The position numbers were made by a program, and so were the translations under genes. Positions 1 to 64,000 of a stretch of 64,000 bases of DNA are shown here, piece by piece (position 1 is the stretch's first letter; every line of letters starts with the position of its first letter). The notes below the pieces were generated by a model, which saw nothing but the letters and a program-made list of their open reading frames with translations, ran no database searches and had not been told where the DNA came from. Origin of the DNA: Bacillota bacterium (GTDB lineage: Bacteria; Bacillota; Limnochordia; Darwinibacteriales; DTU012); the NCBI GenBank assembly GCA_012837335.1, contig DURM01000007.1:31127-95126 (forward strand), written 5' to 3'.

Positions 1-801
1 GCCGAAAGCACCGTCTGGTTTCCCGAATGCATTGATGATTATAACAGCTGGGGACCGCTGAAATATGATCCGGAAAATTACTGGTGGCAGCGGCATCGGC
101 AGGCAATTGCTAGAGCTGTGGAGCTGGCTCAGGGTGAATTTTTGGTCAATATCCCTGATCTGATTGAAAATCTCGATATTCTAGCTGCTATGCGCGGCGC
201 CCAGAATCTCTGCTTTGATTTGATTGATCAGCCGGATATAGTGAAGGAATACCTGGATCAGCTGGATGATTTGTATTTTAAATATTACCATCCCCTCTAT
301 GAGCTGGTAAAAACACCCGATGGGGGCAGCAGTTACACTGTCTTCTCAATCTGGGGTCCGGGCAGGATTGCAAAAGTTCAGTGCGATTTTTCGGCATTGA
401 TTTCCCCCGCTCATTTCCGGGAATTTGCCCTGCCTTCTTTAAGAAAGCAGTGTCAGAATCTCGACTATTCGCTCTATCATCTTGATGGACCGGATGCGGT
501 GAAGCATGTAGAAGCGGTGATGGAGATTGAAGAACTGAATGCGCTGCAGTGGACACCTGGAGCAGGCCAGCCCGATGGGGGCAGTGAGCAGTGGTACCCG
601 ATTTATGATCAGGCTGTCGCTGCTGGAAAATCGCTGTGGATTATCTTTTCATCGCAAAACAGTTTTGCTGATTTGGTCCGGGGAGCTGATCGATTGGTGC
701 AGCGGTATGGTTCAGAAAAGCTGTATCTCCTCTTCCCGGTGATGTCGGAAAAAGAAGCGGAAGAGCTGATGGAAATAGCGGAGCGGGATTGGACTAAATA
801 G
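1..801 (+). CDS. URO-D (uroporphyrinogen decarboxylase/MtaA-like) family protein, C-terminal portion; 5' end lies off the window
   Basis: Frame 1 is open from nt 1 (AESTVWFPECIDDYNSWGPL...) to TAG at 799-801, so the ORF-track start at 118 (GTG) is internal. Motifs TVFSIWGPG, LYHLDGPD and LQWTPGAGQ resemble the C-terminal half of URO-D/MtaA-fold enzymes. It is a paralog of the CDS at 22780-23925. Confidence 0.45.
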   Translation, partial: AESTVWFPECIDDYNSWGPLKYDPENYWWQRHRQAIARAVELAQGEFLVNIPDLIENLDILAAMRGAQNLCFDLIDQPDIVKEYLDQLDDLYFKYYHPLYELVKTPDGGSSYTVFSIWGPGRIAKVQCDFSALISPAHFREFALPSLRKQCQNLDYSLYHLDGPDAVKHVEAVMEIEELNALQWTPGAGQPDGGSEQWYPIYDQAVAAGKSLWIIFSSQNSFADLVRGADRLVQRYGSEKLYLLFPVMSEKEAEELMEIAERDWTK

Positions 802-821
802 CAGGGACAGAGGGTGATCAA

Positions 822-2117
822 GTGAGCTTTATTGGCGTGATTGCCGATGATTTAACCGGCGCCATGGATGCTGGGATGCAGATGCTCACAGCAAATCTAA
901 CTGTGCACACCGCCCTTCTGCCGCAAAACCTTAACCAGGTTAGGGCCGGGGCAGATGTGGTCGTAGTCAATACCCAGAGCCGCAATATCGAACCGGATGC
1001 TGCGTATCGGGCGGTGAAGACCGCGTTTCAAAATTTACAAAGCGCGGGCTGCGCAGGTTTTTATAAAAAAATCGATTCTACGCTGAGAGGCAATGTGGGG
1101 GCGGAGCTTAGAGCAGCCTTGGATTCCGCGCTGTTTGACATGATCTTAGTTGCTCCCGCCCTGCCTTTCAATAAGCGGACCACAAGAAATGGAATTCACT
1201 ACGTGGATGGGGTGCCCCTTGCGGAAACTGAGCTGGCGCAGGATCCTTTTGCGCCAATTCAAGATTCGGAGATCAGCCGGATTATCCGGACTCAATATGA
1301 AACAGACACCGGTCTGGTAGCCCTGGATGATGTGCACAGAGGGGCAGAGCGAGTGAGCCAGGTTATGGAAGAATACGCCAAGGCCGGGATCAAGCTGATT
1401 ATTGCGGATGCAGCGGCAGAGCAGGATTTAGAAGTGCTGGCAGAAGCAGCCGGCCGCTTAAACCGCAGCGTGCTTTTATGCGGATCGGCGGGCTTGTTTC
1501 AATATTTCAACCGGTTTTATGGCGAAGACTTGATCAGAACGGAAACCCAAATCAAGAACCAGGGATTAAATGGAAATGGGCCGGTGCTGGTGCTTTCCGG
1601 CAGTCCGGCAGCAGCGTCAAAACGGCAGATTGACAGGTTAAGGGACCACCCTGATGTCTGCGTCATCCAGCTAGATATCACCAGGCTTGCAGAAAAGCAG
1701 GATGCGGCAGCGCGGGAAACTGCCCAAAAAGCAGTCCAAAGCCTTAGAGGCGGCAGGCATGTAATCTTAGATGCGGCGGGAACCAGCAAAGCGGAAATCT
1801 ACCGCAGGGCAGCGGGAGATCGGGAGCTGTTAGACCGCCACAGTGCCATGGTTCTGAATCTGATCAGCGAGACCGCGGGAGCAGCTGCTCTGCTTCCCCT
1901 CGCGGGGCTGGTTATCTTCGGTGGTGATACAGCAGTTGCAGCAGCAGGACGGCTGGGAGCAGCTGGTATTGCAATCATAGGTGAGGTTGAACCGTTTATT
2001 CCCCTGGGCAGACTGATCGGCGGCAGCCGCTCCGGCCTGCCGGTTGTTACCAAAGCAGGTGGATTTGGCAGTGATGAGCTGCTGATCAGAGTTTTAAGTA
2101 TTTTAGCGGGAGGTTGA
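822..2117 (+). CDS. Four-carbon acid-sugar kinase, DUF1537 family (OtnK/DtnK/DenK/OiaK-like)
   Basis: GTG start 10 nt after a GAGGGTGA RBS. N-terminus IGVIADDLTGAMDAG is the DUF1537 signature; a C-terminal nucleotide-binding half (ILLPLAGLVIFGGDTA) is present. Stop is 3 nt before the pdxA2-like gene. Confidence 0.7.
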   Translation: MSFIGVIADDLTGAMDAGMQMLTANLTVHTALLPQNLNQVRAGADVVVVNTQSRNIEPDAAYRAVKTAFQNLQSAGCAGFYKKIDSTLRGNVGAELRAALDSALFDMILVAPALPFNKRTTRNGIHYVDGVPLAETELAQDPFAPIQDSEISRIIRTQYETDTGLVALDDVHRGAERVSQVMEEYAKAGIKLIIADAAAEQDLEVLAEAAGRLNRSVLLCGSAGLFQYFNRFYGEDLIRTETQIKNQGLNGNGPVLVLSGSPAAASKRQIDRLRDHPDVCVIQLDITRLAEKQDAAARETAQKAVQSLRGGRHVILDAAGTSKAEIYRRAAGDRELLDRHSAMVLNLISETAGAAALLPLAGLVIFGGDTAVAAAGRLGAAGIAIIGEVEPFIPLGRLIGGSRSGLPVVTKAGGFGSDELLIRVLSILAGG

Positions 2118-2120
2118 GTT

Positions 2121-3134
2121 ATGGATAGACCAATTATTGCAGTCTCAACCGGCGACCCCTCAGGTATCGGGCCGGAGATTTCAATCTCGGCTCTGAAGCA
2201 TCAAGCAATCTATGGGGCCTGTCGGCCTTTTTTAATCGGAGATTTGGCAGTATTCCGCGATCTGGTGCCGGAGGAGTTGGGACTGAATCCGGTGGGACAG
2301 ATCGAGGATATGCGCTTTGAATACGGAACGATCGATCTTTTGGATCTGCAGCTGTTAGCGGAAGCTCCGCCGTTAGGCAGAGTCAACGCCGCAGCGGGCA
2401 ATGCTGCGTTTCACTATGTTAAGCGGGCGATTGAGCTGGCCCTTGCGGGAGTTGTTGATGCTACGGTGACCGGTCCCATCAACAAAGAAGCAATTAACCT
2501 TGCCGGGCACGCATTTGCCGGGCATACCGAGATTTACGCCCATTATACCAAGACCAAAGATTATGCGATGCTGTTAGCCCATGAGCATTTCCGCGTCATT
2601 CATGTTTCGACCCATGTATCGCTGCGGGAAGCCTGTGATTTAGTGACGAAGGAACGGGTGCTGAAGGTGATTAAAATTGCCGACCGCGCCTGCCGGCAGC
2701 TTGGGATTGCCGAGCCTAAAATTGCAGTCGCTGGTTTAAACCCCCATGCCGGGGAAAGCGGAATGTTCGGCCGGGAAGAAATTGAGGAAATCATCCCAGC
2801 GGTGAATGCTGCCAAGGCACTTGGACTGGATGTGGATGGACCGATTCCGCCGGATACCGTGTTTCCGAAGTTAAACGGCAAACTCTATGATATCTGTGTG
2901 TGCATGTACCATGATCAGGGCCATATTCCCACCAAACTGCTGGGCTTCACCTGGAATGAACAGGAAGGGAAATGGAATTCGGTGAGCGGCGTCAATATCA
3001 CGATGGGCCTGCCGATTATCAGGGTTTCGGTTGATCACGGCACTGCTTACGATATAGCCGGCAGGGGGATTGCATCTGAGCGATCGCTGGTAAGCGCCAT
3101 TGAATACGCAGTGCAGCTTGCCAAAAACCGCTAA
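2121..3134 (+). CDS. pdxA2: PdxA-family NAD-dependent dehydrogenase, PdxA2-like (4-phospho-D-threonate/erythronate dehydrogenase type)
   Basis: N-terminus MDRPIIAVSTGDPSGIGPEI and HVSTHVSLREA / AGLNPHAGE motifs are typical of the PdxA family. The PdxA2 assignment rests on the adjacent DUF1537 kinase. Confidence 0.7.
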   Translation: MDRPIIAVSTGDPSGIGPEISISALKHQAIYGACRPFLIGDLAVFRDLVPEELGLNPVGQIEDMRFEYGTIDLLDLQLLAEAPPLGRVNAAAGNAAFHYVKRAIELALAGVVDATVTGPINKEAINLAGHAFAGHTEIYAHYTKTKDYAMLLAHEHFRVIHVSTHVSLREACDLVTKERVLKVIKIADRACRQLGIAEPKIAVAGLNPHAGESGMFGREEIEEIIPAVNAAKALGLDVDGPIPPDTVFPKLNGKLYDICVCMYHDQGHIPTKLLGFTWNEQEGKWNSVSGVNITMGLPIIRVSVDHGTAYDIAGRGIASERSLVSAIEYAVQLAKNR

Positions 3135-3162
3135 CGAAGAAACGCAGAGAGGAGCTGATGGG

Positions 3163-4050
3163 ATGGAGTTGTGCAGAGGGATTATTCCGGCAATTTTAAC
3201 GCCTTTTACAGCCAGCGAGGACATCAATTTTCCTGAACTGCGCCGGCACGTGCGGCGAATGCTGGATGCCGGGGTGCACGGGATTTTCTGCCTGGGTACG
3301 AATGGAGAGTTCTATGCCTTAAGTGAAGAGGAAAAATATCAGGTTGTGGAAGCAGTGGTTGATGAGGTTAATGGACAGGTTCCGGTCTACGCCGGATCGG
3401 GAGAGATCGCAACTCGAACGGTTATCCGGCTCACTAAGCAGTTTCAAAAGTTGGGAGCCGATGCGGTATCGATTGTAACGCCTTATTTTATTAATCCATC
3501 TCAGCATGAGCTGTACCACCATTACCGTCGAATCGCGGAAGCAGTCGATCTCCCCATCATTCTCTACAATATTCCCATGCGGACTCATGTTAATCTAGAA
3601 CCGGAAACAGTGGCAGCTTTAGCAAGAGACTTGACCAATATTGTCGGGATTAAAGATTCCAGCGGTGACCTTCAGCTGACAAAGGCCTATATCGAGCAGT
3701 CCCCTCAAGATTTTGCTGTGATGGGCGGAAACGATGGCCTGATTCTTGATACTCTGCTGCTGGGAGGAACGGGTGCGATTGCCGCAACGGCGAATGTGAT
3801 CCCGGATATTCTCCTCAACATCTACAATGCTTACTCGGCCGGCGATCTGGAAACAGCGCGCAAGTGGCAGGAAAGGGTAGCGCCGCTGCGCCAAGATTTT
3901 AAGCTGGGAACCAGCCCAGGAGTGATCAAGGTGCAGGCCGGGCTGTGCGGTTTTGATGTTGGTCCCAGCCGTGGTCCGATTCGCTATGATGACCCGGAAG
4001 TAATTGCGAGAATCAAAGATAATATCAAGCGGAACTATAATTTGGGATAA
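3163..4050 (+). CDS. DHDPS/NAL-family class I aldolase (DapA-like; dihydrodipicolinate synthase / N-acetylneuraminate lyase family)
   Basis: ATG at 3163 lies 8 nt after GGAG; the ORF-track TTG at 3100 overlaps pdxA2. Motifs GIFCLGTNGEF, TPYF, and the Schiff-base lysine context IVGIKDSSGD are present. Confidence 0.65.
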   Translation: MELCRGIIPAILTPFTASEDINFPELRRHVRRMLDAGVHGIFCLGTNGEFYALSEEEKYQVVEAVVDEVNGQVPVYAGSGEIATRTVIRLTKQFQKLGADAVSIVTPYFINPSQHELYHHYRRIAEAVDLPIILYNIPMRTHVNLEPETVAALARDLTNIVGIKDSSGDLQLTKAYIEQSPQDFAVMGGNDGLILDTLLLGGTGAIAATANVIPDILLNIYNAYSAGDLETARKWQERVAPLRQDFKLGTSPGVIKVQAGLCGFDVGPSRGPIRYDDPEVIARIKDNIKRNYNLG

Positions 4051-4068
4051 CCTTAAAGGAGACCTGAT

Positions 4069-5376
4069 ATGGCTGTAAACCGCTTAACCATTAGTGAAAA
4101 TGGCAGGTTCTTAGCGCAGGATAATGGGCAGCCGTTTTTCTGGCTTGGTGATACCTGCTGGCTGCTGTTCAGCCGGTTGACCTTGGAGGAAGCTGAATAC
4201 TACTTAAGTGTGAGACAGCAGCAGGGTTATAATGTGATCCAGGCGTCTCTGATCCACGGTCTGCCGACACGAAACCGCTATGGGAACCGACCTTTTGTGG
4301 ATCATGACCCAGCGCAGCCGATCCTGCTGGATCATCCCGAAGGATATTGGGAGCATATCGATCGTGTACTTGCGGCAGCGGAAAAAAAGGGCCTGTACAT
4401 GGCCCTGGTACCGATGTGGGGATCGGTTGTCAGATATCAGAAAGCCACCGCAGAGCAGGCTGCGGCCTACGGCACTTGGCTTGCCCAGCGCTATCGCAGC
4501 AGACCGAATATTATCTGGCTTAACGGCGGCGACTGCCGGGGCGATGTTGGTCAAGAGATCTGGGATGCTTTAGGAGAAGCGATTAAAGCTGGCGATCCGA
4601 AGCATTTGATGACCTTTCATCCCCGGGGACGGACCCGATCCTCCATGTGGTTTCATGATCGCAGCTGGCTTGACTTTAATATGTTTCAGTCGGGACACTG
4701 CCGTTACGGCCAAGCTGGTAAGGACGGTATAACTGATCATTTTGCCCAGGACAACTGGCGGTACGTTGAGATCGACTATCAGCTGACACCGACTAAGCCA
4801 ACGATTGATGGGGAACCTTCATATGAAGCTATTCCCCACGGACTTCACGATTTTAACGAACCGCTGTGGCACGCAGCCGATGCGCGGCGATACGCGTATT
4901 GGTCAGTGTTTGCCGGTGCCTTTGGCCACACTTATGGGCACGCTTCAATCATGAAGTTGGCGTTTAAAGATTCTCCCAGCGCGAGTATGTATAAACCGTG
5001 GCAGGAAGCTGTATTTGATGAAGGCGGCACCCAAATGCAGCATTTGAAAAACTTAATTCTTGCTTATCCCTATTGGGAGCGAATCCCTGACCAAGCGGTA
5101 ATTGCAGGTGACGAGGGAGAAAAATACGAGCGTGTTGCAGTTACACGCGGTGCGGACTACTTACTTGCCTATGTTTATACCGGCAGGGAGTTTAGTCTCA
5201 GAATGGGAGTGATCAAAGGCGCCACAGTGCGGGCATTCTGGTATGACCCGCGTACGGGAGTGCGGACGCTGATTGGAGAAATGGAGAATTCCGGAGTGGT
5301 AAGTTTTAACCCTCCGGGCAAACATGAGGATGGCAATGACTGGGTGCTGATTCTCGAATCGGTATCCAGTGCTTAG
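4069..5376 (+). CDS. DUF4038 / glycoside hydrolase family 140-like protein (apiosidase family)
   Basis: FFWLGDTCWLLFSRLTLEEAEYYL, NVIQASLIH, IWLNGGD, FNMFQSGH and RRYAYWSVFAGAFGHTYGH match the DUF4038/GH140 TIM-barrel family. No signal peptide. It is a divergent paralog of 56741-58054. Confidence 0.55.
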   Translation: MAVNRLTISENGRFLAQDNGQPFFWLGDTCWLLFSRLTLEEAEYYLSVRQQQGYNVIQASLIHGLPTRNRYGNRPFVDHDPAQPILLDHPEGYWEHIDRVLAAAEKKGLYMALVPMWGSVVRYQKATAEQAAAYGTWLAQRYRSRPNIIWLNGGDCRGDVGQEIWDALGEAIKAGDPKHLMTFHPRGRTRSSMWFHDRSWLDFNMFQSGHCRYGQAGKDGITDHFAQDNWRYVEIDYQLTPTKPTIDGEPSYEAIPHGLHDFNEPLWHAADARRYAYWSVFAGAFGHTYGHASIMKLAFKDSPSASMYKPWQEAVFDEGGTQMQHLKNLILAYPYWERIPDQAVIAGDEGEKYERVAVTRGADYLLAYVYTGREFSLRMGVIKGATVRAFWYDPRTGVRTLIGEMENSGVVSFNPPGKHEDGNDWVLILESVSSA

Positions 5377-5503
5377 GGTAGCTCTTCTTGCTTAAACATT
5401 TACTTGATAATTGTTTAAATCTATTACTGGAGATAATTACAGCACAACCTGCGTGCTGGCATCCTGGGAGCTGAAATTTTGAAGCAGTAACAGCAGACTG
5501 CTT

Positions 5504-5538
5504 GGGAGAGACCCGCGGAAGGGTCTCTCTTTTTTAAA
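5504..5538 (+). terminator. Rho-independent terminator
   Basis: GAGAGACCC-gcggaa-GGGTCTCTC followed by TTTTTT. Confidence 0.7.
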
Positions 5539-5589
5539 TAATTTACTTAAAAAACATCTCATAATTTAGTTAAAGTGTTAACAATCGCA

Positions 5590-5618
5590 TTGACTCAACC
5601 AGGTTAATGTAATATAAT
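5590..5618 (+). promoter_or_regulatory. Sigma-A-type promoter (TTGACT-17 nt-TATAAT) for the Yip1/large-protein/ABC operon
   Basis: TTGACT at 5590-5595, a 17-nt spacer, TATAAT at 5613-5618, then a ~130-nt leader. Confidence 0.6.
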
Positions 5619-5753
5619 AATTACAGATGTTAAAGACGGACTAAAATATGTCGTTAAAGTGAAGATAGTGCGTAAGATGTAATGTAAACTGCAGCTGATA
5701 TTTCAGCTGAACTATCCGGGAAGGTGATTTGTGTGCGGTGCAGAGGACTGATA

Positions 5754-7895
5754 ATGGGATCATTAGTATTTTTGATACTAATGAGTTTTTATTTTCCTGC
5801 TGATGCGGCTATGTATAAAAGCTATGTCTTTGATGCATGGGGCAGGGCTGTGCCTACACCAGAACCTTATGAACCGGTTCGGATTATTTATGGCTCGGAT
5901 ATAGGCGTTGGTGAACTGATCGGTCCGGAGGATTTGTTTGTTGCTCCGGACAACACGCTGTATATAGTCGATACCCGCAACAACCGGATTGTTAGAACGA
6001 CCAGCAATTTTGAGCTGCTTGAGGTATACGCTGAGTTTGAACGGGCAGACGGCACCAAGGATCGCTTTAACAATCCGCTGGGAGTCTTTGTAACCGATGA
6101 AGGGCATATGTTTGTGGCGGATACGAACAATGGCCGCATTGTTCGCTTTGATGAAAACGGTCGCTTTATGATGACAATTGAAGCTCCGGAAAAGACTTAT
6201 CCGGAAGCATTCCCCGCGTATTTCCAGTTCCGGCCGACCAAAATTGCCATCGATCAAGTTGGCAGGCTCTATGTGACAAGCGCCGGACTGTATGAGGGTT
6301 TAATTGAGCTTGATCTCAACGGCAACTTCCGCACCTTTATGGGCGCACCCCCGGTTTACGTGGGAATCTGGGATTACTTCTGGGGCCGGATAGCCACCGA
6401 TGAGCAGCGGCAGAGACGCCAGCTCAATCTTCCAACTGAGTACAGCAGTATGGACCTGGACGCACGCGGTTTCATTTATACAACCGTATCCGGCGGTGAC
6501 ATTGATGTTACTGAGGTGGTCCGCCAGTTAAGTCCGGCGGGTAAGGATATCCTTAAGCGGGATGGTTTCTGGCCTCCCATGGGCGATATCAATGTGTTTG
6601 ACGAAATGCTTCTTTCGGAAGTGACCGGCTACTCGCTGCTGGTGGATATTATCTGTCGGGAAAACGGCATTTACAGTGTCCTGGATCAGCGGCGGGGCAG
6701 AATCTTTACCTATGATAATCATGGCAATTTGTTATATGTTTTCGGCGGTCTCGGCCAGGGTACAGGCTTGTTTGTTCGCGCGGTAGCCATTGAGCAGCTG
6801 GGCGATCAGCTGCTGGTTCTGGACAGCCGCAATAACAGCATTACTGTGTTTGAACCCACCAAATACGCTCAGCTGATTCATCAGGCGATTGATGAGTATG
6901 AGCAGGGACGCTATGAAGATTCAGCCGCTCTATGGTTTGAGGTAATGAAATATAATGCCAACTATGAGCTGGCTTATTCAGGTGTGGGAGATGCGTACCT
7001 TCGGCAGGGCGATTATGAGCAGGCCATGCTCTATTATCGTTTAGGCAACGACCGGCCTGGCTACTCGGACGCGTTTTACCGCTACCGGCGGGAATTGATG
7101 AATGAGTATTTCGGAACGTTTATGAACTGGGTGTTGGTGATCGCAGCTGTAATCTTTGCGGCTGCAAAGCGCCAGTGGATTCCCAGAGCCAAGGCAAAGT
7201 ACCGCACCAGCCAGCTGGCAGCAGCGCTGGCAAGCGAGCGGGTGCAGCAGAACCGGGTTTATGCGGCAGTAAAGGGCACCTTAAGCAAGATGCGCTATGC
7301 TCTGCATGTCATCTTCCATCCTTTTGATGGTTTCTGGGATTTGAAATACGATAACCGCGGTTCCTTTGCTGCGGCAACGGTGATTTTGCTTATGGCTGCG
7401 CTGTCCTTCGTCTTTATGCGCCAGTACACAGGATTTGTACTGAACTACAACCGTATTGAAGATCTCAATATCTTTGTCGAGGCTGTCAGCATCATTATTC
7501 CATTCTTACTCTGGTGCGTGGTTAACTGGGGTCTGACAACCCTGATGGACGGCAAGGGAAGAATGATTGATATTTATATCGCGGGAGCTTATGCGCTGAC
7601 ACCGATGGTGCTGATTTTTATCCCGGCGACTATTTTCAGCAACTACATCACTGTCGATGAAGGCACTTTTTACTATCTCCTGGTCACGATCGGTACAGTG
7701 TGGAGCTTATCCCTGCTCTTCCTTGGTGCCGGGGTGATTCATGAGTATGGTTTCGGGAAAACCATCTTTACTACAGCAGCTACGATTGTCGGTATCGGAA
7801 TTGTCCTCTTTGTGGGACTGCTGTTCTTTGACGTAATTGACCGGATGAGCTTGTTTATCCAGGATCTATATACAGAAATTGCACTGCGGTTATAA
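5754..7895 (+). CDS. Secreted NHL-repeat beta-propeller + TPR-like region + C-terminal Yip1-like multipass membrane domain protein
   Basis: ATG at 5754 lies 7 nt after AGAGGA and gives the signal-peptide-like MGSLVFLILMSFYFPADA. NHL repeats appear as YIVDTRNNRIVR, FVADTNNGRIVRFD and LLVLDSRNNSITVF. The TPR-like YEQGRYEDSAALWFEVMKYNANYELAYSGVGDAYLRQGDYEQA follows. At least five hydrophobic helices sit in the last ~250 aa (Yip1/DUF1282-like). Confidence 0.5.
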   Translation: MGSLVFLILMSFYFPADAAMYKSYVFDAWGRAVPTPEPYEPVRIIYGSDIGVGELIGPEDLFVAPDNTLYIVDTRNNRIVRTTSNFELLEVYAEFERADGTKDRFNNPLGVFVTDEGHMFVADTNNGRIVRFDENGRFMMTIEAPEKTYPEAFPAYFQFRPTKIAIDQVGRLYVTSAGLYEGLIELDLNGNFRTFMGAPPVYVGIWDYFWGRIATDEQRQRRQLNLPTEYSSMDLDARGFIYTTVSGGDIDVTEVVRQLSPAGKDILKRDGFWPPMGDINVFDEMLLSEVTGYSLLVDIICRENGIYSVLDQRRGRIFTYDNHGNLLYVFGGLGQGTGLFVRAVAIEQLGDQLLVLDSRNNSITVFEPTKYAQLIHQAIDEYEQGRYEDSAALWFEVMKYNANYELAYSGVGDAYLRQGDYEQAMLYYRLGNDRPGYSDAFYRYRRELMNEYFGTFMNWVLVIAAVIFAAAKRQWIPRAKAKYRTSQLAAALASERVQQNRVYAAVKGTLSKMRYALHVIFHPFDGFWDLKYDNRGSFAAATVILLMAALSFVFMRQYTGFVLNYNRIEDLNIFVEAVSIIIPFLLWCVVNWGLTTLMDGKGRMIDIYIAGAYALTPMVLIFIPATIFSNYITVDEGTFYYLLVTIGTVWSLSLLFLGAGVIHEYGFGKTIFTTAATIVGIGIVLFVGLLFFDVIDRMSLFIQDLYTEIALRL

Positions 7896-7918
7896 CGTTT
7901 TCAAGGGGAGAGATCAGA

Positions 7919-10753
7919 GTGAAAAAGCGGCTGGTATACCAACACATATTTGTAACCTTGATGGCATTAGGAGTGATCCTGGCGGGAACCTGCCAAGTTT
8001 TTGCCCAACTGGATAACTTTCAGCTTGCTGCCGCTAATGAATACCTCAATCTGTATATTAATCCTGAGACAGCTGAAGCCGCAGTTGAAGACCGGGCATC
8101 CGGAAAAATGTGGTTTACCAATCCTCAGGATCGGGCGGCCACCAGCCGCGGCACTGTGCTGCAGCGGTTAAGCAGCCAGTTTACCATTGTCTATCATAAT
8201 GAGAATATCATTGAAGTCGCTAAAGACAATTACCGCTACTGCATTACTTACGAGCAGTTCGAGATTACTCCCATTGAACAGGGAGTGCGGTTTGACTACA
8301 CAATCGTGGAAGAATGGAAGCCGGAGCACTATCTGCCCCAGATGATCAGCCAAGAGCGGATGGATGAGCTGATTTTAGGGAAAATTGCCAGCGCAAAAGA
8401 CCAGCAGACTGTGCTCGGTGTATACAATTTAATAATGCTGGCTCCTGTAGGTGATGGAGAGCGCTTGGCCATTAGAGGCTTAGATCAGGACAAGGTTTTC
8501 GGTGAATATGACGTTGTGGTTCTTAACCCGGATTACCTGGAGCAGCAGGAGACCCTGGCGGCTCTCCAAGCTGAACAGGCAGCCGCTGCGGATGAGGAGG
8601 AGAAAGCAAAACTCCAGTCTCAGATCGATAAACTGCAGCAGCAGATGAATAAAACTAAGGAAGATTTGACTCTGCGGCTTCTCCGCGTCATTCAGGGCAG
8701 CCGCGCTGATTTGGATAAAATTGATGACATTACTCCCGAGGATATGAGCCAGCTCGTCAATACGCCTACTTATCTGATGGCTCAGGTGCCGGCATTTCGC
8801 CTCACCGGAGTGCAGGCAGTTGTGGTCGAAACGGGCTATACCCCGATAGATGCGGGTTTAGATCATGAAATGAACAATCTTGATCCACCGCTTCCGAACC
8901 TGGAAATTTTCCAGGTACCAATTGAGTATGTTTTGGATGGGCCGAATCTGCTGGTGCGGATTCCCGCCAAGGACATTGTGTATCCGATTGATGTGGAAGA
9001 CACACTTGGTGAGAAGTATACGTTCCCGCTGCTGAGGATCAGTGTCTTAGAGTGGTTCGGAGCAGCCGGAGCTGAGCAAGATGGATACATTCTTGTCCCT
9101 GATGGCTCAGGTGCTTTAATCTACTTAAACAACGGCCGCATTAACGCTTCCGCGTTTAATGTTCCGGTTTACGGCCGCGACAATTCCCTTGATCTTCTCA
9201 AAGAAGTCCAGAATTACCCGGAGATTATTCGGCTGCCGGTCTTTGGTTTAAAGCAGGAGGATCAGGCGTTCTTTGCCATTATTGAAGAAGGAGCTCCGCT
9301 GGCAAGAATCAGAGCAGATATATCAGGACGGGCTGCCAACTACAACCAAGTTTACGCGGAATTTGTCCCCCTGCCGTCAGGTGAGATTTCGTACCGGATC
9401 GAAGATGTCAGTTCCGGGCGAATTCCAACCTACCAAGCAAGGAAATATGAAGGCGATTTTGTCATCCGCTTTGCTTTTCTGACCGGTGAAAAAGCTGATT
9501 ACGCCGGGATGGCTGAGTGCTACCGCAGTTATCTTACTGAGCGCTATGATTTTACACCGGTGGAAAGCAGACCTAGTATTCCGTTTTATCTGGAACTGAT
9601 TGGTGCCATCGATAAGCTGGAACCGGTTTTAGGTATTGCCCGGACAGTGACTCATCCCTTAACCACTTTCAGTCAGGCGCAAGAAATTGCCGCCGACCTT
9701 GGTGAGCAGGGGATAGAACAGATTCAGCTGAAGTATACCGGCTGGCTTCGGGGCGGTGTAAATCACCATTATCCTGACCAGGCTGCGGCAGAAAAGGTTT
9801 TGGGCGGAGAAGCTGATTTTCGCGATCTCATTGCTTTCATGGAAGAGCAGGGCTATGAACTCTATCCGAGCGTTGGTTTTATGCGGGTTTACCGCACCAG
9901 CTTTTTCAGCAAGTTCAGCCCGCGCAAGCACGCAGCGCGCTTTTTGGACCAGCTGCCAGCTCGCGCCCATAGGTTTTATTTGGATTCCTTTGAGCGGAAC
10001 TCATCCGCCTTTGAATATCTGTTATCCCCAGGCAGACTACCTTGGCTGGTGGACAGCTTTATGCAGGACTACCAGAAATACGGTTTGAACAGCATCTCCT
10101 TATTTGATATGGCCCGGGAAGTAAACTCAGATTTTGTCGATAAAGCCGAAGTTGTTATCGATCGGGTCCAGGCTGAACAGCTTGTTTCCGAGCAGCTGGA
10201 GAAGATTAAAGCATCCGGATCCAAGCTGATGGTCGATCGCGGCAATGCCTATGCGCTTCCCTACGCTGATGCAATTGTCAACCTGCCTACTTCCAGCAGT
10301 GGGTATAGTTTAGTAAATGCAAGCATTCCTTTTTATCAGATGGTAATCCACGGCTTAATTGATTACGCTGGAGAGCCGATCAATCTCGCTTCCAACCAGA
10401 CAAAGGCGGTGTTGAGGATGCTGGAGTCAGGAGGATATCCGTACTTTATCGGCAGTTATGCTGAGTCCTTTGAAGTCAAAAACACTGACTTTGAACATTT
10501 ATACGCTCTGCATTATCGGGATTGGCTCGATCATGCCGCTGAGGTTTATCGGGTAGCAAATGAAGTGCTCAAGGATGTGCAGGATCAGCGAATTGTGGAC
10601 CACAGGATTCTGGCGGACGGTGTCCACCAAACCACCTATGCAAACGGCAAGTCAATAATCGTTAACTACAACCGAGAAGCAGTGACTGTTGACGGCAGAT
10701 GGATTGGTGCAGAGAACTTTATTGTATTGGAGGGCGGAGTTTATGAACATTAA
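7919..10753 (+). CDS. Large secreted hypothetical protein (944 aa) with signal peptide and coiled-coil; DUF5696-like, possibly a distant glycoside hydrolase
   Basis: GTG start after AGGGGAGAG. Signal peptide MKKRLVYQHIFVTLMALGVILAGTCQVFAQ. Coiled-coil QQETLAALQAEQAAAADEEEKAKLQSQIDKLQQQMNKTKEDL. No recognisable catalytic motif. The family call is from memory of Paenibacillus-type loci. Confidence 0.35.
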   Translation: MKKRLVYQHIFVTLMALGVILAGTCQVFAQLDNFQLAAANEYLNLYINPETAEAAVEDRASGKMWFTNPQDRAATSRGTVLQRLSSQFTIVYHNENIIEVAKDNYRYCITYEQFEITPIEQGVRFDYTIVEEWKPEHYLPQMISQERMDELILGKIASAKDQQTVLGVYNLIMLAPVGDGERLAIRGLDQDKVFGEYDVVVLNPDYLEQQETLAALQAEQAAAADEEEKAKLQSQIDKLQQQMNKTKEDLTLRLLRVIQGSRADLDKIDDITPEDMSQLVNTPTYLMAQVPAFRLTGVQAVVVETGYTPIDAGLDHEMNNLDPPLPNLEIFQVPIEYVLDGPNLLVRIPAKDIVYPIDVEDTLGEKYTFPLLRISVLEWFGAAGAEQDGYILVPDGSGALIYLNNGRINASAFNVPVYGRDNSLDLLKEVQNYPEIIRLPVFGLKQEDQAFFAIIEEGAPLARIRADISGRAANYNQVYAEFVPLPSGEISYRIEDVSSGRIPTYQARKYEGDFVIRFAFLTGEKADYAGMAECYRSYLTERYDFTPVESRPSIPFYLELIGAIDKLEPVLGIARTVTHPLTTFSQAQEIAADLGEQGIEQIQLKYTGWLRGGVNHHYPDQAAAEKVLGGEADFRDLIAFMEEQGYELYPSVGFMRVYRTSFFSKFSPRKHAARFLDQLPARAHRFYLDSFERNSSAFEYLLSPGRLPWLVDSFMQDYQKYGLNSISLFDMAREVNSDFVDKAEVVIDRVQAEQLVSEQLEKIKASGSKLMVDRGNAYALPYADAIVNLPTSSSGYSLVNASIPFYQMVIHGLIDYAGEPINLASNQTKAVLRMLESGGYPYFIGSYAESFEVKNTDFEHLYALHYRDWLDHAAEVYRVANEVLKDVQDQRIVDHRILADGVHQTTYANGKSIIVNYNREAVTVDGRWIGAENFIVLEGGVYEH

Positions 10754-11648
10754 ATTGCCGCGCTTAACTCTCAGGCGCAAGCGGGCGATGTGGGGGTATG
10801 TGTTTACAGCTCCTTTTGCCATTGGTTTTGTTCTCTTTTTCCTGGCGCCGATGCTGCAGTCAATCCAATTTGCCTTTAACGAGCTGACCATGACTGCTTC
10901 AGGATTCAATCTGCACAATGTAGGCTGGGAGAATTTTCGGTATGTGCTGCAGGTCGACCCTGATTTTCTCCAGATCTTTACAGAAACCACTTTAGGAATT
11001 CTGATCGATATTCCGGCTGTAATAATCTTCAGCTTTTTTGCAGCCAGTCTCTTAAACCAAAGGTTCCGCGGCCGCACGATTGCGCGGGTGATCTTCTTTA
11101 TGCCGGTAGTGCTGACAGCCGGTGTAATCTACGAGCTGGAAGTCCAAGACATTTTCCACCACATGCGTGCTTATGTCCCGGGGCAGGATGGATTCATCTC
11201 CGGATCTCAGGCTCTGATTGGACTGATGTTTAGGCTGCAGATACCCGCGGCCTTTGTCCAGTACATCATTACGGCGGTTGGCCGCATCCCTGCAATCATT
11301 AATGCGTCAGCTATTCCGATCCTGATCTTTTTAGCAGGACTGCAGGGGATTCCTTCGTCACTGTATGAATGCGCCAAAATCGAAGGTGCTACCGGGTGGG
11401 AGAGTTTTTGGAAGATTACCTTTCCGCTGATCTCGCCCCTGTTTTTGACCAATATCGTTTATATTATTGTTGATTCGTTTACCACCCCCGCTAACCAGCT
11501 TGTTGACCACATATATAAAACGGCATGGCTGCGTAATATGTTTGGCGCGAGTGTGGCCATGACCTGGATGTACTTTGCTGCTATTGCCGTGATTATTCTG
11601 CTGGTTTTTGCAGTCTTATCAAGACGGGTTGTCTATATGGAGGAGTGA
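10743..11648 (+). CDS. Carbohydrate ABC transporter permease (MalF/UgpA-type)
   Basis: ATG at 10743 overlaps the upstream stop. Six TM helices and the EAA-like loop region (YECAKIEGATGWESFWKITFPLI) are present. Confidence 0.75.
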   Translation: MNIKLPRLTLRRKRAMWGYVFTAPFAIGFVLFFLAPMLQSIQFAFNELTMTASGFNLHNVGWENFRYVLQVDPDFLQIFTETTLGILIDIPAVIIFSFFAASLLNQRFRGRTIARVIFFMPVVLTAGVIYELEVQDIFHHMRAYVPGQDGFISGSQALIGLMFRLQIPAAFVQYIITAVGRIPAIINASAIPILIFLAGLQGIPSSLYECAKIEGATGWESFWKITFPLISPLFLTNIVYIIVDSFTTPANQLVDHIYKTAWLRNMFGASVAMTWMYFAAIAVIILLVFAVLSRRVVYMEE

Positions 11649-11652
11649 CAAA

Positions 11653-12621
11653 ATGGGTATGGAAGCTAGGATTGCTGCGAAGGATGAAATGCGCCATGTC
11701 AGCAAGTACAGCACATCAAGCTACTGGGCTGCTACCGCTTGGAGCCTGGTTAGGGCAGTCTTGATTGCGGGCATCTGCTTTATCATTGTCTACCCGGTGC
11801 TGGTCAAGTTTTCATCTTCGCTGATGACTGAAGCGGATTTGTTCGATGTCACCGTGCGCTGGGTTCCCCGCCGCTTTAACATCCGCACTGTTGTTGGTAA
11901 TTATGTAGATGTTTACCGGGAGATGGATTATCTGCGGGCGCTGTTTAACTCAACGGTATTAGCCTTAACTGTGGCTGTGCTGCAGGCGGCATCGTGTACC
12001 GTTATCGGCTACGGTTTGGCGCGGTTTGAGTTTTTCGGCAACCGCCTCATGTTCGCGATGGTTATCTTTACCCTGCTGGTGCCTCCTCAGATGGTAAACA
12101 TACCGCTGTTCTTGAATTTTCGGACCTTTGATTTATTTGGATTGTTGGAAAACCCGATCAATCTCATCGGCACATATTGGCCGTTTGTGCTCACTTCGAT
12201 AACCGGATTAGGTCTCAAAAACGGACTTTTTATCTACATTATGCGGCAGTTTTTTAAAGGCATGCCGAAGAGCTTGGAAGAAGCAGCCCTGGTGGATGGA
12301 GCGGGACAGCTGCGCACGTTCTTTAGAATTATGCTGCCGGGTGCCAAGGTTTCTCTGATTATTGTCTTCTTATTCTCGTTTGTCTGGCAGTACAATGATT
12401 TGTTCTTAACGTCCATGTATATGCGGCAGACTCAGACGCTGCTGCCGTTTAAACTGAGAAACCTGACTTTGATTTTTGACAACCTGGATTACTCGGATGA
12501 GTATATTTCGGTGATTATCAACACAGGAATGATTATGTTCATTACGCCGGTACTACTGCTGTACGCTTTCCTGCAGAGATACTTTATTGAAAGTATTGAG
12601 CGGACTGGAATTGTGGGTTAG
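11653..12621 (+). CDS. Carbohydrate ABC transporter permease (MalG/UgpE-type)
   Basis: ATG at 11653 after GGAGTGA. EAA motif EEAALVDGAGQLRTFFRIMLP is present. Confidence 0.75.
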   Translation: MGMEARIAAKDEMRHVSKYSTSSYWAATAWSLVRAVLIAGICFIIVYPVLVKFSSSLMTEADLFDVTVRWVPRRFNIRTVVGNYVDVYREMDYLRALFNSTVLALTVAVLQAASCTVIGYGLARFEFFGNRLMFAMVIFTLLVPPQMVNIPLFLNFRTFDLFGLLENPINLIGTYWPFVLTSITGLGLKNGLFIYIMRQFFKGMPKSLEEAALVDGAGQLRTFFRIMLPGAKVSLIIVFLFSFVWQYNDLFLTSMYMRQTQTLLPFKLRNLTLIFDNLDYSDEYISVIINTGMIMFITPVLLLYAFLQRYFIESIERTGIVG

Positions 12622-12632
12622 GGGCTGATTTT

Positions 12633-14909
12633 GTGAAACAAAGCAATAATTTTATCGGAGATATGCTCGACTTTGATTTGCCGGAGGCAGCTGATGATGT
12701 TTTCTGGCTTGGCGGGAGACCGACGGCGGTTCGGGCAGAAAATGGCGCTGCAGTGATTACAATACCCTTTCAAGCCCAGACCAGGCCGAAATTAAATCCT
12801 GATCCTTCGCAAGCGCCGAAATCCTATGATCTGATTGTCCGAGCTTACGGAGAGAAGATCGTCCGCTGTTCCATTTCTTTTGGCAGTGACTTTCCGGAAG
12901 ATGACACCAATGTGATGATGGAATGGGATCCGGCTCTTAAGCAGGAGCCATTAGAAGTTAGACCAGCTGCAGCAGGCTGGGATATAGTTGACAGCAGCGG
13001 AAATGTGCGGATGACCATCACGACCGCAGAGCAACCCATTAAAAAGTGGAGCTCGCTGCTGCCGCCGCCGCAGGATATCTTTGCTGCTGCCGTCTACCCC
13101 GATGGTAAAACCGCTGTGCCCTTTATGGCTTATGATACTTTTTCACCGGGGCACATCGATTCCGCCAGCTTGGGCTATGTAGAGCGTGATTCTAAACCAA
13201 ACCGCTCTGTGTTTTCGCTGTACGCAGGACCGGATGAAAAGTTTGCCGGAACCGGCGAGCGGTTTTTGGGCATGAACCTTTCCGGACAAACCATTATTTT
13301 AGAAAATGAGGATGCGGCCGGTGCTAACAGCCGCAGGGCTTATAAAAACATTCCGTTTTACCTTTCCAGCCGCGGTTATGGACTCTTAATTATGACTTCC
13401 TACCATGTGCGGCTTTCTCTGGCCGATATCTCAACCAGAGCGGCTCAAGGGCTGGTTGAATCAGATCTTCTGGATCTGTTTTTTATCGGAGGCGAGACTC
13501 CGGCTGAGATTATTCGCGGTTACTGGCAGATAACCGGATATCCCCGGAATGTGCCGCTATGGTCATATGGTGTATGGATGAGCCGCATGACCTACTTTTC
13601 AGCCGAAGAAACGCTGGATATCGCCCGTAAGCTGAGGGAAGGCGGATATCCCTGCGATGTAATTCACCTTGATACCGGATGGTTCCGGAAAGATTGGCAG
13701 TGCGAGTGGGAGTTTAACGAAAGAACCTTCCCCGATCCCAAGGGCTACATGGGTCAGATGCGGGACATGGGGATCAGAATCTCGCTGTGGCAGACTCCAA
13801 ATGTTGCGAAGAAAACGAAGCATTACCAGACGGCCATCGAAAATGGCTATCTGCCCCGGAAGCGGGCTGCTTCAGGGGATGCTTCCAACTTCGGCGCGGT
13901 AGAATACGGCGGCCGGATTGATTTTACCAATCCGGAAGCGGTTAAGTGGTACCAGGGGCTTTTGAAAAATCTTTTTGATTTGGGTGCTGAAGTAATCAAA
14001 ACTGACTTTGGTGAGATGATTGATTCCAACGCTGAGTTTTTTAACGGCATGAGCGGTGAGGAACTCCACAATCTCTACGCTCTTTTGTACCAGAAAGCAG
14101 CTTTCGATATTACAGAAAAGACTAAAGGCCGGGATCAGGCCATAATTTGGGCGCGGGCCGGTTGGACAGGATGCCAGCGGTATCCAGTGCACTGGAACGG
14201 GGACTGCGCCAGCACTTGGGATGGTCTGGCGGGAACAATTCGGTCGGGACTGCACATCGGTGTTTCCGGATTTGCCTTTTGGAGCCATGATGTGGGAGGG
14301 TTTCATGGACTTCCGGATTTTATGAACAGCTGGCCCGATGAAAAATTGTATCTGCGCTGGACTCAAGTAGGCGTTTTTACCAGCCACATGCGCTATCACG
14401 GCACTAATCCCCGGGAACCTTATCTCTATCCGGAAGTAAGCGATTTGGTGAGGGAGTGGCTGAAACTCCGCTATGCTCTGATTCCGTATCTGGATGAGCA
14501 GGGCAAAAAGGCGGTCAGCAGCGGTTATCCTGTCCTGCGGGCTTTGATTTTCCATCATTATGATGATCCATTCTGCTGGTATATCGATGATCAGTTCTAC
14601 TGTGGTGATCAGCTCTTAATTGCGCCGATCCTGAATCCGGAAGGAATCAGAAATGTTTATCTGCCGGCAGGTCAGTGGACCGATTTTTGGACCGGTGAAG
14701 TGATTGTAGGACCGGTGATGTTAAAGGATGTCAAAGCGGAGCTGTCCCGGATTCCAGTTTACTGCGCAACCGGATCGAAGATTTCGGTTTATCCAGAGGT
14801 GGTGCAGCATACTGGTGAAATGGATTTGAATAAAACTGTCCACCTAAATTTTGACCAAACATATCGGGGCTTTGACCAGTCTATTTTAGGTAAAATCATT
14901 AAAATTTAG
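12633..14909 (+). CDS. Glycoside hydrolase family 31 (alpha-xylosidase/alpha-glucosidase-like)
   Basis: GTG start. GH31 catalytic region DVIHLDTGWF and KTDFGE (as in YicI), plus WNGDCASTWDGL. No signal peptide. Confidence 0.75.
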   Translation: MKQSNNFIGDMLDFDLPEAADDVFWLGGRPTAVRAENGAAVITIPFQAQTRPKLNPDPSQAPKSYDLIVRAYGEKIVRCSISFGSDFPEDDTNVMMEWDPALKQEPLEVRPAAAGWDIVDSSGNVRMTITTAEQPIKKWSSLLPPPQDIFAAAVYPDGKTAVPFMAYDTFSPGHIDSASLGYVERDSKPNRSVFSLYAGPDEKFAGTGERFLGMNLSGQTIILENEDAAGANSRRAYKNIPFYLSSRGYGLLIMTSYHVRLSLADISTRAAQGLVESDLLDLFFIGGETPAEIIRGYWQITGYPRNVPLWSYGVWMSRMTYFSAEETLDIARKLREGGYPCDVIHLDTGWFRKDWQCEWEFNERTFPDPKGYMGQMRDMGIRISLWQTPNVAKKTKHYQTAIENGYLPRKRAASGDASNFGAVEYGGRIDFTNPEAVKWYQGLLKNLFDLGAEVIKTDFGEMIDSNAEFFNGMSGEELHNLYALLYQKAAFDITEKTKGRDQAIIWARAGWTGCQRYPVHWNGDCASTWDGLAGTIRSGLHIGVSGFAFWSHDVGGFHGLPDFMNSWPDEKLYLRWTQVGVFTSHMRYHGTNPREPYLYPEVSDLVREWLKLRYALIPYLDEQGKKAVSSGYPVLRALIFHHYDDPFCWYIDDQFYCGDQLLIAPILNPEGIRNVYLPAGQWTDFWTGEVIVGPVMLKDVKAELSRIPVYCATGSKISVYPEVVQHTGEMDLNKTVHLNFDQTYRGFDQSILGKIIKI

Positions 14910-14956
14910 AGGTTAAGAAACGGTGTTATATATTAAGTAATTGGGAAAGATGCTCT

Positions 14957-14985
14957 TGATTTTTTAGCTGGAGACGCATATAATT
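14957..14985 (+). promoter_or_regulatory. Sigma-A-type promoter (TTGATT-17 nt-TATAAT) upstream of the solute-binding protein gene
   Basis: TTGATT at 14957-14962, TATAAT at 14980-14985, then a ~180-nt leader. Confidence 0.55.
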
Positions 14986-15167
14986 TAGATGAAGGTAAAA
15001 AATGCGTGTTGTTTTAGTAAATGCTAACTAAAAATTGACTAAAAAAGTTGGCTGGAGATCAGCGTCGGATTTAGTGCGGAAAGTACAAAACTGTCAAGGC
15101 TGCACTATCAGACTTATCGTTAGGGATGAGTCTGATTCAAAACAAAAATTAAGGAGGAGGTCTATTT

Positions 15168-16532
15168 ATGTTTACAAAGGGAAAAATGCTGGTTCCTAGT
15201 TTGATCCTGGTGATCGCGCTAGTTATGGCCAGCGGATTCGCAGCAGCCAATCAGGAGTTTGATTTCAATGGCGAAACATTGAAATTCCAAACTCGCTGGT
15301 GGGGTGTAACTCCACTTGGACCGAGAAACGAGTTTGACTGGTACGGTCCAGATTCACTGCTTCAAGCGCACATTGAAGAAATTGAGGAAATGTTTAACTG
15401 CAAGATCGAATGGGTTGAGCCCGGCGAGTGGTTTGGTGACCAATCATTCCTGGTAACCCACATGATGGCGGGAGATCTGCCGTTCCACTTCACTCACTTA
15501 GAAGAAGAAAGAATGGCGATTCAAGCTTCCCTGGGAACTCTCGCTCCTTTAGAAGATGTACTGGAAGACGACTTCTATGAAGGCTATCCAGATCTGTTCA
15601 AATCCGACGTTCGCAATCCCGGCTATACTTTCGGCAACCATGTCTACGGTTTTGAAGCGCTGAACTTCCAGCGGGAAGTTGTTGGTATTATTTGGAACAT
15701 TGATTTATTCGAGCGGGAAGGCCTGCCTAACCTCTATGAGCTGTACGAGAATGGCGAGTGGACCTATGAAGTAATGGCTGACATTGCCCGCAAAGCAACC
15801 AAGGATACAGACGGCGACGGCGTTATCGACCAAATGGGATTATATGTGGATCCCCAGAGATTCTATACTCACGCAGTCTATTCATTCGGCGGCTCCTTTG
15901 AAAGAAACGCCAACGGCAAGATCGAGTTTGCCCTTAACGATCCAAAATCACTGCAGGGTCTCGAGTTCGCAGTTGGATTGTTCAGAGAAGGCGTAGCTAA
16001 CGCTGACTATTGGGGCAAGCGTCGGGATGGTAACTTTGCAATGGGTTACTACTACGTCCATGACCTGCCGAACGTTGGTCAAAACTCCACCGATCGCTTC
16101 GGTATTGTTCCGCCGCCAAAAGGACCGGGCAGCGATGAGCACCTGGTCGACATCTGGAGTCAGTGGATGGGTGTTATTCCCCTTGGCGTTGAGAATCCAA
16201 GAGGCGTAATCGAAGTTGCTAAAGCGCTCTTCGGTTTAAGTGAACCTTACATCGCAGATATGAGCGCGTGGGAAGACAATTGGTGGTACGTATCACCGGG
16301 TCACGGCAACTACATCCAGGATATGGAAACATTTGAAAACTGGCAGTGGATGCTCGGTAACGCTAGAGGCCTGCTGGCACCGTACCTGAAGATGGCGATC
16401 AAGATGGCTGACTGGGATTGGTGGACTAAGTTCCATAACGCAGTTGTTACTGACGGCCAAAGTATCTCGGCTTACATTGATCAGTGGACACCAGTAATTC
16501 AAGCAGAATTGGATTCAGTACTAGGCCAATAA
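15168..16532 (+). CDS. Extracellular solute-binding protein (SBP family 1) of the sugar ABC transporter
   Basis: Strong RBS AAGGAGGAGG 7 nt upstream. N-terminal signal/anchor MLVPSLILVIALVMASGFAAANQ with no lipobox Cys. SBP_bac_1 hallmark YEVMADIARKATKDTDGDGVIDQMG. Confidence 0.6.
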   Translation: MFTKGKMLVPSLILVIALVMASGFAAANQEFDFNGETLKFQTRWWGVTPLGPRNEFDWYGPDSLLQAHIEEIEEMFNCKIEWVEPGEWFGDQSFLVTHMMAGDLPFHFTHLEEERMAIQASLGTLAPLEDVLEDDFYEGYPDLFKSDVRNPGYTFGNHVYGFEALNFQREVVGIIWNIDLFEREGLPNLYELYENGEWTYEVMADIARKATKDTDGDGVIDQMGLYVDPQRFYTHAVYSFGGSFERNANGKIEFALNDPKSLQGLEFAVGLFREGVANADYWGKRRDGNFAMGYYYVHDLPNVGQNSTDRFGIVPPPKGPGSDEHLVDIWSQWMGVIPLGVENPRGVIEVAKALFGLSEPYIADMSAWEDNWWYVSPGHGNYIQDMETFENWQWMLGNARGLLAPYLKMAIKMADWDWWTKFHNAVVTDGQSISAYIDQWTPVIQAELDSVLGQ

Positions 16533-16570
16533 GTGAAGGAGAAAGCATTTGACTTTTAATTTAAAAATGA

Positions 16571-16601
16571 AAAGAGCTAGATGAACAGTCTAGCTCTTTT
16601 C
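16571..16601 (+). terminator. Rho-independent terminator
   Basis: AGAGCTAGA-tgaacag-TCTAGCTCT followed by TTTT. Confidence 0.6.
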
Positions 16602-16645
16602 ACTACTATAGAAACCAGTTATTAGAAAAGTGGAGGAAAGAAGGT

Positions 16646-17986
16646 ATGACAAAACCATATGTTCGGGAAATGACCGGTGACGAGCTGAAGTCAATGCTGA
16701 AAAGCAGCATTCAGTTTAAGAGCTTGGGAGGGGTAAAGCATCCCGGATTAAAACTCAGCGAAGAGGATTTGGTCTGGTGGCGGGATGCCAAGTTCGGCAT
16801 GTTTATTCACTGGGGGCTGTATTCGATTCTCGGCAGAGGCGAATGGGTAATGCACAATGAGAAAATCCCTGCGGAAGAATACAGAAAATTGGCGCAGGAA
16901 TTTAACCCTCAGCATTTTGATGCGGATCAATGGGCTCAGATTGCCAAGGATGCGGGTATGCGCTACATGGTGATGGTATCCCGCCACCATGACGGCTTTG
17001 CGCTTTGGGACAGCCCCGGCAGCTACCAGGATTTTACCAGCATGAATTCAGCCGCCAAACGGGATTTTGTCAAGGAGTATGTAGAGGCGTGCCGCAGAGC
17101 CGGCCTCAAGGTTGGGCTCTACTATTCGCCCATGGACTGGCGCTTCCCCGGCTATTTTCAGCCAAAAGAGCTTCTGGACAACGCTCTCTTGATGAAAAAG
17201 CAGTGCTACGATCAAGTCCGGGAATTGATGACCAACTATGGGCCGATTGATATTCTCTGGTATGACGGCGCTTGGCTGGCTCACAAAAACCACGACCCGG
17301 ATGCGGCTTGGCTGTGGGAACCGATCAAACTTAACCAGATGGTGCGGGAGATCAATCCCAAGGTTGTAATTAACCCCCGCTCGGGCTGGGAAGGGGATTT
17401 CTACTGTGATGAAGGCTCCCATGAGATTTCCGGCGGCATAATTCCGGTACCATGGGAAAAATGTCTGTGCATCTGCAGCGGCACCTCCTGGGGCTGGATT
17501 CCTGATGATCCGGTGATGGAATTTGATGATGCAATCAGAATGTTTGTCAATGTGTGGGTTCGCGACGGCAATATTCTCTTGAACGTAGGCCCTGATCGAG
17601 ACGGGCTGTTCCCGCCTGAGGTTGTGGAAAGACTGGAGGAAATTGGAGTATGGATGCGGGCAAATGGTGAAAGTATCTACGGCACCCGCGGCGGTCCGTT
17701 CCAGCCGGTGGATCAGGTATACGGCAGCACTTATAAGGATCATAAAATTTATGTGCATATTCTCGATTACGACAAGTTTAAGGATCTGCGTCTGCCTGCG
17801 CTGGAGCAGAAGATTGTCAGCTGTCAAACAATCGGCGGTGAACAGGTAGAGTTTGAGCAGACAGAGGGAGGAATTAAAATCTCCTTATCTCCAGATCAGA
17901 TCACACCTCCGGACACAATTGTTGTGCTGGAATTGGATGCCCCAGTGCCCAAACCAGAGCTGGAAGAAATATCATTTAAAGGTTAG
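16646..17986 (+). CDS. Alpha-L-fucosidase, glycoside hydrolase family 29
   Basis: AKFGMFIHWGLYS and RHHDGFALWDS GH29 motifs. No signal peptide. Confidence 0.8.
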   Translation: MTKPYVREMTGDELKSMLKSSIQFKSLGGVKHPGLKLSEEDLVWWRDAKFGMFIHWGLYSILGRGEWVMHNEKIPAEEYRKLAQEFNPQHFDADQWAQIAKDAGMRYMVMVSRHHDGFALWDSPGSYQDFTSMNSAAKRDFVKEYVEACRRAGLKVGLYYSPMDWRFPGYFQPKELLDNALLMKKQCYDQVRELMTNYGPIDILWYDGAWLAHKNHDPDAAWLWEPIKLNQMVREINPKVVINPRSGWEGDFYCDEGSHEISGGIIPVPWEKCLCICSGTSWGWIPDDPVMEFDDAIRMFVNVWVRDGNILLNVGPDRDGLFPPEVVERLEEIGVWMRANGESIYGTRGGPFQPVDQVYGSTYKDHKIYVHILDYDKFKDLRLPALEQKIVSCQTIGGEQVEFEQTEGGIKISLSPDQITPPDTIVVLELDAPVPKPELEEISFKG

Positions 17987-18005
17987 TACAGAAAAGGAGT
18001 CCAAG

Positions 18006-20018
18006 ATGAAATACGGAGTTTCATACTATCCTGAGCATAAACAGCGAGCTGAGATCGAGCAGGACATTCAATTGATGCAGGAGTTGGGGATCAACTTTGT
18101 CCGCATGGGCGAGTTTGCCTGGTGCAAATTTGAGCCGGTGGAAGGCCAGTATGAATTTGACTGGTTGGATCCGGTTATCGAAGAGCTGGGGCAGCTCGGT
18201 ATCCTGACCATTATCTGCACCCCAACTGCCTGCCCGCCCGCTTGGCTGGTAGAGAAGCACCCGGAGATTCTGTATGTGGATAACCGGGGCATGACCCGGC
18301 CTTTCGGCGGCAGGCGCAGCTACTGCTACAACAACCCGGTTTACCGGGAATATTCTCGGAAAATAGCTGAGGCAATCGGGAAGCATTATCGCGATAATCC
18401 CCATGTCTTTGCTTTTCAAATAGATAACGAATTGGCGCAGGAGGGCACCGGCCGCTGCCGCTGCCCTGTCTGCCGGGATAAGTTTCACGGCTGGCTGGAA
18501 GAAAAATATGGGACCATCGATGAGCTCAACCAGAAGCTGGGCACGATTTTCTGGGGGCAGACCTACGATCATTTCGGCCAGATCAATCCGCCGGTCAATT
18601 CCATCGAGCCCAATACCAACCAGGCAATCACGGCCTTTTTTGAAAACCCATCGCTGCGTTTAGATTTTGAACGGTTCTGCAGTGATTCCAATATCGAGTA
18701 CCAAAATATCCAAACGGAAGCGCTGCGCAAATACACCGATAAAGTCATCACAACCAATGCCACAGGGGTGGCTACTAACAGCATCAATTATTACAAAGCG
18801 TTTCAGGAACTGGATAGATACGCTTTCGATTATTACCCCAGCATCAGAGATCGGGAAGTCGATTCATTTCCCTATGCCCATGCCCGAGGGGTCCGCGGCG
18901 AGCAGTTCTGGCTGATGGAGTTTGTCTCCGGCGGCGGCCATGGTGCTTGGGGCGCAGGAAGGCTCCAGCACTATCCGGGAGCCCTGCAGCAGGCAGCGAT
19001 GCACGCATTTGCTTCCGGCGCTGAGCTGGTTGCCCATTTTCAGTTTCGGACTTTCCCCTTCGGAGCAGAACAGCTGAATTATGCGATTGTGGATATTGAC
19101 GGCATTCCCCGCCGCAAATTCTACGAAGTGCAGGCAGCAGCAGCTGATCTTAAAAAACTGGGAGAGATTCTGAAAAACTCGTCATTTAAGAACGAAGTGG
19201 CTTTATGCTTTGACTATGACGCTTTATGGGCCCTTAAGATTAAACCTGTTGCTAAGGACTTTGATTATGTCAAATTCTGCAGCGAGCTTTATAATGCTTT
19301 TGTCAGCCTTGGCGTCGGTGTGGATGTAGTCAGCTGTGAGGAAGATCTCAGCGGCTATAAGGCGGTGATTGTACCGACCCCGGCGGTGATGGACGGCCGC
19401 TTTAAACAGCGGTTGAAAGACTATGTGAATGCTGGAGGCATTCTGCTGTCCACCTTCCTGGCAGGCATTAAAAACGAGTACAATGTGGGCATTGCTGAAT
19501 CGCTCCCCTGCGGTCTGACCGATTTATTCGGCATCCGAGTTGGCGAAGTGGAGCCGGTCTTTGAGCGCACTGTTTCTCAGATTGCTGTGACTGTTGGTGA
19601 CAAGGAATATCAGGGTGCTAATAAATATTGGACCGAGACCCTAGAGGAAAATGGAGCTGAGATCATTGGTTTTTACGCTGACACCTTCAGGAAAGGTACC
19701 GGCGTGATCAGCAGAAATAATTATGGCAGGGGTCGCGCTTATTATCTCGGTACGGCGCTGGCCAGTGATCTGATGAAAACTTTAGCCCAGCTGATCATTG
19801 CTGACGGGAAAATTACCCAGGTGCCATTTCCGGTACTGCCGGGTGTGGAAGTAATTGTTCGGGAATATGCAGGCCGGAAAGTCTACTGTATCTTCAATTT
19901 CTGCCAGGAAGCAGTCGAGTTTGAACTCGGCGGGACTTACACTGATCTCCTGAACGATGCGGCAGTGGCTAACCTGAAACTTGATGCAAAGAGCTATGCA
20001 TTTATTATGGATAATTGA
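18006..20018 (+). CDS. Beta-galactosidase, glycoside hydrolase family 42
   Basis: ATG at 18006 after AAAAGGAG; the upstream part of the ORF-track ORF overlaps GH29. MKYGVSYYPEH, FAWCKFEPVEG, and the GH42 Cys cluster CRCPVCRD are present. Confidence 0.8.
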   Translation: MKYGVSYYPEHKQRAEIEQDIQLMQELGINFVRMGEFAWCKFEPVEGQYEFDWLDPVIEELGQLGILTIICTPTACPPAWLVEKHPEILYVDNRGMTRPFGGRRSYCYNNPVYREYSRKIAEAIGKHYRDNPHVFAFQIDNELAQEGTGRCRCPVCRDKFHGWLEEKYGTIDELNQKLGTIFWGQTYDHFGQINPPVNSIEPNTNQAITAFFENPSLRLDFERFCSDSNIEYQNIQTEALRKYTDKVITTNATGVATNSINYYKAFQELDRYAFDYYPSIRDREVDSFPYAHARGVRGEQFWLMEFVSGGGHGAWGAGRLQHYPGALQQAAMHAFASGAELVAHFQFRTFPFGAEQLNYAIVDIDGIPRRKFYEVQAAAADLKKLGEILKNSSFKNEVALCFDYDALWALKIKPVAKDFDYVKFCSELYNAFVSLGVGVDVVSCEEDLSGYKAVIVPTPAVMDGRFKQRLKDYVNAGGILLSTFLAGIKNEYNVGIAESLPCGLTDLFGIRVGEVEPVFERTVSQIAVTVGDKEYQGANKYWTETLEENGAEIIGFYADTFRKGTGVISRNNYGRGRAYYLGTALASDLMKTLAQLIIADGKITQVPFPVLPGVEVIVREYAGRKVYCIFNFCQEAVEFELGGTYTDLLNDAAVANLKLDAKSYAFIMDN

Positions 20019-20044
20019 TTCGGTCAGCAAAGGGGGAGAGGGGA

Positions 20045-22759
20045 ATGAAACAAGCAGTTATTCTAACTAGTGCTGAAAAAAACAAGCGGATCGAATTTGG
20101 AATTACTTATCTGGAAACAGCGCTTGCAAGCGCGGGTTATACGATTGAAAGAGGAGTTTTAGATCAAGATTACTACCGCTATCGGGATTTTCCGGGCGAG
20201 AAGATTTACATCGGCTGCAGGGGAACAGATCCCTTTACAGCTTGGCTCGAAGCAGAAGAAATCCTGATTTACCATGGACAGGAACCCCAACGGGAAGGGT
20301 TTTATCTCACTACTTGTCCCGGATTATTAACCGCTGTTGTCGGTGGAGATGATGTTGGGGCGCTGTATGGCTGTTTGGAATTGGCGGAGCGGATTGAAGC
20401 AGCAGGCGGGATTCCCGCTAATCTGGCGTTTTATGATGCTCCTGAGTTTAAACTGAGGGGACCCTGCCTGGGTCTGCAGAAAACCAAGATTGAACCGCCG
20501 CGGCTTACTTATGAGTATCCGATTACTCCGGATCGGTTCCCCTGGTTTTATGATCGGGAAATGTGGTTAAAGCTGCTGGACCGCATGGTTGAGTACCGCT
20601 GCAATGTGCTTTACTTGTGGAGCGGCCATCCCTTTTCCTCCTTGGTTAAGCTCGCGGATTATCCGGAGGCGCTGGAAGTAACGGATGAAGAGTTCGAGCT
20701 CAACCGGGAGATGTTCGGCTGGCTGACCGAAGAGTGCGACCGCCGCGGCATCTGGGTGGTTTTGAAGTTCTACAACATTCACATTCCCCATCCATTTGCG
20801 GTAAAGCACGGCCTGGAGCAGCGGCAGAGCCGAATTCATCCCCTAGTAGCGGATTATACCCGGAAGTCAATTGTTGAATTCATCAAGTCCTTCCCGAGAA
20901 TTGGTTTGATGGTGTGCCTTGGGGAAGCTCTCCGGGGCTATGACAATAAAACGGAGTGGTTTGTGGATACGATCATTCCTGCTGTGAGAGAAGGCATTAA
21001 GGAAGCGGGACTGACAGAAGAGCCGCCGATTATTCTCCGCGCCCACGACTGCGATCCCTTTGCAGCAATTGAGGGAGCGGCGGAGCAGTACTCCAATCTC
21101 TATACGATGTGGAAATACAATGGGGAAAGCCTCACTACTTATTATCAGCGGGGCAATTGGCACAAGCAGCACGCGGCCTTGAGCAAGATGAAATCGACCC
21201 ACATCATCAATGTTCACGTGCTGGCCAACTTGGAGCCGTTTCGCTTTAAAGCTGCCAATTATATTCTTAAATGCATGCAGTCGGCTAAATACCAGCTTGG
21301 CGGCAATGGACTCCATCTTTACCCGCTCTTTTATTGGGATTGGCCCTACGCTCCGGACAAGGCCGAACCGCGTCTTCTGCAGCTGGATCGGGATTGGCTG
21401 TGGTACGAAGCGTGGTTCCGCTACGCGTGGAATCCGGAGCGGAATGAGCAAACAGAAGCTCTCTACTGGACCAAGCGCCTGGCAGAGCACTATGGGTTAG
21501 AACTGGAAAGAGCAGAGCAGCTGCGGCAGGCTGTCGAAAGCGCCGGCCATATTGCTCCAAAGATTTTGGGTCGGATCGGTATTACCGAAGGCAACCGCCA
21601 GACTTTCAGCCTCGGCATGACCATGAGCCAAATCACCAATGTCAACCGCTATGGCCCGAACCGGGAGCTCTGGAATTCAGTCGCCCGTCGGGGCGAGCAG
21701 CCCGATGACTACATCACCAACGAAGTGGCGGGGCAGCCCCATATCGGTGAAACGCCTTATGATACTATCGCAGAAGTAAAAGCCGATGCCAAAATAGCTC
21801 TCGCCAGCATCAACAGCGCTTTAGAAAGTTTAACCAACCCCGATCCGGAGTTGGTGCGGATTAAGACAGATATTGAAGCCCTGTATTATCTCACTGAATT
21901 CTACTGCGCTAAACTGGAAGCGGGAATGCTGATTTTAAAATACAAATACACCATGGACGAGAATTACCAAGGGGATTTTGATCTGCTCGAGCAGGCGGCA
22001 GATTGGATGGCAGAGAGTCTGAAAGCTTACCGCAGAGTGACTGAGCTTACCAAAGATACCTATCTTTATGCCAACAGCCTTCAGACCACCCACCGCAAGA
22101 TTCCTTTCCCCGATGGGGAGCGGTATTACCACTGGTCGCAATGCCTGCCTGAATATGAGCAGGAATATGAGAACTTTGTCCGCAATGCCGCGCGGCTGAA
22201 AGCAGGTGAGCTGCCGCAGTTTGCAGCTGGGGATCAGCCGGTGAAAAAGCTTCCGGAAGCAGAATTTGAGCTGTTAAGTCCGGAGTGGGAACTGTGCCCG
22301 GTGCGGATTGGCAGCAGGTTGTTTAAGGATGGACGGGAGATAATCCAGGCGGTTATTCCGCCCCTGGACGGCATGACCGGCATCCGCCTAAGCCACGCAG
22401 CCTGCCGCAGTAAAGGGGCAGAAATTAAGCTGGAGTTGAAAGAAGACAGCCAGATCTTAATTGGATATATCAAGGACCAGGATCAGAAGTGGCTGCAGGC
22501 GCCGAAACTGGAAACCAATGCTCACGCAGATGATCGGGGCGGATTTAAAGTCCAGTTCGGCAATGCGGTGCTCGCTTCTGACTGCCCGGCTGTCGATATT
22601 CATGCCCTGCAGTATGAAAAGGGTGTCCATGAGCTGTACTTAGGTACCGGAAGCTTTCTGGTTATAGGCATTGTGCCAAAAACCGTCAACTTGGCGGATG
22701 CAGCCGGCAAGTATGCCAAAGATGGTCCGGAAACCTTAGATTGGCTGTACACAGAATAG
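20045..22759 (+). CDS. Large cytoplasmic putative glycoside hydrolase (904 aa) with GH20/67/84/89/115-clan-like N-terminal lid domain; family unassigned
   Basis: ATG at 20045 after AAAGGGGGAGAGGGGA. The N-terminal GH67N/GH20b-like stretch LLTAVVGGDDVGALYGCLELAERIE is followed by a probable TIM-barrel core (VLYLWSGHPF, LMVCLGEA). No signal peptide. Confidence 0.35.
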   Translation: MKQAVILTSAEKNKRIEFGITYLETALASAGYTIERGVLDQDYYRYRDFPGEKIYIGCRGTDPFTAWLEAEEILIYHGQEPQREGFYLTTCPGLLTAVVGGDDVGALYGCLELAERIEAAGGIPANLAFYDAPEFKLRGPCLGLQKTKIEPPRLTYEYPITPDRFPWFYDREMWLKLLDRMVEYRCNVLYLWSGHPFSSLVKLADYPEALEVTDEEFELNREMFGWLTEECDRRGIWVVLKFYNIHIPHPFAVKHGLEQRQSRIHPLVADYTRKSIVEFIKSFPRIGLMVCLGEALRGYDNKTEWFVDTIIPAVREGIKEAGLTEEPPIILRAHDCDPFAAIEGAAEQYSNLYTMWKYNGESLTTYYQRGNWHKQHAALSKMKSTHIINVHVLANLEPFRFKAANYILKCMQSAKYQLGGNGLHLYPLFYWDWPYAPDKAEPRLLQLDRDWLWYEAWFRYAWNPERNEQTEALYWTKRLAEHYGLELERAEQLRQAVESAGHIAPKILGRIGITEGNRQTFSLGMTMSQITNVNRYGPNRELWNSVARRGEQPDDYITNEVAGQPHIGETPYDTIAEVKADAKIALASINSALESLTNPDPELVRIKTDIEALYYLTEFYCAKLEAGMLILKYKYTMDENYQGDFDLLEQAADWMAESLKAYRRVTELTKDTYLYANSLQTTHRKIPFPDGERYYHWSQCLPEYEQEYENFVRNAARLKAGELPQFAAGDQPVKKLPEAEFELLSPEWELCPVRIGSRLFKDGREIIQAVIPPLDGMTGIRLSHAACRSKGAEIKLELKEDSQILIGYIKDQDQKWLQAPKLETNAHADDRGGFKVQFGNAVLASDCPAVDIHALQYEKGVHELYLGTGSFLVIGIVPKTVNLADAAGKYAKDGPETLDWLYTE

Positions 22760-22779
22760 ATGAGTGGAGGCGGTGCCGA

Positions 22780-23925
22780 GTGACTTCTAAAGAAAGAGTG
22801 CTGAAAACAATTGCCCATCAGGAACCAGATCGGGTTCCGGTGGGAGAATGGGGCATCGATCACGATCATGTCAGTAGGATTATCGGCCGCCATACTTATT
22901 ACCGCAACCGCCGCGATGAAACGATTGCCATTTGGGAAGGCAGACGAGACGAGGTTGTGGGCAGCTATAAGCACGACTATGAAGAGCTGATCAAGAAACT
23001 GGATTACGACATCATTACCGTTGATCTAGTACCGCCGCGAGGCTATATCCATCCTGACCCTCCCCGCAGAATCGGGGAGGGTGTGTGGGAGGATTCCCGG
23101 GGACGAATTTATAAATATGCGGCCAGCAATGATTCAATCATGTGCATCGATAATAAGGAGCCTGCCCGGGAGCAGGTTACTGACGAGGATCTTGCAAGGC
23201 TTTTTGCCAGTTTGGATCAGATGGACGATTCTATCTTCGAGCTCGTCGATTATTTCGGGGCTAAATACGGCGATGAGAAAGTGGTTTTATTCCGCGGCAT
23301 CGATATCTACGACTGTTTGATGAATGTTTTTGGCGGCGATCAAGAGCATCAGCTGATTCTGCCTCTAATTGCTCCGGAACAGATCAAGAAAGTGCGTGAT
23401 TACGCCTTAGCGTACAATAAAAAGCTGATCAAGCACTGCGCAGAAAACAAGGTGTTAATCTGCATGCAGGGGAAAGATTTCGGGATGAATACTTCTACAA
23501 TCATGTCGCCTGCAGTAATCCGGGACATCTATCTGCCATTGATTGCGGAAGTCAACCGGGAAATCGCAGCTCACGGGATGATTCCCTTCTTCCACTGCTG
23601 CGGCAATATCTGGGCGATTCTCGATGATTTTGCAGCAGCTGGCTATCAGGGATACCAGTCGATTCAAGAAACGGCGGGTATGGATACCCGGCGGGTTAAG
23701 GAGCAGTATGGTGATATTCTCACGCTCTGGACTGGAATCCAGTGCGAGACCTTAATTGAAGGTACGCTGGCGGAGACGGAGCAGGAGGTTAGGTCGGCGT
23801 TAGAGTTTTTAATGCCGGGAGGGGGATTTATTTTCGGCTCCACCAATTCAGTTCAGTATGGAGCTAAGACCGACAACTACCTCAAAGCTCTGGAGATTGT
23901 GCGGGAATATGGGATCTACCGCTGA
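22780..23925 (+). CDS. URO-D (uroporphyrinogen decarboxylase/MtaA methyltransferase-like) family protein
   Basis: GTG at 22780 lies 9 nt after GGAGG; the ORF-track TTG at 22741 overlaps the upstream gene. [17 protein letters not shown] and [29 protein letters not shown] match the URO-D/MtaA fold. Confidence 0.55.
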
Positions 23926-23948
23926 GAATGGTGATGGAGGAAAAGAAG

Positions 23949-26165
23949 ATGGTTGATCTAAAGATGGTGAAAGTAACGGCCGGCGAGTATAAGCGGGGTG
24001 GCGGTGATCTGAAAGACAGACCAGATGCGCTGCCTCGCCACAAGGTAACCCTTACCAGCGATTTTGCGATCTCGCAGGAGCCGATTAAATACGACTTGTT
24101 TGCGCACTTTTATCTGGAAAGGTACGGTGAAAAGCCGGATGTAGAGAACTATATGGGTTATGTGATTGGGGTCAGCTGGTATGAGGCGGATGAATTCTGC
24201 CGCTGGCTGACGGAAAAAACCGGTGAGTTCTACCGTCTGCCGACAGAAGCAGAGTGGGAGTACTGTGCACGAAACAGCCGCAAATTAGGCCTTGACCGGA
24301 TGTGCGACCTGCATCTGCGGGAGTGGTGTTTTGATTGGTACGATGTCTACTCGGAAGAGGATCAGATTGATCCCGCAGGGCCCGATGGAGGCATGTTTAA
24401 AGTTGTCAGGGGCGGATTTTTAGACAATCCGGAGCGGTTTAATACTTACCACACCGAAGTGTGGATGCGGGCGTCGATGGCGCCGAACTACCGCCACTAC
24501 CCAGATGATATCCACAATGATTTTGGGCGCCACAATATTGGTTTCCGCGTGATCAAGGGACAACCTGCCGTGACCAACGGCAGGCAGGTTACTGCCCCCC
24601 TCAGTCTGCATGTAAAAGAAAACCCGCCGATGGGTAAAATCCGCGGGGATGTTCCTTATTTCCGCAAGCGGTTCTTATTTCCGATTCCGCCGGATACCGC
24701 TTCGTCCGAAGCGATTCGAGCATTCGGCTTAAATCCGCTGCTGCGGCACCACAACCATTCTCCGGGATTTGATGTGGCGCCAAATGGTGATTTGATCGTA
24801 TCTTTTTACTCATCCTACTGGGAATACGACGCAGAGGTGGGGCTGATTGCCGCAAGGCTCCGGTATGGTGCCGATGAGTGGGAGCTTCCGGATATCTTCG
24901 TGAATCCCGTGGCAGTTAATGACCATGCGCCCCTCTTGTTTACTGATTCTGATGGCACCATCTACCATTTCTGGGGCTGGCCGGAGCTGGAAAATGCGTT
25001 TCCGTTCCAGTTCATCTACTCTAAAGACAGCGGCGCAACCTGGAGTGAAGTGCAGTTTCCCAAGTTTAAGGAGAAGGCGGAGCAGGTGATGCGCCAGCCG
25101 ATTAACACTGTCGTGCACGCCCAGGACGGTTTTTATTACCTAGCCTGTGATGTGCGGGGCGAGTCCGCTTCGGTTTTGTACCGTTCCAAAGATTTGCTTA
25201 ACTGGGAAGTGCCTCAGGGCAAGACTCCAGGCCGACACAGCACAGTAGTGGAGTTACAAGATGGGCGGCTGTTGGCTGTGGGTGGAAAAAACACTGCTAT
25301 TGATGGCTATATGCCCCAAGGTATCTCCGGGGATCGGGGCGATACCTGGGAAGTGAGTAAAACTCCCTTTCCCGCCATGTCTTCGGGGCAGAGACCCTGC
25401 ATCATTAGGCTTCAGAGCGGACGGCTGTTTATGTGCGGAGATTTCCAGAACAAACAGGGTCAAAGACCCCGGGAAGCAGGCCCCGACGAGTGGGGTTCCT
25501 ACGCTGCTTATTCTGAGGACGAAGGAAAAACTTGGAAGTTTAAGAAATTATGGGGTACCCAGCACAAGAAGCAGGATGCCAACCAGTTAGGCGGGTCCCA
25601 CACCATAGGATATGCGGTCTGCCGCCAGTCGCCGGATGGACTGATTCACATTATTACTTCCAACAACCGCCCCAGTCTCCACCTCTGCTTTAATGAAGCC
25701 TGGCTGTTGGACGATGCGGAACCGACCATTCCTGATGATCAGGAACTGATGTACGAGCGGGCAGCCAAACTGCGGGATGTGGAGACTTATACGGAAAAAT
25801 ACGAAAACGGACAGGTTAAGTGTGTCTATTCCGGCGGATTTGCTGAGGACGGGCGTTTTCTCCTCCATGGTGAAGAAAGATGGTATTATCCGTCCGGACA
25901 GCTGATGACCGAGTGCACTTATGAGTATGGGGTCAGGAAAAACCGCTATGTCCACTATTCTGAGTTGGGAGATAAAATCTGGGAATGGGAGTATCTAAAG
26001 GACAATACAGCTGTCTATAAAACTTATTATTCCAATAACCAGCTGAAGACTGTGGGCCGCTACCGCAGCCGCATTGCGGAAGGCTGGAGCGAGACCTATT
26101 CTCCTGAAGGTAAGGTAACTGCTAGATTCTTATTTGATAACGGCAGGATTATTAAAAACGAGTAA
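23949..26165 (+). CDS. Three-domain protein: FGE/SUMF1-like domain + BNR/sialidase-like beta-propeller + C-terminal MORN-variant repeats
   Basis: ATG at 23949 lies 8 nt after GGAGG. FGE-family core [15 protein letters not shown]...RGGF...NIGFRV. BNR/Asp-box motifs [16 protein letters not shown] and SEDEGKTW. C-terminal YwqK/MORN_2-like repeats in WYYPSGQL...[16 protein letters not shown]...FDNGRI. No signal peptide. Confidence 0.5.
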
Positions 26166-26176
26166 GAGGGAAAACC

Positions 26177-27253
26177 ATGACAGATAAGCTGACTCTAGGT
26201 GTATTGGGTTTGGGGGAAGGCAGAAGCATTATTTCTGCCTGCCTCCAGAGTGAGATGTGGGAATTGGGCAATATCTGCGATATTAATGAAGAGATGTGCC
26301 GAGAGCGGGCAGAGGAGTTTGGACTTACCAAATACACAACCTCGTATCAGGACATGCTGCGGGATCCAGAAATAGATGTAATCGGAATTTACACTCCCGA
26401 CCAGCTTCACGCTGCCCATATTAAGCTGGCACTCGAAGCGGGAAAACATGTGATCTGCACCAAACCCCTGATTGTGGATTTAAGCCAAGCCAAGGAGCTG
26501 TTGGAAGTGCAGAAGCGGACCGGGAAGGCGGTCTTTGTGGGTCAGAGCTCCCGCTATTTTGAGCCGATGGTGCGGCAGCGCCAGGATTATCTGGCGGGTA
26601 AGCACGGTGAGCTTGTAACAATTGAGACCCACTATATCAGTGATTCCCGCTGGTTTCTCCAGAAAAGCTGGAGCCATCAGTCCGGATTCTCGTGGCTGTA
26701 CAATTTTATGAACCACGCGGTTGACTTGGCCGCTTGGTATCTGCCGGATGTGGAGGAAGTTTACGCGGTGGGAGTAGTCAGCGCCAACACCAAAGAATGG
26801 AAGCTGACAGTACCGGATACCATTAAAGCGGTTTTGAAGAGCACTAGCGGCATCTGCGCCAGCGCAGCCGGCGTTTATGCGGCGCCAACTCTGGGCAGCG
26901 CGGTGGAGCAGTCCATCAGCTGCACTCTCAGAGGCACGAAGGGAATCAGCCGCGCTGGATACCCAAAGCTTCAGTATTACACCAATTTCCCTCCGGTGAA
27001 GAAAACGGCAGAACTGCACACCTACGACGAAATGCATGGCTATTACTTCCGGTTTGAAGCGGAGACTCACCACGCGGGAGAATACCAGAATTATATTGAA
27101 GAATTTGCCTCCTGTCTCTTTCAGGGCAAAACACCAAAGCCGGATCTGGAGGAAGGGATTCGGACGATTGCGGTGCTGGAAGCAATCGATGAGTCGATGC
27201 GGACCGGAAAAGTTGTGAAAGTAGATGAAGTGCTGGCAAAATATCTTGGCTGA
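26177..27253 (+). CDS. Gfo/Idh/MocA-family NAD(P)-dependent oxidoreductase
   Basis: LGVLGLGEGRS Rossmann N-terminus, and GKHVICTKPL (EKP-type motif). Confidence 0.7.
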   Translation: MTDKLTLGVLGLGEGRSIISACLQSEMWELGNICDINEEMCRERAEEFGLTKYTTSYQDMLRDPEIDVIGIYTPDQLHAAHIKLALEAGKHVICTKPLIVDLSQAKELLEVQKRTGKAVFVGQSSRYFEPMVRQRQDYLAGKHGELVTIETHYISDSRWFLQKSWSHQSGFSWLYNFMNHAVDLAAWYLPDVEEVYAVGVVSANTKEWKLTVPDTIKAVLKSTSGICASAAGVYAAPTLGSAVEQSISCTLRGTKGISRAGYPKLQYYTNFPPVKKTAELHTYDEMHGYYFRFEAETHHAGEYQNYIEEFASCLFQGKTPKPDLEEGIRTIAVLEAIDESMRTGKVVKVDEVLAKYLG

Positions 27254-27267
27254 AGCAGGAAAGGAAG

Positions 27268-29094
27268 ATGAGGGTGGACTACCGCCGGAGAACTGCGGCT
27301 AGGCAGCCAATCCGCTATATCGGCTCCGAAAAAGCAGATATCCGCTTCTATGACGGAGCCTTAAGGCGCGCCATCGGTGCCAAAAACTATCAGGTAATGC
27401 GGGCCAACCGAGAGTTTCCTGAATCCCAGGAGGATTACGGCTGGACCTACAACCACGCGCCGATGCTCTGCTGGTGGAACGATCATTTCTGGGTTCAGTA
27501 TCTCAGCAATCCGGTCAGCGAGCATGAACCGCCATCCCATACGCTTTTGACTTGGTCCCGAGATGGAGAAAAGTGGTCTAAGCCGGTTGTGATCTTTCCC
27601 CAATTTCCCCTGCCGGAAGGGGTTTATACCGGTCCGGAAAAGGAGCTGTTAAAGCCCGGTGATACTGCCATCATGCACCAGCGGATGGGCTTTTATGTTA
27701 CCAACAGCGGCAGGCTTTTGGTGTTAGGATTTTACGGTGTTTCCCCTAGGAAACAGGTCAGTCCCAACAATGGCTGGGGCATTGCCCGGGTGGTACGGGA
27801 AGTCTACGCAGACTTTACCTTCTCTCCGGTTTATGTGATCCGCTATAACGAATACGGTGGTTTCCAGCCTGAGCACATCGATTTTCCATTTTATCAAACC
27901 AGCGGCGATCCGGGCTTTATTGCAGCTTGTGATGAGCTGCTCGGCAATAAACTTGTAGTTCGGCAGTGGTGGGAAGAGCAGCGCTTCGATACCGAGCTCT
28001 TTAGTCAGTCCAGCCGGCAGGCATTCTGTTTCTATACTCTGCCGGATCAGCGTGTAGTCGGACTTTATAAGCACGCCGATGTCAATATCAGTGAGGATGG
28101 TGGAGAGAGCTGGGGCGATTATACTAGGTGCACATCGATTGAAACTTCAACCGGAAAGATCTGGGGCGAAAGAACAGAAGACGGCAGGTATGCTCTGGTT
28201 TACAATCCATCCACTGACAGCATGCACCGCTGGCCGCTGGCAGTTGTTACCAGCGATGATGGTGAAAATTTCGATCAGCTGCTGACTCTGACCCCTTTCG
28301 TTCCGCCTACCCGCTATGAAGGCTGGGCCAAGAATCTGGGTCCCCAGTATGTGCGGGGAATCTGTGAAGGCTTTCCTAAGCCCATGGACGGACATTTGTG
28401 GGTTACCTACAGCATGAATAAAGAGGATATCTGGGTCTGCAGGGTACCGGTGCCCATTACCGGTGAAGAAACCGAGCCCATAGATGAGGATTTCAGCGAT
28501 CCGAACATTCCCAAATGGAACATTTACGCTCCGAGCTGGTGCCGGATCAATTGCTGTAAGGACAGCAAGGGTTTAGTAATCCGGGATAGTGATCCCTATG
28601 ATAAAGCCATCGCCGAGCGGGTATTTCCGGAATCAGTGGTTCTTACCCTTCAGACTGAGATCATTCCTAACACAATCGGCGAAGCGGGGTTGTATCTAGA
28701 TCTAACCGATGGCAGAGGCTCGACGCCGGTCAGAATAGTCTTTAAGCCGGATTACAATCTCTTTGTTAAAGCAAATGGCGTGTACCACCAGATCCACAGC
28801 TTTGCAGTAGATAAGGTTTATGGGATTACTATTAAAGCGGACTGTGTGCTCAATCAGTTTGCAGTTTGGATCAGCTGTGAAGAAGAAGAGCTGATTGCAA
28901 AAACCTACCGGTTTAATACATCAGTCCATAGTTTAGAGCGGCTGGTTTTCCAGACCAAAGATCGGGTTAATAACTATGATTTAGAATCAAACGGTAAAGA
29001 TGGCAGTATGAGCGACCTTCCCAATGCGGGCAGGCGCGCTCCGGAAACGAAGTTTGTGATTACTATGGTGAAGACCATGGATCATCTTAAGTGA
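27268..29094 (+). CDS. BNR-repeat sialidase-like (exo-alpha-sialidase fold) protein, cytoplasmic
   Basis: Asp-box motifs SRDGEKW, SEDGGESW and TSDDGENF. YNHAPML is sialidase-like. No signal peptide. Confidence 0.5.
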   Translation: MRVDYRRRTAARQPIRYIGSEKADIRFYDGALRRAIGAKNYQVMRANREFPESQEDYGWTYNHAPMLCWWNDHFWVQYLSNPVSEHEPPSHTLLTWSRDGEKWSKPVVIFPQFPLPEGVYTGPEKELLKPGDTAIMHQRMGFYVTNSGRLLVLGFYGVSPRKQVSPNNGWGIARVVREVYADFTFSPVYVIRYNEYGGFQPEHIDFPFYQTSGDPGFIAACDELLGNKLVVRQWWEEQRFDTELFSQSSRQAFCFYTLPDQRVVGLYKHADVNISEDGGESWGDYTRCTSIETSTGKIWGERTEDGRYALVYNPSTDSMHRWPLAVVTSDDGENFDQLLTLTPFVPPTRYEGWAKNLGPQYVRGICEGFPKPMDGHLWVTYSMNKEDIWVCRVPVPITGEETEPIDEDFSDPNIPKWNIYAPSWCRINCCKDSKGLVIRDSDPYDKAIAERVFPESVVLTLQTEIIPNTIGEAGLYLDLTDGRGSTPVRIVFKPDYNLFVKANGVYHQIHSFAVDKVYGITIKADCVLNQFAVWISCEEEELIAKTYRFNTSVHSLERLVFQTKDRVNNYDLESNGKDGSMSDLPNAGRRAPETKFVITMVKTMDHLK

Positions 29095-29107
29095 AAGGCG
29101 TGACATC

Positions 29108-31198
29108 ATGATCAATCAGCATCTTTCCTATAAAGGCCGCACTCTGCGGACCAGACCCGGCAAACTGCTGCTGGGTCCTACCGGCAAGCGCTTGTTTGCC
29201 GATTACTTAGATAAAGAACCGGGCTTTGTAGGACGGATTGATTTTATCCATACCATCAATTTAACAGGTTTATATCGCGTAAAATGCAGCGCTGTTCAGG
29301 ACTATGAAGCGGCGGAAACGGTTTGGTATCCCAGTATGCTCACAATGGAGCTGGACAGCAGTCGGGTGACCTTTTCCGAAACCAAATTTATAACTTTAGA
29401 TGACTGCGCTGTATCCTGCCAAACTTGGACTAACAAAACGGGCAGACCCATTGAAATTGCTTTAGAAGTAGGGGCAGAGCTCTGCGAAGCTGAGTACGAC
29501 GCTGAATCGGAGTGCATGATCTTCCGCTCTCCTAAGACCGATCACGGCTTTGCAGTGGGAGCAGCGGTGAAAACTGATCTTGGTTTAGAAGCTAATCCGT
29601 TAATGCTGAACCCCGGGGAAAGTGTGGATTTTGTGGTCTGCGCTGCGGTAGGAAATCTGGAAACTGAAACCACTGCCGACTTAATTCAGAAAGTGAAAAC
29701 CTATTTCAGCGGCGATCAGGATTATATTGAAAGGCAGAATAGAGAATACCAGCGCTTTTTCGATGCAATTCCCTACTTCGATTCCAGCGATCCGGTTTTA
29801 AACAAAACCTGGTATTACCGCTGGTTCATCCTCCGCCACAATCTGGCCCAGCCTGATTACGGATTTCTTAAGGGCGCGGTAATGTATGAAGGGCGGTCGC
29901 ACAAGAAGTCGAAAGCGCCCCTTTCCAGCCGCGGGTGGGGATTTGCCAAATTAATTAATTTATCCACACCACACCATATCGTGGATATGCGCTGGCATTT
30001 AAACCAGAAGTTTGTTTATGAAATGATCGAAAACATGGTCAATAACTTAGAGGAGAATGGCCTGTTCTGCTCCGCGTATGTAGACCGCCGGCTCCACTCA
30101 TTTGCCAATTACGGCATTTGGGCAATCTACCAGTTCTATTTGGTCAGCGGCGATCAAGAGTTCATCAGGAAAATTCTGCCCAGGCTTAAGGAAGTAATCG
30201 CTAACGCCGACCGGGTTTATTCCCGAGACGACAACCTCCATGTCGAGGTTAAGCACAACCGCACCGGCAAGGAATATCAGCCAAGCTACTGGTATTTCCA
30301 CAATTACCCGGATAATCCCAAGGATCCAGAAACCTATACCCATCTGAAGCGGGTAGACCGCTCCATCTACCACTACCAAAATGTGCTGGGAACAGCTAGA
30401 TTGTGCGAAGCGGTTGGCGATCCGGATAGTGAGCAGTACAGGGCCAAGGCTGAGGCTATTAAAAATGATGTTCTCACCAAAATGTGGGATCAGGAAACCG
30501 AATTTTTCTATGATCTCCACCATGAAACAGATGAAAAGGCGATGGTCAAGAACATTGTGGGCATTTATCCCCATTGGGCTCAAATCACAGCGGAAGAGCA
30601 TTTAGGGGCCCTGGAAAAACTCTTTGATCCAGATCATTTCCACACGAACAGCCCATTCCCATCGGTTTCTAGGGAATGTCCAGCGTACCGCCCGGAAGGG
30701 GGATGGATGGGACGGTTTATCAAGGGTAGAAACGGCTGTGTCTGGTGCGGACCATCGTGGCCTTACACAACCGGGGTTGCTATTGACGCGATCGGATTGG
30801 AAAGCAAGCGATACAATCACCGCTATGATCGGGAATTCGCCTATTATCTTCGGGAGTACTCCCTGCAGCATTTTCGGGATCGTGACCTTAACAAGCCTTA
30901 TCTGGTTGAGCACTACCACGGCGAAACCGGCGAGCCCATCAGCGATGAGCCTGATTACAACCACTCTTTTTACATCAACCTGATTATGACTCACGCTGCC
31001 GGTATTGATATCCGGGAAGATGGGATTCACTTTGATCCCATTGATATCGGGTTGGATTACTTTATTTTAGACCAAGTTCATATTCAAGGTGATATATATA
31101 AAATTACGTATAAAAAGCCGGACTGCACTGATCCCAAGGCAGAGGGGCTTGAATCCGGCTACAATGTTTATAAAAATGGGATCAAGCTGGAGCTTTAA
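29108..31198 (+). CDS. Putative (alpha/alpha)6-barrel glycoside hydrolase (GH63/GH37/MGH1-like)
   Basis: TWYYRWFILRHN and GCVWCGPSWPYTTGVAIDAIG resemble the (alpha/alpha)6 GH fold. Family not resolvable by eye. Confidence 0.35.
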   Translation: MINQHLSYKGRTLRTRPGKLLLGPTGKRLFADYLDKEPGFVGRIDFIHTINLTGLYRVKCSAVQDYEAAETVWYPSMLTMELDSSRVTFSETKFITLDDCAVSCQTWTNKTGRPIEIALEVGAELCEAEYDAESECMIFRSPKTDHGFAVGAAVKTDLGLEANPLMLNPGESVDFVVCAAVGNLETETTADLIQKVKTYFSGDQDYIERQNREYQRFFDAIPYFDSSDPVLNKTWYYRWFILRHNLAQPDYGFLKGAVMYEGRSHKKSKAPLSSRGWGFAKLINLSTPHHIVDMRWHLNQKFVYEMIENMVNNLEENGLFCSAYVDRRLHSFANYGIWAIYQFYLVSGDQEFIRKILPRLKEVIANADRVYSRDDNLHVEVKHNRTGKEYQPSYWYFHNYPDNPKDPETYTHLKRVDRSIYHYQNVLGTARLCEAVGDPDSEQYRAKAEAIKNDVLTKMWDQETEFFYDLHHETDEKAMVKNIVGIYPHWAQITAEEHLGALEKLFDPDHFHTNSPFPSVSRECPAYRPEGGWMGRFIKGRNGCVWCGPSWPYTTGVAIDAIGLESKRYNHRYDREFAYYLREYSLQHFRDRDLNKPYLVEHYHGETGEPISDEPDYNHSFYINLIMTHAAGIDIREDGIHFDPIDIGLDYFILDQVHIQGDIYKITYKKPDCTDPKAEGLESGYNVYKNGIKLEL

Positions 31199-31213
31199 GG
31201 AAGGAGAATTGCT

Positions 31214-34200
31214 TTGGCACAGGATACGTTCGCAGACTTATTCGCGGATCTTGCCCTGACTGAGCATCCGGGAAGTAATGATCAGGTACAGGAAGTTAAA
31301 CCGCCTGTTTTAGAGAAACAGTTTTTTCAGCCAAGTAATGAGATAGCTGATCCCACTGCCGAGCTTTCCTATCAGGAAAAACTCAAGCAGTTTGAAAATG
31401 AGCTGCAGAAACTGCGGATGAAGTATGCGCCGTTTCTGGAAAACCATGTTCCGGAGCCACCTCTGGAGCGGCGCCGCTTGTCCCTTACCGAGTTTCAGTT
31501 TCGCTATCAGACTGAAGCGGATTATGAGTTTACCAATGTGCTGAATGGCTTAGGTGAGTGGGAGCAGGTTACCATTCCCGACTATCGGGGTCCTGCCGGC
31601 GAGGACGGCAAGTGGACCGGTTATTACCGCACCGAATTTAAATTCGAGAAAACTCCTGGGAAAAGAGTATATTTAGTGTTTAAAGGTGTGGATTACGCTG
31701 CGGATGTTTATGTCAATAACAAGTGCGTCGGCAGGCATGAAGGTTTTTTTGCACCTTTTGAATTTGATGTGACTGAGCTTATTCAAGAACACAATGTGCT
31801 GGTGGTGGAAGTCAAGAATGACTATCCGACCCTGGGAGTGCAGGAAAATCAGCGGTTAGACGGGGATAAAATCTACGCTGCCACCGGTCCGGGTTGGGAT
31901 GATCCGGAGTCGGGCTGGCATCACTGCCCACCGGGAGCCGGGATTTATAACCAGGTGTACCTGGAAGAAAGAGCGGATCTGTTTGTTCACGATGTTTTTA
32001 TCCGGCCGGACATTGACAGGCATAGTATTGAAGTCTGGGTCGATCTTTCCAGCAGCAGTGATCAGGTTGTGGAAGATTTCAAGTTTGAACTGTCCGTGTG
32101 GGCGCGGAATTATGATGGAGGTCAACTGCTGACTGAGAAGATTGACGTTCCCTATACCGGACCCGGTCTCAACTACTACCGCTACCGGCTGCCTTTTTCC
32201 GACTACCGCCTGTGGGAGCCGGATCAGCCCTGGCTTTATACTGCGCGGGTAAAAGTTGCTAAGGATGGCGAGCTGTTAGACAGCTTTGACCGCAATTTTG
32301 GCATGCGCAAATTCCATCAGGATGAGGAGGCGGAACCAAAAGGAACACTCTACCTCAATAATCGGCCCATTATATTAAGAGGTGCCAATGAAATGGGGCA
32401 TCTGCAGCAGTGCGTGATGCGGGGAGACTTTGAACAGCTGATCGACGATATTCTCATTGCTAAACTGGCTAATATGAATTATTACCGCATCACTCAGCGT
32501 CCGGTTCAGGAGGAAATCTACGATTACCTGGATATGCTGGGGATGATGCACCAGTGCGACCTGCCGCTGTTCGGCACCTTAAGGCGGAATCAGTTTTATG
32601 AGGCAATCAAGCAGGTGGGAGAGATGGAGCGTTTAATCAGAAGCCATCCATCTTCCATCATGGTCACGTTTATCAATGAGCCGGTGGCAATCCGCAAGCA
32701 TCCGGATCCCAAGCATAAATACAACCGCCGCTATCGGGAAAAGGCTCACCGCCACTTGTTTAGGCAGGAGCTGGAATACTTTTTTGCCGCAGCCCGGAAA
32801 GCTATTGCCCTGGAAAACCCGGATCGGGTCGTGAAGAATGTGGAAGGCGACTATGATCCTCCGACGCTGGAAGGAATGCCCGATTTCCACTGCTACTGCA
32901 TGTGGTACACCAACCATGGTGTTCCCCTCGGGAAACTGCATATGGGCTATCTGCCGGCCGTTAAGCAGGGCTGGAAAGTGACCTGTGGAGAATACGGCAC
33001 AGAGGGCTTGGACAACTATCCGGTGATGGAGAAATACTATCCCCGCGAGTGGCTGCCGGAAGATGAACATGAACCCTGGCAGCCCAATCGGATTGTGCGA
33101 GCTCAGACCTATTCAATGCACGGTGATTGGTATCCGGAGCAGAGCAGCATCCGCGACTGGATTGCAGCCAGCCAAGAGCATCAGGCGCTGGCCACCAAGC
33201 TGATGACCGATGCTTTTCGCAGACGCTCTGATCTGCTGGTGGGCACGGCTGTGCACCTCTTGATTGATGCGTGGCCGTCGGGATGGATGAAGGCGCTGGT
33301 TGATGTTGACCGCGTACCTAAGCCCGCGTATTTTGCCTACCAGGAAAGTCTGGTTCCGGTGCGGGTTAATCTCCGCTCCGATCGGTGGAAAGTGTACTGC
33401 GGCGACCAGGCAGATCTCGATGTTTGGCTGTTAAATGATACTGCAGAAGACCTTCGGGACTGCAAGGTTATAGTCACTGTGCGGGATGACCAGAGAATTT
33501 ATCAGTCGTTTGACAAAACCATCACAGGCAAAGCGGTTTCCCCAACGTATACAGGAACGGTAAGGCTTAAGGTTCCTCAGGTTGCGGACCGAAGTTTATT
33601 GTATCTGGATGCTGCCCTTTACAGCAGTACCGGTGAAAAAATTAATCAAGAGCGGTTAACGCTGGAAGTATTTCAAAAACATGCTCTGCCTAAAAAGATG
33701 AAAACAGTATATCTTGGCGCTGCCGCCGCTGACTTAGTCAGCCGACTTGAACTTAGCGCAGCAGAGTTTAAGAATGATCTGCAGGCAGATGTGATCATTG
33801 CAGCAGCCGAGGAAATTGAGGAACATCGAGCAGAGCTTATCAAGCAGGTTGAAAAGGGAGCCCATTTGCTTGTGATTAGAGGAGCGCAGCCCCTTGCATT
33901 TAAGTTTGGCGAAAACTGCTTTACTGCTAAATCGATGAATCCGGTTTATTTCGCTGCTGTAAATCGAGAGTCAGAATTGATGCAGCAGTTTAAACCCGAT
34001 GACTTTGCTTATTTTTACAGCGCGCTGCATGAACAGTTGGACTTTACAGCGGACTGTTATTTACTCGGCAGTGACCTGGAACCGCTTGTTTATACTTATC
34101 AAAAGGTAAACGAGCCGGGTGGTAAGCCGAAGCGAATTATTGCTGGTACGACCAAATATGGAAGCGGCAGGGTTACGGTCTGCGGTCTGCCTCTGGCAGG

Positions 34201-34258
34201 AAAGATTGGTTTTAATCCAACCTTAGATCGTTTTATGCAGGCGTTAGTACAGTTTTAG
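31214..34258 (+). CDS. Glycoside hydrolase family 2 protein with ~100-aa acidic/coiled-coil N-terminal extension
   Basis: TTG start 7 nt after AAGGAG. GH2 sugar-binding jelly-roll (KRVYLVFKGVDYAADVYVNNKCVG), an Ig-like domain, and a TIM barrel (NRPIILRGANEMGH) are present. No signal peptide. Confidence 0.65.
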   Translation: MAQDTFADLFADLALTEHPGSNDQVQEVKPPVLEKQFFQPSNEIADPTAELSYQEKLKQFENELQKLRMKYAPFLENHVPEPPLERRRLSLTEFQFRYQTEADYEFTNVLNGLGEWEQVTIPDYRGPAGEDGKWTGYYRTEFKFEKTPGKRVYLVFKGVDYAADVYVNNKCVGRHEGFFAPFEFDVTELIQEHNVLVVEVKNDYPTLGVQENQRLDGDKIYAATGPGWDDPESGWHHCPPGAGIYNQVYLEERADLFVHDVFIRPDIDRHSIEVWVDLSSSSDQVVEDFKFELSVWARNYDGGQLLTEKIDVPYTGPGLNYYRYRLPFSDYRLWEPDQPWLYTARVKVAKDGELLDSFDRNFGMRKFHQDEEAEPKGTLYLNNRPIILRGANEMGHLQQCVMRGDFEQLIDDILIAKLANMNYYRITQRPVQEEIYDYLDMLGMMHQCDLPLFGTLRRNQFYEAIKQVGEMERLIRSHPSSIMVTFINEPVAIRKHPDPKHKYNRRYREKAHRHLFRQELEYFFAAARKAIALENPDRVVKNVEGDYDPPTLEGMPDFHCYCMWYTNHGVPLGKLHMGYLPAVKQGWKVTCGEYGTEGLDNYPVMEKYYPREWLPEDEHEPWQPNRIVRAQTYSMHGDWYPEQSSIRDWIAASQEHQALATKLMTDAFRRRSDLLVGTAVHLLIDAWPSGWMKALVDVDRVPKPAYFAYQESLVPVRVNLRSDRWKVYCGDQADLDVWLLNDTAEDLRDCKVIVTVRDDQRIYQSFDKTITGKAVSPTYTGTVRLKVPQVADRSLLYLDAALYSSTGEKINQERLTLEVFQKHALPKKMKTVYLGAAAADLVSRLELSAAEFKNDLQADVIIAAAEEIEEHRAELIKQVEKGAHLLVIRGAQPLAFKFGENCFTAKSMNPVYFAAVNRESELMQQFKPDDFAYFYSALHEQLDFTADCYLLGSDLEPLVYTYQKVNEPGGKPKRIIAGTTKYGSGRVTVCGLPLAGKIGFNPTLDRFMQALVQF

Positions 34259-34312
34259 GCGGCTGCCTGGGATTATGTCGATTTCCCTAACATAATTTAC
34301 TTCGATTAATCA

Positions 34313-34354
34313 TTTACTAAATATATTGACGTATTTTTAGTAAATTGATAAACT
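34313..34354 (+). promoter_or_regulatory. Promoter with overlapping perfect palindrome (candidate LacI-family operator) upstream of the regulator gene
   Basis: TTTACTAAA (34313-34321) and TTTAGTAAA (34336-34344) are reverse complements. They flank the -35 TTGACG (34326-34331); a 17-nt spacer leads to the -10 TAAACT (34349-34354). Confidence 0.5.
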
Positions 34355-34389
34355 ATAGATAGAATAGTATTCGAACTGAGGTTGATCTA

Positions 34390-35400
34390 ATGAAAAGAAA
34401 ACCAAGCATCCAGGAAATTGCAAAACTGGCGGATGTATCACCCGCAACCGTTTCGAACGCGCTGAACAACAAACCGGGGGTTAGCGACAGTACCCGGGCG
34501 AGAATCAAGACTATTGCCTATGAGCTCGGCTATAAAAAAACTCGTGAGCGGAATAAGTATACGGCAATCCGTGTAATTATTTATAAGCGCAGCGGGCTGG
34601 TCGTCGCCGATACGCCATTCTTTGCCAAACTAATTGAGGGAATGGAGCAGCAGTGCAGAACAGCAAAGATGGAGATGTTAATTTCCCACATTACCAGAGA
34701 CGAAGGGGATTATTTATCTCAAATTGCTGAGATCGAGCAGGACGGCGTGCTGGGATACGTGATTCTGGCAACTGAGATGCTGCCTGAAGACTATGCTCTG
34801 TTTACTAATCTGCAGCAGCCGGTGGTCTTTTTAGACTCCTGTTTTCCTTATGAGAGCCAGGACTTTGTGTTAATCAACAATGTCCAAGGCGCTTATTTGG
34901 CAACAAAGCATCTCATTGACGAAGGGCATCAGCGCATTGGCTACCTCCAGAGCTCCGTGTTTATTAACAACTTTAATGAGCGCAAGCAGGGGTTTACCCA
35001 AGCCCTGGCTGCCCATGGTTTAGAGATAGACACTGGCTATTGGTATCAGCTTGAACCGACCTTGGACGGTTCATATCGCGATATGCTCGCGCTGCTTAGA
35101 CGCGGCGCTGAAATGCCCTCAGCCTTTTTTGCCGATAATGACATCATCGCTTTTGGCGCCATGAGTGCGTTAAAAGAGTTTGGCGTAAAAATTCCTGAGG
35201 ATGTTTCCATTGTAGGCTTTGACGATATGCCTTACTGCGAGATTTCCGATCCGAAGTTGACCACCGTGTATGTCAACAAACAGGAACTGGGTGCAATCGC
35301 GGTTAAGCGCCTGGTGGAAAAAAACAATAACGGCCGGTCGATTCAAAAAATTGCCCTCAATGTTGAGCTGGTAAAGCGGCAGAGTGTTAAAAAGCTGTAA
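34390..35400 (+). CDS. LacI-family transcriptional regulator
   Basis: HTH IQEIAKLADVSPATVSNALNN and a periplasmic-binding-protein-like sugar-binding core. Confidence 0.8.
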   Translation: MKRKPSIQEIAKLADVSPATVSNALNNKPGVSDSTRARIKTIAYELGYKKTRERNKYTAIRVIIYKRSGLVVADTPFFAKLIEGMEQQCRTAKMEMLISHITRDEGDYLSQIAEIEQDGVLGYVILATEMLPEDYALFTNLQQPVVFLDSCFPYESQDFVLINNVQGAYLATKHLIDEGHQRIGYLQSSVFINNFNERKQGFTQALAAHGLEIDTGYWYQLEPTLDGSYRDMLALLRRGAEMPSAFFADNDIIAFGAMSALKEFGVKIPEDVSIVGFDDMPYCEISDPKLTTVYVNKQELGAIAVKRLVEKNNNGRSIQKIALNVELVKRQSVKKL

Positions 35401-35436
35401 ACGTTTGCGGCTGGCATAAGGAGTTGGAGAGGAAAA

Positions 35437-36918
35437 GTGGAGACGTATATCCTAGCCCTTGACCAGAGCACCTCTGGGACAAAGGGCTTATTAGTAAATG
35501 CGGAGGGACGCATTGTCCATCAGCACTGGATGGGCCACGAGCAGATTTATCCCCAGCCGGGCTGGGTGGAACACGATCCGGAAGAGATTTATCAAAATGT
35601 GCTGAAGACAGCGGAGGCCCTGCTTAAGCAGAGCGGCATCGCTTCTAATGCGATTGCAGCCTTAAGTATTACCAATCAGCGTGAAACAGTGGTTGTTTGG
35701 GATCAAACCAACAGCAAGCCTGTATATAACGCCATCGTGTGGCAGTGCATGCGCGGCGAAAAGATCTGCACCGATCTCAGCAATGCTGGCCATGAGCAGG
35801 AGATTCTGAAGCGCACCGGCTTGGTGGTAGATCCGTATTTCTCTGCCAGCAAAATCAAATGGATTCTGGATCACGCAGCAGCAGAAGTCGATCGGGAAAA
35901 GCTGCTGTTTGGAACCATCGACAGCTGGTTAATCTGGAAGCTGACTGATGGTAGGGTCCACGCCTGTGATTATTCAAACGCATCCCGCACCATGCTATTT
36001 AACATTCAAAGGCTGGAGTGGGATCAGGACATCTTTGATCTGCTGGATATTCCTCTGGCAATGGCACCGGAAGTGCGCTCATCCAACGCTGAATTTGGCT
36101 CAACCGATCTTGGCGGTTTACTGCCCCGACCGGTTCCGATCTGCGGCGTGATGGGGGATTCACAAGCGGCACTATTTGGTCAAGGCTGCATTACGCCAGG
36201 ATCTGCGAAGGTTACCTACGGTACCGGTTCTTCGATTGTTTTAAACATTGGTTCAGAGTTTCAGCTGCCGGCTGGAGGAATCGTAACTTCCCTGGCGTGG
36301 GGGATCGATGGTAAAGTTGATTATGTGTTTGAAGGTAACGTTCACTGCACCGGAAAAACGATCGATTGGATGATAAATACCCTGGGTTTGATCCCGGATG
36401 CAGAAAGCTCAGAGACAGTCGCCCTATCAGTACCGGATAACGGCGGCGTTTATCTGGTCCCGGCCTTTGTGGGCTTAGGTGCTCCGTATTGGCGGAGTGA
36501 TTTAAAAGCCGCCCTTTTTGGACTGACATTTAACAGCACGAAAGCTCACGTTGTCCGGGCTGGGCTTGAGAGCATCGCGTACCAGATTTATGATGTTCTA
36601 GCAGCAATGGAGAAAATTGGCGCCAAGCTCGGCCAGATTAAGGCGGACGGGGGCGCATCCCACAATCGCTTTTTAATGCAGTTTCAAGCGGATATGCTCC
36701 AGCTGCCGGTGATGACGCTGCCGTATGGGGAGCTGTCGGCACTTGGTGCCGCGTATATGGGGGGCATTGGTTTAGGAATGTGGAAATCTCTGGCGGAGAT
36801 TGAAGCCTTCAACGCGGATGGGAAAGTTTACCAACCTAGTTTGTCATTATCCGAACGGAATCAGCTGCTCTGCGGATGGCATGAAGCAGTGAATAAGCTA
36901 ATGGGGGAGAAACAATGA
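35437..36918 (+). CDS. FGGY-family carbohydrate kinase (glycerol kinase/xylulokinase-like)
   Basis: GTG start after GGAGAGGAAAA. LALDQSTSGTK and ITNQRETVVVWD are FGGY/GlpK-type motifs. Substrate cannot be set from sequence alone. Confidence 0.7.
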   Translation: METYILALDQSTSGTKGLLVNAEGRIVHQHWMGHEQIYPQPGWVEHDPEEIYQNVLKTAEALLKQSGIASNAIAALSITNQRETVVVWDQTNSKPVYNAIVWQCMRGEKICTDLSNAGHEQEILKRTGLVVDPYFSASKIKWILDHAAAEVDREKLLFGTIDSWLIWKLTDGRVHACDYSNASRTMLFNIQRLEWDQDIFDLLDIPLAMAPEVRSSNAEFGSTDLGGLLPRPVPICGVMGDSQAALFGQGCITPGSAKVTYGTGSSIVLNIGSEFQLPAGGIVTSLAWGIDGKVDYVFEGNVHCTGKTIDWMINTLGLIPDAESSETVALSVPDNGGVYLVPAFVGLGAPYWRSDLKAALFGLTFNSTKAHVVRAGLESIAYQIYDVLAAMEKIGAKLGQIKADGGASHNRFLMQFQADMLQLPVMTLPYGELSALGAAYMGGIGLGMWKSLAEIEAFNADGKVYQPSLSLSERNQLLCGWHEAVNKLMGEKQ

Positions 36919-38321
36919 AAATTGGAGTAATAATTGGAAGACGAGGGTTTTTCTCAGCTGAACTCTGCCTTGACGGCAGAAAGCGGATCCTGAAAGCGCT
37001 GGAGGAAGCGGGAGTTACACCGATCGTCCTGCCGGAAGATGTAGGGGCTTACGGCAGTGTGCAGAACAGAGAACAGGCGCTGGCCTGCGCGGAACTGTTT
37101 AAACAGCACCGTGACGAAATCCAGGGGATCATTATTACCCTGCCCAACTTTGGTGATGAGAAATCGATCGCAGCGGTGCTGCGGGAGTTTAAAGCAGATG
37201 TGCCGGTTTTGGTGCATGCCTTTAATGACCACCTGGATCAGCTCAATTATGTAAACCGCCGCGACAGTTTCTGCGGCAAGATTTCGGTCTGCAACAACCT
37301 GCGCCAGTACGGGTTTAAATATTCCTTGACCAGCCTGCATACGGTTGATCCAGAGGATCCGTCATTTAAGGCAGATCTGGAGCGGTTCTTAGCTGTCTGC
37401 CGGGTTGTCAAAGCGGTGCGCAGCGCTAGAATCGGTGTTGTGGGGCCGCGTCCCGCTGATTTCAACACAGTTCGCTATAGCGAAAAGCTGCTGGAGCACA
37501 ACGGTATTTCCGTAGAGCCGCTGGGGATTATTGATATCATCGGCAGAATCAACAAACTTGATGAGGAACGTGTGAATCAAGCAATTACTGAGATCAAGGA
37601 ATATATGCGGACCGATGGTGTTCCGGCCGAATCTCTAACCAAGATGGCTGGGCTGCTGACAGTACTTAGAGATTGGATTGATGAGCTGGATCTGACCGGA
37701 GTTGCCATCCAGTGCTGGAACTCGCTGCAGGAGCATTTAGGAATCAACCCGTGCACTGCGATGAGTATTTTGGCCAACAGCGGTGTACCAGCATCCTGTG
37801 AAAGCGACGTAACCGGAGCAGTCAGCATGCTGGCACTCCAGACCGCCACCAACCTGCCCAGCGCTATCGTGGATTGGAACAACAACTACGGCAATGATCC
37901 CAATAAATTTATCCTGTTCCACTGCGGCAACTTTGCCAAAGATGTGTATCAGGTCCGGGAGTGCGCTCCGGCTGTTAATTATCCTGAGATTCTATCTTCC
38001 ACTTTGGGTAAAGAAAATACTTATGGTTCGATTGACGGCAGTGTTAAGCCCGGTCAAGTCACTTTTGCCCGGGTAACTACTGATGATCTAACCGGACAAA
38101 TCCGCGCTTACTGCGCCGAAGGAACTGTCACCGAAGACAGCCTGGATACCTTTGGTTCCTGGGGTGTAGTGGAGCTGCCGGGTCTCCAGAAGTTAATGCA
38201 CTATGTCTGTGAGAATGGCTTTGAACACCATGTAGCGATGGTCCATACATCAGCAGCAGATGTGATCGCGGAAGCGTTTGAGAAATATCTTGGCTGGGAA
38301 GTCTACAATCACTCCGAATAA
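36915..38321 (+). CDS. L-fucose/L-arabinose isomerase-family protein (short form)
   Basis: ATGA start/stop overlap with the kinase gene. N-terminus MKIGVIIGRRGFFSAELC resembles the Fucose_iso N-domain organisation. Assignment is tentative. Confidence 0.4.
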   Translation: MKIGVIIGRRGFFSAELCLDGRKRILKALEEAGVTPIVLPEDVGAYGSVQNREQALACAELFKQHRDEIQGIIITLPNFGDEKSIAAVLREFKADVPVLVHAFNDHLDQLNYVNRRDSFCGKISVCNNLRQYGFKYSLTSLHTVDPEDPSFKADLERFLAVCRVVKAVRSARIGVVGPRPADFNTVRYSEKLLEHNGISVEPLGIIDIIGRINKLDEERVNQAITEIKEYMRTDGVPAESLTKMAGLLTVLRDWIDELDLTGVAIQCWNSLQEHLGINPCTAMSILANSGVPASCESDVTGAVSMLALQTATNLPSAIVDWNNNYGNDPNKFILFHCGNFAKDVYQVRECAPAVNYPEILSSTLGKENTYGSIDGSVKPGQVTFARVTTDDLTGQIRAYCAEGTVTEDSLDTFGSWGVVELPGLQKLMHYVCENGFEHHVAMVHTSAADVIAEAFEKYLGWEVYNHSE

Positions 38322-38390
38322 GAAATACTGCAGGAAACGCAGTCGCAAAGCCGAATAACATTGGCGAGCATAATTACAGGAGGGCAGATT

Positions 38391-40673
38391 ATGACGAACA
38401 CAGCAGGAGAAACAAACTTAGTTCTATGGTATGATCAGCCGGCAGCAGAGTGGGTTGAAGCCCTGCCCATCGGCAACGGCCGGCTGGGAGCAATGGTATT
38501 TGGAGATCCTAAAACTGAGCATCTCCAGTTAAACGAAGAGACAATTTGGACCGGAAAACCAAATGATTACGCCCGGAAGGGCGCTTACCAGTACTTAGAT
38601 AAAATTCGCAGTTTAATTGCGGAAGGCAGGCAGAAGGAAGCCGAGGAGCTGGGGATGGAAGTGTTTATGGGCAATCCCATCCGTCAGCAGTCCTATCAGC
38701 CTTTCTGCGATTTGTATTTAGATTTTCCTGAGATTAACGCTGAACAAGTTAACAACTATCGGCGCCGGTTGGATTTAGAACAGGCAGTCGCTGACGTTGA
38801 ATTTGTGCACAATGGTGTGAAATACCGGCGGGAGTATTTAGTGAGCCATCCCCATCAGGTAATTGCATCCCGCATCAGCGCGGATCAAGATGGGATGGTC
38901 AGCTTCACTGCTTCCTTGGGCAGCGCGCATGAAGCAGTTGAGGTTACCAGCGATGGCCAAGGGTTAATCCTTCGGGGTGAGGTTGAGCCCGGTGGAATCA
39001 GGTTTGAAGCGCGGGTGATCGTCACAACCGCTGGTGGAAAGGTAAGTATTGAAACCGAAGGAAACGCAGCAAGAATTTGCGTCTTTGCAGCCAATTCCGC
39101 GGTTGTGATGGTTGTTGGCGCCAGCAGTTTTGTTAACTACCGGGACATCAGCGGAGATCCCGGGAGCCGCTGCAGCGACTACCTTAGTGCTTTAGCTGGG
39201 GTTACCTGGGAACAGATCAGAGCAGCTCATCTAAAGGATTATCAGGCGCTGTTTGGCACTGTTCAACTTGATCTCGGTGTCAAGCCCTTGGATAAGCCAA
39301 CTGACAAGAGGGTAGCTGAGTTTGATCCTAACGAGGACCTTCAGCTGATCGAGCTGTATTTTCAGTTCGGCCGCTATTTGATGATTTCCGGTTCACGCCC
39401 GGGTACACTACCCTTGAATCTGCAGGGAATCTGGAATGAAGAGCTTAAGCCTTCATGGGGAAGTAAGTTTACCTGCAATATTAACTTAGAGATGAACTAT
39501 TGGCCGGCAGAAGCTGCGAACTTAGGCATCTGCCACAAGCCTTTGTTTGAATTTATGAAAGTGCTCCACCAAACCGGCTCAGTTGTGGCTCAAGAGCACT
39601 ACAACTGCCGGGGCTGGGTGCTGCATCACAACACCGATATTTGGGGCGGAACCGCACCGGTCAACCATTCCAACCATGGAATATGGCCCACAGGGGGAGC
39701 GTGGCTCTGCACCCATATCTGGCAGCACTACCTCTATAATGAGGATCGGGAGTTCTTAGAGGAATACTACCCGATCATGCGGGATGCCGCCTTGTTCTTC
39801 ATGGACTTCATGGTCGAAGATGAAAAAACCGGATGGCTGATCAGCACTCCGTCGAACTCCCCGGAGCAGGGAGGATTGGTTGCCGGTCCGACAATGGATC
39901 ACCAGATTATCAGGGAGCTGCTCAGAAACTGCAGCGCCGCCAGTGAGGTTTTAGGGGTTGATGCGGATCTGAGGGAAGAATGGCAGAAGATGATCAAGCG
40001 GATCGCGCCGAATTTAATCGGAAAACACGGTCAGCTGCAGGAGTGGCTGGTTGACATCGATGATCCGAACAATAAGCACCGCCATGTATCCCATTTGTAC
40101 GGGCTGTTTCCGGGTGAAGATATCAGCCCTCACCTCAATCCAGAATTGGCTCAAGCGGCCGCTAAATCTCTGGAGTTTAGGGGAGATAAGGGTACCGGCT
40201 GGAGCATGGCTTGGAAGATCAACTGGTGGGCTCGCCTGGAAGACGGAGACCGGGCTTACCGCTTGCTTACCAACCTGATTCAGGAAGGCACCTATCCGAA
40301 CTTGTTTGATGCCCATCCACCGTTCCAAATTGATGGCAATTTCGGAGCGATATCTGGGATCATGATGATGCTGGTTCAGAGTCATCTCGGCGCTATCAGT
40401 CTTTTGCCGGCGCTGCCGCAAGCTTGGAAGAAGGGCAGCGTGAGGGGTATCTGCGCTGCTGGTGGATTTAGTGTTGATCTGGCTTGGGATCAGGGCCGCT
40501 TAACGGCAGCCGAGATTACCTCAAGATTTGGTAACGAGTGCCGGATCCGCTCTGCTGAGGCAGTTGAAGTTTATAACAGCAGTGGTGAAAAAACAGCAGT
40601 CCGGAGCGAAGCTGGCGTTTACGCCTTTGCGACTCAAAAAGGTGAGACTTACCAGATTGTTTGTCAAAACTAA
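38391..40673 (+). CDS. Glycoside hydrolase family 95 (alpha-L-fucosidase / alpha-L-galactosidase type)
   Basis: ATG at 38391 lies 6 nt after AGGAGGG. Hallmark GH95 N-terminus LWYDQPAAEWVEALPIGNGRLGAMVFG; ~760 aa. Confidence 0.8.
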   Translation: MTNTAGETNLVLWYDQPAAEWVEALPIGNGRLGAMVFGDPKTEHLQLNEETIWTGKPNDYARKGAYQYLDKIRSLIAEGRQKEAEELGMEVFMGNPIRQQSYQPFCDLYLDFPEINAEQVNNYRRRLDLEQAVADVEFVHNGVKYRREYLVSHPHQVIASRISADQDGMVSFTASLGSAHEAVEVTSDGQGLILRGEVEPGGIRFEARVIVTTAGGKVSIETEGNAARICVFAANSAVVMVVGASSFVNYRDISGDPGSRCSDYLSALAGVTWEQIRAAHLKDYQALFGTVQLDLGVKPLDKPTDKRVAEFDPNEDLQLIELYFQFGRYLMISGSRPGTLPLNLQGIWNEELKPSWGSKFTCNINLEMNYWPAEAANLGICHKPLFEFMKVLHQTGSVVAQEHYNCRGWVLHHNTDIWGGTAPVNHSNHGIWPTGGAWLCTHIWQHYLYNEDREFLEEYYPIMRDAALFFMDFMVEDEKTGWLISTPSNSPEQGGLVAGPTMDHQIIRELLRNCSAASEVLGVDADLREEWQKMIKRIAPNLIGKHGQLQEWLVDIDDPNNKHRHVSHLYGLFPGEDISPHLNPELAQAAAKSLEFRGDKGTGWSMAWKINWWARLEDGDRAYRLLTNLIQEGTYPNLFDAHPPFQIDGNFGAISGIMMMLVQSHLGAISLLPALPQAWKKGSVRGICAAGGFSVDLAWDQGRLTAAEITSRFGNECRIRSAEAVEVYNSSGEKTAVRSEAGVYAFATQKGETYQIVCQN

Positions 40674-40742
40674 ATAAAGATACGGAGACCAGAATATACT
40701 GTGGTCTCCGTTCTACACTTTAGAAGCAGGGAGTTGATAACG

Positions 40743-41297
40743 ATGAAGATAGGAGTAATCAGTGATACTCACGGCAGTTTGACTGCTTGGCAGCAGGCCT
40801 TGGCTGGACCGTTTGCTGATGTGGATTTTATCATCCATACCGGCGATGTGCTTTACCACGGAGCCCGCAATCCGCTGCCAGAAGGCTATGCACCGGCAGA
40901 CTTAGCGGAAGCGATTAATGCCTGTAAGCTTCCCATCATGATTGTCAAGGGCAACTGCGACAGCGAAGTAGACCAGATGGTCCTTAACGTGCCCCTCCAA
41001 TCACCCTTCCTCATTACCGACCAGCCGGTGGGGCGCATACTCGCAACCCACGGCCACTACTATGATGAGGCTCAGACTCTGGTTTTAGCTGAGCGGTACC
41101 AGATTGAGATCTGGATCAGTGGGCACACCCATGTACCTGTTCTGGAGCGCACAGGAAACACGATTTTCCTAAATCCGGGCAGCTGCTCACTGCCCAAAGG
41201 TGAAGAGCCCCGCAGCTGTGTGGCGGTAATCACCGCTGATGAGCTCCAGCTGATTGATTTAAATACTAAATCAGTCTATAAATCACTGCAAAGATAA
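40743..41297 (+). CDS. YfcE-type metallophosphoesterase
   Basis: MKIGVISDTHGS, HTGD, GNCD and GHTH metal-ligand motifs. Confidence 0.7.
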   Translation: MKIGVISDTHGSLTAWQQALAGPFADVDFIIHTGDVLYHGARNPLPEGYAPADLAEAINACKLPIMIVKGNCDSEVDQMVLNVPLQSPFLITDQPVGRILATHGHYYDEAQTLVLAERYQIEIWISGHTHVPVLERTGNTIFLNPGSCSLPKGEEPRSCVAVITADELQLIDLNTKSVYKSLQR

Positions 41298-41302
41298 GTA
41301 AA

Positions 41303-41328
41303 GCAGCCGTGTTTGGCTGCTTTTTTTT
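41303..41328 (+). terminator. Rho-independent terminator (possibly bidirectional)
   Basis: AGCAGCC-gtgtttg-GGCTGCT followed by TTTTTTTT. It sits between convergent genes. Confidence 0.7.
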
Positions 41329-42256
41329 AGGCAAAGCTGGCAATCTGGGCCCTGCCTGCATCTTTATGAAACAGCTGCGCTGCCAGAGCGACTGCTGCAG
41401 AAGCTGTCTGCTGATTTTGATCTAACCGGGGATTGAGTTCGACGATGTCCATGGATGTAATGATGTCTGCTCTGCTTAATTCTAACATTGCCGCAGCGCA
41501 TTCCGGAACTGTCATGCCGTTTGGGCATGGTGTGCCTACCCCCGGCGCTGCAGCAGGATCAAGCACATCGATGTCAAAACTTAAGTGCACTTTATCTGCG
41601 CGTCCAGCAAGATATTTGATGCTCTCTCGGATCACTTTGCGGATGCCCAACCGGCGGATATCTGCCATGGGGTAAAGCTTGATGCCGTACTCCCGGATCA
41701 GCTGCTTCTCACCCCAGTCAAAAGAGCGCGCTCCAATGATCACCACATTTTCCGGTTTCACTTTTGGGTAAAAGCCACCGATATTGACTAACTTCGGGTG
41801 TCCCAAGCCGAGGCTGGCCGCCAAAGGCATGCCGTGGATGCGGCCGGAGGGTGTTGTTTCGATTGTATTTAAGTCGGGGTGGGCATCGAGCCAGATTACT
41901 CCCAGGTTATCGGAACCAGCAGCTGCTGCGGCAACTGAGCCGATGCTGATGCTGTGATCCCCTCCCAGGACAATTGGAAATGCGCTGCCCTGTTTGAAGA
42001 TGCAGCCAAGTCTTGCATACAGCTCTTGGCTGACCTTGACTACACTGGCAAGATTCTTAAGTGAAGTTGGTTCGGATCCAATGCTTCCATTCTCAGTGGC
42101 GGTCCTGATATTGCCCCAATCTGTTACCACATACCCTAAGGCCTCCAGTTTGCCAATCAAACCGGCATTCCTCAGTGCTTGAGGACCTCGGTCTGCGCCG
42201 TCTTCGTCCTGTCCGGCTTGGGAAGGTACGCCTAGGATTGCAATTGTTTTAGCCAT
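41327..42256 (-). CDS. Arginase/agmatinase (ureohydrolase) family protein
   Basis: ATG at 42256 (minus) lies 8 nt after AAGGAG; the ORF-track GTG at 42265 is less likely. GGDHSISIG, DAHPDLNT and SFDIDVLDP Mn-binding motifs. Confidence 0.75.
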   Translation of the reverse strand: MAKTIAILGVPSQAGQDEDGADRGPQALRNAGLIGKLEALGYVVTDWGNIRTATENGSIGSEPTSLKNLASVVKVSQELYARLGCIFKQGSAFPIVLGGDHSISIGSVAAAAAGSDNLGVIWLDAHPDLNTIETTPSGRIHGMPLAASLGLGHPKLVNIGGFYPKVKPENVVIIGARSFDWGEKQLIREYGIKLYPMADIRRLGIRKVIRESIKYLAGRADKVHLSFDIDVLDPAAAPGVGTPCPNGMTVPECAAAMLELSRADIITSMDIVELNPRLDQNQQTASAAVALAAQLFHKDAGRAQIASFA

Positions 42257-42300
42257 AAATTCCACTCCTTAATCCACCGGGAAAACACTAACAACTTGTA

Positions 42301-43638
42301 TTATACCACGCTTGAACGCTGGGTGTAAGCAGACCGCTCATATTTCGAGATGAAGAATAAGAAGATAATCTCTGTCAGCTCGCAGGCAAGCATTCCAAAT
42401 ACACCTACTAGGGCGGGGTTGGCGAGATTGAGCCGGGAGGCGGCAAATACCGCTCCTGTCAAGGTCAGCACATTAACAACCTTACCCCAGCTGACATACT
42501 TGGTTTTCCGCTCGTACATCAGCATTCCCCAGTAAAACTCGCGCACAATTACAAAAAACGGCAGGATCACTTTCCATCTAATCACACCCAGTGCCGGTTC
42601 AATAATCTCAGCCGGAGCTTGGATCCAGTGCTCCAGCAGAAACCTACCGAGACCGGTATAGCCCATCAGGGCAATGATTAAAGCAAAAAACGCCGCAACA
42701 GCCAGTCCAAAGCGTTGAACCTGGTGGCGGGTGCCGTTTGGAGTTCCCATAAAGCTGATGGGGATCTGGTGAAACGATCCGAGGGGACTGATGCAAATGC
42801 TGCCCAACCCCCAGCCAACCGCATAGGCTGATAAAGCTATTTCCGGAGTAACAGTCTGCCCCAAACCGGCATTGACAATTGGTGTACCCAACGAACGGAT
42901 TAGACCCATAATGATCAATGGACCAATAAAACTGAGAATCGTTCGGTATGTTAAATCCGGCACCGGTTCTGGTTTGCTGAGCTGATTAAGCTCAAGGATC
43001 TTTGTTTTAGGTCTGCCGATTAGGATCCTTGTGCCGATTACATCAATACTCAGCTCCACTAAAAGGGCAGTCAGGAACATCAGCCCGGCCAGCGCACTGC
43101 CTGGAACAAAGGCAATGCGGTCAATCACCAGCACAAAGAGACTGACATAGATCATTCTGCCGATAGTTGACAGTGTAATTAGGCGCGGGGCCTTGAATTT
43201 AATCAGGATACCTTGAAAGTAGTTTCTGATTGCGGAAAAAATTGGGAAAAAGAAGAGAATCCGCAGAATGACTACTGCTGCTGCAAGAGTCTTGCCCGAT
43301 AGGTTCATGGTCTTGGTCAGCACTTGGTAGGACAGGGGACTGTAGATGAAAACCGCAAAAGCTGCGGCTGTTGCGATGATCAGCCAGGTGCAGAAGCGGC
43401 GGACTTTGGCCATGCTGTCCTGATCAACTACTAGGGTAGAGTAGGTCTGCCTGAGCATGGAAATCGGGCTCTCGAACAGGTGCATCAGGCTTTTGGCAAC
43501 TGCAAATGCCGATATATAAATTTCAGGTTCATCAAGACGTCCTAGTCCCGCGTTGAAAAGGGTGTGGGTGATAGTGACTAAGGTGGCGGTTAAGGCTAAA
43601 GGCGTGAAGAAAGCAAGCATCGGTTTAATTTTCATCAA
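42301..43638 (-). CDS. MATE/MOP-superfamily polytopic membrane transporter (multidrug/oligosaccharide flippase family)
   Basis: ~12 predicted TM helices in two 6-TM halves; MATE-like. Confidence 0.5.
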   Translation of the reverse strand: MMKIKPMLAFFTPLALTATLVTITHTLFNAGLGRLDEPEIYISAFAVAKSLMHLFESPISMLRQTYSTLVVDQDSMAKVRRFCTWLIIATAAAFAVFIYSPLSYQVLTKTMNLSGKTLAAAVVILRILFFFPIFSAIRNYFQGILIKFKAPRLITLSTIGRMIYVSLFVLVIDRIAFVPGSALAGLMFLTALLVELSIDVIGTRILIGRPKTKILELNQLSKPEPVPDLTYRTILSFIGPLIIMGLIRSLGTPIVNAGLGQTVTPEIALSAYAVGWGLGSICISPLGSFHQIPISFMGTPNGTRHQVQRFGLAVAAFFALIIALMGYTGLGRFLLEHWIQAPAEIIEPALGVIRWKVILPFFVIVREFYWGMLMYERKTKYVSWGKVVNVLTLTGAVFAASRLNLANPALVGVFGMLACELTEIIFLFFISKYERSAYTQRSSVV

Positions 43639-43802
43639 GTCCTTTCCCGATAATCCACTAGCTATATTCTAGTTTGGCTGCTGCTTTCCTGTCTGCAGTG
43701 CTCCGCGATCCTTTGTGCCTGTGAGCACTTACCTTTTGTTGACAAGACTCTGATTATATAGGAAAATGTTGGCAAACCGCGAGGCCGAAAGGGGCGGACT
43801 GC

Positions 43803-46301
43803 ATGGAGCTGAGACTAAAAATTCTAAAAATAATCATTACTATGGCGATGCTTGTGCAGGTTAGGATTGCAGGTGCCCAAAATTTGAACAGCACCGGTGA
43901 TACGGTGTTTAACGAGGCTGCGTGGCAGCGGATTGAGCGTGAGCTCAAGGCCAGCAACGATCGCTTCCATAAAGCTGAGCTGATCGCCGGAATCGGTCAT
44001 TGGGAGTTTCATCTTGACGAAGGCACGGTGCTGCTTTCAGACGGAGCGGCTCAAGTGCTGGGATTGGAAAAGAACGAATATACCCTTGATGAGATCGATG
44101 CTTTGGTACTGCCGGAATTTGCGGAACTGCGGCTGCAGGCCCGCGCAGCGCTGATCGAGGGCAAAGCTCCTTACGACATCCACTTTCAAATCCGGCGCTT
44201 ATCTGATGGACAGCCCATCGACCTGCGTTCCACCGGTGAATATGATCCTGATACCAATATCGTCTTCGGTGTTTTCCACGATATTACTACTCAGGTGCAG
44301 GCGATCAGCGCCGTCGAGCGTTTGAGGAAAACGCAGGTGAACACGATGTTTGCCTTTTCAACCCTGCAGCTGGCAGCGATTATTGCTTTGATTTTAAACA
44401 CCTTTAGGCGTATACAGGCTGAAAAAGAACTGAAGCAGAACTTGAACCGCATGGAAAGCTTAGTGAGAATATTACAGCACCCGGCTGAATCCATTCCAGA
44501 GCTTTTGAATTACGCTCTGCAGGAATCACTGACTTTAACTGAAAGCAGGGTTGGATACATCGGGATTTATGACGAAACCGGGAAGCAGACAGCGTTCAGC
44601 GCCTGCTCAGAGGACTTACGCAAGCTGTTGGAAGAGCGGGAACTGCCGCAGCTCATCCGCGAGCGGAAGCCAATTGTAGTAAATCGAAACGGAAGCGGAA
44701 CCGGGATCAAGCGCTACATAGCTGTGCCCCTGATCAAGGATGGACGGCTGGCAGCAGTAATCGGTCTTGCTGACAAGTCCAGCAATTACAAAGAACTGGA
44801 TGTGCTTCAGGCAGCGCTGCTGTTAAACGGAATCTGGGGCACTGTAGCGCGGATCCAGACCGAGATTGCAAACCGCAGTGAGAAGGAACGTTTCAAGACA
44901 ACACTGCTGTCCTTGGACGAAGGTGTAATTGCTGCTGATCCAAATGGCTTTGTGCAGATTGTTAACCAGGCCGCCGAGCGGCTGATCGGCCGAAGTGCAG
45001 ATCAAGTAATTGGCATGCCTTTCGATGCCATAATGGAGATCATTGATCAAGATACGAAAACGCGGTGCGAAAGCCCCCTGCGGCGGGTGCTGGAGACAGG
45101 CAGGGCTGTGGCTCTTCCCCGCGGCACCATTTTGATTTCCAATGACGGCACTCAGCGCCATGTTGCGGCTTCAGCGGCTCCGATTGTCGGAGAGCAGGGA
45201 CAGGTGCAGGGTGTGGTAGCTGTTGTGCGGGATATTACCGAAGAAATGCTGCAGCAGGAAACGATCGAATACTTAAGCTACCATGATCAATTGACTGGGC
45301 TTCACAACCGCCATTACTTTGAACAGCAGCTTGTGAAGCTGGACTCAGCAGATAATCTGCCCCTTTCGATTCTGATTGCTGACCTGAACGGATTGAAGCT
45401 GGCGAATGATGCGTTTGGGCACCGCATGGGCGATAAAATGATCCAGAAAACAGCAGAGATCATTCTTGCCAACCGCCGTCCTGCCGATGTGGCTGCTCGC
45501 TGGGGTGGCGACGAGTTTGTGGTTCTGATGCCCCGAACAACCCAGCAGGAAGCAGAAGAATTTGCAGCGCGTTTGAGAGATGAGTTTACAAATACTGATA
45601 TAAATTCGGTGCTCCTGTCGGTTTCGCTGGGCTGGGATACTAAAGAGCACCTCAATCAGGATTTTAAAGAGGTTTTTGATCAGGCGGAGCAGCGGATGTA
45701 TCGAGCCAAACTGGTTGGCGGACCGAGTATTCACGGTGAAGCTCTGAAAACAATTATGGCTGCGCTGCATGAAAAAAACAGCCGGGAAGAGGAGCACTCG
45801 CTGCGAGTCAGTGAACTGTGCAAGTTGATCGGCACTGAGCTGGGATTGGCGGAACGGGAGATAGAGGAACTGGGTATAATTGGCATGTTTCACGACATCG
45901 GGAAGGTGTCAATTGATGAGCAGATTCTCAATAAACCAGGAAAGTTGACTGATCGGGAATACCGGGAAATTAAAAGGCATGCGGAAATCGGGTATCGCAT
46001 TCTCAAACTTGTTAAGAACATGGAGGATATTGCTGAGTACGTGCTCGCCCATCATGAGCGCTGGGATGGAGGCGGCTATCCCCGGGGCCTGCAGGGTGAA
46101 GAAATACCACTTAAAGCCCGAATTGTCGCGATTGCTGATGCGTATGATGCCATGGTCAGCTACCGTCCCTACCGTAGTCAGTTGACCCCAGTCCAAGCAG
46201 CAGAAGAACTTATCCGCGGCGCCGGCACCCAGTTTGATCCAGATTTAGTGCAAGTGTTTGTTGATGCCATCGGGCCTCACGGCGATTTGAAAGCAAACTA
46301 A
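43803..46301 (+). CDS. Signalling protein with N-terminal signal/periplasmic region, PAS and GAF-like domains, GGDEF diguanylate cyclase and C-terminal HD-GYP phosphodiesterase
   Basis: GGDEF in RWGGDEFVVLM. HD-GYP in HHERWDGGGYPRGL...IADAYDAMVSYRPYR. PAS-like segments lie upstream. Confidence 0.7.
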   Translation: MELRLKILKIIITMAMLVQVRIAGAQNLNSTGDTVFNEAAWQRIERELKASNDRFHKAELIAGIGHWEFHLDEGTVLLSDGAAQVLGLEKNEYTLDEIDALVLPEFAELRLQARAALIEGKAPYDIHFQIRRLSDGQPIDLRSTGEYDPDTNIVFGVFHDITTQVQAISAVERLRKTQVNTMFAFSTLQLAAIIALILNTFRRIQAEKELKQNLNRMESLVRILQHPAESIPELLNYALQESLTLTESRVGYIGIYDETGKQTAFSACSEDLRKLLEERELPQLIRERKPIVVNRNGSGTGIKRYIAVPLIKDGRLAAVIGLADKSSNYKELDVLQAALLLNGIWGTVARIQTEIANRSEKERFKTTLLSLDEGVIAADPNGFVQIVNQAAERLIGRSADQVIGMPFDAIMEIIDQDTKTRCESPLRRVLETGRAVALPRGTILISNDGTQRHVAASAAPIVGEQGQVQGVVAVVRDITEEMLQQETIEYLSYHDQLTGLHNRHYFEQQLVKLDSADNLPLSILIADLNGLKLANDAFGHRMGDKMIQKTAEIILANRRPADVAARWGGDEFVVLMPRTTQQEAEEFAARLRDEFTNTDINSVLLSVSLGWDTKEHLNQDFKEVFDQAEQRMYRAKLVGGPSIHGEALKTIMAALHEKNSREEEHSLRVSELCKLIGTELGLAEREIEELGIIGMFHDIGKVSIDEQILNKPGKLTDREYREIKRHAEIGYRILKLVKNMEDIAEYVLAHHERWDGGGYPRGLQGEEIPLKARIVAIADAYDAMVSYRPYRSQLTPVQAAEELIRGAGTQFDPDLVQVFVDAIGPHGDLKAN

Positions 46302-46323
46302 ATAAAAAAGGGATCGATTCCGA

Positions 46324-46578
46324 TTACTCGGGATCAGACCCCTTTTCAAATACATAACCGCATTCGGAGCAGGTTACTCTCAGGTGTACGTCTTCAGCGA
46401 TGGTCATTTCCTCGCTGCGGCCGCAGTTCGGGCAGACGATCTGGACAGTGGGGAGCTGTTTAGAGCTGATGATTGCAGCCATAAACTTCTGACCGCATTG
46501 ATCGCATTCTACCAGATAGCGGCCGTGTAAGTTGAGATTCTCGCTGTAGCCGCAGTTAGGACAGCGGATTGTAGCCAT
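46324..46578 (-). CDS. Small double zinc-ribbon protein (four CxxC pairs)
   Basis: CPNCG, CDQCG, CPNCG and CSECG; 84 aa. Confidence 0.5.
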   Translation of the reverse strand: MATIRCPNCGYSENLNLHGRYLVECDQCGQKFMAAIISSKQLPTVQIVCPNCGRSEEMTIAEDVHLRVTCSECGYVFEKGSDPE

Positions 46579-46634
46579 TGCCTTCCTCCTTTACATATAC
46601 TGGCATCTAGCATCCTCCCGGGAGATATCCGGCA

Positions 46635-46820
46635 TTACAGGGTTAGTAGAATGAATAAAATCAGGAAGATCAGGATTACCAGTAATATAAACAAAACCGG
46701 ATAGCAAGGAGGCTCAACCTGCCCAATGCGAACATAGTTACCCTCGTTTTTTGCAAGCGCAGTTAAAATCTTGCTCAGCTCCCTTCGAAGTATTCTCTTC
46801 CCGCCGATTTGGATAAGCAC
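46635..46820 (-). CDS. Small hypothetical protein with C-terminal hydrophobic helix (61 aa)
   Basis: The ORF sits between two co-oriented genes. C-terminus VLFILLVILIFLILFILLTL. Weak evidence. Confidence 0.25.
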   Translation of the reverse strand: MLIQIGGKRILRRELSKILTALAKNEGNYVRIGQVEPPCYPVLFILLVILIFLILFILLTL

Positions 46821-46858
46821 CGGCAGCTGGCAAAACAGCTGCCGGTTCAGTCAATTTT

Positions 46859-47320
46859 CTATGCTACTGCGACAAACACCAGGTCAAACTCGATCTCCAT
46901 GCCCTGAATCAAGTCAGTGGCATTTGCTGCAGGCAGAGTGAGTGCAAATTCTACGTCTTCGTTAGCTCCATCAGTTAAGGCGCGGCCGGCTGGATCGGGC
47001 TGTTGGATTAATCCTGCTAAAGAACCGGTGTACAGAACTTCTGGAGTTCCTGTAGGATCAGCTGTAACAGTTATTTCCAGTCTTTCAGCTAACAAACGCG
47101 CATCTTGGGGTGTACCACCTGCTGCTGCATACCAATCAGCTGATACATAGTATACAACGTCTACACCTGATGTGTTTTCAACATTGATTATGTCGGTTGC
47201 AGTTGAACCACCGACCCAATTGGTTTCGGTAAAAATCGGTGTTAATGGATCGATTGTCAGGTCTACCTGAGCTATACCAACAGTATTGTTCTCATTTAAT
47301 TGTTGAACTGTGAAAGGCAC
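46859..47320 (-). CDS. Hypothetical 153-aa protein, possibly TasA/camelysin-like beta-rich fold, no signal peptide
   Basis: GTG start 7 nt after AAGGTGGTG. Thr/Asp/Gly/Val-rich. Loose similarity in VDLTIDP and INVENTSGV. Low certainty. Confidence 0.35.
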   Translation of the reverse strand: MPFTVQQLNENNTVGIAQVDLTIDPLTPIFTETNWVGGSTATDIINVENTSGVDVVYYVSADWYAAAGGTPQDARLLAERLEITVTADPTGTPEVLYTGSLAGLIQQPDPAGRALTDGANEDVEFALTLPAANATDLIQGMEIEFDLVFVAVA

Positions 47321-47525
47321 TATTTTTCACCACCTTTATCATGATTTCAGTATATGTTATGAGCAAGCTGTTTTTTTGGCGATAGTTCTCCTGAGCAAAC
47401 AGGATTCAGTTCCTGAAAATAGGGAATTGAAAATCATTATCACTTGTTTATCTGCAGGCAAATTGGGGCTCAGTGGTTAATTATGCTAATATGAAAAACA
47501 GCGGGGAATAAGGGAGGCTCTAGTA

Positions 47526-49559
47526 ATGGCTTTTAAGTTGATGAAAAATACGGTGATCGAGCTCAATCAGCCTGACAGCAAACCGCTTCAGAACGCTGTC
47601 CGCATGTTCCGCCGCGACTTGGCGAATACTCTGCTTGACAGCGAAGAGGATCTCCAGAGTAGTATTTATGTTGATGCAGCTGCGGGCCATGGCTTGGCTT
47701 GTGAGCAGTTTGAAATTAAGGTTGAATCAGGGGAAAGACTGGTAATTAGAGCTGGCGATGAGCTGGGCGGCATATACGGACTGCTCTACATCAGCGAGAA
47801 ATATCTAGGTGTGAAGCCGTTTTGGTTCTGGCACGATCAGCTTTTTCATAAACAGGATTATGTGGAGATTCCGGAAGGTTGCTACCGGTCGAAGCCGCAG
47901 CGGGTGCGTTTCCGCGGCTGGTTTGTCAATGACGAGGTGCTTTTAAGTGAGTGGCAGATAGACGGCAGCAGCGATGAGGTGTGGCGAATGGTTTTTGAGA
48001 CTCTCCTTCGCTGCGGCGGGAACATGGCGATTCCCGGAACTGATCTCAACAGCAAAAAGAACCGGCACTTGGCTGTAGAAATGGGTCTGTGGATCACCCA
48101 CCACCACGCAGAGCCGTTAGGAGCGGAGATGTTTGCCCGGGTTTATCCTGATCAAGCTCCGTCTTATTTGGAGCATCCGGATTTATTTGAAGAGCTGTGG
48201 GAGCAGGCAATTTTAGCCCAGAAGGACCATAAAGTGGTCTGGAATGTGGGCTTTCGGGGGCAGGGAGATCGACCGTTTTGGAGTGATGATCGGCGTTTCA
48301 ACACTCCGGAAGAGCGAGGGAAGCTGATCAGCCGGATTATGCGGCGGCAGTGCGAGTTGATTAGAGAGTATGTTGCTAATCCGGTTTTCTGCACTAATTT
48401 ATATGGAGAAATATTGGAGCTGTACCGCGCCGGCCATCTTGACATTCCCGATGATGTGATCAAAATCTGGGGCGACAGCGGTTATGGCAAGATGGTTTCC
48501 CGCCGTCAGGGCAACCATAATCCCCGCCATAATGCTTTGGCTGATCCTGATGACCCGGGTCTAAACGGCATCTACTACCACGCGTCGTTCTATGACCTGC
48601 AGGCATCGAGCCATATCGCTATGATTCCCAATTCACCGGAGCTGCTGGCTGATGAGCTGAACCAATGCCTGGAGCGCTTGATGGATCAGTATTGGATCAT
48701 CAACTGCGGCAATGTTAAGCCCCACAGCTATATTCTCGACTTGATCCGAGAGCTGTGGACCGAAGGGACGATCGATGTGGCTCAGCACCGGCGGGACTTT
48801 CTCGAAGTTTTCTATCCCCAATCTTTTGTTGAGGATATCAGTCGGTTATTTGATGCCTACTTTGCCAGCACCATTCATTATGGAGTGCATCCTGATGAAA
48901 AAGCGGGCGAGCAGTTTTACCACCATCCTGCCCGGGAATTGATCGCCGCCTGTCTCTGCGGGGAAACGGAGCAGACCCTGATGCGCCTGTACTGGGCAAC
49001 GGGGAAGATTGGATTTCGCGAGCAGATTAAGTGGTTTAAAGCCAAGTGCGCAGCAGCCGTTGCCGGATGGCAGGATTTAGCAGAGCAGTGCCGGAAATTA
49101 CAGGATCAAATGCCCGCGCCATTCAGCCATGTTTTCTTTGCGATGTTGGGGGTGCAGGTAGAGATCCATTATACAGGCTGTAAAGGCTTTGTTGCGCTCT
49201 GTGACAGCCTGCTTGCGCTTTTGGATCGGGACTATGTGCAGGCGTTTGTGCTGGCAGGAGATGCATTGACAGCTTATACTCAAGGAGTTAAGGCGATGGA
49301 TCAGGCTGAGCATGGTCACTGGCAGGGCTACTATTATAACGACTGTTTGACCAATGTGAAGCTGACCGTTTACTGCTGCGATACACTGCGGCGCTATATC
49401 AGGATGCTGGGGGACGGACCCAGCTTCCACAGCTGGGAGCGAAATTATCTTTATGATGCCGGAGACCAGAAAATCGTGCTGCTTACCAATACCAACAATC
49501 ATTTGTCCGATGATGAGCTGTATCTCAAGCTGAAGAATAAACTGGGAGGCAGCGAATAG
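47526..49559 (+). CDS. Glycoside hydrolase family 115-like (alpha-glucuronidase) protein
   Basis: N-terminal lid pattern LVIRAGDELGGIYGLLYISEKYLGVKPFWFWHDQ resembles GH115. No signal peptide. Confidence 0.5.
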   Translation: MAFKLMKNTVIELNQPDSKPLQNAVRMFRRDLANTLLDSEEDLQSSIYVDAAAGHGLACEQFEIKVESGERLVIRAGDELGGIYGLLYISEKYLGVKPFWFWHDQLFHKQDYVEIPEGCYRSKPQRVRFRGWFVNDEVLLSEWQIDGSSDEVWRMVFETLLRCGGNMAIPGTDLNSKKNRHLAVEMGLWITHHHAEPLGAEMFARVYPDQAPSYLEHPDLFEELWEQAILAQKDHKVVWNVGFRGQGDRPFWSDDRRFNTPEERGKLISRIMRRQCELIREYVANPVFCTNLYGEILELYRAGHLDIPDDVIKIWGDSGYGKMVSRRQGNHNPRHNALADPDDPGLNGIYYHASFYDLQASSHIAMIPNSPELLADELNQCLERLMDQYWIINCGNVKPHSYILDLIRELWTEGTIDVAQHRRDFLEVFYPQSFVEDISRLFDAYFASTIHYGVHPDEKAGEQFYHHPARELIAACLCGETEQTLMRLYWATGKIGFREQIKWFKAKCAAAVAGWQDLAEQCRKLQDQMPAPFSHVFFAMLGVQVEIHYTGCKGFVALCDSLLALLDRDYVQAFVLAGDALTAYTQGVKAMDQAEHGHWQGYYYNDCLTNVKLTVYCCDTLRRYIRMLGDGPSFHSWERNYLYDAGDQKIVLLTNTNNHLSDDELYLKLKNKLGGSE

Positions 49560-49575
49560 CTACAGGAGGGCTAAG

Positions 49576-50295
49576 ATGAGTGGGCGGGACTGGATTGGTG
49601 TGGGTTTGTTTTTCCTGTATTTCATTCTTGGAGCGGGCGTAATTGCAGTGATCAGTTCGCTGATCAAAATACCGCAGGAGTTTCGGCGGAAGGCCTATCA
49701 TTTAATGGCCTGCGGCTCCATTCTGGTGCTTTTGTGGCATTTCGATAACTGGTACGGAGCTCTGACTGCGATCGGCTTGTTTCTGGTGGCAGTTTACGCT
49801 GTGGTACCGGCTGCGATGCGCTTGTTCTCCTTTAAGCACATAACAGTGCAGAGAGGCGGTTCGATTAAAGAGCTGTTGTATCAGGCGAGTGTATTTCTGC
49901 TCACTTTAGGTCTGCTGATTGCGGTGATTTGGGGCCTGATCGGTGAAGAACACAAGCTGCACATCCTGATTGGGGTTACAGCCCTCAGTTTAGGGGATGC
50001 GGCAGCGGCTCTGATTGGCCGGCACTTCGGCAAAAACAAACTGCGTTTTAAGCTGTTTGATCCCAATAAAACGGTGGAAGGCAGTCTGGGAATGATCGGG
50101 TTTGCCTTCATCGGGATTTTTACTCTGCTGCTTGTCTACACTGACCTATCGATGGGTACCGCTTTTTTCTCAGCCTTACTGCTGGCAATTGTTAGCGCTA
50201 TTGTCGAAGCGGCGGCGGTTCATGGTTCAGATACAGTTTTAATTCCTGTGATCGTATCGTTTGCGTCGCTTGGTTTGCTTTTTCTGGTAAGTTAG
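49576..50295 (+). CDS. CTP_transf_1 family (CdsA / dolichol-polyprenol kinase-like) integral membrane protein
   Basis: Seven TM helices. GRHFGKNKLRFKLFDPNKTVEGSLGM matches the CdsA/dolichol-kinase C-terminal signature. Confidence 0.45.
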   Translation: MSGRDWIGVGLFFLYFILGAGVIAVISSLIKIPQEFRRKAYHLMACGSILVLLWHFDNWYGALTAIGLFLVAVYAVVPAAMRLFSFKHITVQRGGSIKELLYQASVFLLTLGLLIAVIWGLIGEEHKLHILIGVTALSLGDAAAALIGRHFGKNKLRFKLFDPNKTVEGSLGMIGFAFIGIFTLLLVYTDLSMGTAFFSALLLAIVSAIVEAAAVHGSDTVLIPVIVSFASLGLLFLVS

Positions 50296-50302
50296 CTGGA
50301 TT

Positions 50303-50326
50303 GGGGGGCTTGGCCCCTCTTTTCTT
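50303..50326 (+). terminator. Putative intrinsic terminator
   Basis: GGGGC-ttg-GCCCC followed by TCTTTTCTT. Confidence 0.45.
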
Positions 50327-50361
50327 GTCTGATTTTTACACTTGAATATCTGAAAATTGAT

Positions 50362-50390
50362 TTGAATCAGTTAAAGGTTCCGGATAAAAT
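50362..50390 (+). promoter_or_regulatory. Sigma-A-type promoter (TTGAAT-17 nt-TAAAAT) for second ABC importer operon
   Basis: TTGAAT at 50362-50367 and TAAAAT at 50385-50390. Confidence 0.5.
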
Positions 50391-50425
50391 GTAAATGAAA
50401 TGTAAAATAAAGAAGGGGGTTAGTT

Positions 50426-51700
50426 ATGAAGAATCGCTTGATGTGTTTGGCTGTTGTGTTTTTGTTAATGTTTGTGGCGATCTCACCGCTGACCGCTGCC
50501 GATGAGCCGCTGCGGATCATGTGGTGGGGTTCCCAAGTGCGTCATGACAGGACCCTGCAAGTCATCGAATTGTTCGAGAAAGAAACCGGCATCAAGATGG
50601 AACCTGAATTCTACGGCTTTGATGATTACATTTCCAAGCTGAACATTCTGATCGCAGCCAACGATGCTCCTGATATTATGCAGATGGGCGGCAACTTTCC
50701 TACCTACATTGACCACATCGAATTCCTCAATCCTTACATCGAATCAGGCGTAGTAGACATTTCCAATACCGATCCCAGCTTTATTGCAATTACTACTTTG
50801 GAAGGGAATACCATCGGTCTGTCATCTGGTACGAATGCTCCGGCATTAGCGTACGACCCTGAACTGTTTAAAGCAGCGGGCCTGCCTGAGCCGAGCTTTG
50901 ACTGGACTTGGGATGAGTTTGAAGCGGCAACACTGAAGATTCAAGAAGAGCTGGGAATCCTGGGCGTAGCTCTCACCCGCAATGACGAGTTCTGGATTCT
51001 CACCACTGTAGTGCCGCAATACAATACCGGTGAAAGCTTATTCTTAGAGCCTTATCGCCTTGAGCTGAACTATGAAAATGATGAATATGTAGCTGAGTAT
51101 TTCCGCATGGTTAAGCGCCTGACTGATGCTGGTGCTTATCCAACTCCGGCTCAAATGGCAGAGATTAAGGATATCGAGGGCAATCCGCTGGTTCGCGGCG
51201 AAGCTGCCATGGCGTTTGTCTTCAGCAACCAGTTCGTGGCCCTGTCTGAAGCAGCCGGACGTCCATTAAAGCTGGTCTCGATTCCGAGAAGATACAAGGA
51301 CGGTCCCCTTTCCATGACCATTATGTCTTCTCAGATGTTCTGTATCTCCAAGAATTCGAAGCAGAAAGAAAATGCGGCGAAATTCCTAGATTTCTTTGCT
51401 AACAACGTTGAGGCAAATATGATCCTTAAAGGTGAGCGTGGTGTGCCGATTATGAGACATATCCGGGAAGCGCTAGCTGAGGATCTGCCCTACGCTGAAC
51501 AAGTAATTTACCAATACCTCACCGACTTAGGCCGGGAAGCAGCTACTGAGATTCTCCTGGATTCGCCGGTTCAGACTCAAATTAGAGATGTGTACATCAG
51601 ATTGGCAGAAGAAGTGGTCTTTAACCGCACTACTCCGGAGCAAGCAGCTAAGCAGTTCCGGACCGAGGCGGGGGCTATTCTGGACCGCTATCAACCGTAA
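50426..51700 (+). CDS. ABC transporter extracellular solute-binding protein (SBP family 1)
   Basis: Signal peptide MKNRLMCLAVVFLLMFVAISPLTAADEP and an SBP_bac_1-like core. Confidence 0.65.
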   Translation: MKNRLMCLAVVFLLMFVAISPLTAADEPLRIMWWGSQVRHDRTLQVIELFEKETGIKMEPEFYGFDDYISKLNILIAANDAPDIMQMGGNFPTYIDHIEFLNPYIESGVVDISNTDPSFIAITTLEGNTIGLSSGTNAPALAYDPELFKAAGLPEPSFDWTWDEFEAATLKIQEELGILGVALTRNDEFWILTTVVPQYNTGESLFLEPYRLELNYENDEYVAEYFRMVKRLTDAGAYPTPAQMAEIKDIEGNPLVRGEAAMAFVFSNQFVALSEAAGRPLKLVSIPRRYKDGPLSMTIMSSQMFCISKNSKQKENAAKFLDFFANNVEANMILKGERGVPIMRHIREALAEDLPYAEQVIYQYLTDLGREAATEILLDSPVQTQIRDVYIRLAEEVVFNRTTPEQAAKQFRTEAGAILDRYQP

Positions 51701-51721
51701 GTGAACCTATTAGGCTAAATC

Positions 51722-51758
51722 AGCACATGCTCCAGTTGCTGCTGGGGCATGTGCTTTT
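51722..51758 (+). terminator. Intra-operon hairpin/attenuator between SBP and permease genes
   Basis: AGCACATGC-tccagttgctgctgg-GGCATGTGCT followed by TTTT. Confidence 0.45.
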
Positions 51759-51774
51759 CAGGAGGTGGGTCTAG

Positions 51775-52734
51775 ATGATCGAGAAAAGAACCGCGGGTCT
51801 GCAGCTGAGGTATCGTCCTAAGCGCAAGCCGAACCGGTTGATCCGCTTTCTCAACCGAGAAGCGGTCTGCGGTTATGTCTTTGCATCACCTTTTATCATT
51901 GGGTTCCTAGCATTTACCATTGTTCCCATGCTGTACTCCCTGTATATTTCTTTTACCAGCTATCGGATTACCTCCAGTCCGACCTGGATTGGCCTGGACA
52001 ATTATGTCCGCATGTTTACCCAGGATCCCCGGTATATCAACTCCATCAAGGTTACCCTTAAATATGTGGCTGTATCAGTGCCCCTCAAGGTCGGCTTTGC
52101 CCTGTTCATCGCGTTTTTATTAACCAGACGGGCGCGGGGAATGCCGGTTTATCGCTCCATCTACTACCTGCCATCACTCATCGGGGGCAGCGTAGCCGTT
52201 TCTTTGGTGTGGAAGGAATTATTTGCTGTTAATGGCGTGATTAATAAAATCTTGTCAATATTTGGCGTTGACCCCATTCAGTGGCTGGGTGACCCAACTT
52301 ATGCGATCTGGGTTTTAATTCTGCTTTCAGCTTGGCAGTTTGGTTCTTCAATGCTGATTTTTGCAGCCGGCTTAAAGCAGATTCCAGCCGTATACTATGA
52401 AGCCGCGCAAATTGACGGCGCATCGGGTTGGCAGCAGTTTCTTTATATAACTATTCCCAGCCTATCCCCGGTAATTTTCTTCAACGTTGTGATGCAGACC
52501 ATTTCGGCATTTCTTAACTTCACCCAGGCGTTTATCATTACGCAGGGACGACCGATGGACAGCACCTTAGTTTACTCTTTATATCTGTATTACAGCGCCT
52601 TTAACTATTATGAAATGGGCTATGCCAGTGCTATGGCGTGGGTGCTTTTGATCATGGTCGCGGTTGTTACCGCATTTATCTTTAAATCGTCTAGTTATTG
52701 GGTCTTTTATGAATCGAAAGGGGGAGGGACATAG
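51775..52734 (+). CDS. Carbohydrate ABC transporter permease (MalF-type)
   Basis: Six TM helices; EAA-like YYEAAQIDGASGWQQFLYITIP. Confidence 0.75.
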   Translation: MIEKRTAGLQLRYRPKRKPNRLIRFLNREAVCGYVFASPFIIGFLAFTIVPMLYSLYISFTSYRITSSPTWIGLDNYVRMFTQDPRYINSIKVTLKYVAVSVPLKVGFALFIAFLLTRRARGMPVYRSIYYLPSLIGGSVAVSLVWKELFAVNGVINKILSIFGVDPIQWLGDPTYAIWVLILLSAWQFGSSMLIFAAGLKQIPAVYYEAAQIDGASGWQQFLYITIPSLSPVIFFNVVMQTISAFLNFTQAFIITQGRPMDSTLVYSLYLYYSAFNYYEMGYASAMAWVLLIMVAVVTAFIFKSSSYWVFYESKGGGT

Positions 52735-53589
52735 ATGCAGACTCGTTCTCAAACCAAAAAAATTGTCCTCACCGCTGCCTATCATACCTTCATTTTGGGG
52801 TTAGGGTTTGTGATGGTCTATCCGGTGCTGTGGATGATCTCCGGTTCGTTTAAAACCAACTACGAGATTCTCAACGAAGCTTTGAAACTGTGGCCGAATG
52901 AATTCAGTCTGGATAATTTTATCCGCGGCTGGAAAGGATTTGGGAACCTGAATTTCGGGGTGTTTTTCAAAAATTCTTTTTACATTACCATTCTAGCCAC
53001 TTTAGGAGTAACGATTTCATCGTCTTTTGTGGCCTATGCCTTTGCCCGACTGCGATTTCCGGGACGCCGGTTTTTCTTTGCCTGCATGATGGCAACTCTG
53101 ATGCTGCCGCCGCAGGTAGTGTTGATTCCCCAGTACATTATTTTCCGTAGCTTGAACTTGACCAACACCTATGTACCTCTGATCCTGCCGGCATGGTTTT
53201 CTCGAGCGTTCTTTGTGTTTATGATGATGCAGTTTATCCATGGGCTGCCCCGGGAGCTTGATGAGGCAGCAATCATTGACGGATGCTCCTGGTATTCGGT
53301 TTACTTCCGTGTCATCCTGCCTTTAATTAAGCCGGCCTGGATCACCACGGTGATTATCAACTTCTACTGGGTTTGGGATGACTTTATGGGTCCTCTGATC
53401 TACTTGAGCCGACCGGCTAAATTCCCGGTCTCACTGGCGATCAAATTGTTTGCCGATTCCACCTCCCGGACAGACTTTGGTGCCATGTTTGCCATGTCAA
53501 CTCTGTCCTTGATTCCGGTGTTTTTAATTTTCCTGATTTTCAACAAAGAGCTGATGGAAGGGATCAGTGCAACCGGACTAAAGGGATAG
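52735..53589 (+). CDS. Carbohydrate ABC transporter permease (MalG-type)
   Basis: TAGATG stop/start junction; EAA motif DEAAIIDGCSWYSVYFRVILP. Confidence 0.75.
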   Translation: MQTRSQTKKIVLTAAYHTFILGLGFVMVYPVLWMISGSFKTNYEILNEALKLWPNEFSLDNFIRGWKGFGNLNFGVFFKNSFYITILATLGVTISSSFVAYAFARLRFPGRRFFFACMMATLMLPPQVVLIPQYIIFRSLNLTNTYVPLILPAWFSRAFFVFMMMQFIHGLPRELDEAAIIDGCSWYSVYFRVILPLIKPAWITTVIINFYWVWDDFMGPLIYLSRPAKFPVSLAIKLFADSTSRTDFGAMFAMSTLSLIPVFLIFLIFNKELMEGISATGLKG

Positions 53590-53599
53590 AATTATTAAT

Positions 53600-53628
53600 T
53601 TGTAAAATATCTTTGTAAAAAGTATAAT
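53600..53628 (+). promoter_or_regulatory. Sigma-A-type promoter (TTGTAA-17 nt-TATAAT) for sensor kinase/response regulator genes
   Basis: TTGTAA at 53600-53605 and TATAAT at 53623-53628. TTTGTAAAA is a direct repeat. Confidence 0.5.
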
Positions 53629-53660
53629 GAAAGTGTAAAAAACAAAACAGGTGCTGAGCT

Positions 53661-55418
53661 ATGAAATTAATTTCGCTGCGCAAAGGCTACTTTGCGGTAT
53701 TGATTCTGATCGTGGTGATGGTTGCAACTGTAACCGGTTTATTTATGGTCAATCTTTATCAGATTTACACCAGGATGGTGTTCAGCGAATCGGCAGAAAT
53801 CCTCAATCTCTATTCCAATATTGCCAACACCAGACTCGCGGCGATTGAACATCTGTCATTTGAGGTGCTTTCCAACCACGATATTCATCAAAATCTGCAG
53901 AGCTATATCAGGGCATCGGATCCTTTTCAAGCCCATCAGGCGGTGAACGACCTCTATACACAGCTGTTTACCCGCTGGATCATGACTGAGGGCGTTGAGT
54001 CGATCAGCTTCGTGTTTTTGGATGGGAAAAGGGTGGATGTGGGGCGGACCCAAGCTGTTCATGTTTCTGATTCTGCCCTGCCGAGCATTGTAACAGCTGC
54101 CCACAGCCTGGAGGGTTCTCCGGCTTGGGCAGCCAACGCAGCTGGTGAGAACACCATCACCCTCTACCGCTTAATCCGCGATATTACCGGCAGCAATAAA
54201 TTTCAGCCCCTAGGTACACTGGTCATCAATATTTCCGCTGATTATTTCCTCAACTATACTCCAGTGATTTCGGCAAAATACAAGCCAATGATTGTCTGCA
54301 TTGCCGATGACCAGGTTCTTTACGGCCAGGATTGGAGCATTGATTCGGAAGAGTTTTTGCAGGCGGTTAATGGGCATAACCGCCATAAACGGGTGAAGCT
54401 GAACGGTCAGTCCTTCTACATGCTTACCACTGAGTTTGGCAGAAATGGGTGGAAGCTGATTTATCTGCTGTCAGCCAGTGAGATGCTGAAAGACATTCAA
54501 AGTGCCAATGTGACTTATGGGTTAACGCTGGCCTTGATTACCGCGGGTGTTGCTGTGCTGGTATACTGCTTGGCCAACGCAGTTAACCGGCCGATTATGC
54601 GCCTTACTTCTGCAATGCAGGTAGTAGAAGACGGCAACTACTCGGTCAGGCTGGAGGAACCGGGTTCTCGGCTGGGCGTAGGTGTGACGGAAGTGGTGCA
54701 GTTGACGAATGGTTTTTCCCGGATGGTAAAAGAGATTGACCGTTTGATCAATGAGGTCTATGCCAAACAGTTAGCTCTGATCGATATGAAGTACCGGATG
54801 CTGACGCAGCAGATCAATCCCCATTTCTTGTACAACACACTTGATACGGTTAATTGGAAAGCAATTCAGTCGGGAAATGAAGAAATCTCAGTGATGGTAA
54901 CAGCTTTATCCAAGCTTCTGCGCAGTTCTATCAAAGGCTCAGATATTATCTCTCTTGGTGAGGAACTCAATTTCATAGCTGACTACATTAAGATTCAAAA
55001 ACTTAGGTTCGAGGAGCGCTTGCATATTGCGATCAATATTCCGGAAAATCTTCACAGCTGTCCCATTCCCCGGCTGACACTGCAGCCAATTGTGGAGAAC
55101 AGCATCATTCATAATCTGGAAAAATATGCCAAGCCCTGCACAGTCATGATTGAAGCGGAAGCTGCGCAAGGTGAGCTTATGATCCGGATTATGGATGATG
55201 GGCGCGGGCTTGATCTGGACTATCTGGAAAAGGTGCTGAATCATGAGATCGAAACCGACAGCTGCGGTATCGGACTGCGGAATATTGACCAGCGGATTAA
55301 GATTACCTTCGGAGAAGCTTACGGTATCCGCGTCGCCAACCGCCAACCCACAGGAGCAATAATAACTGTTGTGCTGCCATGTGAGGGAGAGTGCGATGAT
55401 CAAACTGCTGATTGCTGA
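53661..55418 (+). CDS. Sensor histidine kinase, YesM-like (two TM + HAMP + His_kinase + HATPase_c)
   Basis: N-terminal TM, then a ~270-aa extracytoplasmic region, a second TM, HAMP, the QINPHFLYNTL H-box, and HATPase (MDDGRGLD). Confidence 0.75.
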   Translation: MKLISLRKGYFAVLILIVVMVATVTGLFMVNLYQIYTRMVFSESAEILNLYSNIANTRLAAIEHLSFEVLSNHDIHQNLQSYIRASDPFQAHQAVNDLYTQLFTRWIMTEGVESISFVFLDGKRVDVGRTQAVHVSDSALPSIVTAAHSLEGSPAWAANAAGENTITLYRLIRDITGSNKFQPLGTLVINISADYFLNYTPVISAKYKPMIVCIADDQVLYGQDWSIDSEEFLQAVNGHNRHKRVKLNGQSFYMLTTEFGRNGWKLIYLLSASEMLKDIQSANVTYGLTLALITAGVAVLVYCLANAVNRPIMRLTSAMQVVEDGNYSVRLEEPGSRLGVGVTEVVQLTNGFSRMVKEIDRLINEVYAKQLALIDMKYRMLTQQINPHFLYNTLDTVNWKAIQSGNEEISVMVTALSKLLRSSIKGSDIISLGEELNFIADYIKIQKLRFEERLHIAINIPENLHSCPIPRLTLQPIVENSIIHNLEKYAKPCTVMIEAEAAQGELMIRIMDDGRGLDLDYLEKVLNHEIETDSCGIGLRNIDQRIKITFGEAYGIRVANRQPTGAIITVVLPCEGECDDQTADC

Positions 55419-56610
55419 TGATGAGCGGACAATTCGAGAGGGGATCGCCCATTCAATTGATTGGGAGTCCTTGGGTATCTCACGCGTATTTTTAGCTGCA
55501 GACGGCAGGGAAGCCTGGGAGCTGATTGAGCGGGAACAGCCTGACATTGTGATTATCGATATTGTAATGCCGGAAATGACAGGAATAGAAGTGATCGCGA
55601 AGTTTGATGGCCTCGCCAACCGGCCGGAATTTGTTATTATTTCGGGGCATGATGAGTTTCAATTTGCGCAGGAAGCGATCCGCTACCACGTTAATAATTA
55701 TATTCTTAAGCCCTGCACTCCTCAGGAAATTATGACCACGATCAAAGAAGTGATCGATAAGATTGAGCAGCGCCAGTCGATGGACAGATATCTGGAAATG
55801 CTGCTGCCCCAGGCCAGAGAACAAATTCTCCATAACTTTTTGCTGGAAACAGGGTCTGGTTCTGACGATCTGTTGGAGCATGTTTTTGATAAGCGCCATG
55901 CTCTGTACCAAATACTGGTGTTTACCTTCGAGGATCCCGCTGATTTTGTCAATCTGCCGGAGCTGAAAATCAGTTTGAACAGTGCCGCTGTGGTGCTTAA
56001 CTGGAGTATCTGCACCATTATCCATGACTGTGTGGTGCTGATTTTTGATGCAGCTTCAGAAAGCAGGATTAAAGAACTGCTTAAGGCCGTCTACAGTTCT
56101 TTAGCGGAAGGCAGGATTACCGGTGTTAAAGCAGTGGTGACCGAAAAGGGAGGTCTTTGCCAGCTGCCGCGGCTGTTTAGGGAAGCGCTTGAAGCCCGCC
56201 GGCTGGGATGTGCCAGCAGTGAGCTGATCCCGCTGATTGATACCTGCAGGCTGAGATACTCGGAGCCGGTGCGGAGAGCTGTTCAGTATATCAATGAGCA
56301 CTACAGCGATCCGTCTCTTTCCTTAAACCACATTGCTTCGAATCTGCTTTTTCTTAACCCGGATTACTTCGGGAAGCTTTTTAAAAAAGAGTGTGGAGTT
56401 AAGTTTAATGATTATTTGACCATGCTGCGGATTGAAAAAGCCAAACAGCTGATTGCCCGCTCGGAGGATTTGAAAATCTATGAGGTGGCGGATAAAGTTG
56501 GCTTTGGCAGCAGTACCGCCTATTTCAGCAGGACCTTTCGGAAATATACCGGTATGCTGCCGAGTGAATATAAAGAGCGGTTTTACAGCAGCGGAGATCA
56601 GGGAGCCTGA
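55396..56610 (+). CDS. Response regulator with AraC-type HTH output (YesN-like)
   Basis: ATG at 55396 after GAGGGAGAG. REC domain MIKLLIADDE...DIVIIDIVMP. C-terminal AraC HTH. Confidence 0.75.
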   Translation: MIKLLIADDERTIREGIAHSIDWESLGISRVFLAADGREAWELIEREQPDIVIIDIVMPEMTGIEVIAKFDGLANRPEFVIISGHDEFQFAQEAIRYHVNNYILKPCTPQEIMTTIKEVIDKIEQRQSMDRYLEMLLPQAREQILHNFLLETGSGSDDLLEHVFDKRHALYQILVFTFEDPADFVNLPELKISLNSAAVVLNWSICTIIHDCVVLIFDAASESRIKELLKAVYSSLAEGRITGVKAVVTEKGGLCQLPRLFREALEARRLGCASSELIPLIDTCRLRYSEPVRRAVQYINEHYSDPSLSLNHIASNLLFLNPDYFGKLFKKECGVKFNDYLTMLRIEKAKQLIARSEDLKIYEVADKVGFGSSTAYFSRTFRKYTGMLPSEYKERFYSSGDQGA

Positions 56611-56740
56611 CCTCCGCTTTTTTACTATTTCCTGAAACATAGTTGACGTTGGGGTTAAAATAATGTTAAAGTTAGAGGTAGAGTTTAGTAATAAGCAATA
56701 AATTTTAGCTAAAACATTTTACCAGTGGAGGGAGAAGACT

Positions 56741-58054
56741 GTGAGACCGTGGGATCATGGAAATCTGCAGGTAACTGCCAATAAAAAGTATCTGGCTGTT
56801 GGTTCAAAGCCCTTTTTCTGGCTGGGAGATACAGCCTGGCTGATGCTGGAAAAGCTGACCGAGGATGAGATGTACATCTATCTGAAAAATCGTCAGCAGA
56901 AGCATTTTAATGTGATTCAGGCGACATTAATTCACCGCGCTCAGGTGTTAGCTCAATATGAACCGTTCTTTGATAATGACCTCGGCAGACCGAATCCGGA
57001 CAGCGAGTTCTGGACCCGCGTTGATCGGGCAATTGCCATGGCTGATGAACTGGGGCTGTACATGGCGCTGCTGCCAACTTGGGGCGGCTGGGCTAAGAGC
57101 GGGAAGCTTAATCTTGACAATGTGGAAGCTTACGGCAGCTTTTTAGCGGATCGCTATGGAAAATATCAGAATGTGATCTGGCTGACTGGTGGAGATATTC
57201 GCGGCAATATCGCTTATGATCTCTACATGAAGCTGGGTGCTCTGCTGAAGGAGCGCTGCCCGGGTCAGCTGGTGGGCTTTCATCCCTTTGGACGCACTTC
57301 CTCGTCCCTGTGGTTTAATGATGCTCCCTGGCTTGATTTCAATATGTTCCAGTCCGGACATCGCCGCTATGATCAATCCTCTTTAGGCGAATGGGATGAC
57401 AATAAAGAGAAGGAAGGATTCTTTGGCGAGGACAGCTGGCGCTATGTTGAGCGCGACCACGCTACACTTCCCCTCAAACCCACATTGGATGGAGAACCTT
57501 CTTACGAGCAGATACCTCAGGGTCTCCACGATCCATCGCAGCCATACTGGCAGGATCACGATGTGCGCCGCTACGCCTACTGGTCGGTATTTGCCGGCGC
57601 CTGCGGCCATACCTACGGACACAACGCAGTTATGCAGATGTTTCGGGAGCAGGATAATGATCCTGATTTTGGTGTAAAATCCTACTGGCACCAGGCAATT
57701 CACGATCCTGGAGCTGGGCAGATGGCCCACTTGTATGAGCTGATGACTGCTGTTGAATTTAGCGAGGGAGAGCCAAAGGAAGAACTGCTTGCCGATGGGC
57801 AGAAGCCGAAATATGAGCGGATTGCGGTGTTTGCTGGCCGTGACTATGCTTATTTCTACAGCTATTTAGGCACTCCGTTTAGAGTTAACATGGATAAACT
57901 GTTGGGCAGCAAAGTCGATGCCTATTGGTTTGATCCAGCCGCTGGTATCTACAGCTACTTTGGCGCGCTGGACTGCCGGGGAGTTGAAGAATTTGTACCA
58001 CCGGTTAAGCCTGCTGGCCACAATGATTGGGTGCTGGTACTGCGGAACAGATAA
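56741..58054 (+). CDS. DUF4038 / glycoside hydrolase family 140-like protein (second, divergent paralog)
   Basis: GTG start 6 nt after GGAGGGAG. FFWLGDTAWLMLEKLTEDEMYIYL, FNMFQSGH and RRYAYWSVFAGACGHTYGH; roughly 45-50% identity by eye to 4069-5376. Confidence 0.55.
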   Translation: MRPWDHGNLQVTANKKYLAVGSKPFFWLGDTAWLMLEKLTEDEMYIYLKNRQQKHFNVIQATLIHRAQVLAQYEPFFDNDLGRPNPDSEFWTRVDRAIAMADELGLYMALLPTWGGWAKSGKLNLDNVEAYGSFLADRYGKYQNVIWLTGGDIRGNIAYDLYMKLGALLKERCPGQLVGFHPFGRTSSSLWFNDAPWLDFNMFQSGHRRYDQSSLGEWDDNKEKEGFFGEDSWRYVERDHATLPLKPTLDGEPSYEQIPQGLHDPSQPYWQDHDVRRYAYWSVFAGACGHTYGHNAVMQMFREQDNDPDFGVKSYWHQAIHDPGAGQMAHLYELMTAVEFSEGEPKEELLADGQKPKYERIAVFAGRDYAYFYSYLGTPFRVNMDKLLGSKVDAYWFDPAAGIYSYFGALDCRGVEEFVPPVKPAGHNDWVLVLRNR

Positions 58055-58071
58055 GGTGGAGGCGATGGGGT

Positions 58072-59361
58072 TTGAGCAGTCTGGCGGACTACCAAACAAA
58101 ACTGCGGGAATTTTTTGAAGCCAACGTGGATACGGTGCTTAAATCACCAAACTCCTGCTTGAAACATCCCTTTGTTGATCCCGGTTCAGTATACGACGGC
58201 AATCTCTGGGATTGGGACTCATTCTGGGCCGTGTACGCCTTGTTCGGTCTGGTAAACCATAAAGGTGATCCAGATCTGAAAGAGCGGGTGCTTAAGCATG
58301 CTAAAGGCAATATCCATAACTTCTTTGATTATCAGCTGGAGGACGGCTATATCCCCATGATGATTGAAGAATCGGATCTGCCCGAGCCGTACCTGATTAT
58401 GAAACGCAAGCAGGGTGCGGTTTTAAATATGATGAAGCCGTTTTTGTGCCATCAGATTGCGCTGATCAGCGGCTTTGCCGGCGATTTTGAATGGATGCGG
58501 GCATACGCAGATAATATCGAGCGCTATTTTGCCTGCTACGATAAATTTTATTATCATGACAACTGCGGTTTATATGTCTGGGCTGATGACGTGATGATCG
58601 GGATGGACAATGATCCGGCTACTTTTGGTCGACCCCGCTTCTCCACTGCCAACATGTATTTAAACAGCTTTATGGTCAGTGAGCTCTGTGCCGCGGCCCA
58701 GATTATGAAAGAGCTGGGATATGATGAGCGCTCCCAGTTTTATTTCGATAAGGCAGTCCAGCTGATTGATCATATTCAGGGAGAGTGCTGGGATCAGCGG
58801 GATAGGTTTTTCTACTCTGTCGATGTGGATATTAAGACGAGAAAATATGACTGGTTTCATGTAGGGCTGGGCGTATTCTGGAAGACGCTGCCGATCAAGG
58901 TTCGCACCTGGACCGGATTTATTCCCTTATGGGCGGGTTTTGCCACCAAGGAGCAGGCGGAGCAGATTGTGCAGCATATCCGGGATGGAGAGACTTTTAA
59001 CAGCCCTTACGGCATTCGCACTCTGGCGAAAGACGAGAAAATGTACAACCTTACACCCACCATTAATCCATCTAATTGGCTGGGACCGATCTGGATTATT
59101 GTAAACTACGTTGTTTTCCGCGGGCTCTTAAATTACGGATATACTGATGATGCCCGCAAACTTTATGAAAAAACAGCGCTGCTGTTGGGACGGGATTTGG
59201 AGGAAAGGGGCACACTGCACGAGTACTATATCCCCGAAACCGGTGAACCGGTTATAAACAGCGGATTTATTAACTGGAATATGCTCGTTTTGAACATGGA
59301 GGATGAGCTTTCCGGCCGAAAATCCATGGATGATTATATCCACGTCCTTTTGCCTTATTAA
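58072..59361 (+). CDS. Putative (alpha/alpha)6-barrel glycoside hydrolase (GH63/MGH1/GH100-like)
   Basis: In-frame TTG at 58072 lies 9 nt after AAGGTGGAGG; the ORF-track TTG at 58027 overlaps upstream and has no RBS. GNLWDWDSFWAVYAL and toroid-like helices. Family unresolved. Confidence 0.35.
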   Translation: MSSLADYQTKLREFFEANVDTVLKSPNSCLKHPFVDPGSVYDGNLWDWDSFWAVYALFGLVNHKGDPDLKERVLKHAKGNIHNFFDYQLEDGYIPMMIEESDLPEPYLIMKRKQGAVLNMMKPFLCHQIALISGFAGDFEWMRAYADNIERYFACYDKFYYHDNCGLYVWADDVMIGMDNDPATFGRPRFSTANMYLNSFMVSELCAAAQIMKELGYDERSQFYFDKAVQLIDHIQGECWDQRDRFFYSVDVDIKTRKYDWFHVGLGVFWKTLPIKVRTWTGFIPLWAGFATKEQAEQIVQHIRDGETFNSPYGIRTLAKDEKMYNLTPTINPSNWLGPIWIIVNYVVFRGLLNYGYTDDARKLYEKTALLLGRDLEERGTLHEYYIPETGEPVINSGFINWNMLVLNMEDELSGRKSMDDYIHVLLPY

Positions 59362-59373
59362 GAAAATATCATC

Positions 59374-59427
59374 AAAAAGCCGGTGTTTCGCTTAAGATTT
59401 AAACGAGACACCGGCTTTTTGTTTTGT
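59374..59427 (+). terminator. Strong Rho-independent terminator between convergent genes
   Basis: AAAAAGCCGGTGT...ACACCGGCTTTTTGTTTTG forms a 13-bp stem. Confidence 0.7.
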
Positions 59428-59438
59428 GAGTATATCAG

Positions 59439-60608
59439 CTAAGGCAGGAGCCAGGACCCTGTGAGGATAGCACTGGTGCGGTAACCCGACTCGTCGGCTT
59501 TATGGCCGTTATTCTGCACATAGCCTATTTCTAAGTCCAGCCCTAACCGCATCTGGTCGAACTGGCGTGCCGCGCCAAGCTTAACGCCATAGATCTGCTC
59601 CGGAACTAGCTTTTCTTCTTTCCCAATCCAAGGCGCCACATCGGTATTGCCGAGCTTGAGGTAGTACAGGCCAAATTTAGTGTCTGCGTTCAGCTTTTCA
59701 AAGTGCCTGGAAAGCTGAATGTCCCCTGCGGTTAAGTCATCTCCATAAGCGTGCCCTAATGATAGATCTCCATATGTAAAGACATTTTGAGGTCTGCCAT
59801 TAGAATAGGCTTGGTCGGATACATGGCTGAATTCTGCCAGCAGATCCCACCCGGCAATTAATTCTTCAGCTTCAAGACCAAGCGTGATGGCGAACAGTTT
59901 AGGATTATCGTCCATGGGACTCATGGGAAATTCATTTACCAGGAGCTCCCCGTAGAAAGTAAACGGCGCTAACTGCAGTCTGCCGTCGCCATAGAAAAAA
60001 GCGTTGTCAATCGACGTCGATATTCCGGGGAAATACTTGGACAGGTAGTAGGGCATTATCGGCACAAAATAGAAGAAAGTATCTCCCTTAAAATGCTGGG
60101 AAACAACAAAAGCTTCGCCAATTCCAAGCGAGAAATAAGGAACAGGCTGCCAGTTCAAATAATGGACTCCCACCCGTTTATACTCATCATCTCGGCTGAG
60201 ATCGCCGAAGAATTTAGTATAAGTCCATGGTTCGCGGTTAAAAGTATACCCGAGTTTTAAGAAAGCGGGACCGGAGTCGCGCAGGAAAATTTGGTGGATG
60301 GCTGCCTGCCCGACGCTCGCCGGTACTGCACCGCCAAAAATGCTCAATTCATCATTATGATATGTTAAGCCAAGCTGCTCAACTGCAAAGGTCATCTGAC
60401 CTTTGTTTTCCATTTTCCCGCCGGCACTAAGGCCCATATTCAGGGTTAGATTAGGACTCAGCCCAATGCCGGCTGCAGCAGTCAGCTCATTGGCACCATT
60501 TTTCATGGTCCAAACCATATCCACTTCAGTTTTTGCGTAAATCTCGGCTAGACCCGGTGTGAGGCCAATAACCAGGACCATAAGAGCGATAATTGCCAGA
60601 TTTCGCAT
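59439..60608 (-). CDS. Secreted beta-strand-rich protein, possible outer-membrane beta-barrel (Wzi/OprB-like?)
   Basis: Signal peptide MRNLAIIALMVLVIGLTPGLA. The mature part is rich in Gly/Tyr/Phe with alternating hydrophobic stretches (FAVEQLGLTY, FAITLGLEAEE, LGLDLEIGYVQN). RBS GGTGGTG. Confidence 0.3.
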   Translation of the reverse strand: MRNLAIIALMVLVIGLTPGLAEIYAKTEVDMVWTMKNGANELTAAAGIGLSPNLTLNMGLSAGGKMENKGQMTFAVEQLGLTYHNDELSIFGGAVPASVGQAAIHQIFLRDSGPAFLKLGYTFNREPWTYTKFFGDLSRDDEYKRVGVHYLNWQPVPYFSLGIGEAFVVSQHFKGDTFFYFVPIMPYYLSKYFPGISTSIDNAFFYGDGRLQLAPFTFYGELLVNEFPMSPMDDNPKLFAITLGLEAEELIAGWDLLAEFSHVSDQAYSNGRPQNVFTYGDLSLGHAYGDDLTAGDIQLSRHFEKLNADTKFGLYYLKLGNTDVAPWIGKEEKLVPEQIYGVKLGAARQFDQMRLGLDLEIGYVQNNGHKADESGYRTSAILTGSWLLP

Positions 60609-60717
60609 CTTGACACCACCTGCCTGTTTTCTGATATTGTAAGGAGAGAGAAATATTCAGTATAGCTTTCTACATTTGGCAGATAGTTCCTTTCCAGACC
60701 AGCTGAGGAGATTTAAA

Positions 60718-61533
60718 ATGGCACGAGTAATTCTAGCAGAACTTACCATTACCCCGGCTTTAGCGGGCATTACCGGAGTAGAGCTTTTAAAGGAAGAATT
60801 GAAGCTGTCAGCGCGACAGAGGCAGAAAGTGATCCGCACCAGAGGTTTTAAGGTGAATGGTCGAGCTGCGCATTCGCATACCAAGCTTAAAGTAGGTCAG
60901 GTGGTGCAGGTATCCCTGCCGGCGGAGGAGCAGGTGAAGGTGGAGCCGAAACCGCTGCCGCTGGATATTATTTACGAAGATGACCATCTGCTGGTTGTCA
61001 GCAAGCCTGCTGGAACTATTGTGCACCACATCAAACCTAACCAAAAACAGCCGAGCCTGGTAGAAGGTGCAGCCTATTATTTTCAAGAGCAGGGCATGGT
61101 TATTACTCCCAGACCGGTCCACCGCCTGGATCGGGGCGCTTCGGGGGTCGTTATCTTTGCAAAAACAGCTGAGATTCAAGCAGCCTTAACCAGAGCGTGG
61201 TCTGGGATTACTAAGATATATTGGGTAAAGGTGCACGGCAGGTTGGACCGGATGGGTGAGATTACCGAACCAATCAAAGGTAAACCGGCGCGAACAAAAT
61301 ATCTTCCCTTGGAGATTGGGGAAGATACCACCACGCTTAAGGTGCAGATCTTTACCGGCAGAACCCATCAGATCCGGATTCATCTGGCCGGAATCGGACA
61401 TCCGGTTGTGGGTGATTACCGTTACGGAAATAGTACTTCTCGTCGGGAGCGCCTGGCCTTACACTGCTGGCAGATTACTCTGACTCATCCGGTGACAAAT
61501 GTTTCGCTGCAGCTGACAGCTCCCCTCCTTTAA
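60718..61533 (+). CDS. RluA-family pseudouridine synthase with N-terminal S4-like domain
   Basis: ATG at 60718 after GAGGAG. HRLDRGASGVVIFAKT catalytic motif. Confidence 0.75.
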   Translation: MARVILAELTITPALAGITGVELLKEELKLSARQRQKVIRTRGFKVNGRAAHSHTKLKVGQVVQVSLPAEEQVKVEPKPLPLDIIYEDDHLLVVSKPAGTIVHHIKPNQKQPSLVEGAAYYFQEQGMVITPRPVHRLDRGASGVVIFAKTAEIQAALTRAWSGITKIYWVKVHGRLDRMGEITEPIKGKPARTKYLPLEIGEDTTTLKVQIFTGRTHQIRIHLAGIGHPVVGDYRYGNSTSRRERLALHCWQITLTHPVTNVSLQLTAPLL

Positions 61534-61539
61534 TTACCC

Positions 61540-61568
61540 TTGCAATATTACTGAGTAAAACATAGAAT
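61540..61568 (+). promoter_or_regulatory. Sigma-A-type promoter (TTGCAA-17 nt-TAGAAT) for phosphoglucomutase gene
   Basis: TTGCAA at 61540-61545 and TAGAAT at 61563-61568. Confidence 0.5.
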
Positions 61569-61656
61569 ATAAGGTGGTCATTCATAAGATCGATTAGTTC
61601 CGCATCGAAGCAGCTTGAGATGACGTGAAGATAATACTGAAGATGGAGCGATTGCA

Positions 61657-63357
61657 ATGGTGAATGATTATATGATTAAATACAATAAATGGCTGACAGC
61701 GCCGTTTATTGATTCTAAAACTAAACAAGAGCTGGCCTCTGCTCATGAGCCGGCAGATATCGCTGATAGATTTTATAAGGATCTGGAGTTCGGCACTGGC
61801 GGTCTGAGGGGTATTATGGGGGCAGGGACAAACCGGGTCAATAAATATACGATCCGCAAGGCGACTTATGGATTAGCAAATTATCTTCTGGACAAGTACG
61901 GTGAAGCGGGTAAAGAGCGGGGTGTGGTTATCTCCTATGATTCCCGACTTAATTCACAGACATTTGCTTTAGAGGCGGCGCTGGTTTTCTGCGCCGTAGG
62001 AATTAAAACTTTTCTCTTCGATCAATTACAGCCCACACCGGTTCTCTCGTTTTCGGTCCGGCACCTTAAGTGCATGGGCGGGATTATGATTACGGCCAGC
62101 CATAATCCTAAGCAGTATAACGGCTACAAAGTTTACAATGAGCATGGTTATCAGGCTGTTCCAGATGAAGCAGATGAGATTATTGCCTTTGTCAACCAGG
62201 TCAAGGATTTTGCTTTAATTCCGGTAATTGAAGAGCAAGGTGCCCGTGAGCTTGGACTTCTGGTCAGTGTGGATGAGAGTGTGCTGGAAGCATACCAGCA
62301 AGCGGTAAACGCTCAATCGCTGATTGCGGATCCTGCCGTTAAGGCTGATCTGCGGATAGTTTTCACGCCGCTTCACGGCACCGGCTATGTTCCGGTCACA
62401 GCAGCTTTGGACCGCGCTGGTTTTGAGCATGTCTTTGTGGTCGAAGAGCAGAAGCTGCCGGATGGTAATTTCCCGACAGTTAAGTCACCTAATCCGGAGG
62501 AGAAAGATGCGCTGGCATTAGCGGTCGCCAAAGCGAAAGAGGTTGGCGCCGACCTGGTGATCGGGACCGACCCGGACAGCGATCGGGTTGGAGCTGCGGT
62601 TAAGCATCAAGGCAGTTATGAGTTTCTAACAGGCAACCAAATTGGCGCGCTGTTAACCTATTTTGTCCTGAGCCAAAAGCAGCAGGATCTTACACCGAAA
62701 TCGACCATGATCAAAACGATTGTTACCAACGAACTGGGAGCGGAAATAGCTTTAAGCTATGGACTGCAGGTATTGGACACTCTCACTGGTTTTAAATATA
62801 TCGGGGAGAAAATCACTGAGTTTGAGCAGACCGGTTCCCATGAGTTTATCATTGGCTACGAAGAAAGCTATGGCTATTTGGTGGGCACCCATGCCCGGGA
62901 TAAGGATGCGGTAGTGGCAGCGCTTCTGATCTGTGAAATGACCGCGTTTTATCGGGAGCAGGGCAGGACATTGATTGATGTTCTGGCTGAACTTTATGAT
63001 AAGTACGGCTGCTACCTCGATCATTTAGATGCGATCGAGCTTGAGGGCATTGAGGGCAGAAAGCGCATCGAAAGTATTATGGCCGCGCTGAGAGGAGAAG
63101 GCAGTAAGCTGATCCCAGATGTAGCCGAGATGCTGGATTACAGCCTCGGCATTGGGGATCTGCCGAAATCTGATGTGCTGAAGTTTGTGCTAAACGATGG
63201 TTCGTGGCTTGCCGCCAGACCATCAGGAACCGAGCCGAAGCTTAAAATCTATTATTCTATTAAGCAGCCATGTGAGGAGCTCGCTCAAGCAAAACTAGAT
63301 CAGCTCCAGGCTGTGATTAAAAATAAGTTTGTGGATGCAGAAGGACACACGCTGTAA
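61657..63357 (+). CDS. Phospho-sugar mutase (phosphoglucomutase/phosphomannomutase, PgcA-type)
   Basis: Active-site TASHNPKQYNGYKVY and metal loop GTDPDSDR. Confidence 0.8.
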   Translation: MVNDYMIKYNKWLTAPFIDSKTKQELASAHEPADIADRFYKDLEFGTGGLRGIMGAGTNRVNKYTIRKATYGLANYLLDKYGEAGKERGVVISYDSRLNSQTFALEAALVFCAVGIKTFLFDQLQPTPVLSFSVRHLKCMGGIMITASHNPKQYNGYKVYNEHGYQAVPDEADEIIAFVNQVKDFALIPVIEEQGARELGLLVSVDESVLEAYQQAVNAQSLIADPAVKADLRIVFTPLHGTGYVPVTAALDRAGFEHVFVVEEQKLPDGNFPTVKSPNPEEKDALALAVAKAKEVGADLVIGTDPDSDRVGAAVKHQGSYEFLTGNQIGALLTYFVLSQKQQDLTPKSTMIKTIVTNELGAEIALSYGLQVLDTLTGFKYIGEKITEFEQTGSHEFIIGYEESYGYLVGTHARDKDAVVAALLICEMTAFYREQGRTLIDVLAELYDKYGCYLDHLDAIELEGIEGRKRIESIMAALRGEGSKLIPDVAEMLDYSLGIGDLPKSDVLKFVLNDGSWLAARPSGTEPKLKIYYSIKQPCEELAQAKLDQLQAVIKNKFVDAEGHTL

Positions 63358-63376
63358 AAGCGTGTGTCCTTTTTTA
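63343..63376 (+). terminator. Rho-independent terminator overlapping stop codon
   Basis: GGACACACGCT-gtaaa-AGCGTGTGTCC followed by TTTTTT. Confidence 0.7.
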
Positions 63377-64000
63377 GATCAGTTCATCTTTAAGGTTTTT
63401 GGTGATCCCCGGAATGTGGGCTGCGCCCACAACGGCAGCGATTTTTTCGCCTGGAGCAGTGATGATTCTGCGGGCAATGTACTGATCCCGTTCGTCAATC
63501 AGCGGCTGTTTTAGTCGGGGGTATTGAGCTGCAAATTGGTTTAAAAGCACGGTTAAGCTGTCGGGAGACTGCATTTCCTCCAATTTTGCTTCGGTTATCT
63601 CCGCTCCCCGCATGCCAAAAGCTGTTTGAAAGAGCAGTTTAATTTTCTCGAAAAAACTGAGGCTGTCCCAGGTTCGCCTGAGCGTAATCCGGATATCTCG
63701 GTCTGCTAAGACAAGCTCTGCGCCGACCGCTTCTGCGGACTGAATTGCTTGGAGCATTTCCTGGCCTGGAACAGTATTTAAATCAGCTGCCAGCCGCTTC
63801 TGCATTTTTCCCAAAAGCACGCTGAGCAGAGCATAAGGGGCTTTTTTTCTGCGAATCAGTCGGCGAAGGTCAGGCGGATCAGAAGGAGCACCGCGGGTTA
63901 AAGCTAGATAGCGCTGGTAATCCAGCTCAACGCAGACTGTATCCGGCTTTTCTGCTTCAATAATCTCTTTAACCTGTTCGGCGCTGCGTTTAGAGATATG
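63374..64000 (-). CDS. TraB/GumN-family protein (3' portion; gene continues beyond window edge)
   Basis: The minus frame stays open past the ORF-track Met at 63820 through nt 64000 (...HISKRSAEQVKEIIEAEKPDTVCVELDYQRY...). AVVGAAHIPGI is typical of the TraB family. Confidence 0.55.
   Translation of the reverse strand, partial: HISKRSAEQVKEIIEAEKPDTVCVELDYQRYLALTRGAPSDPPDLRRLIRRKKAPYALLSVLLGKMQKRLAADLNTVPGQEMLQAIQSAEAVGAELVLADRDIRITLRRTWDSLSFFEKIKLLFQTAFGMRGAEITEAKLEEMQSPDSLTVLLNQFAAQYPRLKQPLIDERDQYIARRIITAPGEKIAAVVGAAHIPGITKNLKDELI

What the first reader, a model, noticed from the sequence alone, without database searches (positions are those of the whole stretch)
22780..23925. Two URO-D/MtaA-fold paralogs (here and at 1-801) embedded in a glycoside-hydrolase locus
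URO-D-fold proteins include HemE and also the corrinoid-dependent methyltransferases MtaA/CmuA. Two stand-alone URO-D-like genes sit beside fucosidase, GH115 and GH140-family genes. Those enzymes act on glycans that carry methyl-ether sugars (2-O-Me-fucose, 2-O-Me-xylose, 4-O-Me-glucuronate). I propose, speculatively, that these are O-demethylase components that remove sugar methyl ethers anaerobically, analogous to the aerobic P450 6-O-methyl-galactose demethylase. This would be undescribed biochemistry.
Basis: inference. Interest (0 to 1): 0.5.

Follow-up and report, generated by a model that had tools for sequence, protein, structure and literature searches.

The report
MtaA-like enzymes in a pectin locus
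Two very different enzymes with the uroporphyrinogen-decarboxylase/MtaA fold sit inside a pectin (rhamnogalacturonan-II) breakdown locus of an anaerobic digester bacterium; they are not haem enzymes, and close relatives encoded next to vitamin-B12 carrier proteins make an undescribed B12-dependent removal of methyl groups from sugars plausible but unproven.

Summary
Both genes are real and both proteins have the URO-D/MtaA fold. They are not demonstrable paralogs. Family A (22780-23925) is a weak Pfam URO-D hit. Family B (1-801, the last 266 of 367 residues) is recognised only by predicted structure.

Neither is HemE. The HemE signature motifs are absent, no haem genes are nearby, and the nearest characterised relatives are corrinoid methyltransferases. 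A keeps the MtaA His-x-Cys motif but lacks the third Cys ligand. B has His-x-Asp.

The window and 10 kb upstream hold no corrinoid protein. The published metabolic reconstruction says this lineage lacks most Wood-Ljungdahl genes.

In other anaerobes, however, 56-60% identical relatives sit in operons with corrinoid proteins:
- sugar ABC transporter, URO-D-like, B, URO-D-like, corrinoid protein, URO-D-like;
- corrinoid protein / CobW / MtaA-like / B / GH140 apiosidase;
- an AraC-corrinoid fusion, then MtaA-like, then A.

A also sits beside alpha-galacturonidases of two unrelated families. B also travels with apiose/acid-sugar catabolic genes.

Substrate and corrinoid dependence remain untested. 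I put corrinoid-dependent sugar demethylation at about 0.4 and a corrinoid-independent sugar-acid enzyme at about 0.35.

The parts
22780..23925 (+). Family A: 381-aa cytoplasmic URO-D/MtaA-fold protein. Invariant motifs are GIDHDH (25-30), [FY]HCCG (271-275), G[VI]QCE (319-323) and PGGGFxFGSTNS (346-357).
   Evidence: Pfam URO-D E 3.7e-10. NCBIfam MtaA/CmuA hits of about 30 bits. AF2 pLDDT 92.3. Foldseek best match MtaA, E 1.4e-13. Motifs. The start 20 nt after the upstream gene and the 2-nt gap to the downstream gene come from the ORF table.
1..801 (+). Family B: C-terminal 266 aa of a 367-aa URO-D/MtaA-fold protein that is in no Pfam or NCBIfam family. Invariant motifs are QCDF (228-231) and [YF]HLDG (260-264), numbered on P0121.
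20015..22759 (+). Alpha-D-galacturonidase-like protein (914 aa from the longest ORF start; 904 aa in the database gene calls) directly upstream of family A. Same position in L007-L009.
   Evidence: NCBIfam NF049878, 961 bits, below the 1300 cut-off; no Pfam hit. Synteny.
23928..26165 (+). FGE-sulfatase-like + BNR propeller + MORN protein directly downstream of family A.
   Evidence: Pfam. Conserved in all copies of this locus.
26177..27253 (+). GFO/IDH/MocA oxidoreductase. It recurs near family A in 13 of 49 related loci.
   Evidence: Pfam. Neighbour clustering.
822..4050 (+). Three genes directly after family B: a DUF1537-type (SBD_N/NBD_C) acid-sugar kinase, a PdxA-family oxidoreductase and a DHDPS-like aldolase. 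This is an apionate-like acid-sugar catabolic module.
   Evidence: Pfam. ApnO is the PdxA-family enzyme and OiaK the DUF1537 kinase; this assignment is recalled from Carter et al. 2018, which PMC12994016 cites.
4069..5376 (+). GH140 apiosidase (first copy).
   Evidence: Pfam Apiosidase E 9e-113.
10689..12621 (+). Two ABC sugar-transporter permeases of the locus.
   Evidence: Pfam BPD_transp_1.
12633..14909 (+). GH31 (alpha-xylosidase/alpha-glucosidase type).
   Evidence: Pfam. GH31-like genes also flank A and B in L057, L105 and L107.
16646..17986 (+). GH29 alpha-L-fucosidase.
   Evidence: Pfam E 1.8e-82.
17853..20018 (+). GH42 beta-galactosidase-like protein, two genes upstream of family A. 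The synteny is conserved in 7 loci.
   Evidence: Pfam..
27268..29094 (+). BT_1020-like propeller glycosidase, an RG-II marker.
   Evidence: Pfam E 4e-93.
38361..40673 (+). GH95 alpha-L-fucosidase/galactosidase.
   Evidence: Pfam E 2.7e-176.
47526..49559 (+). GH115 alpha-(4-O-methyl)glucuronidase family protein.
   Evidence: Pfam E 3.9e-61.
56741..58054 (+). GH140 apiosidase (second copy).
   Evidence: Pfam E 1.2e-97.

Best explanation
Families A and B are cytoplasmic, probably metal-dependent TIM-barrel enzymes on the methyltransferase side of the UroD superfamily. I propose that they act on pectin/RG-II fragments imported by the locus's ABC transporters.

The most likely role is the substrate-specific 'methyltransferase I' half of a corrinoid-dependent demethylation:
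- An active-site metal polarises the methyl-oxygen bond of a methylated sugar. In A the candidate ligands are His272, Cys274 and Cys322/Glu323, plus the GIDHDH loop. In B they are His261, Asp263 and Cys229.
- The substrate could be a methyl ether such as 2-O-Me-Fuc, 2-O-Me-Xyl or 4-O-Me-GlcA. For A, given its alpha-galacturonidase neighbours, it could be a methylated or methyl-esterified galacturonate.
- The methyl group passes to the Co(I) of a corrinoid protein encoded elsewhere in the genome.
- A separate methyltransferase II unloads it to tetrahydrofolate or a thiol.

Shown: the fold, the motifs, the gene contexts and the corrinoid-protein adjacency in relatives. Inferred: metal binding, corrinoid dependence in this organism, the identity of the substrate and the methyl acceptor.
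For: 1. Fold and nearest relatives.
- A: MtaA is the best PDB hit by sequence (E 0.002 single sequence, 9e-4 profile) and by fold. The chloromethane MT I CdmB is a weak profile hit (E 0.1).
- A: NCBIfam hits are only MtaA/CmuA models.

2. Not HemE.
- HemE signatures are absent in 30/30 of each family.
- A keeps the invariant His-x-Cys of MtaA/MetE.

3. Corrinoid proteins (B12-binding_2 + B12-binding) in operons with close relatives.
- L061: SBP, permease, permease, URO-D-like 322 aa, B (60% id), URO-D-like 365 aa, corrinoid protein 212 aa, URO-D-like 375 aa.
- L062: LacI, SBP, permeases, B, then a corrinoid protein starting at or just after B's stop.
- L059: corrinoid protein / CobW / MtaA-like+thioredoxin / B / GH140 apiosidase / rhamnogalacturonase-like.
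- L035 and L038: AraC-corrinoid fusion, canonical MtaA-like protein with the full His-x-Cys...Cys set, then A (56-58% id).

4. A and B are linked to each other and to other URO-D-fold genes.
- They are adjacent in L057.
- Arrays of URO-D-fold genes occur in many loci.

5. All 49 genome loci for A come from anaerobic glycan degraders.

6. Saccharolytic non-acetogens carry a stand-alone core module with no MT I beside it.
- Mahella australiensis: PocR-AraC, pterin-binding MT II, corrinoid protein, RACo activator.
- Caldicoprobacter guelmensis has the corrinoid module about 7 kb from a GH140.
- An MT I partner acting in trans is therefore realistic. The CdmB study also had to look genome-wide for such partners (PMC13222342).

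7. The UroD superfamily is known to contain O-, S- and halogen-demethylating corrinoid methyltransferases (PMC10418091; PMC13222342).
Against: - No corrinoid protein, RACo activator or pterin-binding methyltransferase lies in the 64-kb window or in 10 kb upstream. No cobalamin riboswitch was found.
- Only 6 of 129 related loci (1.46 Mb) hold a corrinoid protein. These represent about 4 independent events, and one of them (L101) is not operonic.
- Most loci, including arrays of several URO-D-fold genes, have none.
- Similarity to any characterised methyltransferase is remote: 30 bits against cut-offs of 235-400.
- The third MtaA zinc ligand is missing in A. B has no Cys at the His-x-Cys position.
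- No fusion of A to a B12-binding domain was found among the long relatives checked.
- The published reconstruction finds that Ca. Wallacebacteriaceae lack Wood-Ljungdahl genes other than AckA and Fhs, so there is no evident sink for methyl-THF (PMC12663870).
- Contexts of A include GH92 and hexosamine-type loci that are not known for methyl sugars.
- B co-occurs about as often with apiose/acid-sugar catabolic genes as with corrinoid proteins.
- Cleavage of an aliphatic sugar methyl ether by Co(I) has no biochemical precedent that I could find.
Confidence: 0.4

Rival explanations
1. A and B are corrinoid-independent enzymes of sugar-acid metabolism that merely share the UroD fold.
- A would act on galacturonate or galacturonate-terminated oligosaccharides, for example as a metal-dependent decarboxylase, isomerase or de-esterase working with the adjacent alpha-galacturonidase and NAD-dependent oxidoreductase.
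- B would supply a missing step, such as decarboxylation of a beta-keto acid, in apiose/apionate or aceric-acid catabolism.
For: For A:
- It lies directly beside alpha-galacturonidases of two unrelated families. One is the GH138-like gene in the window and L007-L009. The other is an LplD-type GH4, present in 9 loci and directly adjacent in 6; the representative matches PDB 3fef at E 1e-148.
- GFO/IDH/MocA genes recur in 13 of 49 loci.

For B:
- In the window it is followed by a DUF1537 kinase, a PdxA-family enzyme, a DHDPS-like aldolase and GH140. It is preceded by split transketolases.
- Transketolase pairs occur in 5 B loci and the kinase+PdxA pair in 3.
- No RuBisCO-like decarboxylase motif was found in any locus (a weak test based on a recalled motif).

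General:
- About 95% of loci lack a corrinoid protein.
- The lineage lacks a Wood-Ljungdahl methyl sink.
- The UroD superfamily also contains decarboxylases and ApcE-like proteins.
Against: - No precedent exists for such activities in this fold.
- The nearest relatives by every measure are methyltransferases rather than HemE.
- The invariant His-x-Cys of A is the methyltransferase hallmark.
- Operons in which 56-60% identical relatives sit next to corrinoid proteins and MtaA-like proteins would be unexplained.
- A and B occur in many loci without uronidase or apiose genes.
Confidence: 0.35
2. The system is corrinoid-dependent but the roles are split. B and the other His-x-Asp proteins are the substrate-specific methyltransferase I. 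A, with its thiolate-type His-x-Cys site, is a methyltransferase II that unloads methyl-corrinoid onto a thiol or tetrahydrofolate, as MtaA, MtbA and MtqA do.
For: - A carries the MtaA/MetE-type His-x-Cys plus a further invariant Cys.
- A-type and B-type genes are paired in L057, L061, L026 and L138.
- A close relative of A (P0256, E 3e-68) is fused to a fragment of an MttB-family methyltransferase I.
Against: - In L035 and L038, A sits beside a canonical MtaA-like protein that already fills the methyltransferase II role.
- A is usually alone in sugar operons, without B.
- A has a large polar insertion (residues about 85-130) and many invariant Asn/Ser/Thr/Gln/Trp/Tyr residues. These look like a sugar-binding lid (inference).
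Confidence: 0.12
3. They are ordinary HemE (uroporphyrinogen decarboxylase) copies for haem or sirohaem synthesis that happen to lie in a glycan locus.
For: Only the Pfam family name and the database annotation 'uroporphyrinogen decarboxylase family protein'.
Against: - HemE signatures are absent.
- There is no NCBIfam hemE hit.
- Only the C-terminal half of A matches the Pfam model, and B does not match at all.
- No haem genes appear in any of 129 loci; the neighbours are ABC sugar transporters and glycoside hydrolases.
Confidence: 0.01

Closest known systems
MtaA / MtbA methylcobamide:coenzyme M methyltransferases (PDB 4ay7/4ay8)
   Same: Same fold, and the best structural match for both A and B. 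A retains the His-x-Cys zinc motif. Relatives of A and B lie next to MtaC-type corrinoid proteins.
   Different: About 12-14% identity. NCBIfam scores are far below the cut-offs. The third Cys ligand is absent. A has a 40-residue polar insertion and a GIDHDH loop. B has His-x-Asp. The hosts are bacteria with no known coenzyme M, and the genes sit in sugar-uptake operons.
UroD-superfamily methyltransferase I enzymes of three-component demethylases (OdmB, VdmB, MtvB, MtoB for aryl methyl ethers; CdmB for chloromethane)
   Same: Same superfamily (PMC10418091, PMC13222342). The proposed logic is the same: substrate to Co(I)-corrinoid protein to methyltransferase II. CdmB is a weak profile hit of A (E 0.1). 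Partners can be encoded away from the MT I gene.
   Different: Known substrates are aromatic methyl ethers or methyl halides bound in hydrophobic pockets, in acetogens or methanogens. Here the conserved residues are polar, the context is glycan degradation, and the host reportedly lacks the Wood-Ljungdahl pathway.
HemE uroporphyrinogen III decarboxylase
   Same: TIM-barrel fold. Foldseek E 1e-10 for A and 5e-9 for B.
   Different: The substrate-binding signature (RQAGR and the second motif) is absent. A has candidate metal ligands that cofactor-free HemE lacks. There is no haem context.
MetE cobalamin-independent methionine synthase
   Same: Same superfamily. It shares the His-x-Cys zinc motif with A. 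It is a weaker fold match.
   Different: MetE is a double barrel of about 750 aa with a further Cys ligand and folate and homocysteine sites. Nothing here suggests methionine synthesis.
Aerobic cytochrome P450 6-O-methyl-D-galactose demethylase of marine bacteria (recalled from the literature, not checked here)
   Same: It would be the functional analogue: removal of a sugar methyl ether within a polysaccharide-utilisation locus.
   Different: The chemistry is unrelated (O2-dependent oxidative demethylation releasing formaldehyde) and so are the fold and the cofactors.

Membership tests
UroD/MetE-like fold superfamily | Distorted (beta/alpha)8 barrel that superimposes on UROD/MtaA clearly better than on generic TIM barrels | tested here: met
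Pfam PF01208 URO-D | Score above the gathering threshold (23.9 bits) | tested here: met
   A scores 39.8 bits, C-terminal half only. B is not met: no hit for the window fragment or for P0121, and 11-14 bits in homologues.
HemE (uroporphyrinogen decarboxylase) | N-terminal P-x-W-x-M-R-Q-A-G-R motif and the second URO-D signature (PROSITE patterns recalled from memory) | tested here: not met
   0 of 30 sequences in each family match. A has [11 protein letters not shown] at the equivalent position.
HemE (uroporphyrinogen decarboxylase) | NCBIfam TIGR01464 equivalog score, and a haem-biosynthesis gene neighbourhood | tested here: not met
   A and B give no hemE hit even at E <= 1. The 129 related loci show sugar transporters and glycoside hydrolases.
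MtaA/CmuA family methyltransferase (TIGR01463 / NF040654) | Score above the curated cut-off (235-400 bits) | tested here: not met
   A scores 29-30 bits. B has no hit.
MtaA/CmuA family methyltransferase | Zinc ligands His-x-Cys plus a C-terminal Cys | tested here: inconclusive
   A has an invariant His272-x-Cys274. The C-terminal Cys position is Gly/Asn, and an alternative invariant Cys322-Glu323 lies on the adjacent strand. B has His261-x-Asp263. No 3-D coordinates were available to measure the geometry.
Three-component corrinoid-dependent demethylase (MT I + corrinoid protein + MT II + activating enzyme) | Cognate corrinoid protein (B12-binding_2 + B12-binding) encoded with or near the MT I gene | tested here: not met
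   There is none in the window or L005. It is met in relatives L061, L062, L059, L035 and L038. Presence elsewhere in this genome could not be tested.
Three-component corrinoid-dependent demethylase | Methyltransferase II and RACo-type reductive activator in the genome | not testable with these tools
   Only 74 kb of the genome was readable, against a longest contig of 2.39 Mb. Such modules exist in other saccharolytic Clostridia.
Three-component corrinoid-dependent demethylase | Methyl transfer from substrate to Co(I) | not testable with these tools
   This needs a biochemical assay.

The most novel reading that the evidence does not exclude
Anaerobic glycan degraders of guts and digesters carry a large, unrecognised radiation of UroD-fold methyltransferase I enzymes embedded in sugar-uptake operons. 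The radiation includes family A, whose profile finds 7453 representative clusters at E <= 0.001, and the Pfam-invisible family B. These enzymes would strip methyl groups (ether or ester) from plant-wall sugars such as 2-O-Me-Fuc, 2-O-Me-Xyl, 4-O-Me-GlcA or methylated GalA. They would do so by transfer to Co(I) of a shared corrinoid protein served by a central PocR-regulated module of corrinoid protein, methyltransferase II and RACo activator. That would be an anaerobic counterpart of the P450 sugar demethylase, and a route that feeds pectin- and hemicellulose-derived methyl groups into C1 metabolism without free methanol.
Probability: 0.35. Interest if true: 0.85.

Novelty: new variant of a known kind. 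Interest (0 to 1): 0.6.

Why it matters
How anaerobes deal with methyl-etherified sugars of pectin and xylan is not established. From memory, the RG-II degradation work on Bacteroides reported that one linkage, to 2-O-methyl-xylose, stays uncleaved.

If A and B are sugar:corrinoid methyltransferases, three things follow:
- The corrinoid demethylase paradigm would extend from aromatic ethers, amines and halides to carbohydrates.
- It would explain why saccharolytic non-acetogens keep corrinoid-protein/RACo modules.
- It would open a vitamin-B12-dependent link between dietary fibre breakdown and C1 or methyl-thiol metabolism in guts and biogas reactors.

Family B would also become a new family in a fold where no sequence model currently sees it. 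If instead they are corrinoid-independent sugar-acid enzymes, they still mark unknown steps next to alpha-galacturonidases and in apiose/aceric-acid catabolism.

Tried and rejected
- Direct paralogy of A and B: BLASTP E 0.7 and hhalign probability 2%. Only the fold links them.
- HemE identity: rejected.
- Corrinoid partner in the window: a regex for DxHxxG...SxL...GG, plus tblastn with three corrinoid proteins against the window and L005, found nothing.
- Cobalamin riboswitch: 0 Rfam hits in the window and six key loci.
- Rosetta-stone fusions of A with a B12-binding domain: ten long relatives from the exhaustive search carry none. One carries a fragment of MTTB.
- Finding the Wallacebacter corrinoid protein by looking for a hit on the 2,391,850-bp contig among homologues of the L059 corrinoid protein: none in the top 120, so uninformative.
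- L101's corrinoid protein: 7.7 kb from B among unrelated genes, so treated as coincidence.
- RuBisCO-like decarboxylase motif in all loci: 0 hits. The motif was recalled from memory, so this is a weak test.
- Literature: six full-text searches on URO-D or corrinoid O-demethylase terms with pectin, glycan or methyl-sugar terms found no paper on corrinoid-dependent or anaerobic sugar demethylation, or on URO-D proteins in glycan loci.
- Carter et al. 2018 on apiose catabolism is not held. Statements about it rest on memory and on its citation in PMC12994016.
- Source names for B ('trimethylamine corrinoid protein 2', 'metH') were not used as evidence. B has no B12-binding fold and hits no NCBIfam model.
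- My first guess of a Paenibacillus-like facultative host was wrong. The host is an uncultured strict-anaerobe lineage.
Full report
OBSERVATION

The ORF at 22780-23925 (+) is a real, widely sampled gene. Its 381-aa product is identical to a database protein named 'uroporphyrinogen decarboxylase family protein [Candidatus Wallacebacter cryptica]'. That protein is found on 114 contigs, the longest 2.39 Mb.
- Pfam URO-D matches at E 3.7e-10, but only over the C-terminal half.
- An AlphaFold model built on 30 homologues has pLDDT 92.3.
- Its best solved-structure matches are the methylcobamide:CoM methyltransferase MtaA (4ay8, E 1.4e-13, TM 0.65/0.72) and then many HemE structures.

The ORF at 1-801 is the last 266 residues of a 367-aa protein, P0121.
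- It hits nothing in Pfam, NCBIfam or PDB by sequence.

'Paralogs' overstates it: BLASTP gives E 0.7 and profile-profile comparison gives probability 2.3%. I call them family A (22780-23925) and family B (1-801).

THE LOCUS

The window is one long plus-strand glycan-utilisation region with the hallmarks of rhamnogalacturonan-II and pectin breakdown:
- two GH140 apiosidases, a BT_1020-like propeller enzyme, GH95, GH29, GH31, GH42, GH2 and GH115;
- a 914-aa protein that scores 961 bits on the NCBIfam alpha-D-galacturonidase model;
- ABC sugar transporters, LacI, and two-component/AraC regulators;
- sugar kinases and isomerases.

Family A starts 20 nt after the galacturonidase-like gene, and the next gene starts 2 nt after it, so it is operonic. 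Family B is followed at 20 nt by a DUF1537-type kinase, a PdxA-family enzyme, a DHDPS-like aldolase and GH140. A contig that extends upstream (L005) shows what precedes it: an Asp/Glu-racemase-like gene, two split transketolase pairs, a transaldolase, a cupin, a GH43/32-like gene and a 635-aa protein of no known family.

The host is an uncultured anaerobic-digester lineage described as a pectin degrader (PMC12663870).

NOT HEME; ON THE METHYLTRANSFERASE SIDE

- The only NCBIfam hits of A are three MtaA/CmuA-type models, at about 30 bits and far below the cut-offs. No hemE model hits.
- MtaA is the only significant PDB sequence hit (E 0.002 for the single sequence, 9e-4 for the profile). The chloromethane methyltransferase I CdmB is a weak hit at E 0.1.
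- The two HemE signature motifs (recalled from PROSITE) are absent from all 30 aligned members of each family.
- In A, the position of HemE's arginine-rich loop carries an invariant GIDHDH.
- A keeps an invariant His272-x-Cys274, which aligns with the His-x-Cys zinc ligands of MtaA.
- The third MtaA cysteine is replaced ([12 protein letters not shown]). An invariant Cys322-Glu323 follows the neighbouring strand.
- B has an invariant His261-x-Asp263 and a QCDF motif.
- I could not obtain coordinates, so metal-site geometry is inferred from barrel topology only.

WHERE ELSE THE FAMILIES OCCUR

A profile of A finds 7453 representative clusters at E <= 1e-3 and 147 at E <= 1e-30.

A scan of one genome per species returned 49 loci. 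All are from anaerobic polysaccharide degraders: Clostridia, Lachnospiraceae including isolates such as Murimonas intestini, Oscillospiraceae, Treponema, Planctomycetota, Lentisphaerota, Chitinivibrionales, Omnitrophota and Latescibacterota.

Neighbour clustering shows A embedded in sugar ABC-transporter operons, with AraC-type regulators in 22 loci and permeases in 20. Three arrangements recur:
- AraC, large SBP, two permeases, an alpha/beta-hydrolase, A, GH4. The hydrolase is in 10 loci and the GH4 in 9. The GH4 representative is an LplD-type alpha-galacturonidase (PDB 3fef, E 1e-148). The hydrolase resembles acetyl-xylan/glucuronoyl esterases.
- GH42, galacturonidase-like gene, A, GFO/IDH/MocA, BT_1020-like gene. 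This is the window's own arrangement, also seen in L007-L009.
- GH42, GH92, A, SBP.

A thus sits beside alpha-galacturonidases of two unrelated families.

B has 777 homologues among the scored candidates. In 80 metagenome loci it usually follows ABC permeases directly. Its other recurring neighbours are:
- A-like genes, in 11 loci;
- split transketolases, in 5;
- the kinase+PdxA pair, in 3;
- GH95, in 5;
- GH31-like genes.

A and B are adjacent in L057, in an operon reading GH31-like, A-like, GH29, GH4-like, A, B.

THE CORRINOID LINK

The window and L005 contain no B12-binding domain and no cobalamin riboswitch. Among the 129 related loci (1.46 Mb), six contain a methyltransferase-type corrinoid protein, meaning B12-binding_2 plus B12-binding. 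Five of the six are operonic with A or B:
- L061: SBP, permease, permease, URO-D-like (322 aa, His-x-Cys), B (60% identical to the window's), URO-D-like (365 aa), corrinoid protein (212 aa), URO-D-like (375 aa).
- L062: LacI, SBP, permeases, B, then a corrinoid protein starting at or just after B's stop.
- L059: corrinoid protein / CobW-type metallochaperone / MtaA-like protein with a thioredoxin-like domain, then divergently B, GH140 apiosidase and a rhamnogalacturonase-like gene.
- L035 and L038: an AraC regulator fused to a complete corrinoid module, a canonical MtaA-like protein with the full His-x-Cys...Cys set, then A (56-58% identical). Housekeeping genes flank this trio.

All these URO-D-like neighbours hit MtaA/CmuA models ahead of hemE. 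A close relative of A (P0256) carries an N-terminal fragment of an MttB-family methyltransferase.

Working back from the corrinoid protein gives further context:
- The saccharolytic isolate Mahella australiensis has PocR-AraC, a pterin-binding methyltransferase, the corrinoid protein and a RACo activator, with no methyltransferase I beside them.
- Caldicoprobacter guelmensis has PocR-AraC, the corrinoid protein, CobW and a URO-D protein about 7 kb from a GH140.
- An abundant digester Clostridiales bacterium has the corrinoid protein and RACo alone.

A shared core module with scattered, substrate-specific methyltransferase I genes is therefore realistic. The CdmB study likewise had to look genome-wide for partners (PMC13222342).

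AGAINST

- About 95% of loci lack a corrinoid protein, including loci with arrays of URO-D-fold genes.
- The six positives amount to about four independent events, and one (L101) is probably coincidence.
- Similarity to characterised methyltransferases is remote.
- The third zinc ligand is missing.
- No B12-domain fusions were found.
- The published reconstruction reports that Wallacebacteriaceae have only AckA and Fhs of the Wood-Ljungdahl set, so a methyl-THF sink is not evident. A thiol acceptor would be needed, and that is speculation.
- Some A contexts, such as GH92 or the hexosamine/asparaginase-type genes, are not known for methylated sugars.
- B's association with apiose/acid-sugar genes is about as frequent as its association with corrinoid proteins. 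That cluster lacks the RuBisCO-like enzymes of the published apionate routes, so B could be a missing decarboxylase.

MECHANISM AND VERDICT

The best-supported reading, at about 0.4, is that A and B are substrate-specific methyltransferase I-type enzymes. They would take a methyl group from an imported, methylated pectic sugar and pass it to a corrinoid protein encoded in trans.
- The conserved His/Cys site in A, or the His/Asp site in B, would act as a Lewis acid on the methyl-bearing oxygen, as zinc does in methanol and veratrole methyltransferases.
- The galacturonidase adjacency adds methylated or methyl-esterified galacturonate as a candidate for A. A carboxylate would be a far better leaving group than an alkoxide; this is inference.

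The main rival, at about 0.35, is a corrinoid-independent role in uronate or branched acid-sugar metabolism. A split-role variant, with B as MT I and A as MT II, gets about 0.12. HemE gets about 0.01.

NOVELTY

I found no paper describing corrinoid-dependent or anaerobic sugar demethylation, or URO-D-fold proteins in glycan loci. Membership in the UroD superfamily is established. Membership in HemE or in the curated MtaA/CmuA family is not. If the hypothesis holds, this is a new variant of a known kind of system: a new substrate class, and, in B, a family invisible to current sequence models.

Noticed in passing
L035 7390-8946; L038 7366-8940: An AraC-type regulator (cupin + HTH_18) is fused to a complete methyltransferase-type corrinoid module (B12-binding_2 + B12-binding, DLHDIGKN). 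It lies directly upstream of an MtaA-like gene and family A. It may be a transcription factor that senses B12 or the methylation state of its own corrinoid.
   Followed up: partly
P0256; L136 1656-3200: A 514-aa protein consists of the last ~118 residues of an MttB-family (trimethylamine methyltransferase) barrel fused to a family-A-like URO-D domain. It is the first gene of an ABC-transporter operon and is seen on two contigs.
   Followed up: partly
L144 (Mahella australiensis CP002360, 1108714-1129349); L145 (Caldicoprobacter guelmensis); L146: Saccharolytic, non-acetogenic Clostridia carry a PocR-AraC + corrinoid protein (+ pterin-binding methyltransferase + RACo activator) core module with no methyltransferase I beside it. 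In Caldicoprobacter it lies about 7 kb from a GH140 apiosidase and next to CobW and a 453-aa URO-D protein.
   Followed up: partly
window 1-5376 plus L005 1221-12228: A candidate apiose or branched acid-sugar catabolic cluster: Asp/Glu-racemase-like gene, two split transketolase pairs, transaldolase, cupin, GH43/32-like gene, a 635-aa protein with no family hit, family B, DUF1537 kinase, PdxA-family enzyme, DHDPS-like aldolase and GH140. No RuBisCO-like enzyme of the published apionate pathways was seen.
   Followed up: partly
window 20015-22759: A 914-aa protein has no Pfam domain and scores 961 bits on the NCBIfam alpha-D-galacturonidase model, below its 1300-bit cut-off. It is probably a divergent GH138-type enzyme.
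   Followed up: no
window 23928-26165: An unusual architecture: a partial FGE-sulfatase-like (formylglycine-generating-enzyme fold) N-terminus, a BNR/sialidase-like propeller and MORN repeats. It is wedged between family A and the GFO/IDH/MocA gene and is conserved in every copy of this locus.
   Followed up: no
L016 11152-12546 and equivalents in L019, L028, L032, L044, L020: The GH4 next to family A in Lachnospiraceae-type operons is an LplD-type alpha-galacturonidase (PDB 3fef, E 1e-148). Family A is therefore flanked by alpha-galacturonidases of two unrelated families in different lineages.
   Followed up: yes
L059 758-3066 (-); L145 10793-13095 (-): A CobW-type GTPase metallochaperone is paired with an MtaA-like protein that carries a C-terminal thioredoxin-like domain, next to the corrinoid protein. 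This suggests dedicated zinc delivery or redox control for the methyltransferase.
   Followed up: no
window 7919-10753, 15168-16532 and 49576-50295: A 944-aa DUF5696 protein, and two ORFs (454 and 239 aa) with no Pfam hit, lie inside the glycan locus. The 454-aa one sits where a solute-binding protein would be expected.
   Followed up: no
window 43803-46301: A large GAF-PAS-GGDEF-HD-GYP signalling protein separates the two halves of the glycan region.
   Followed up: no
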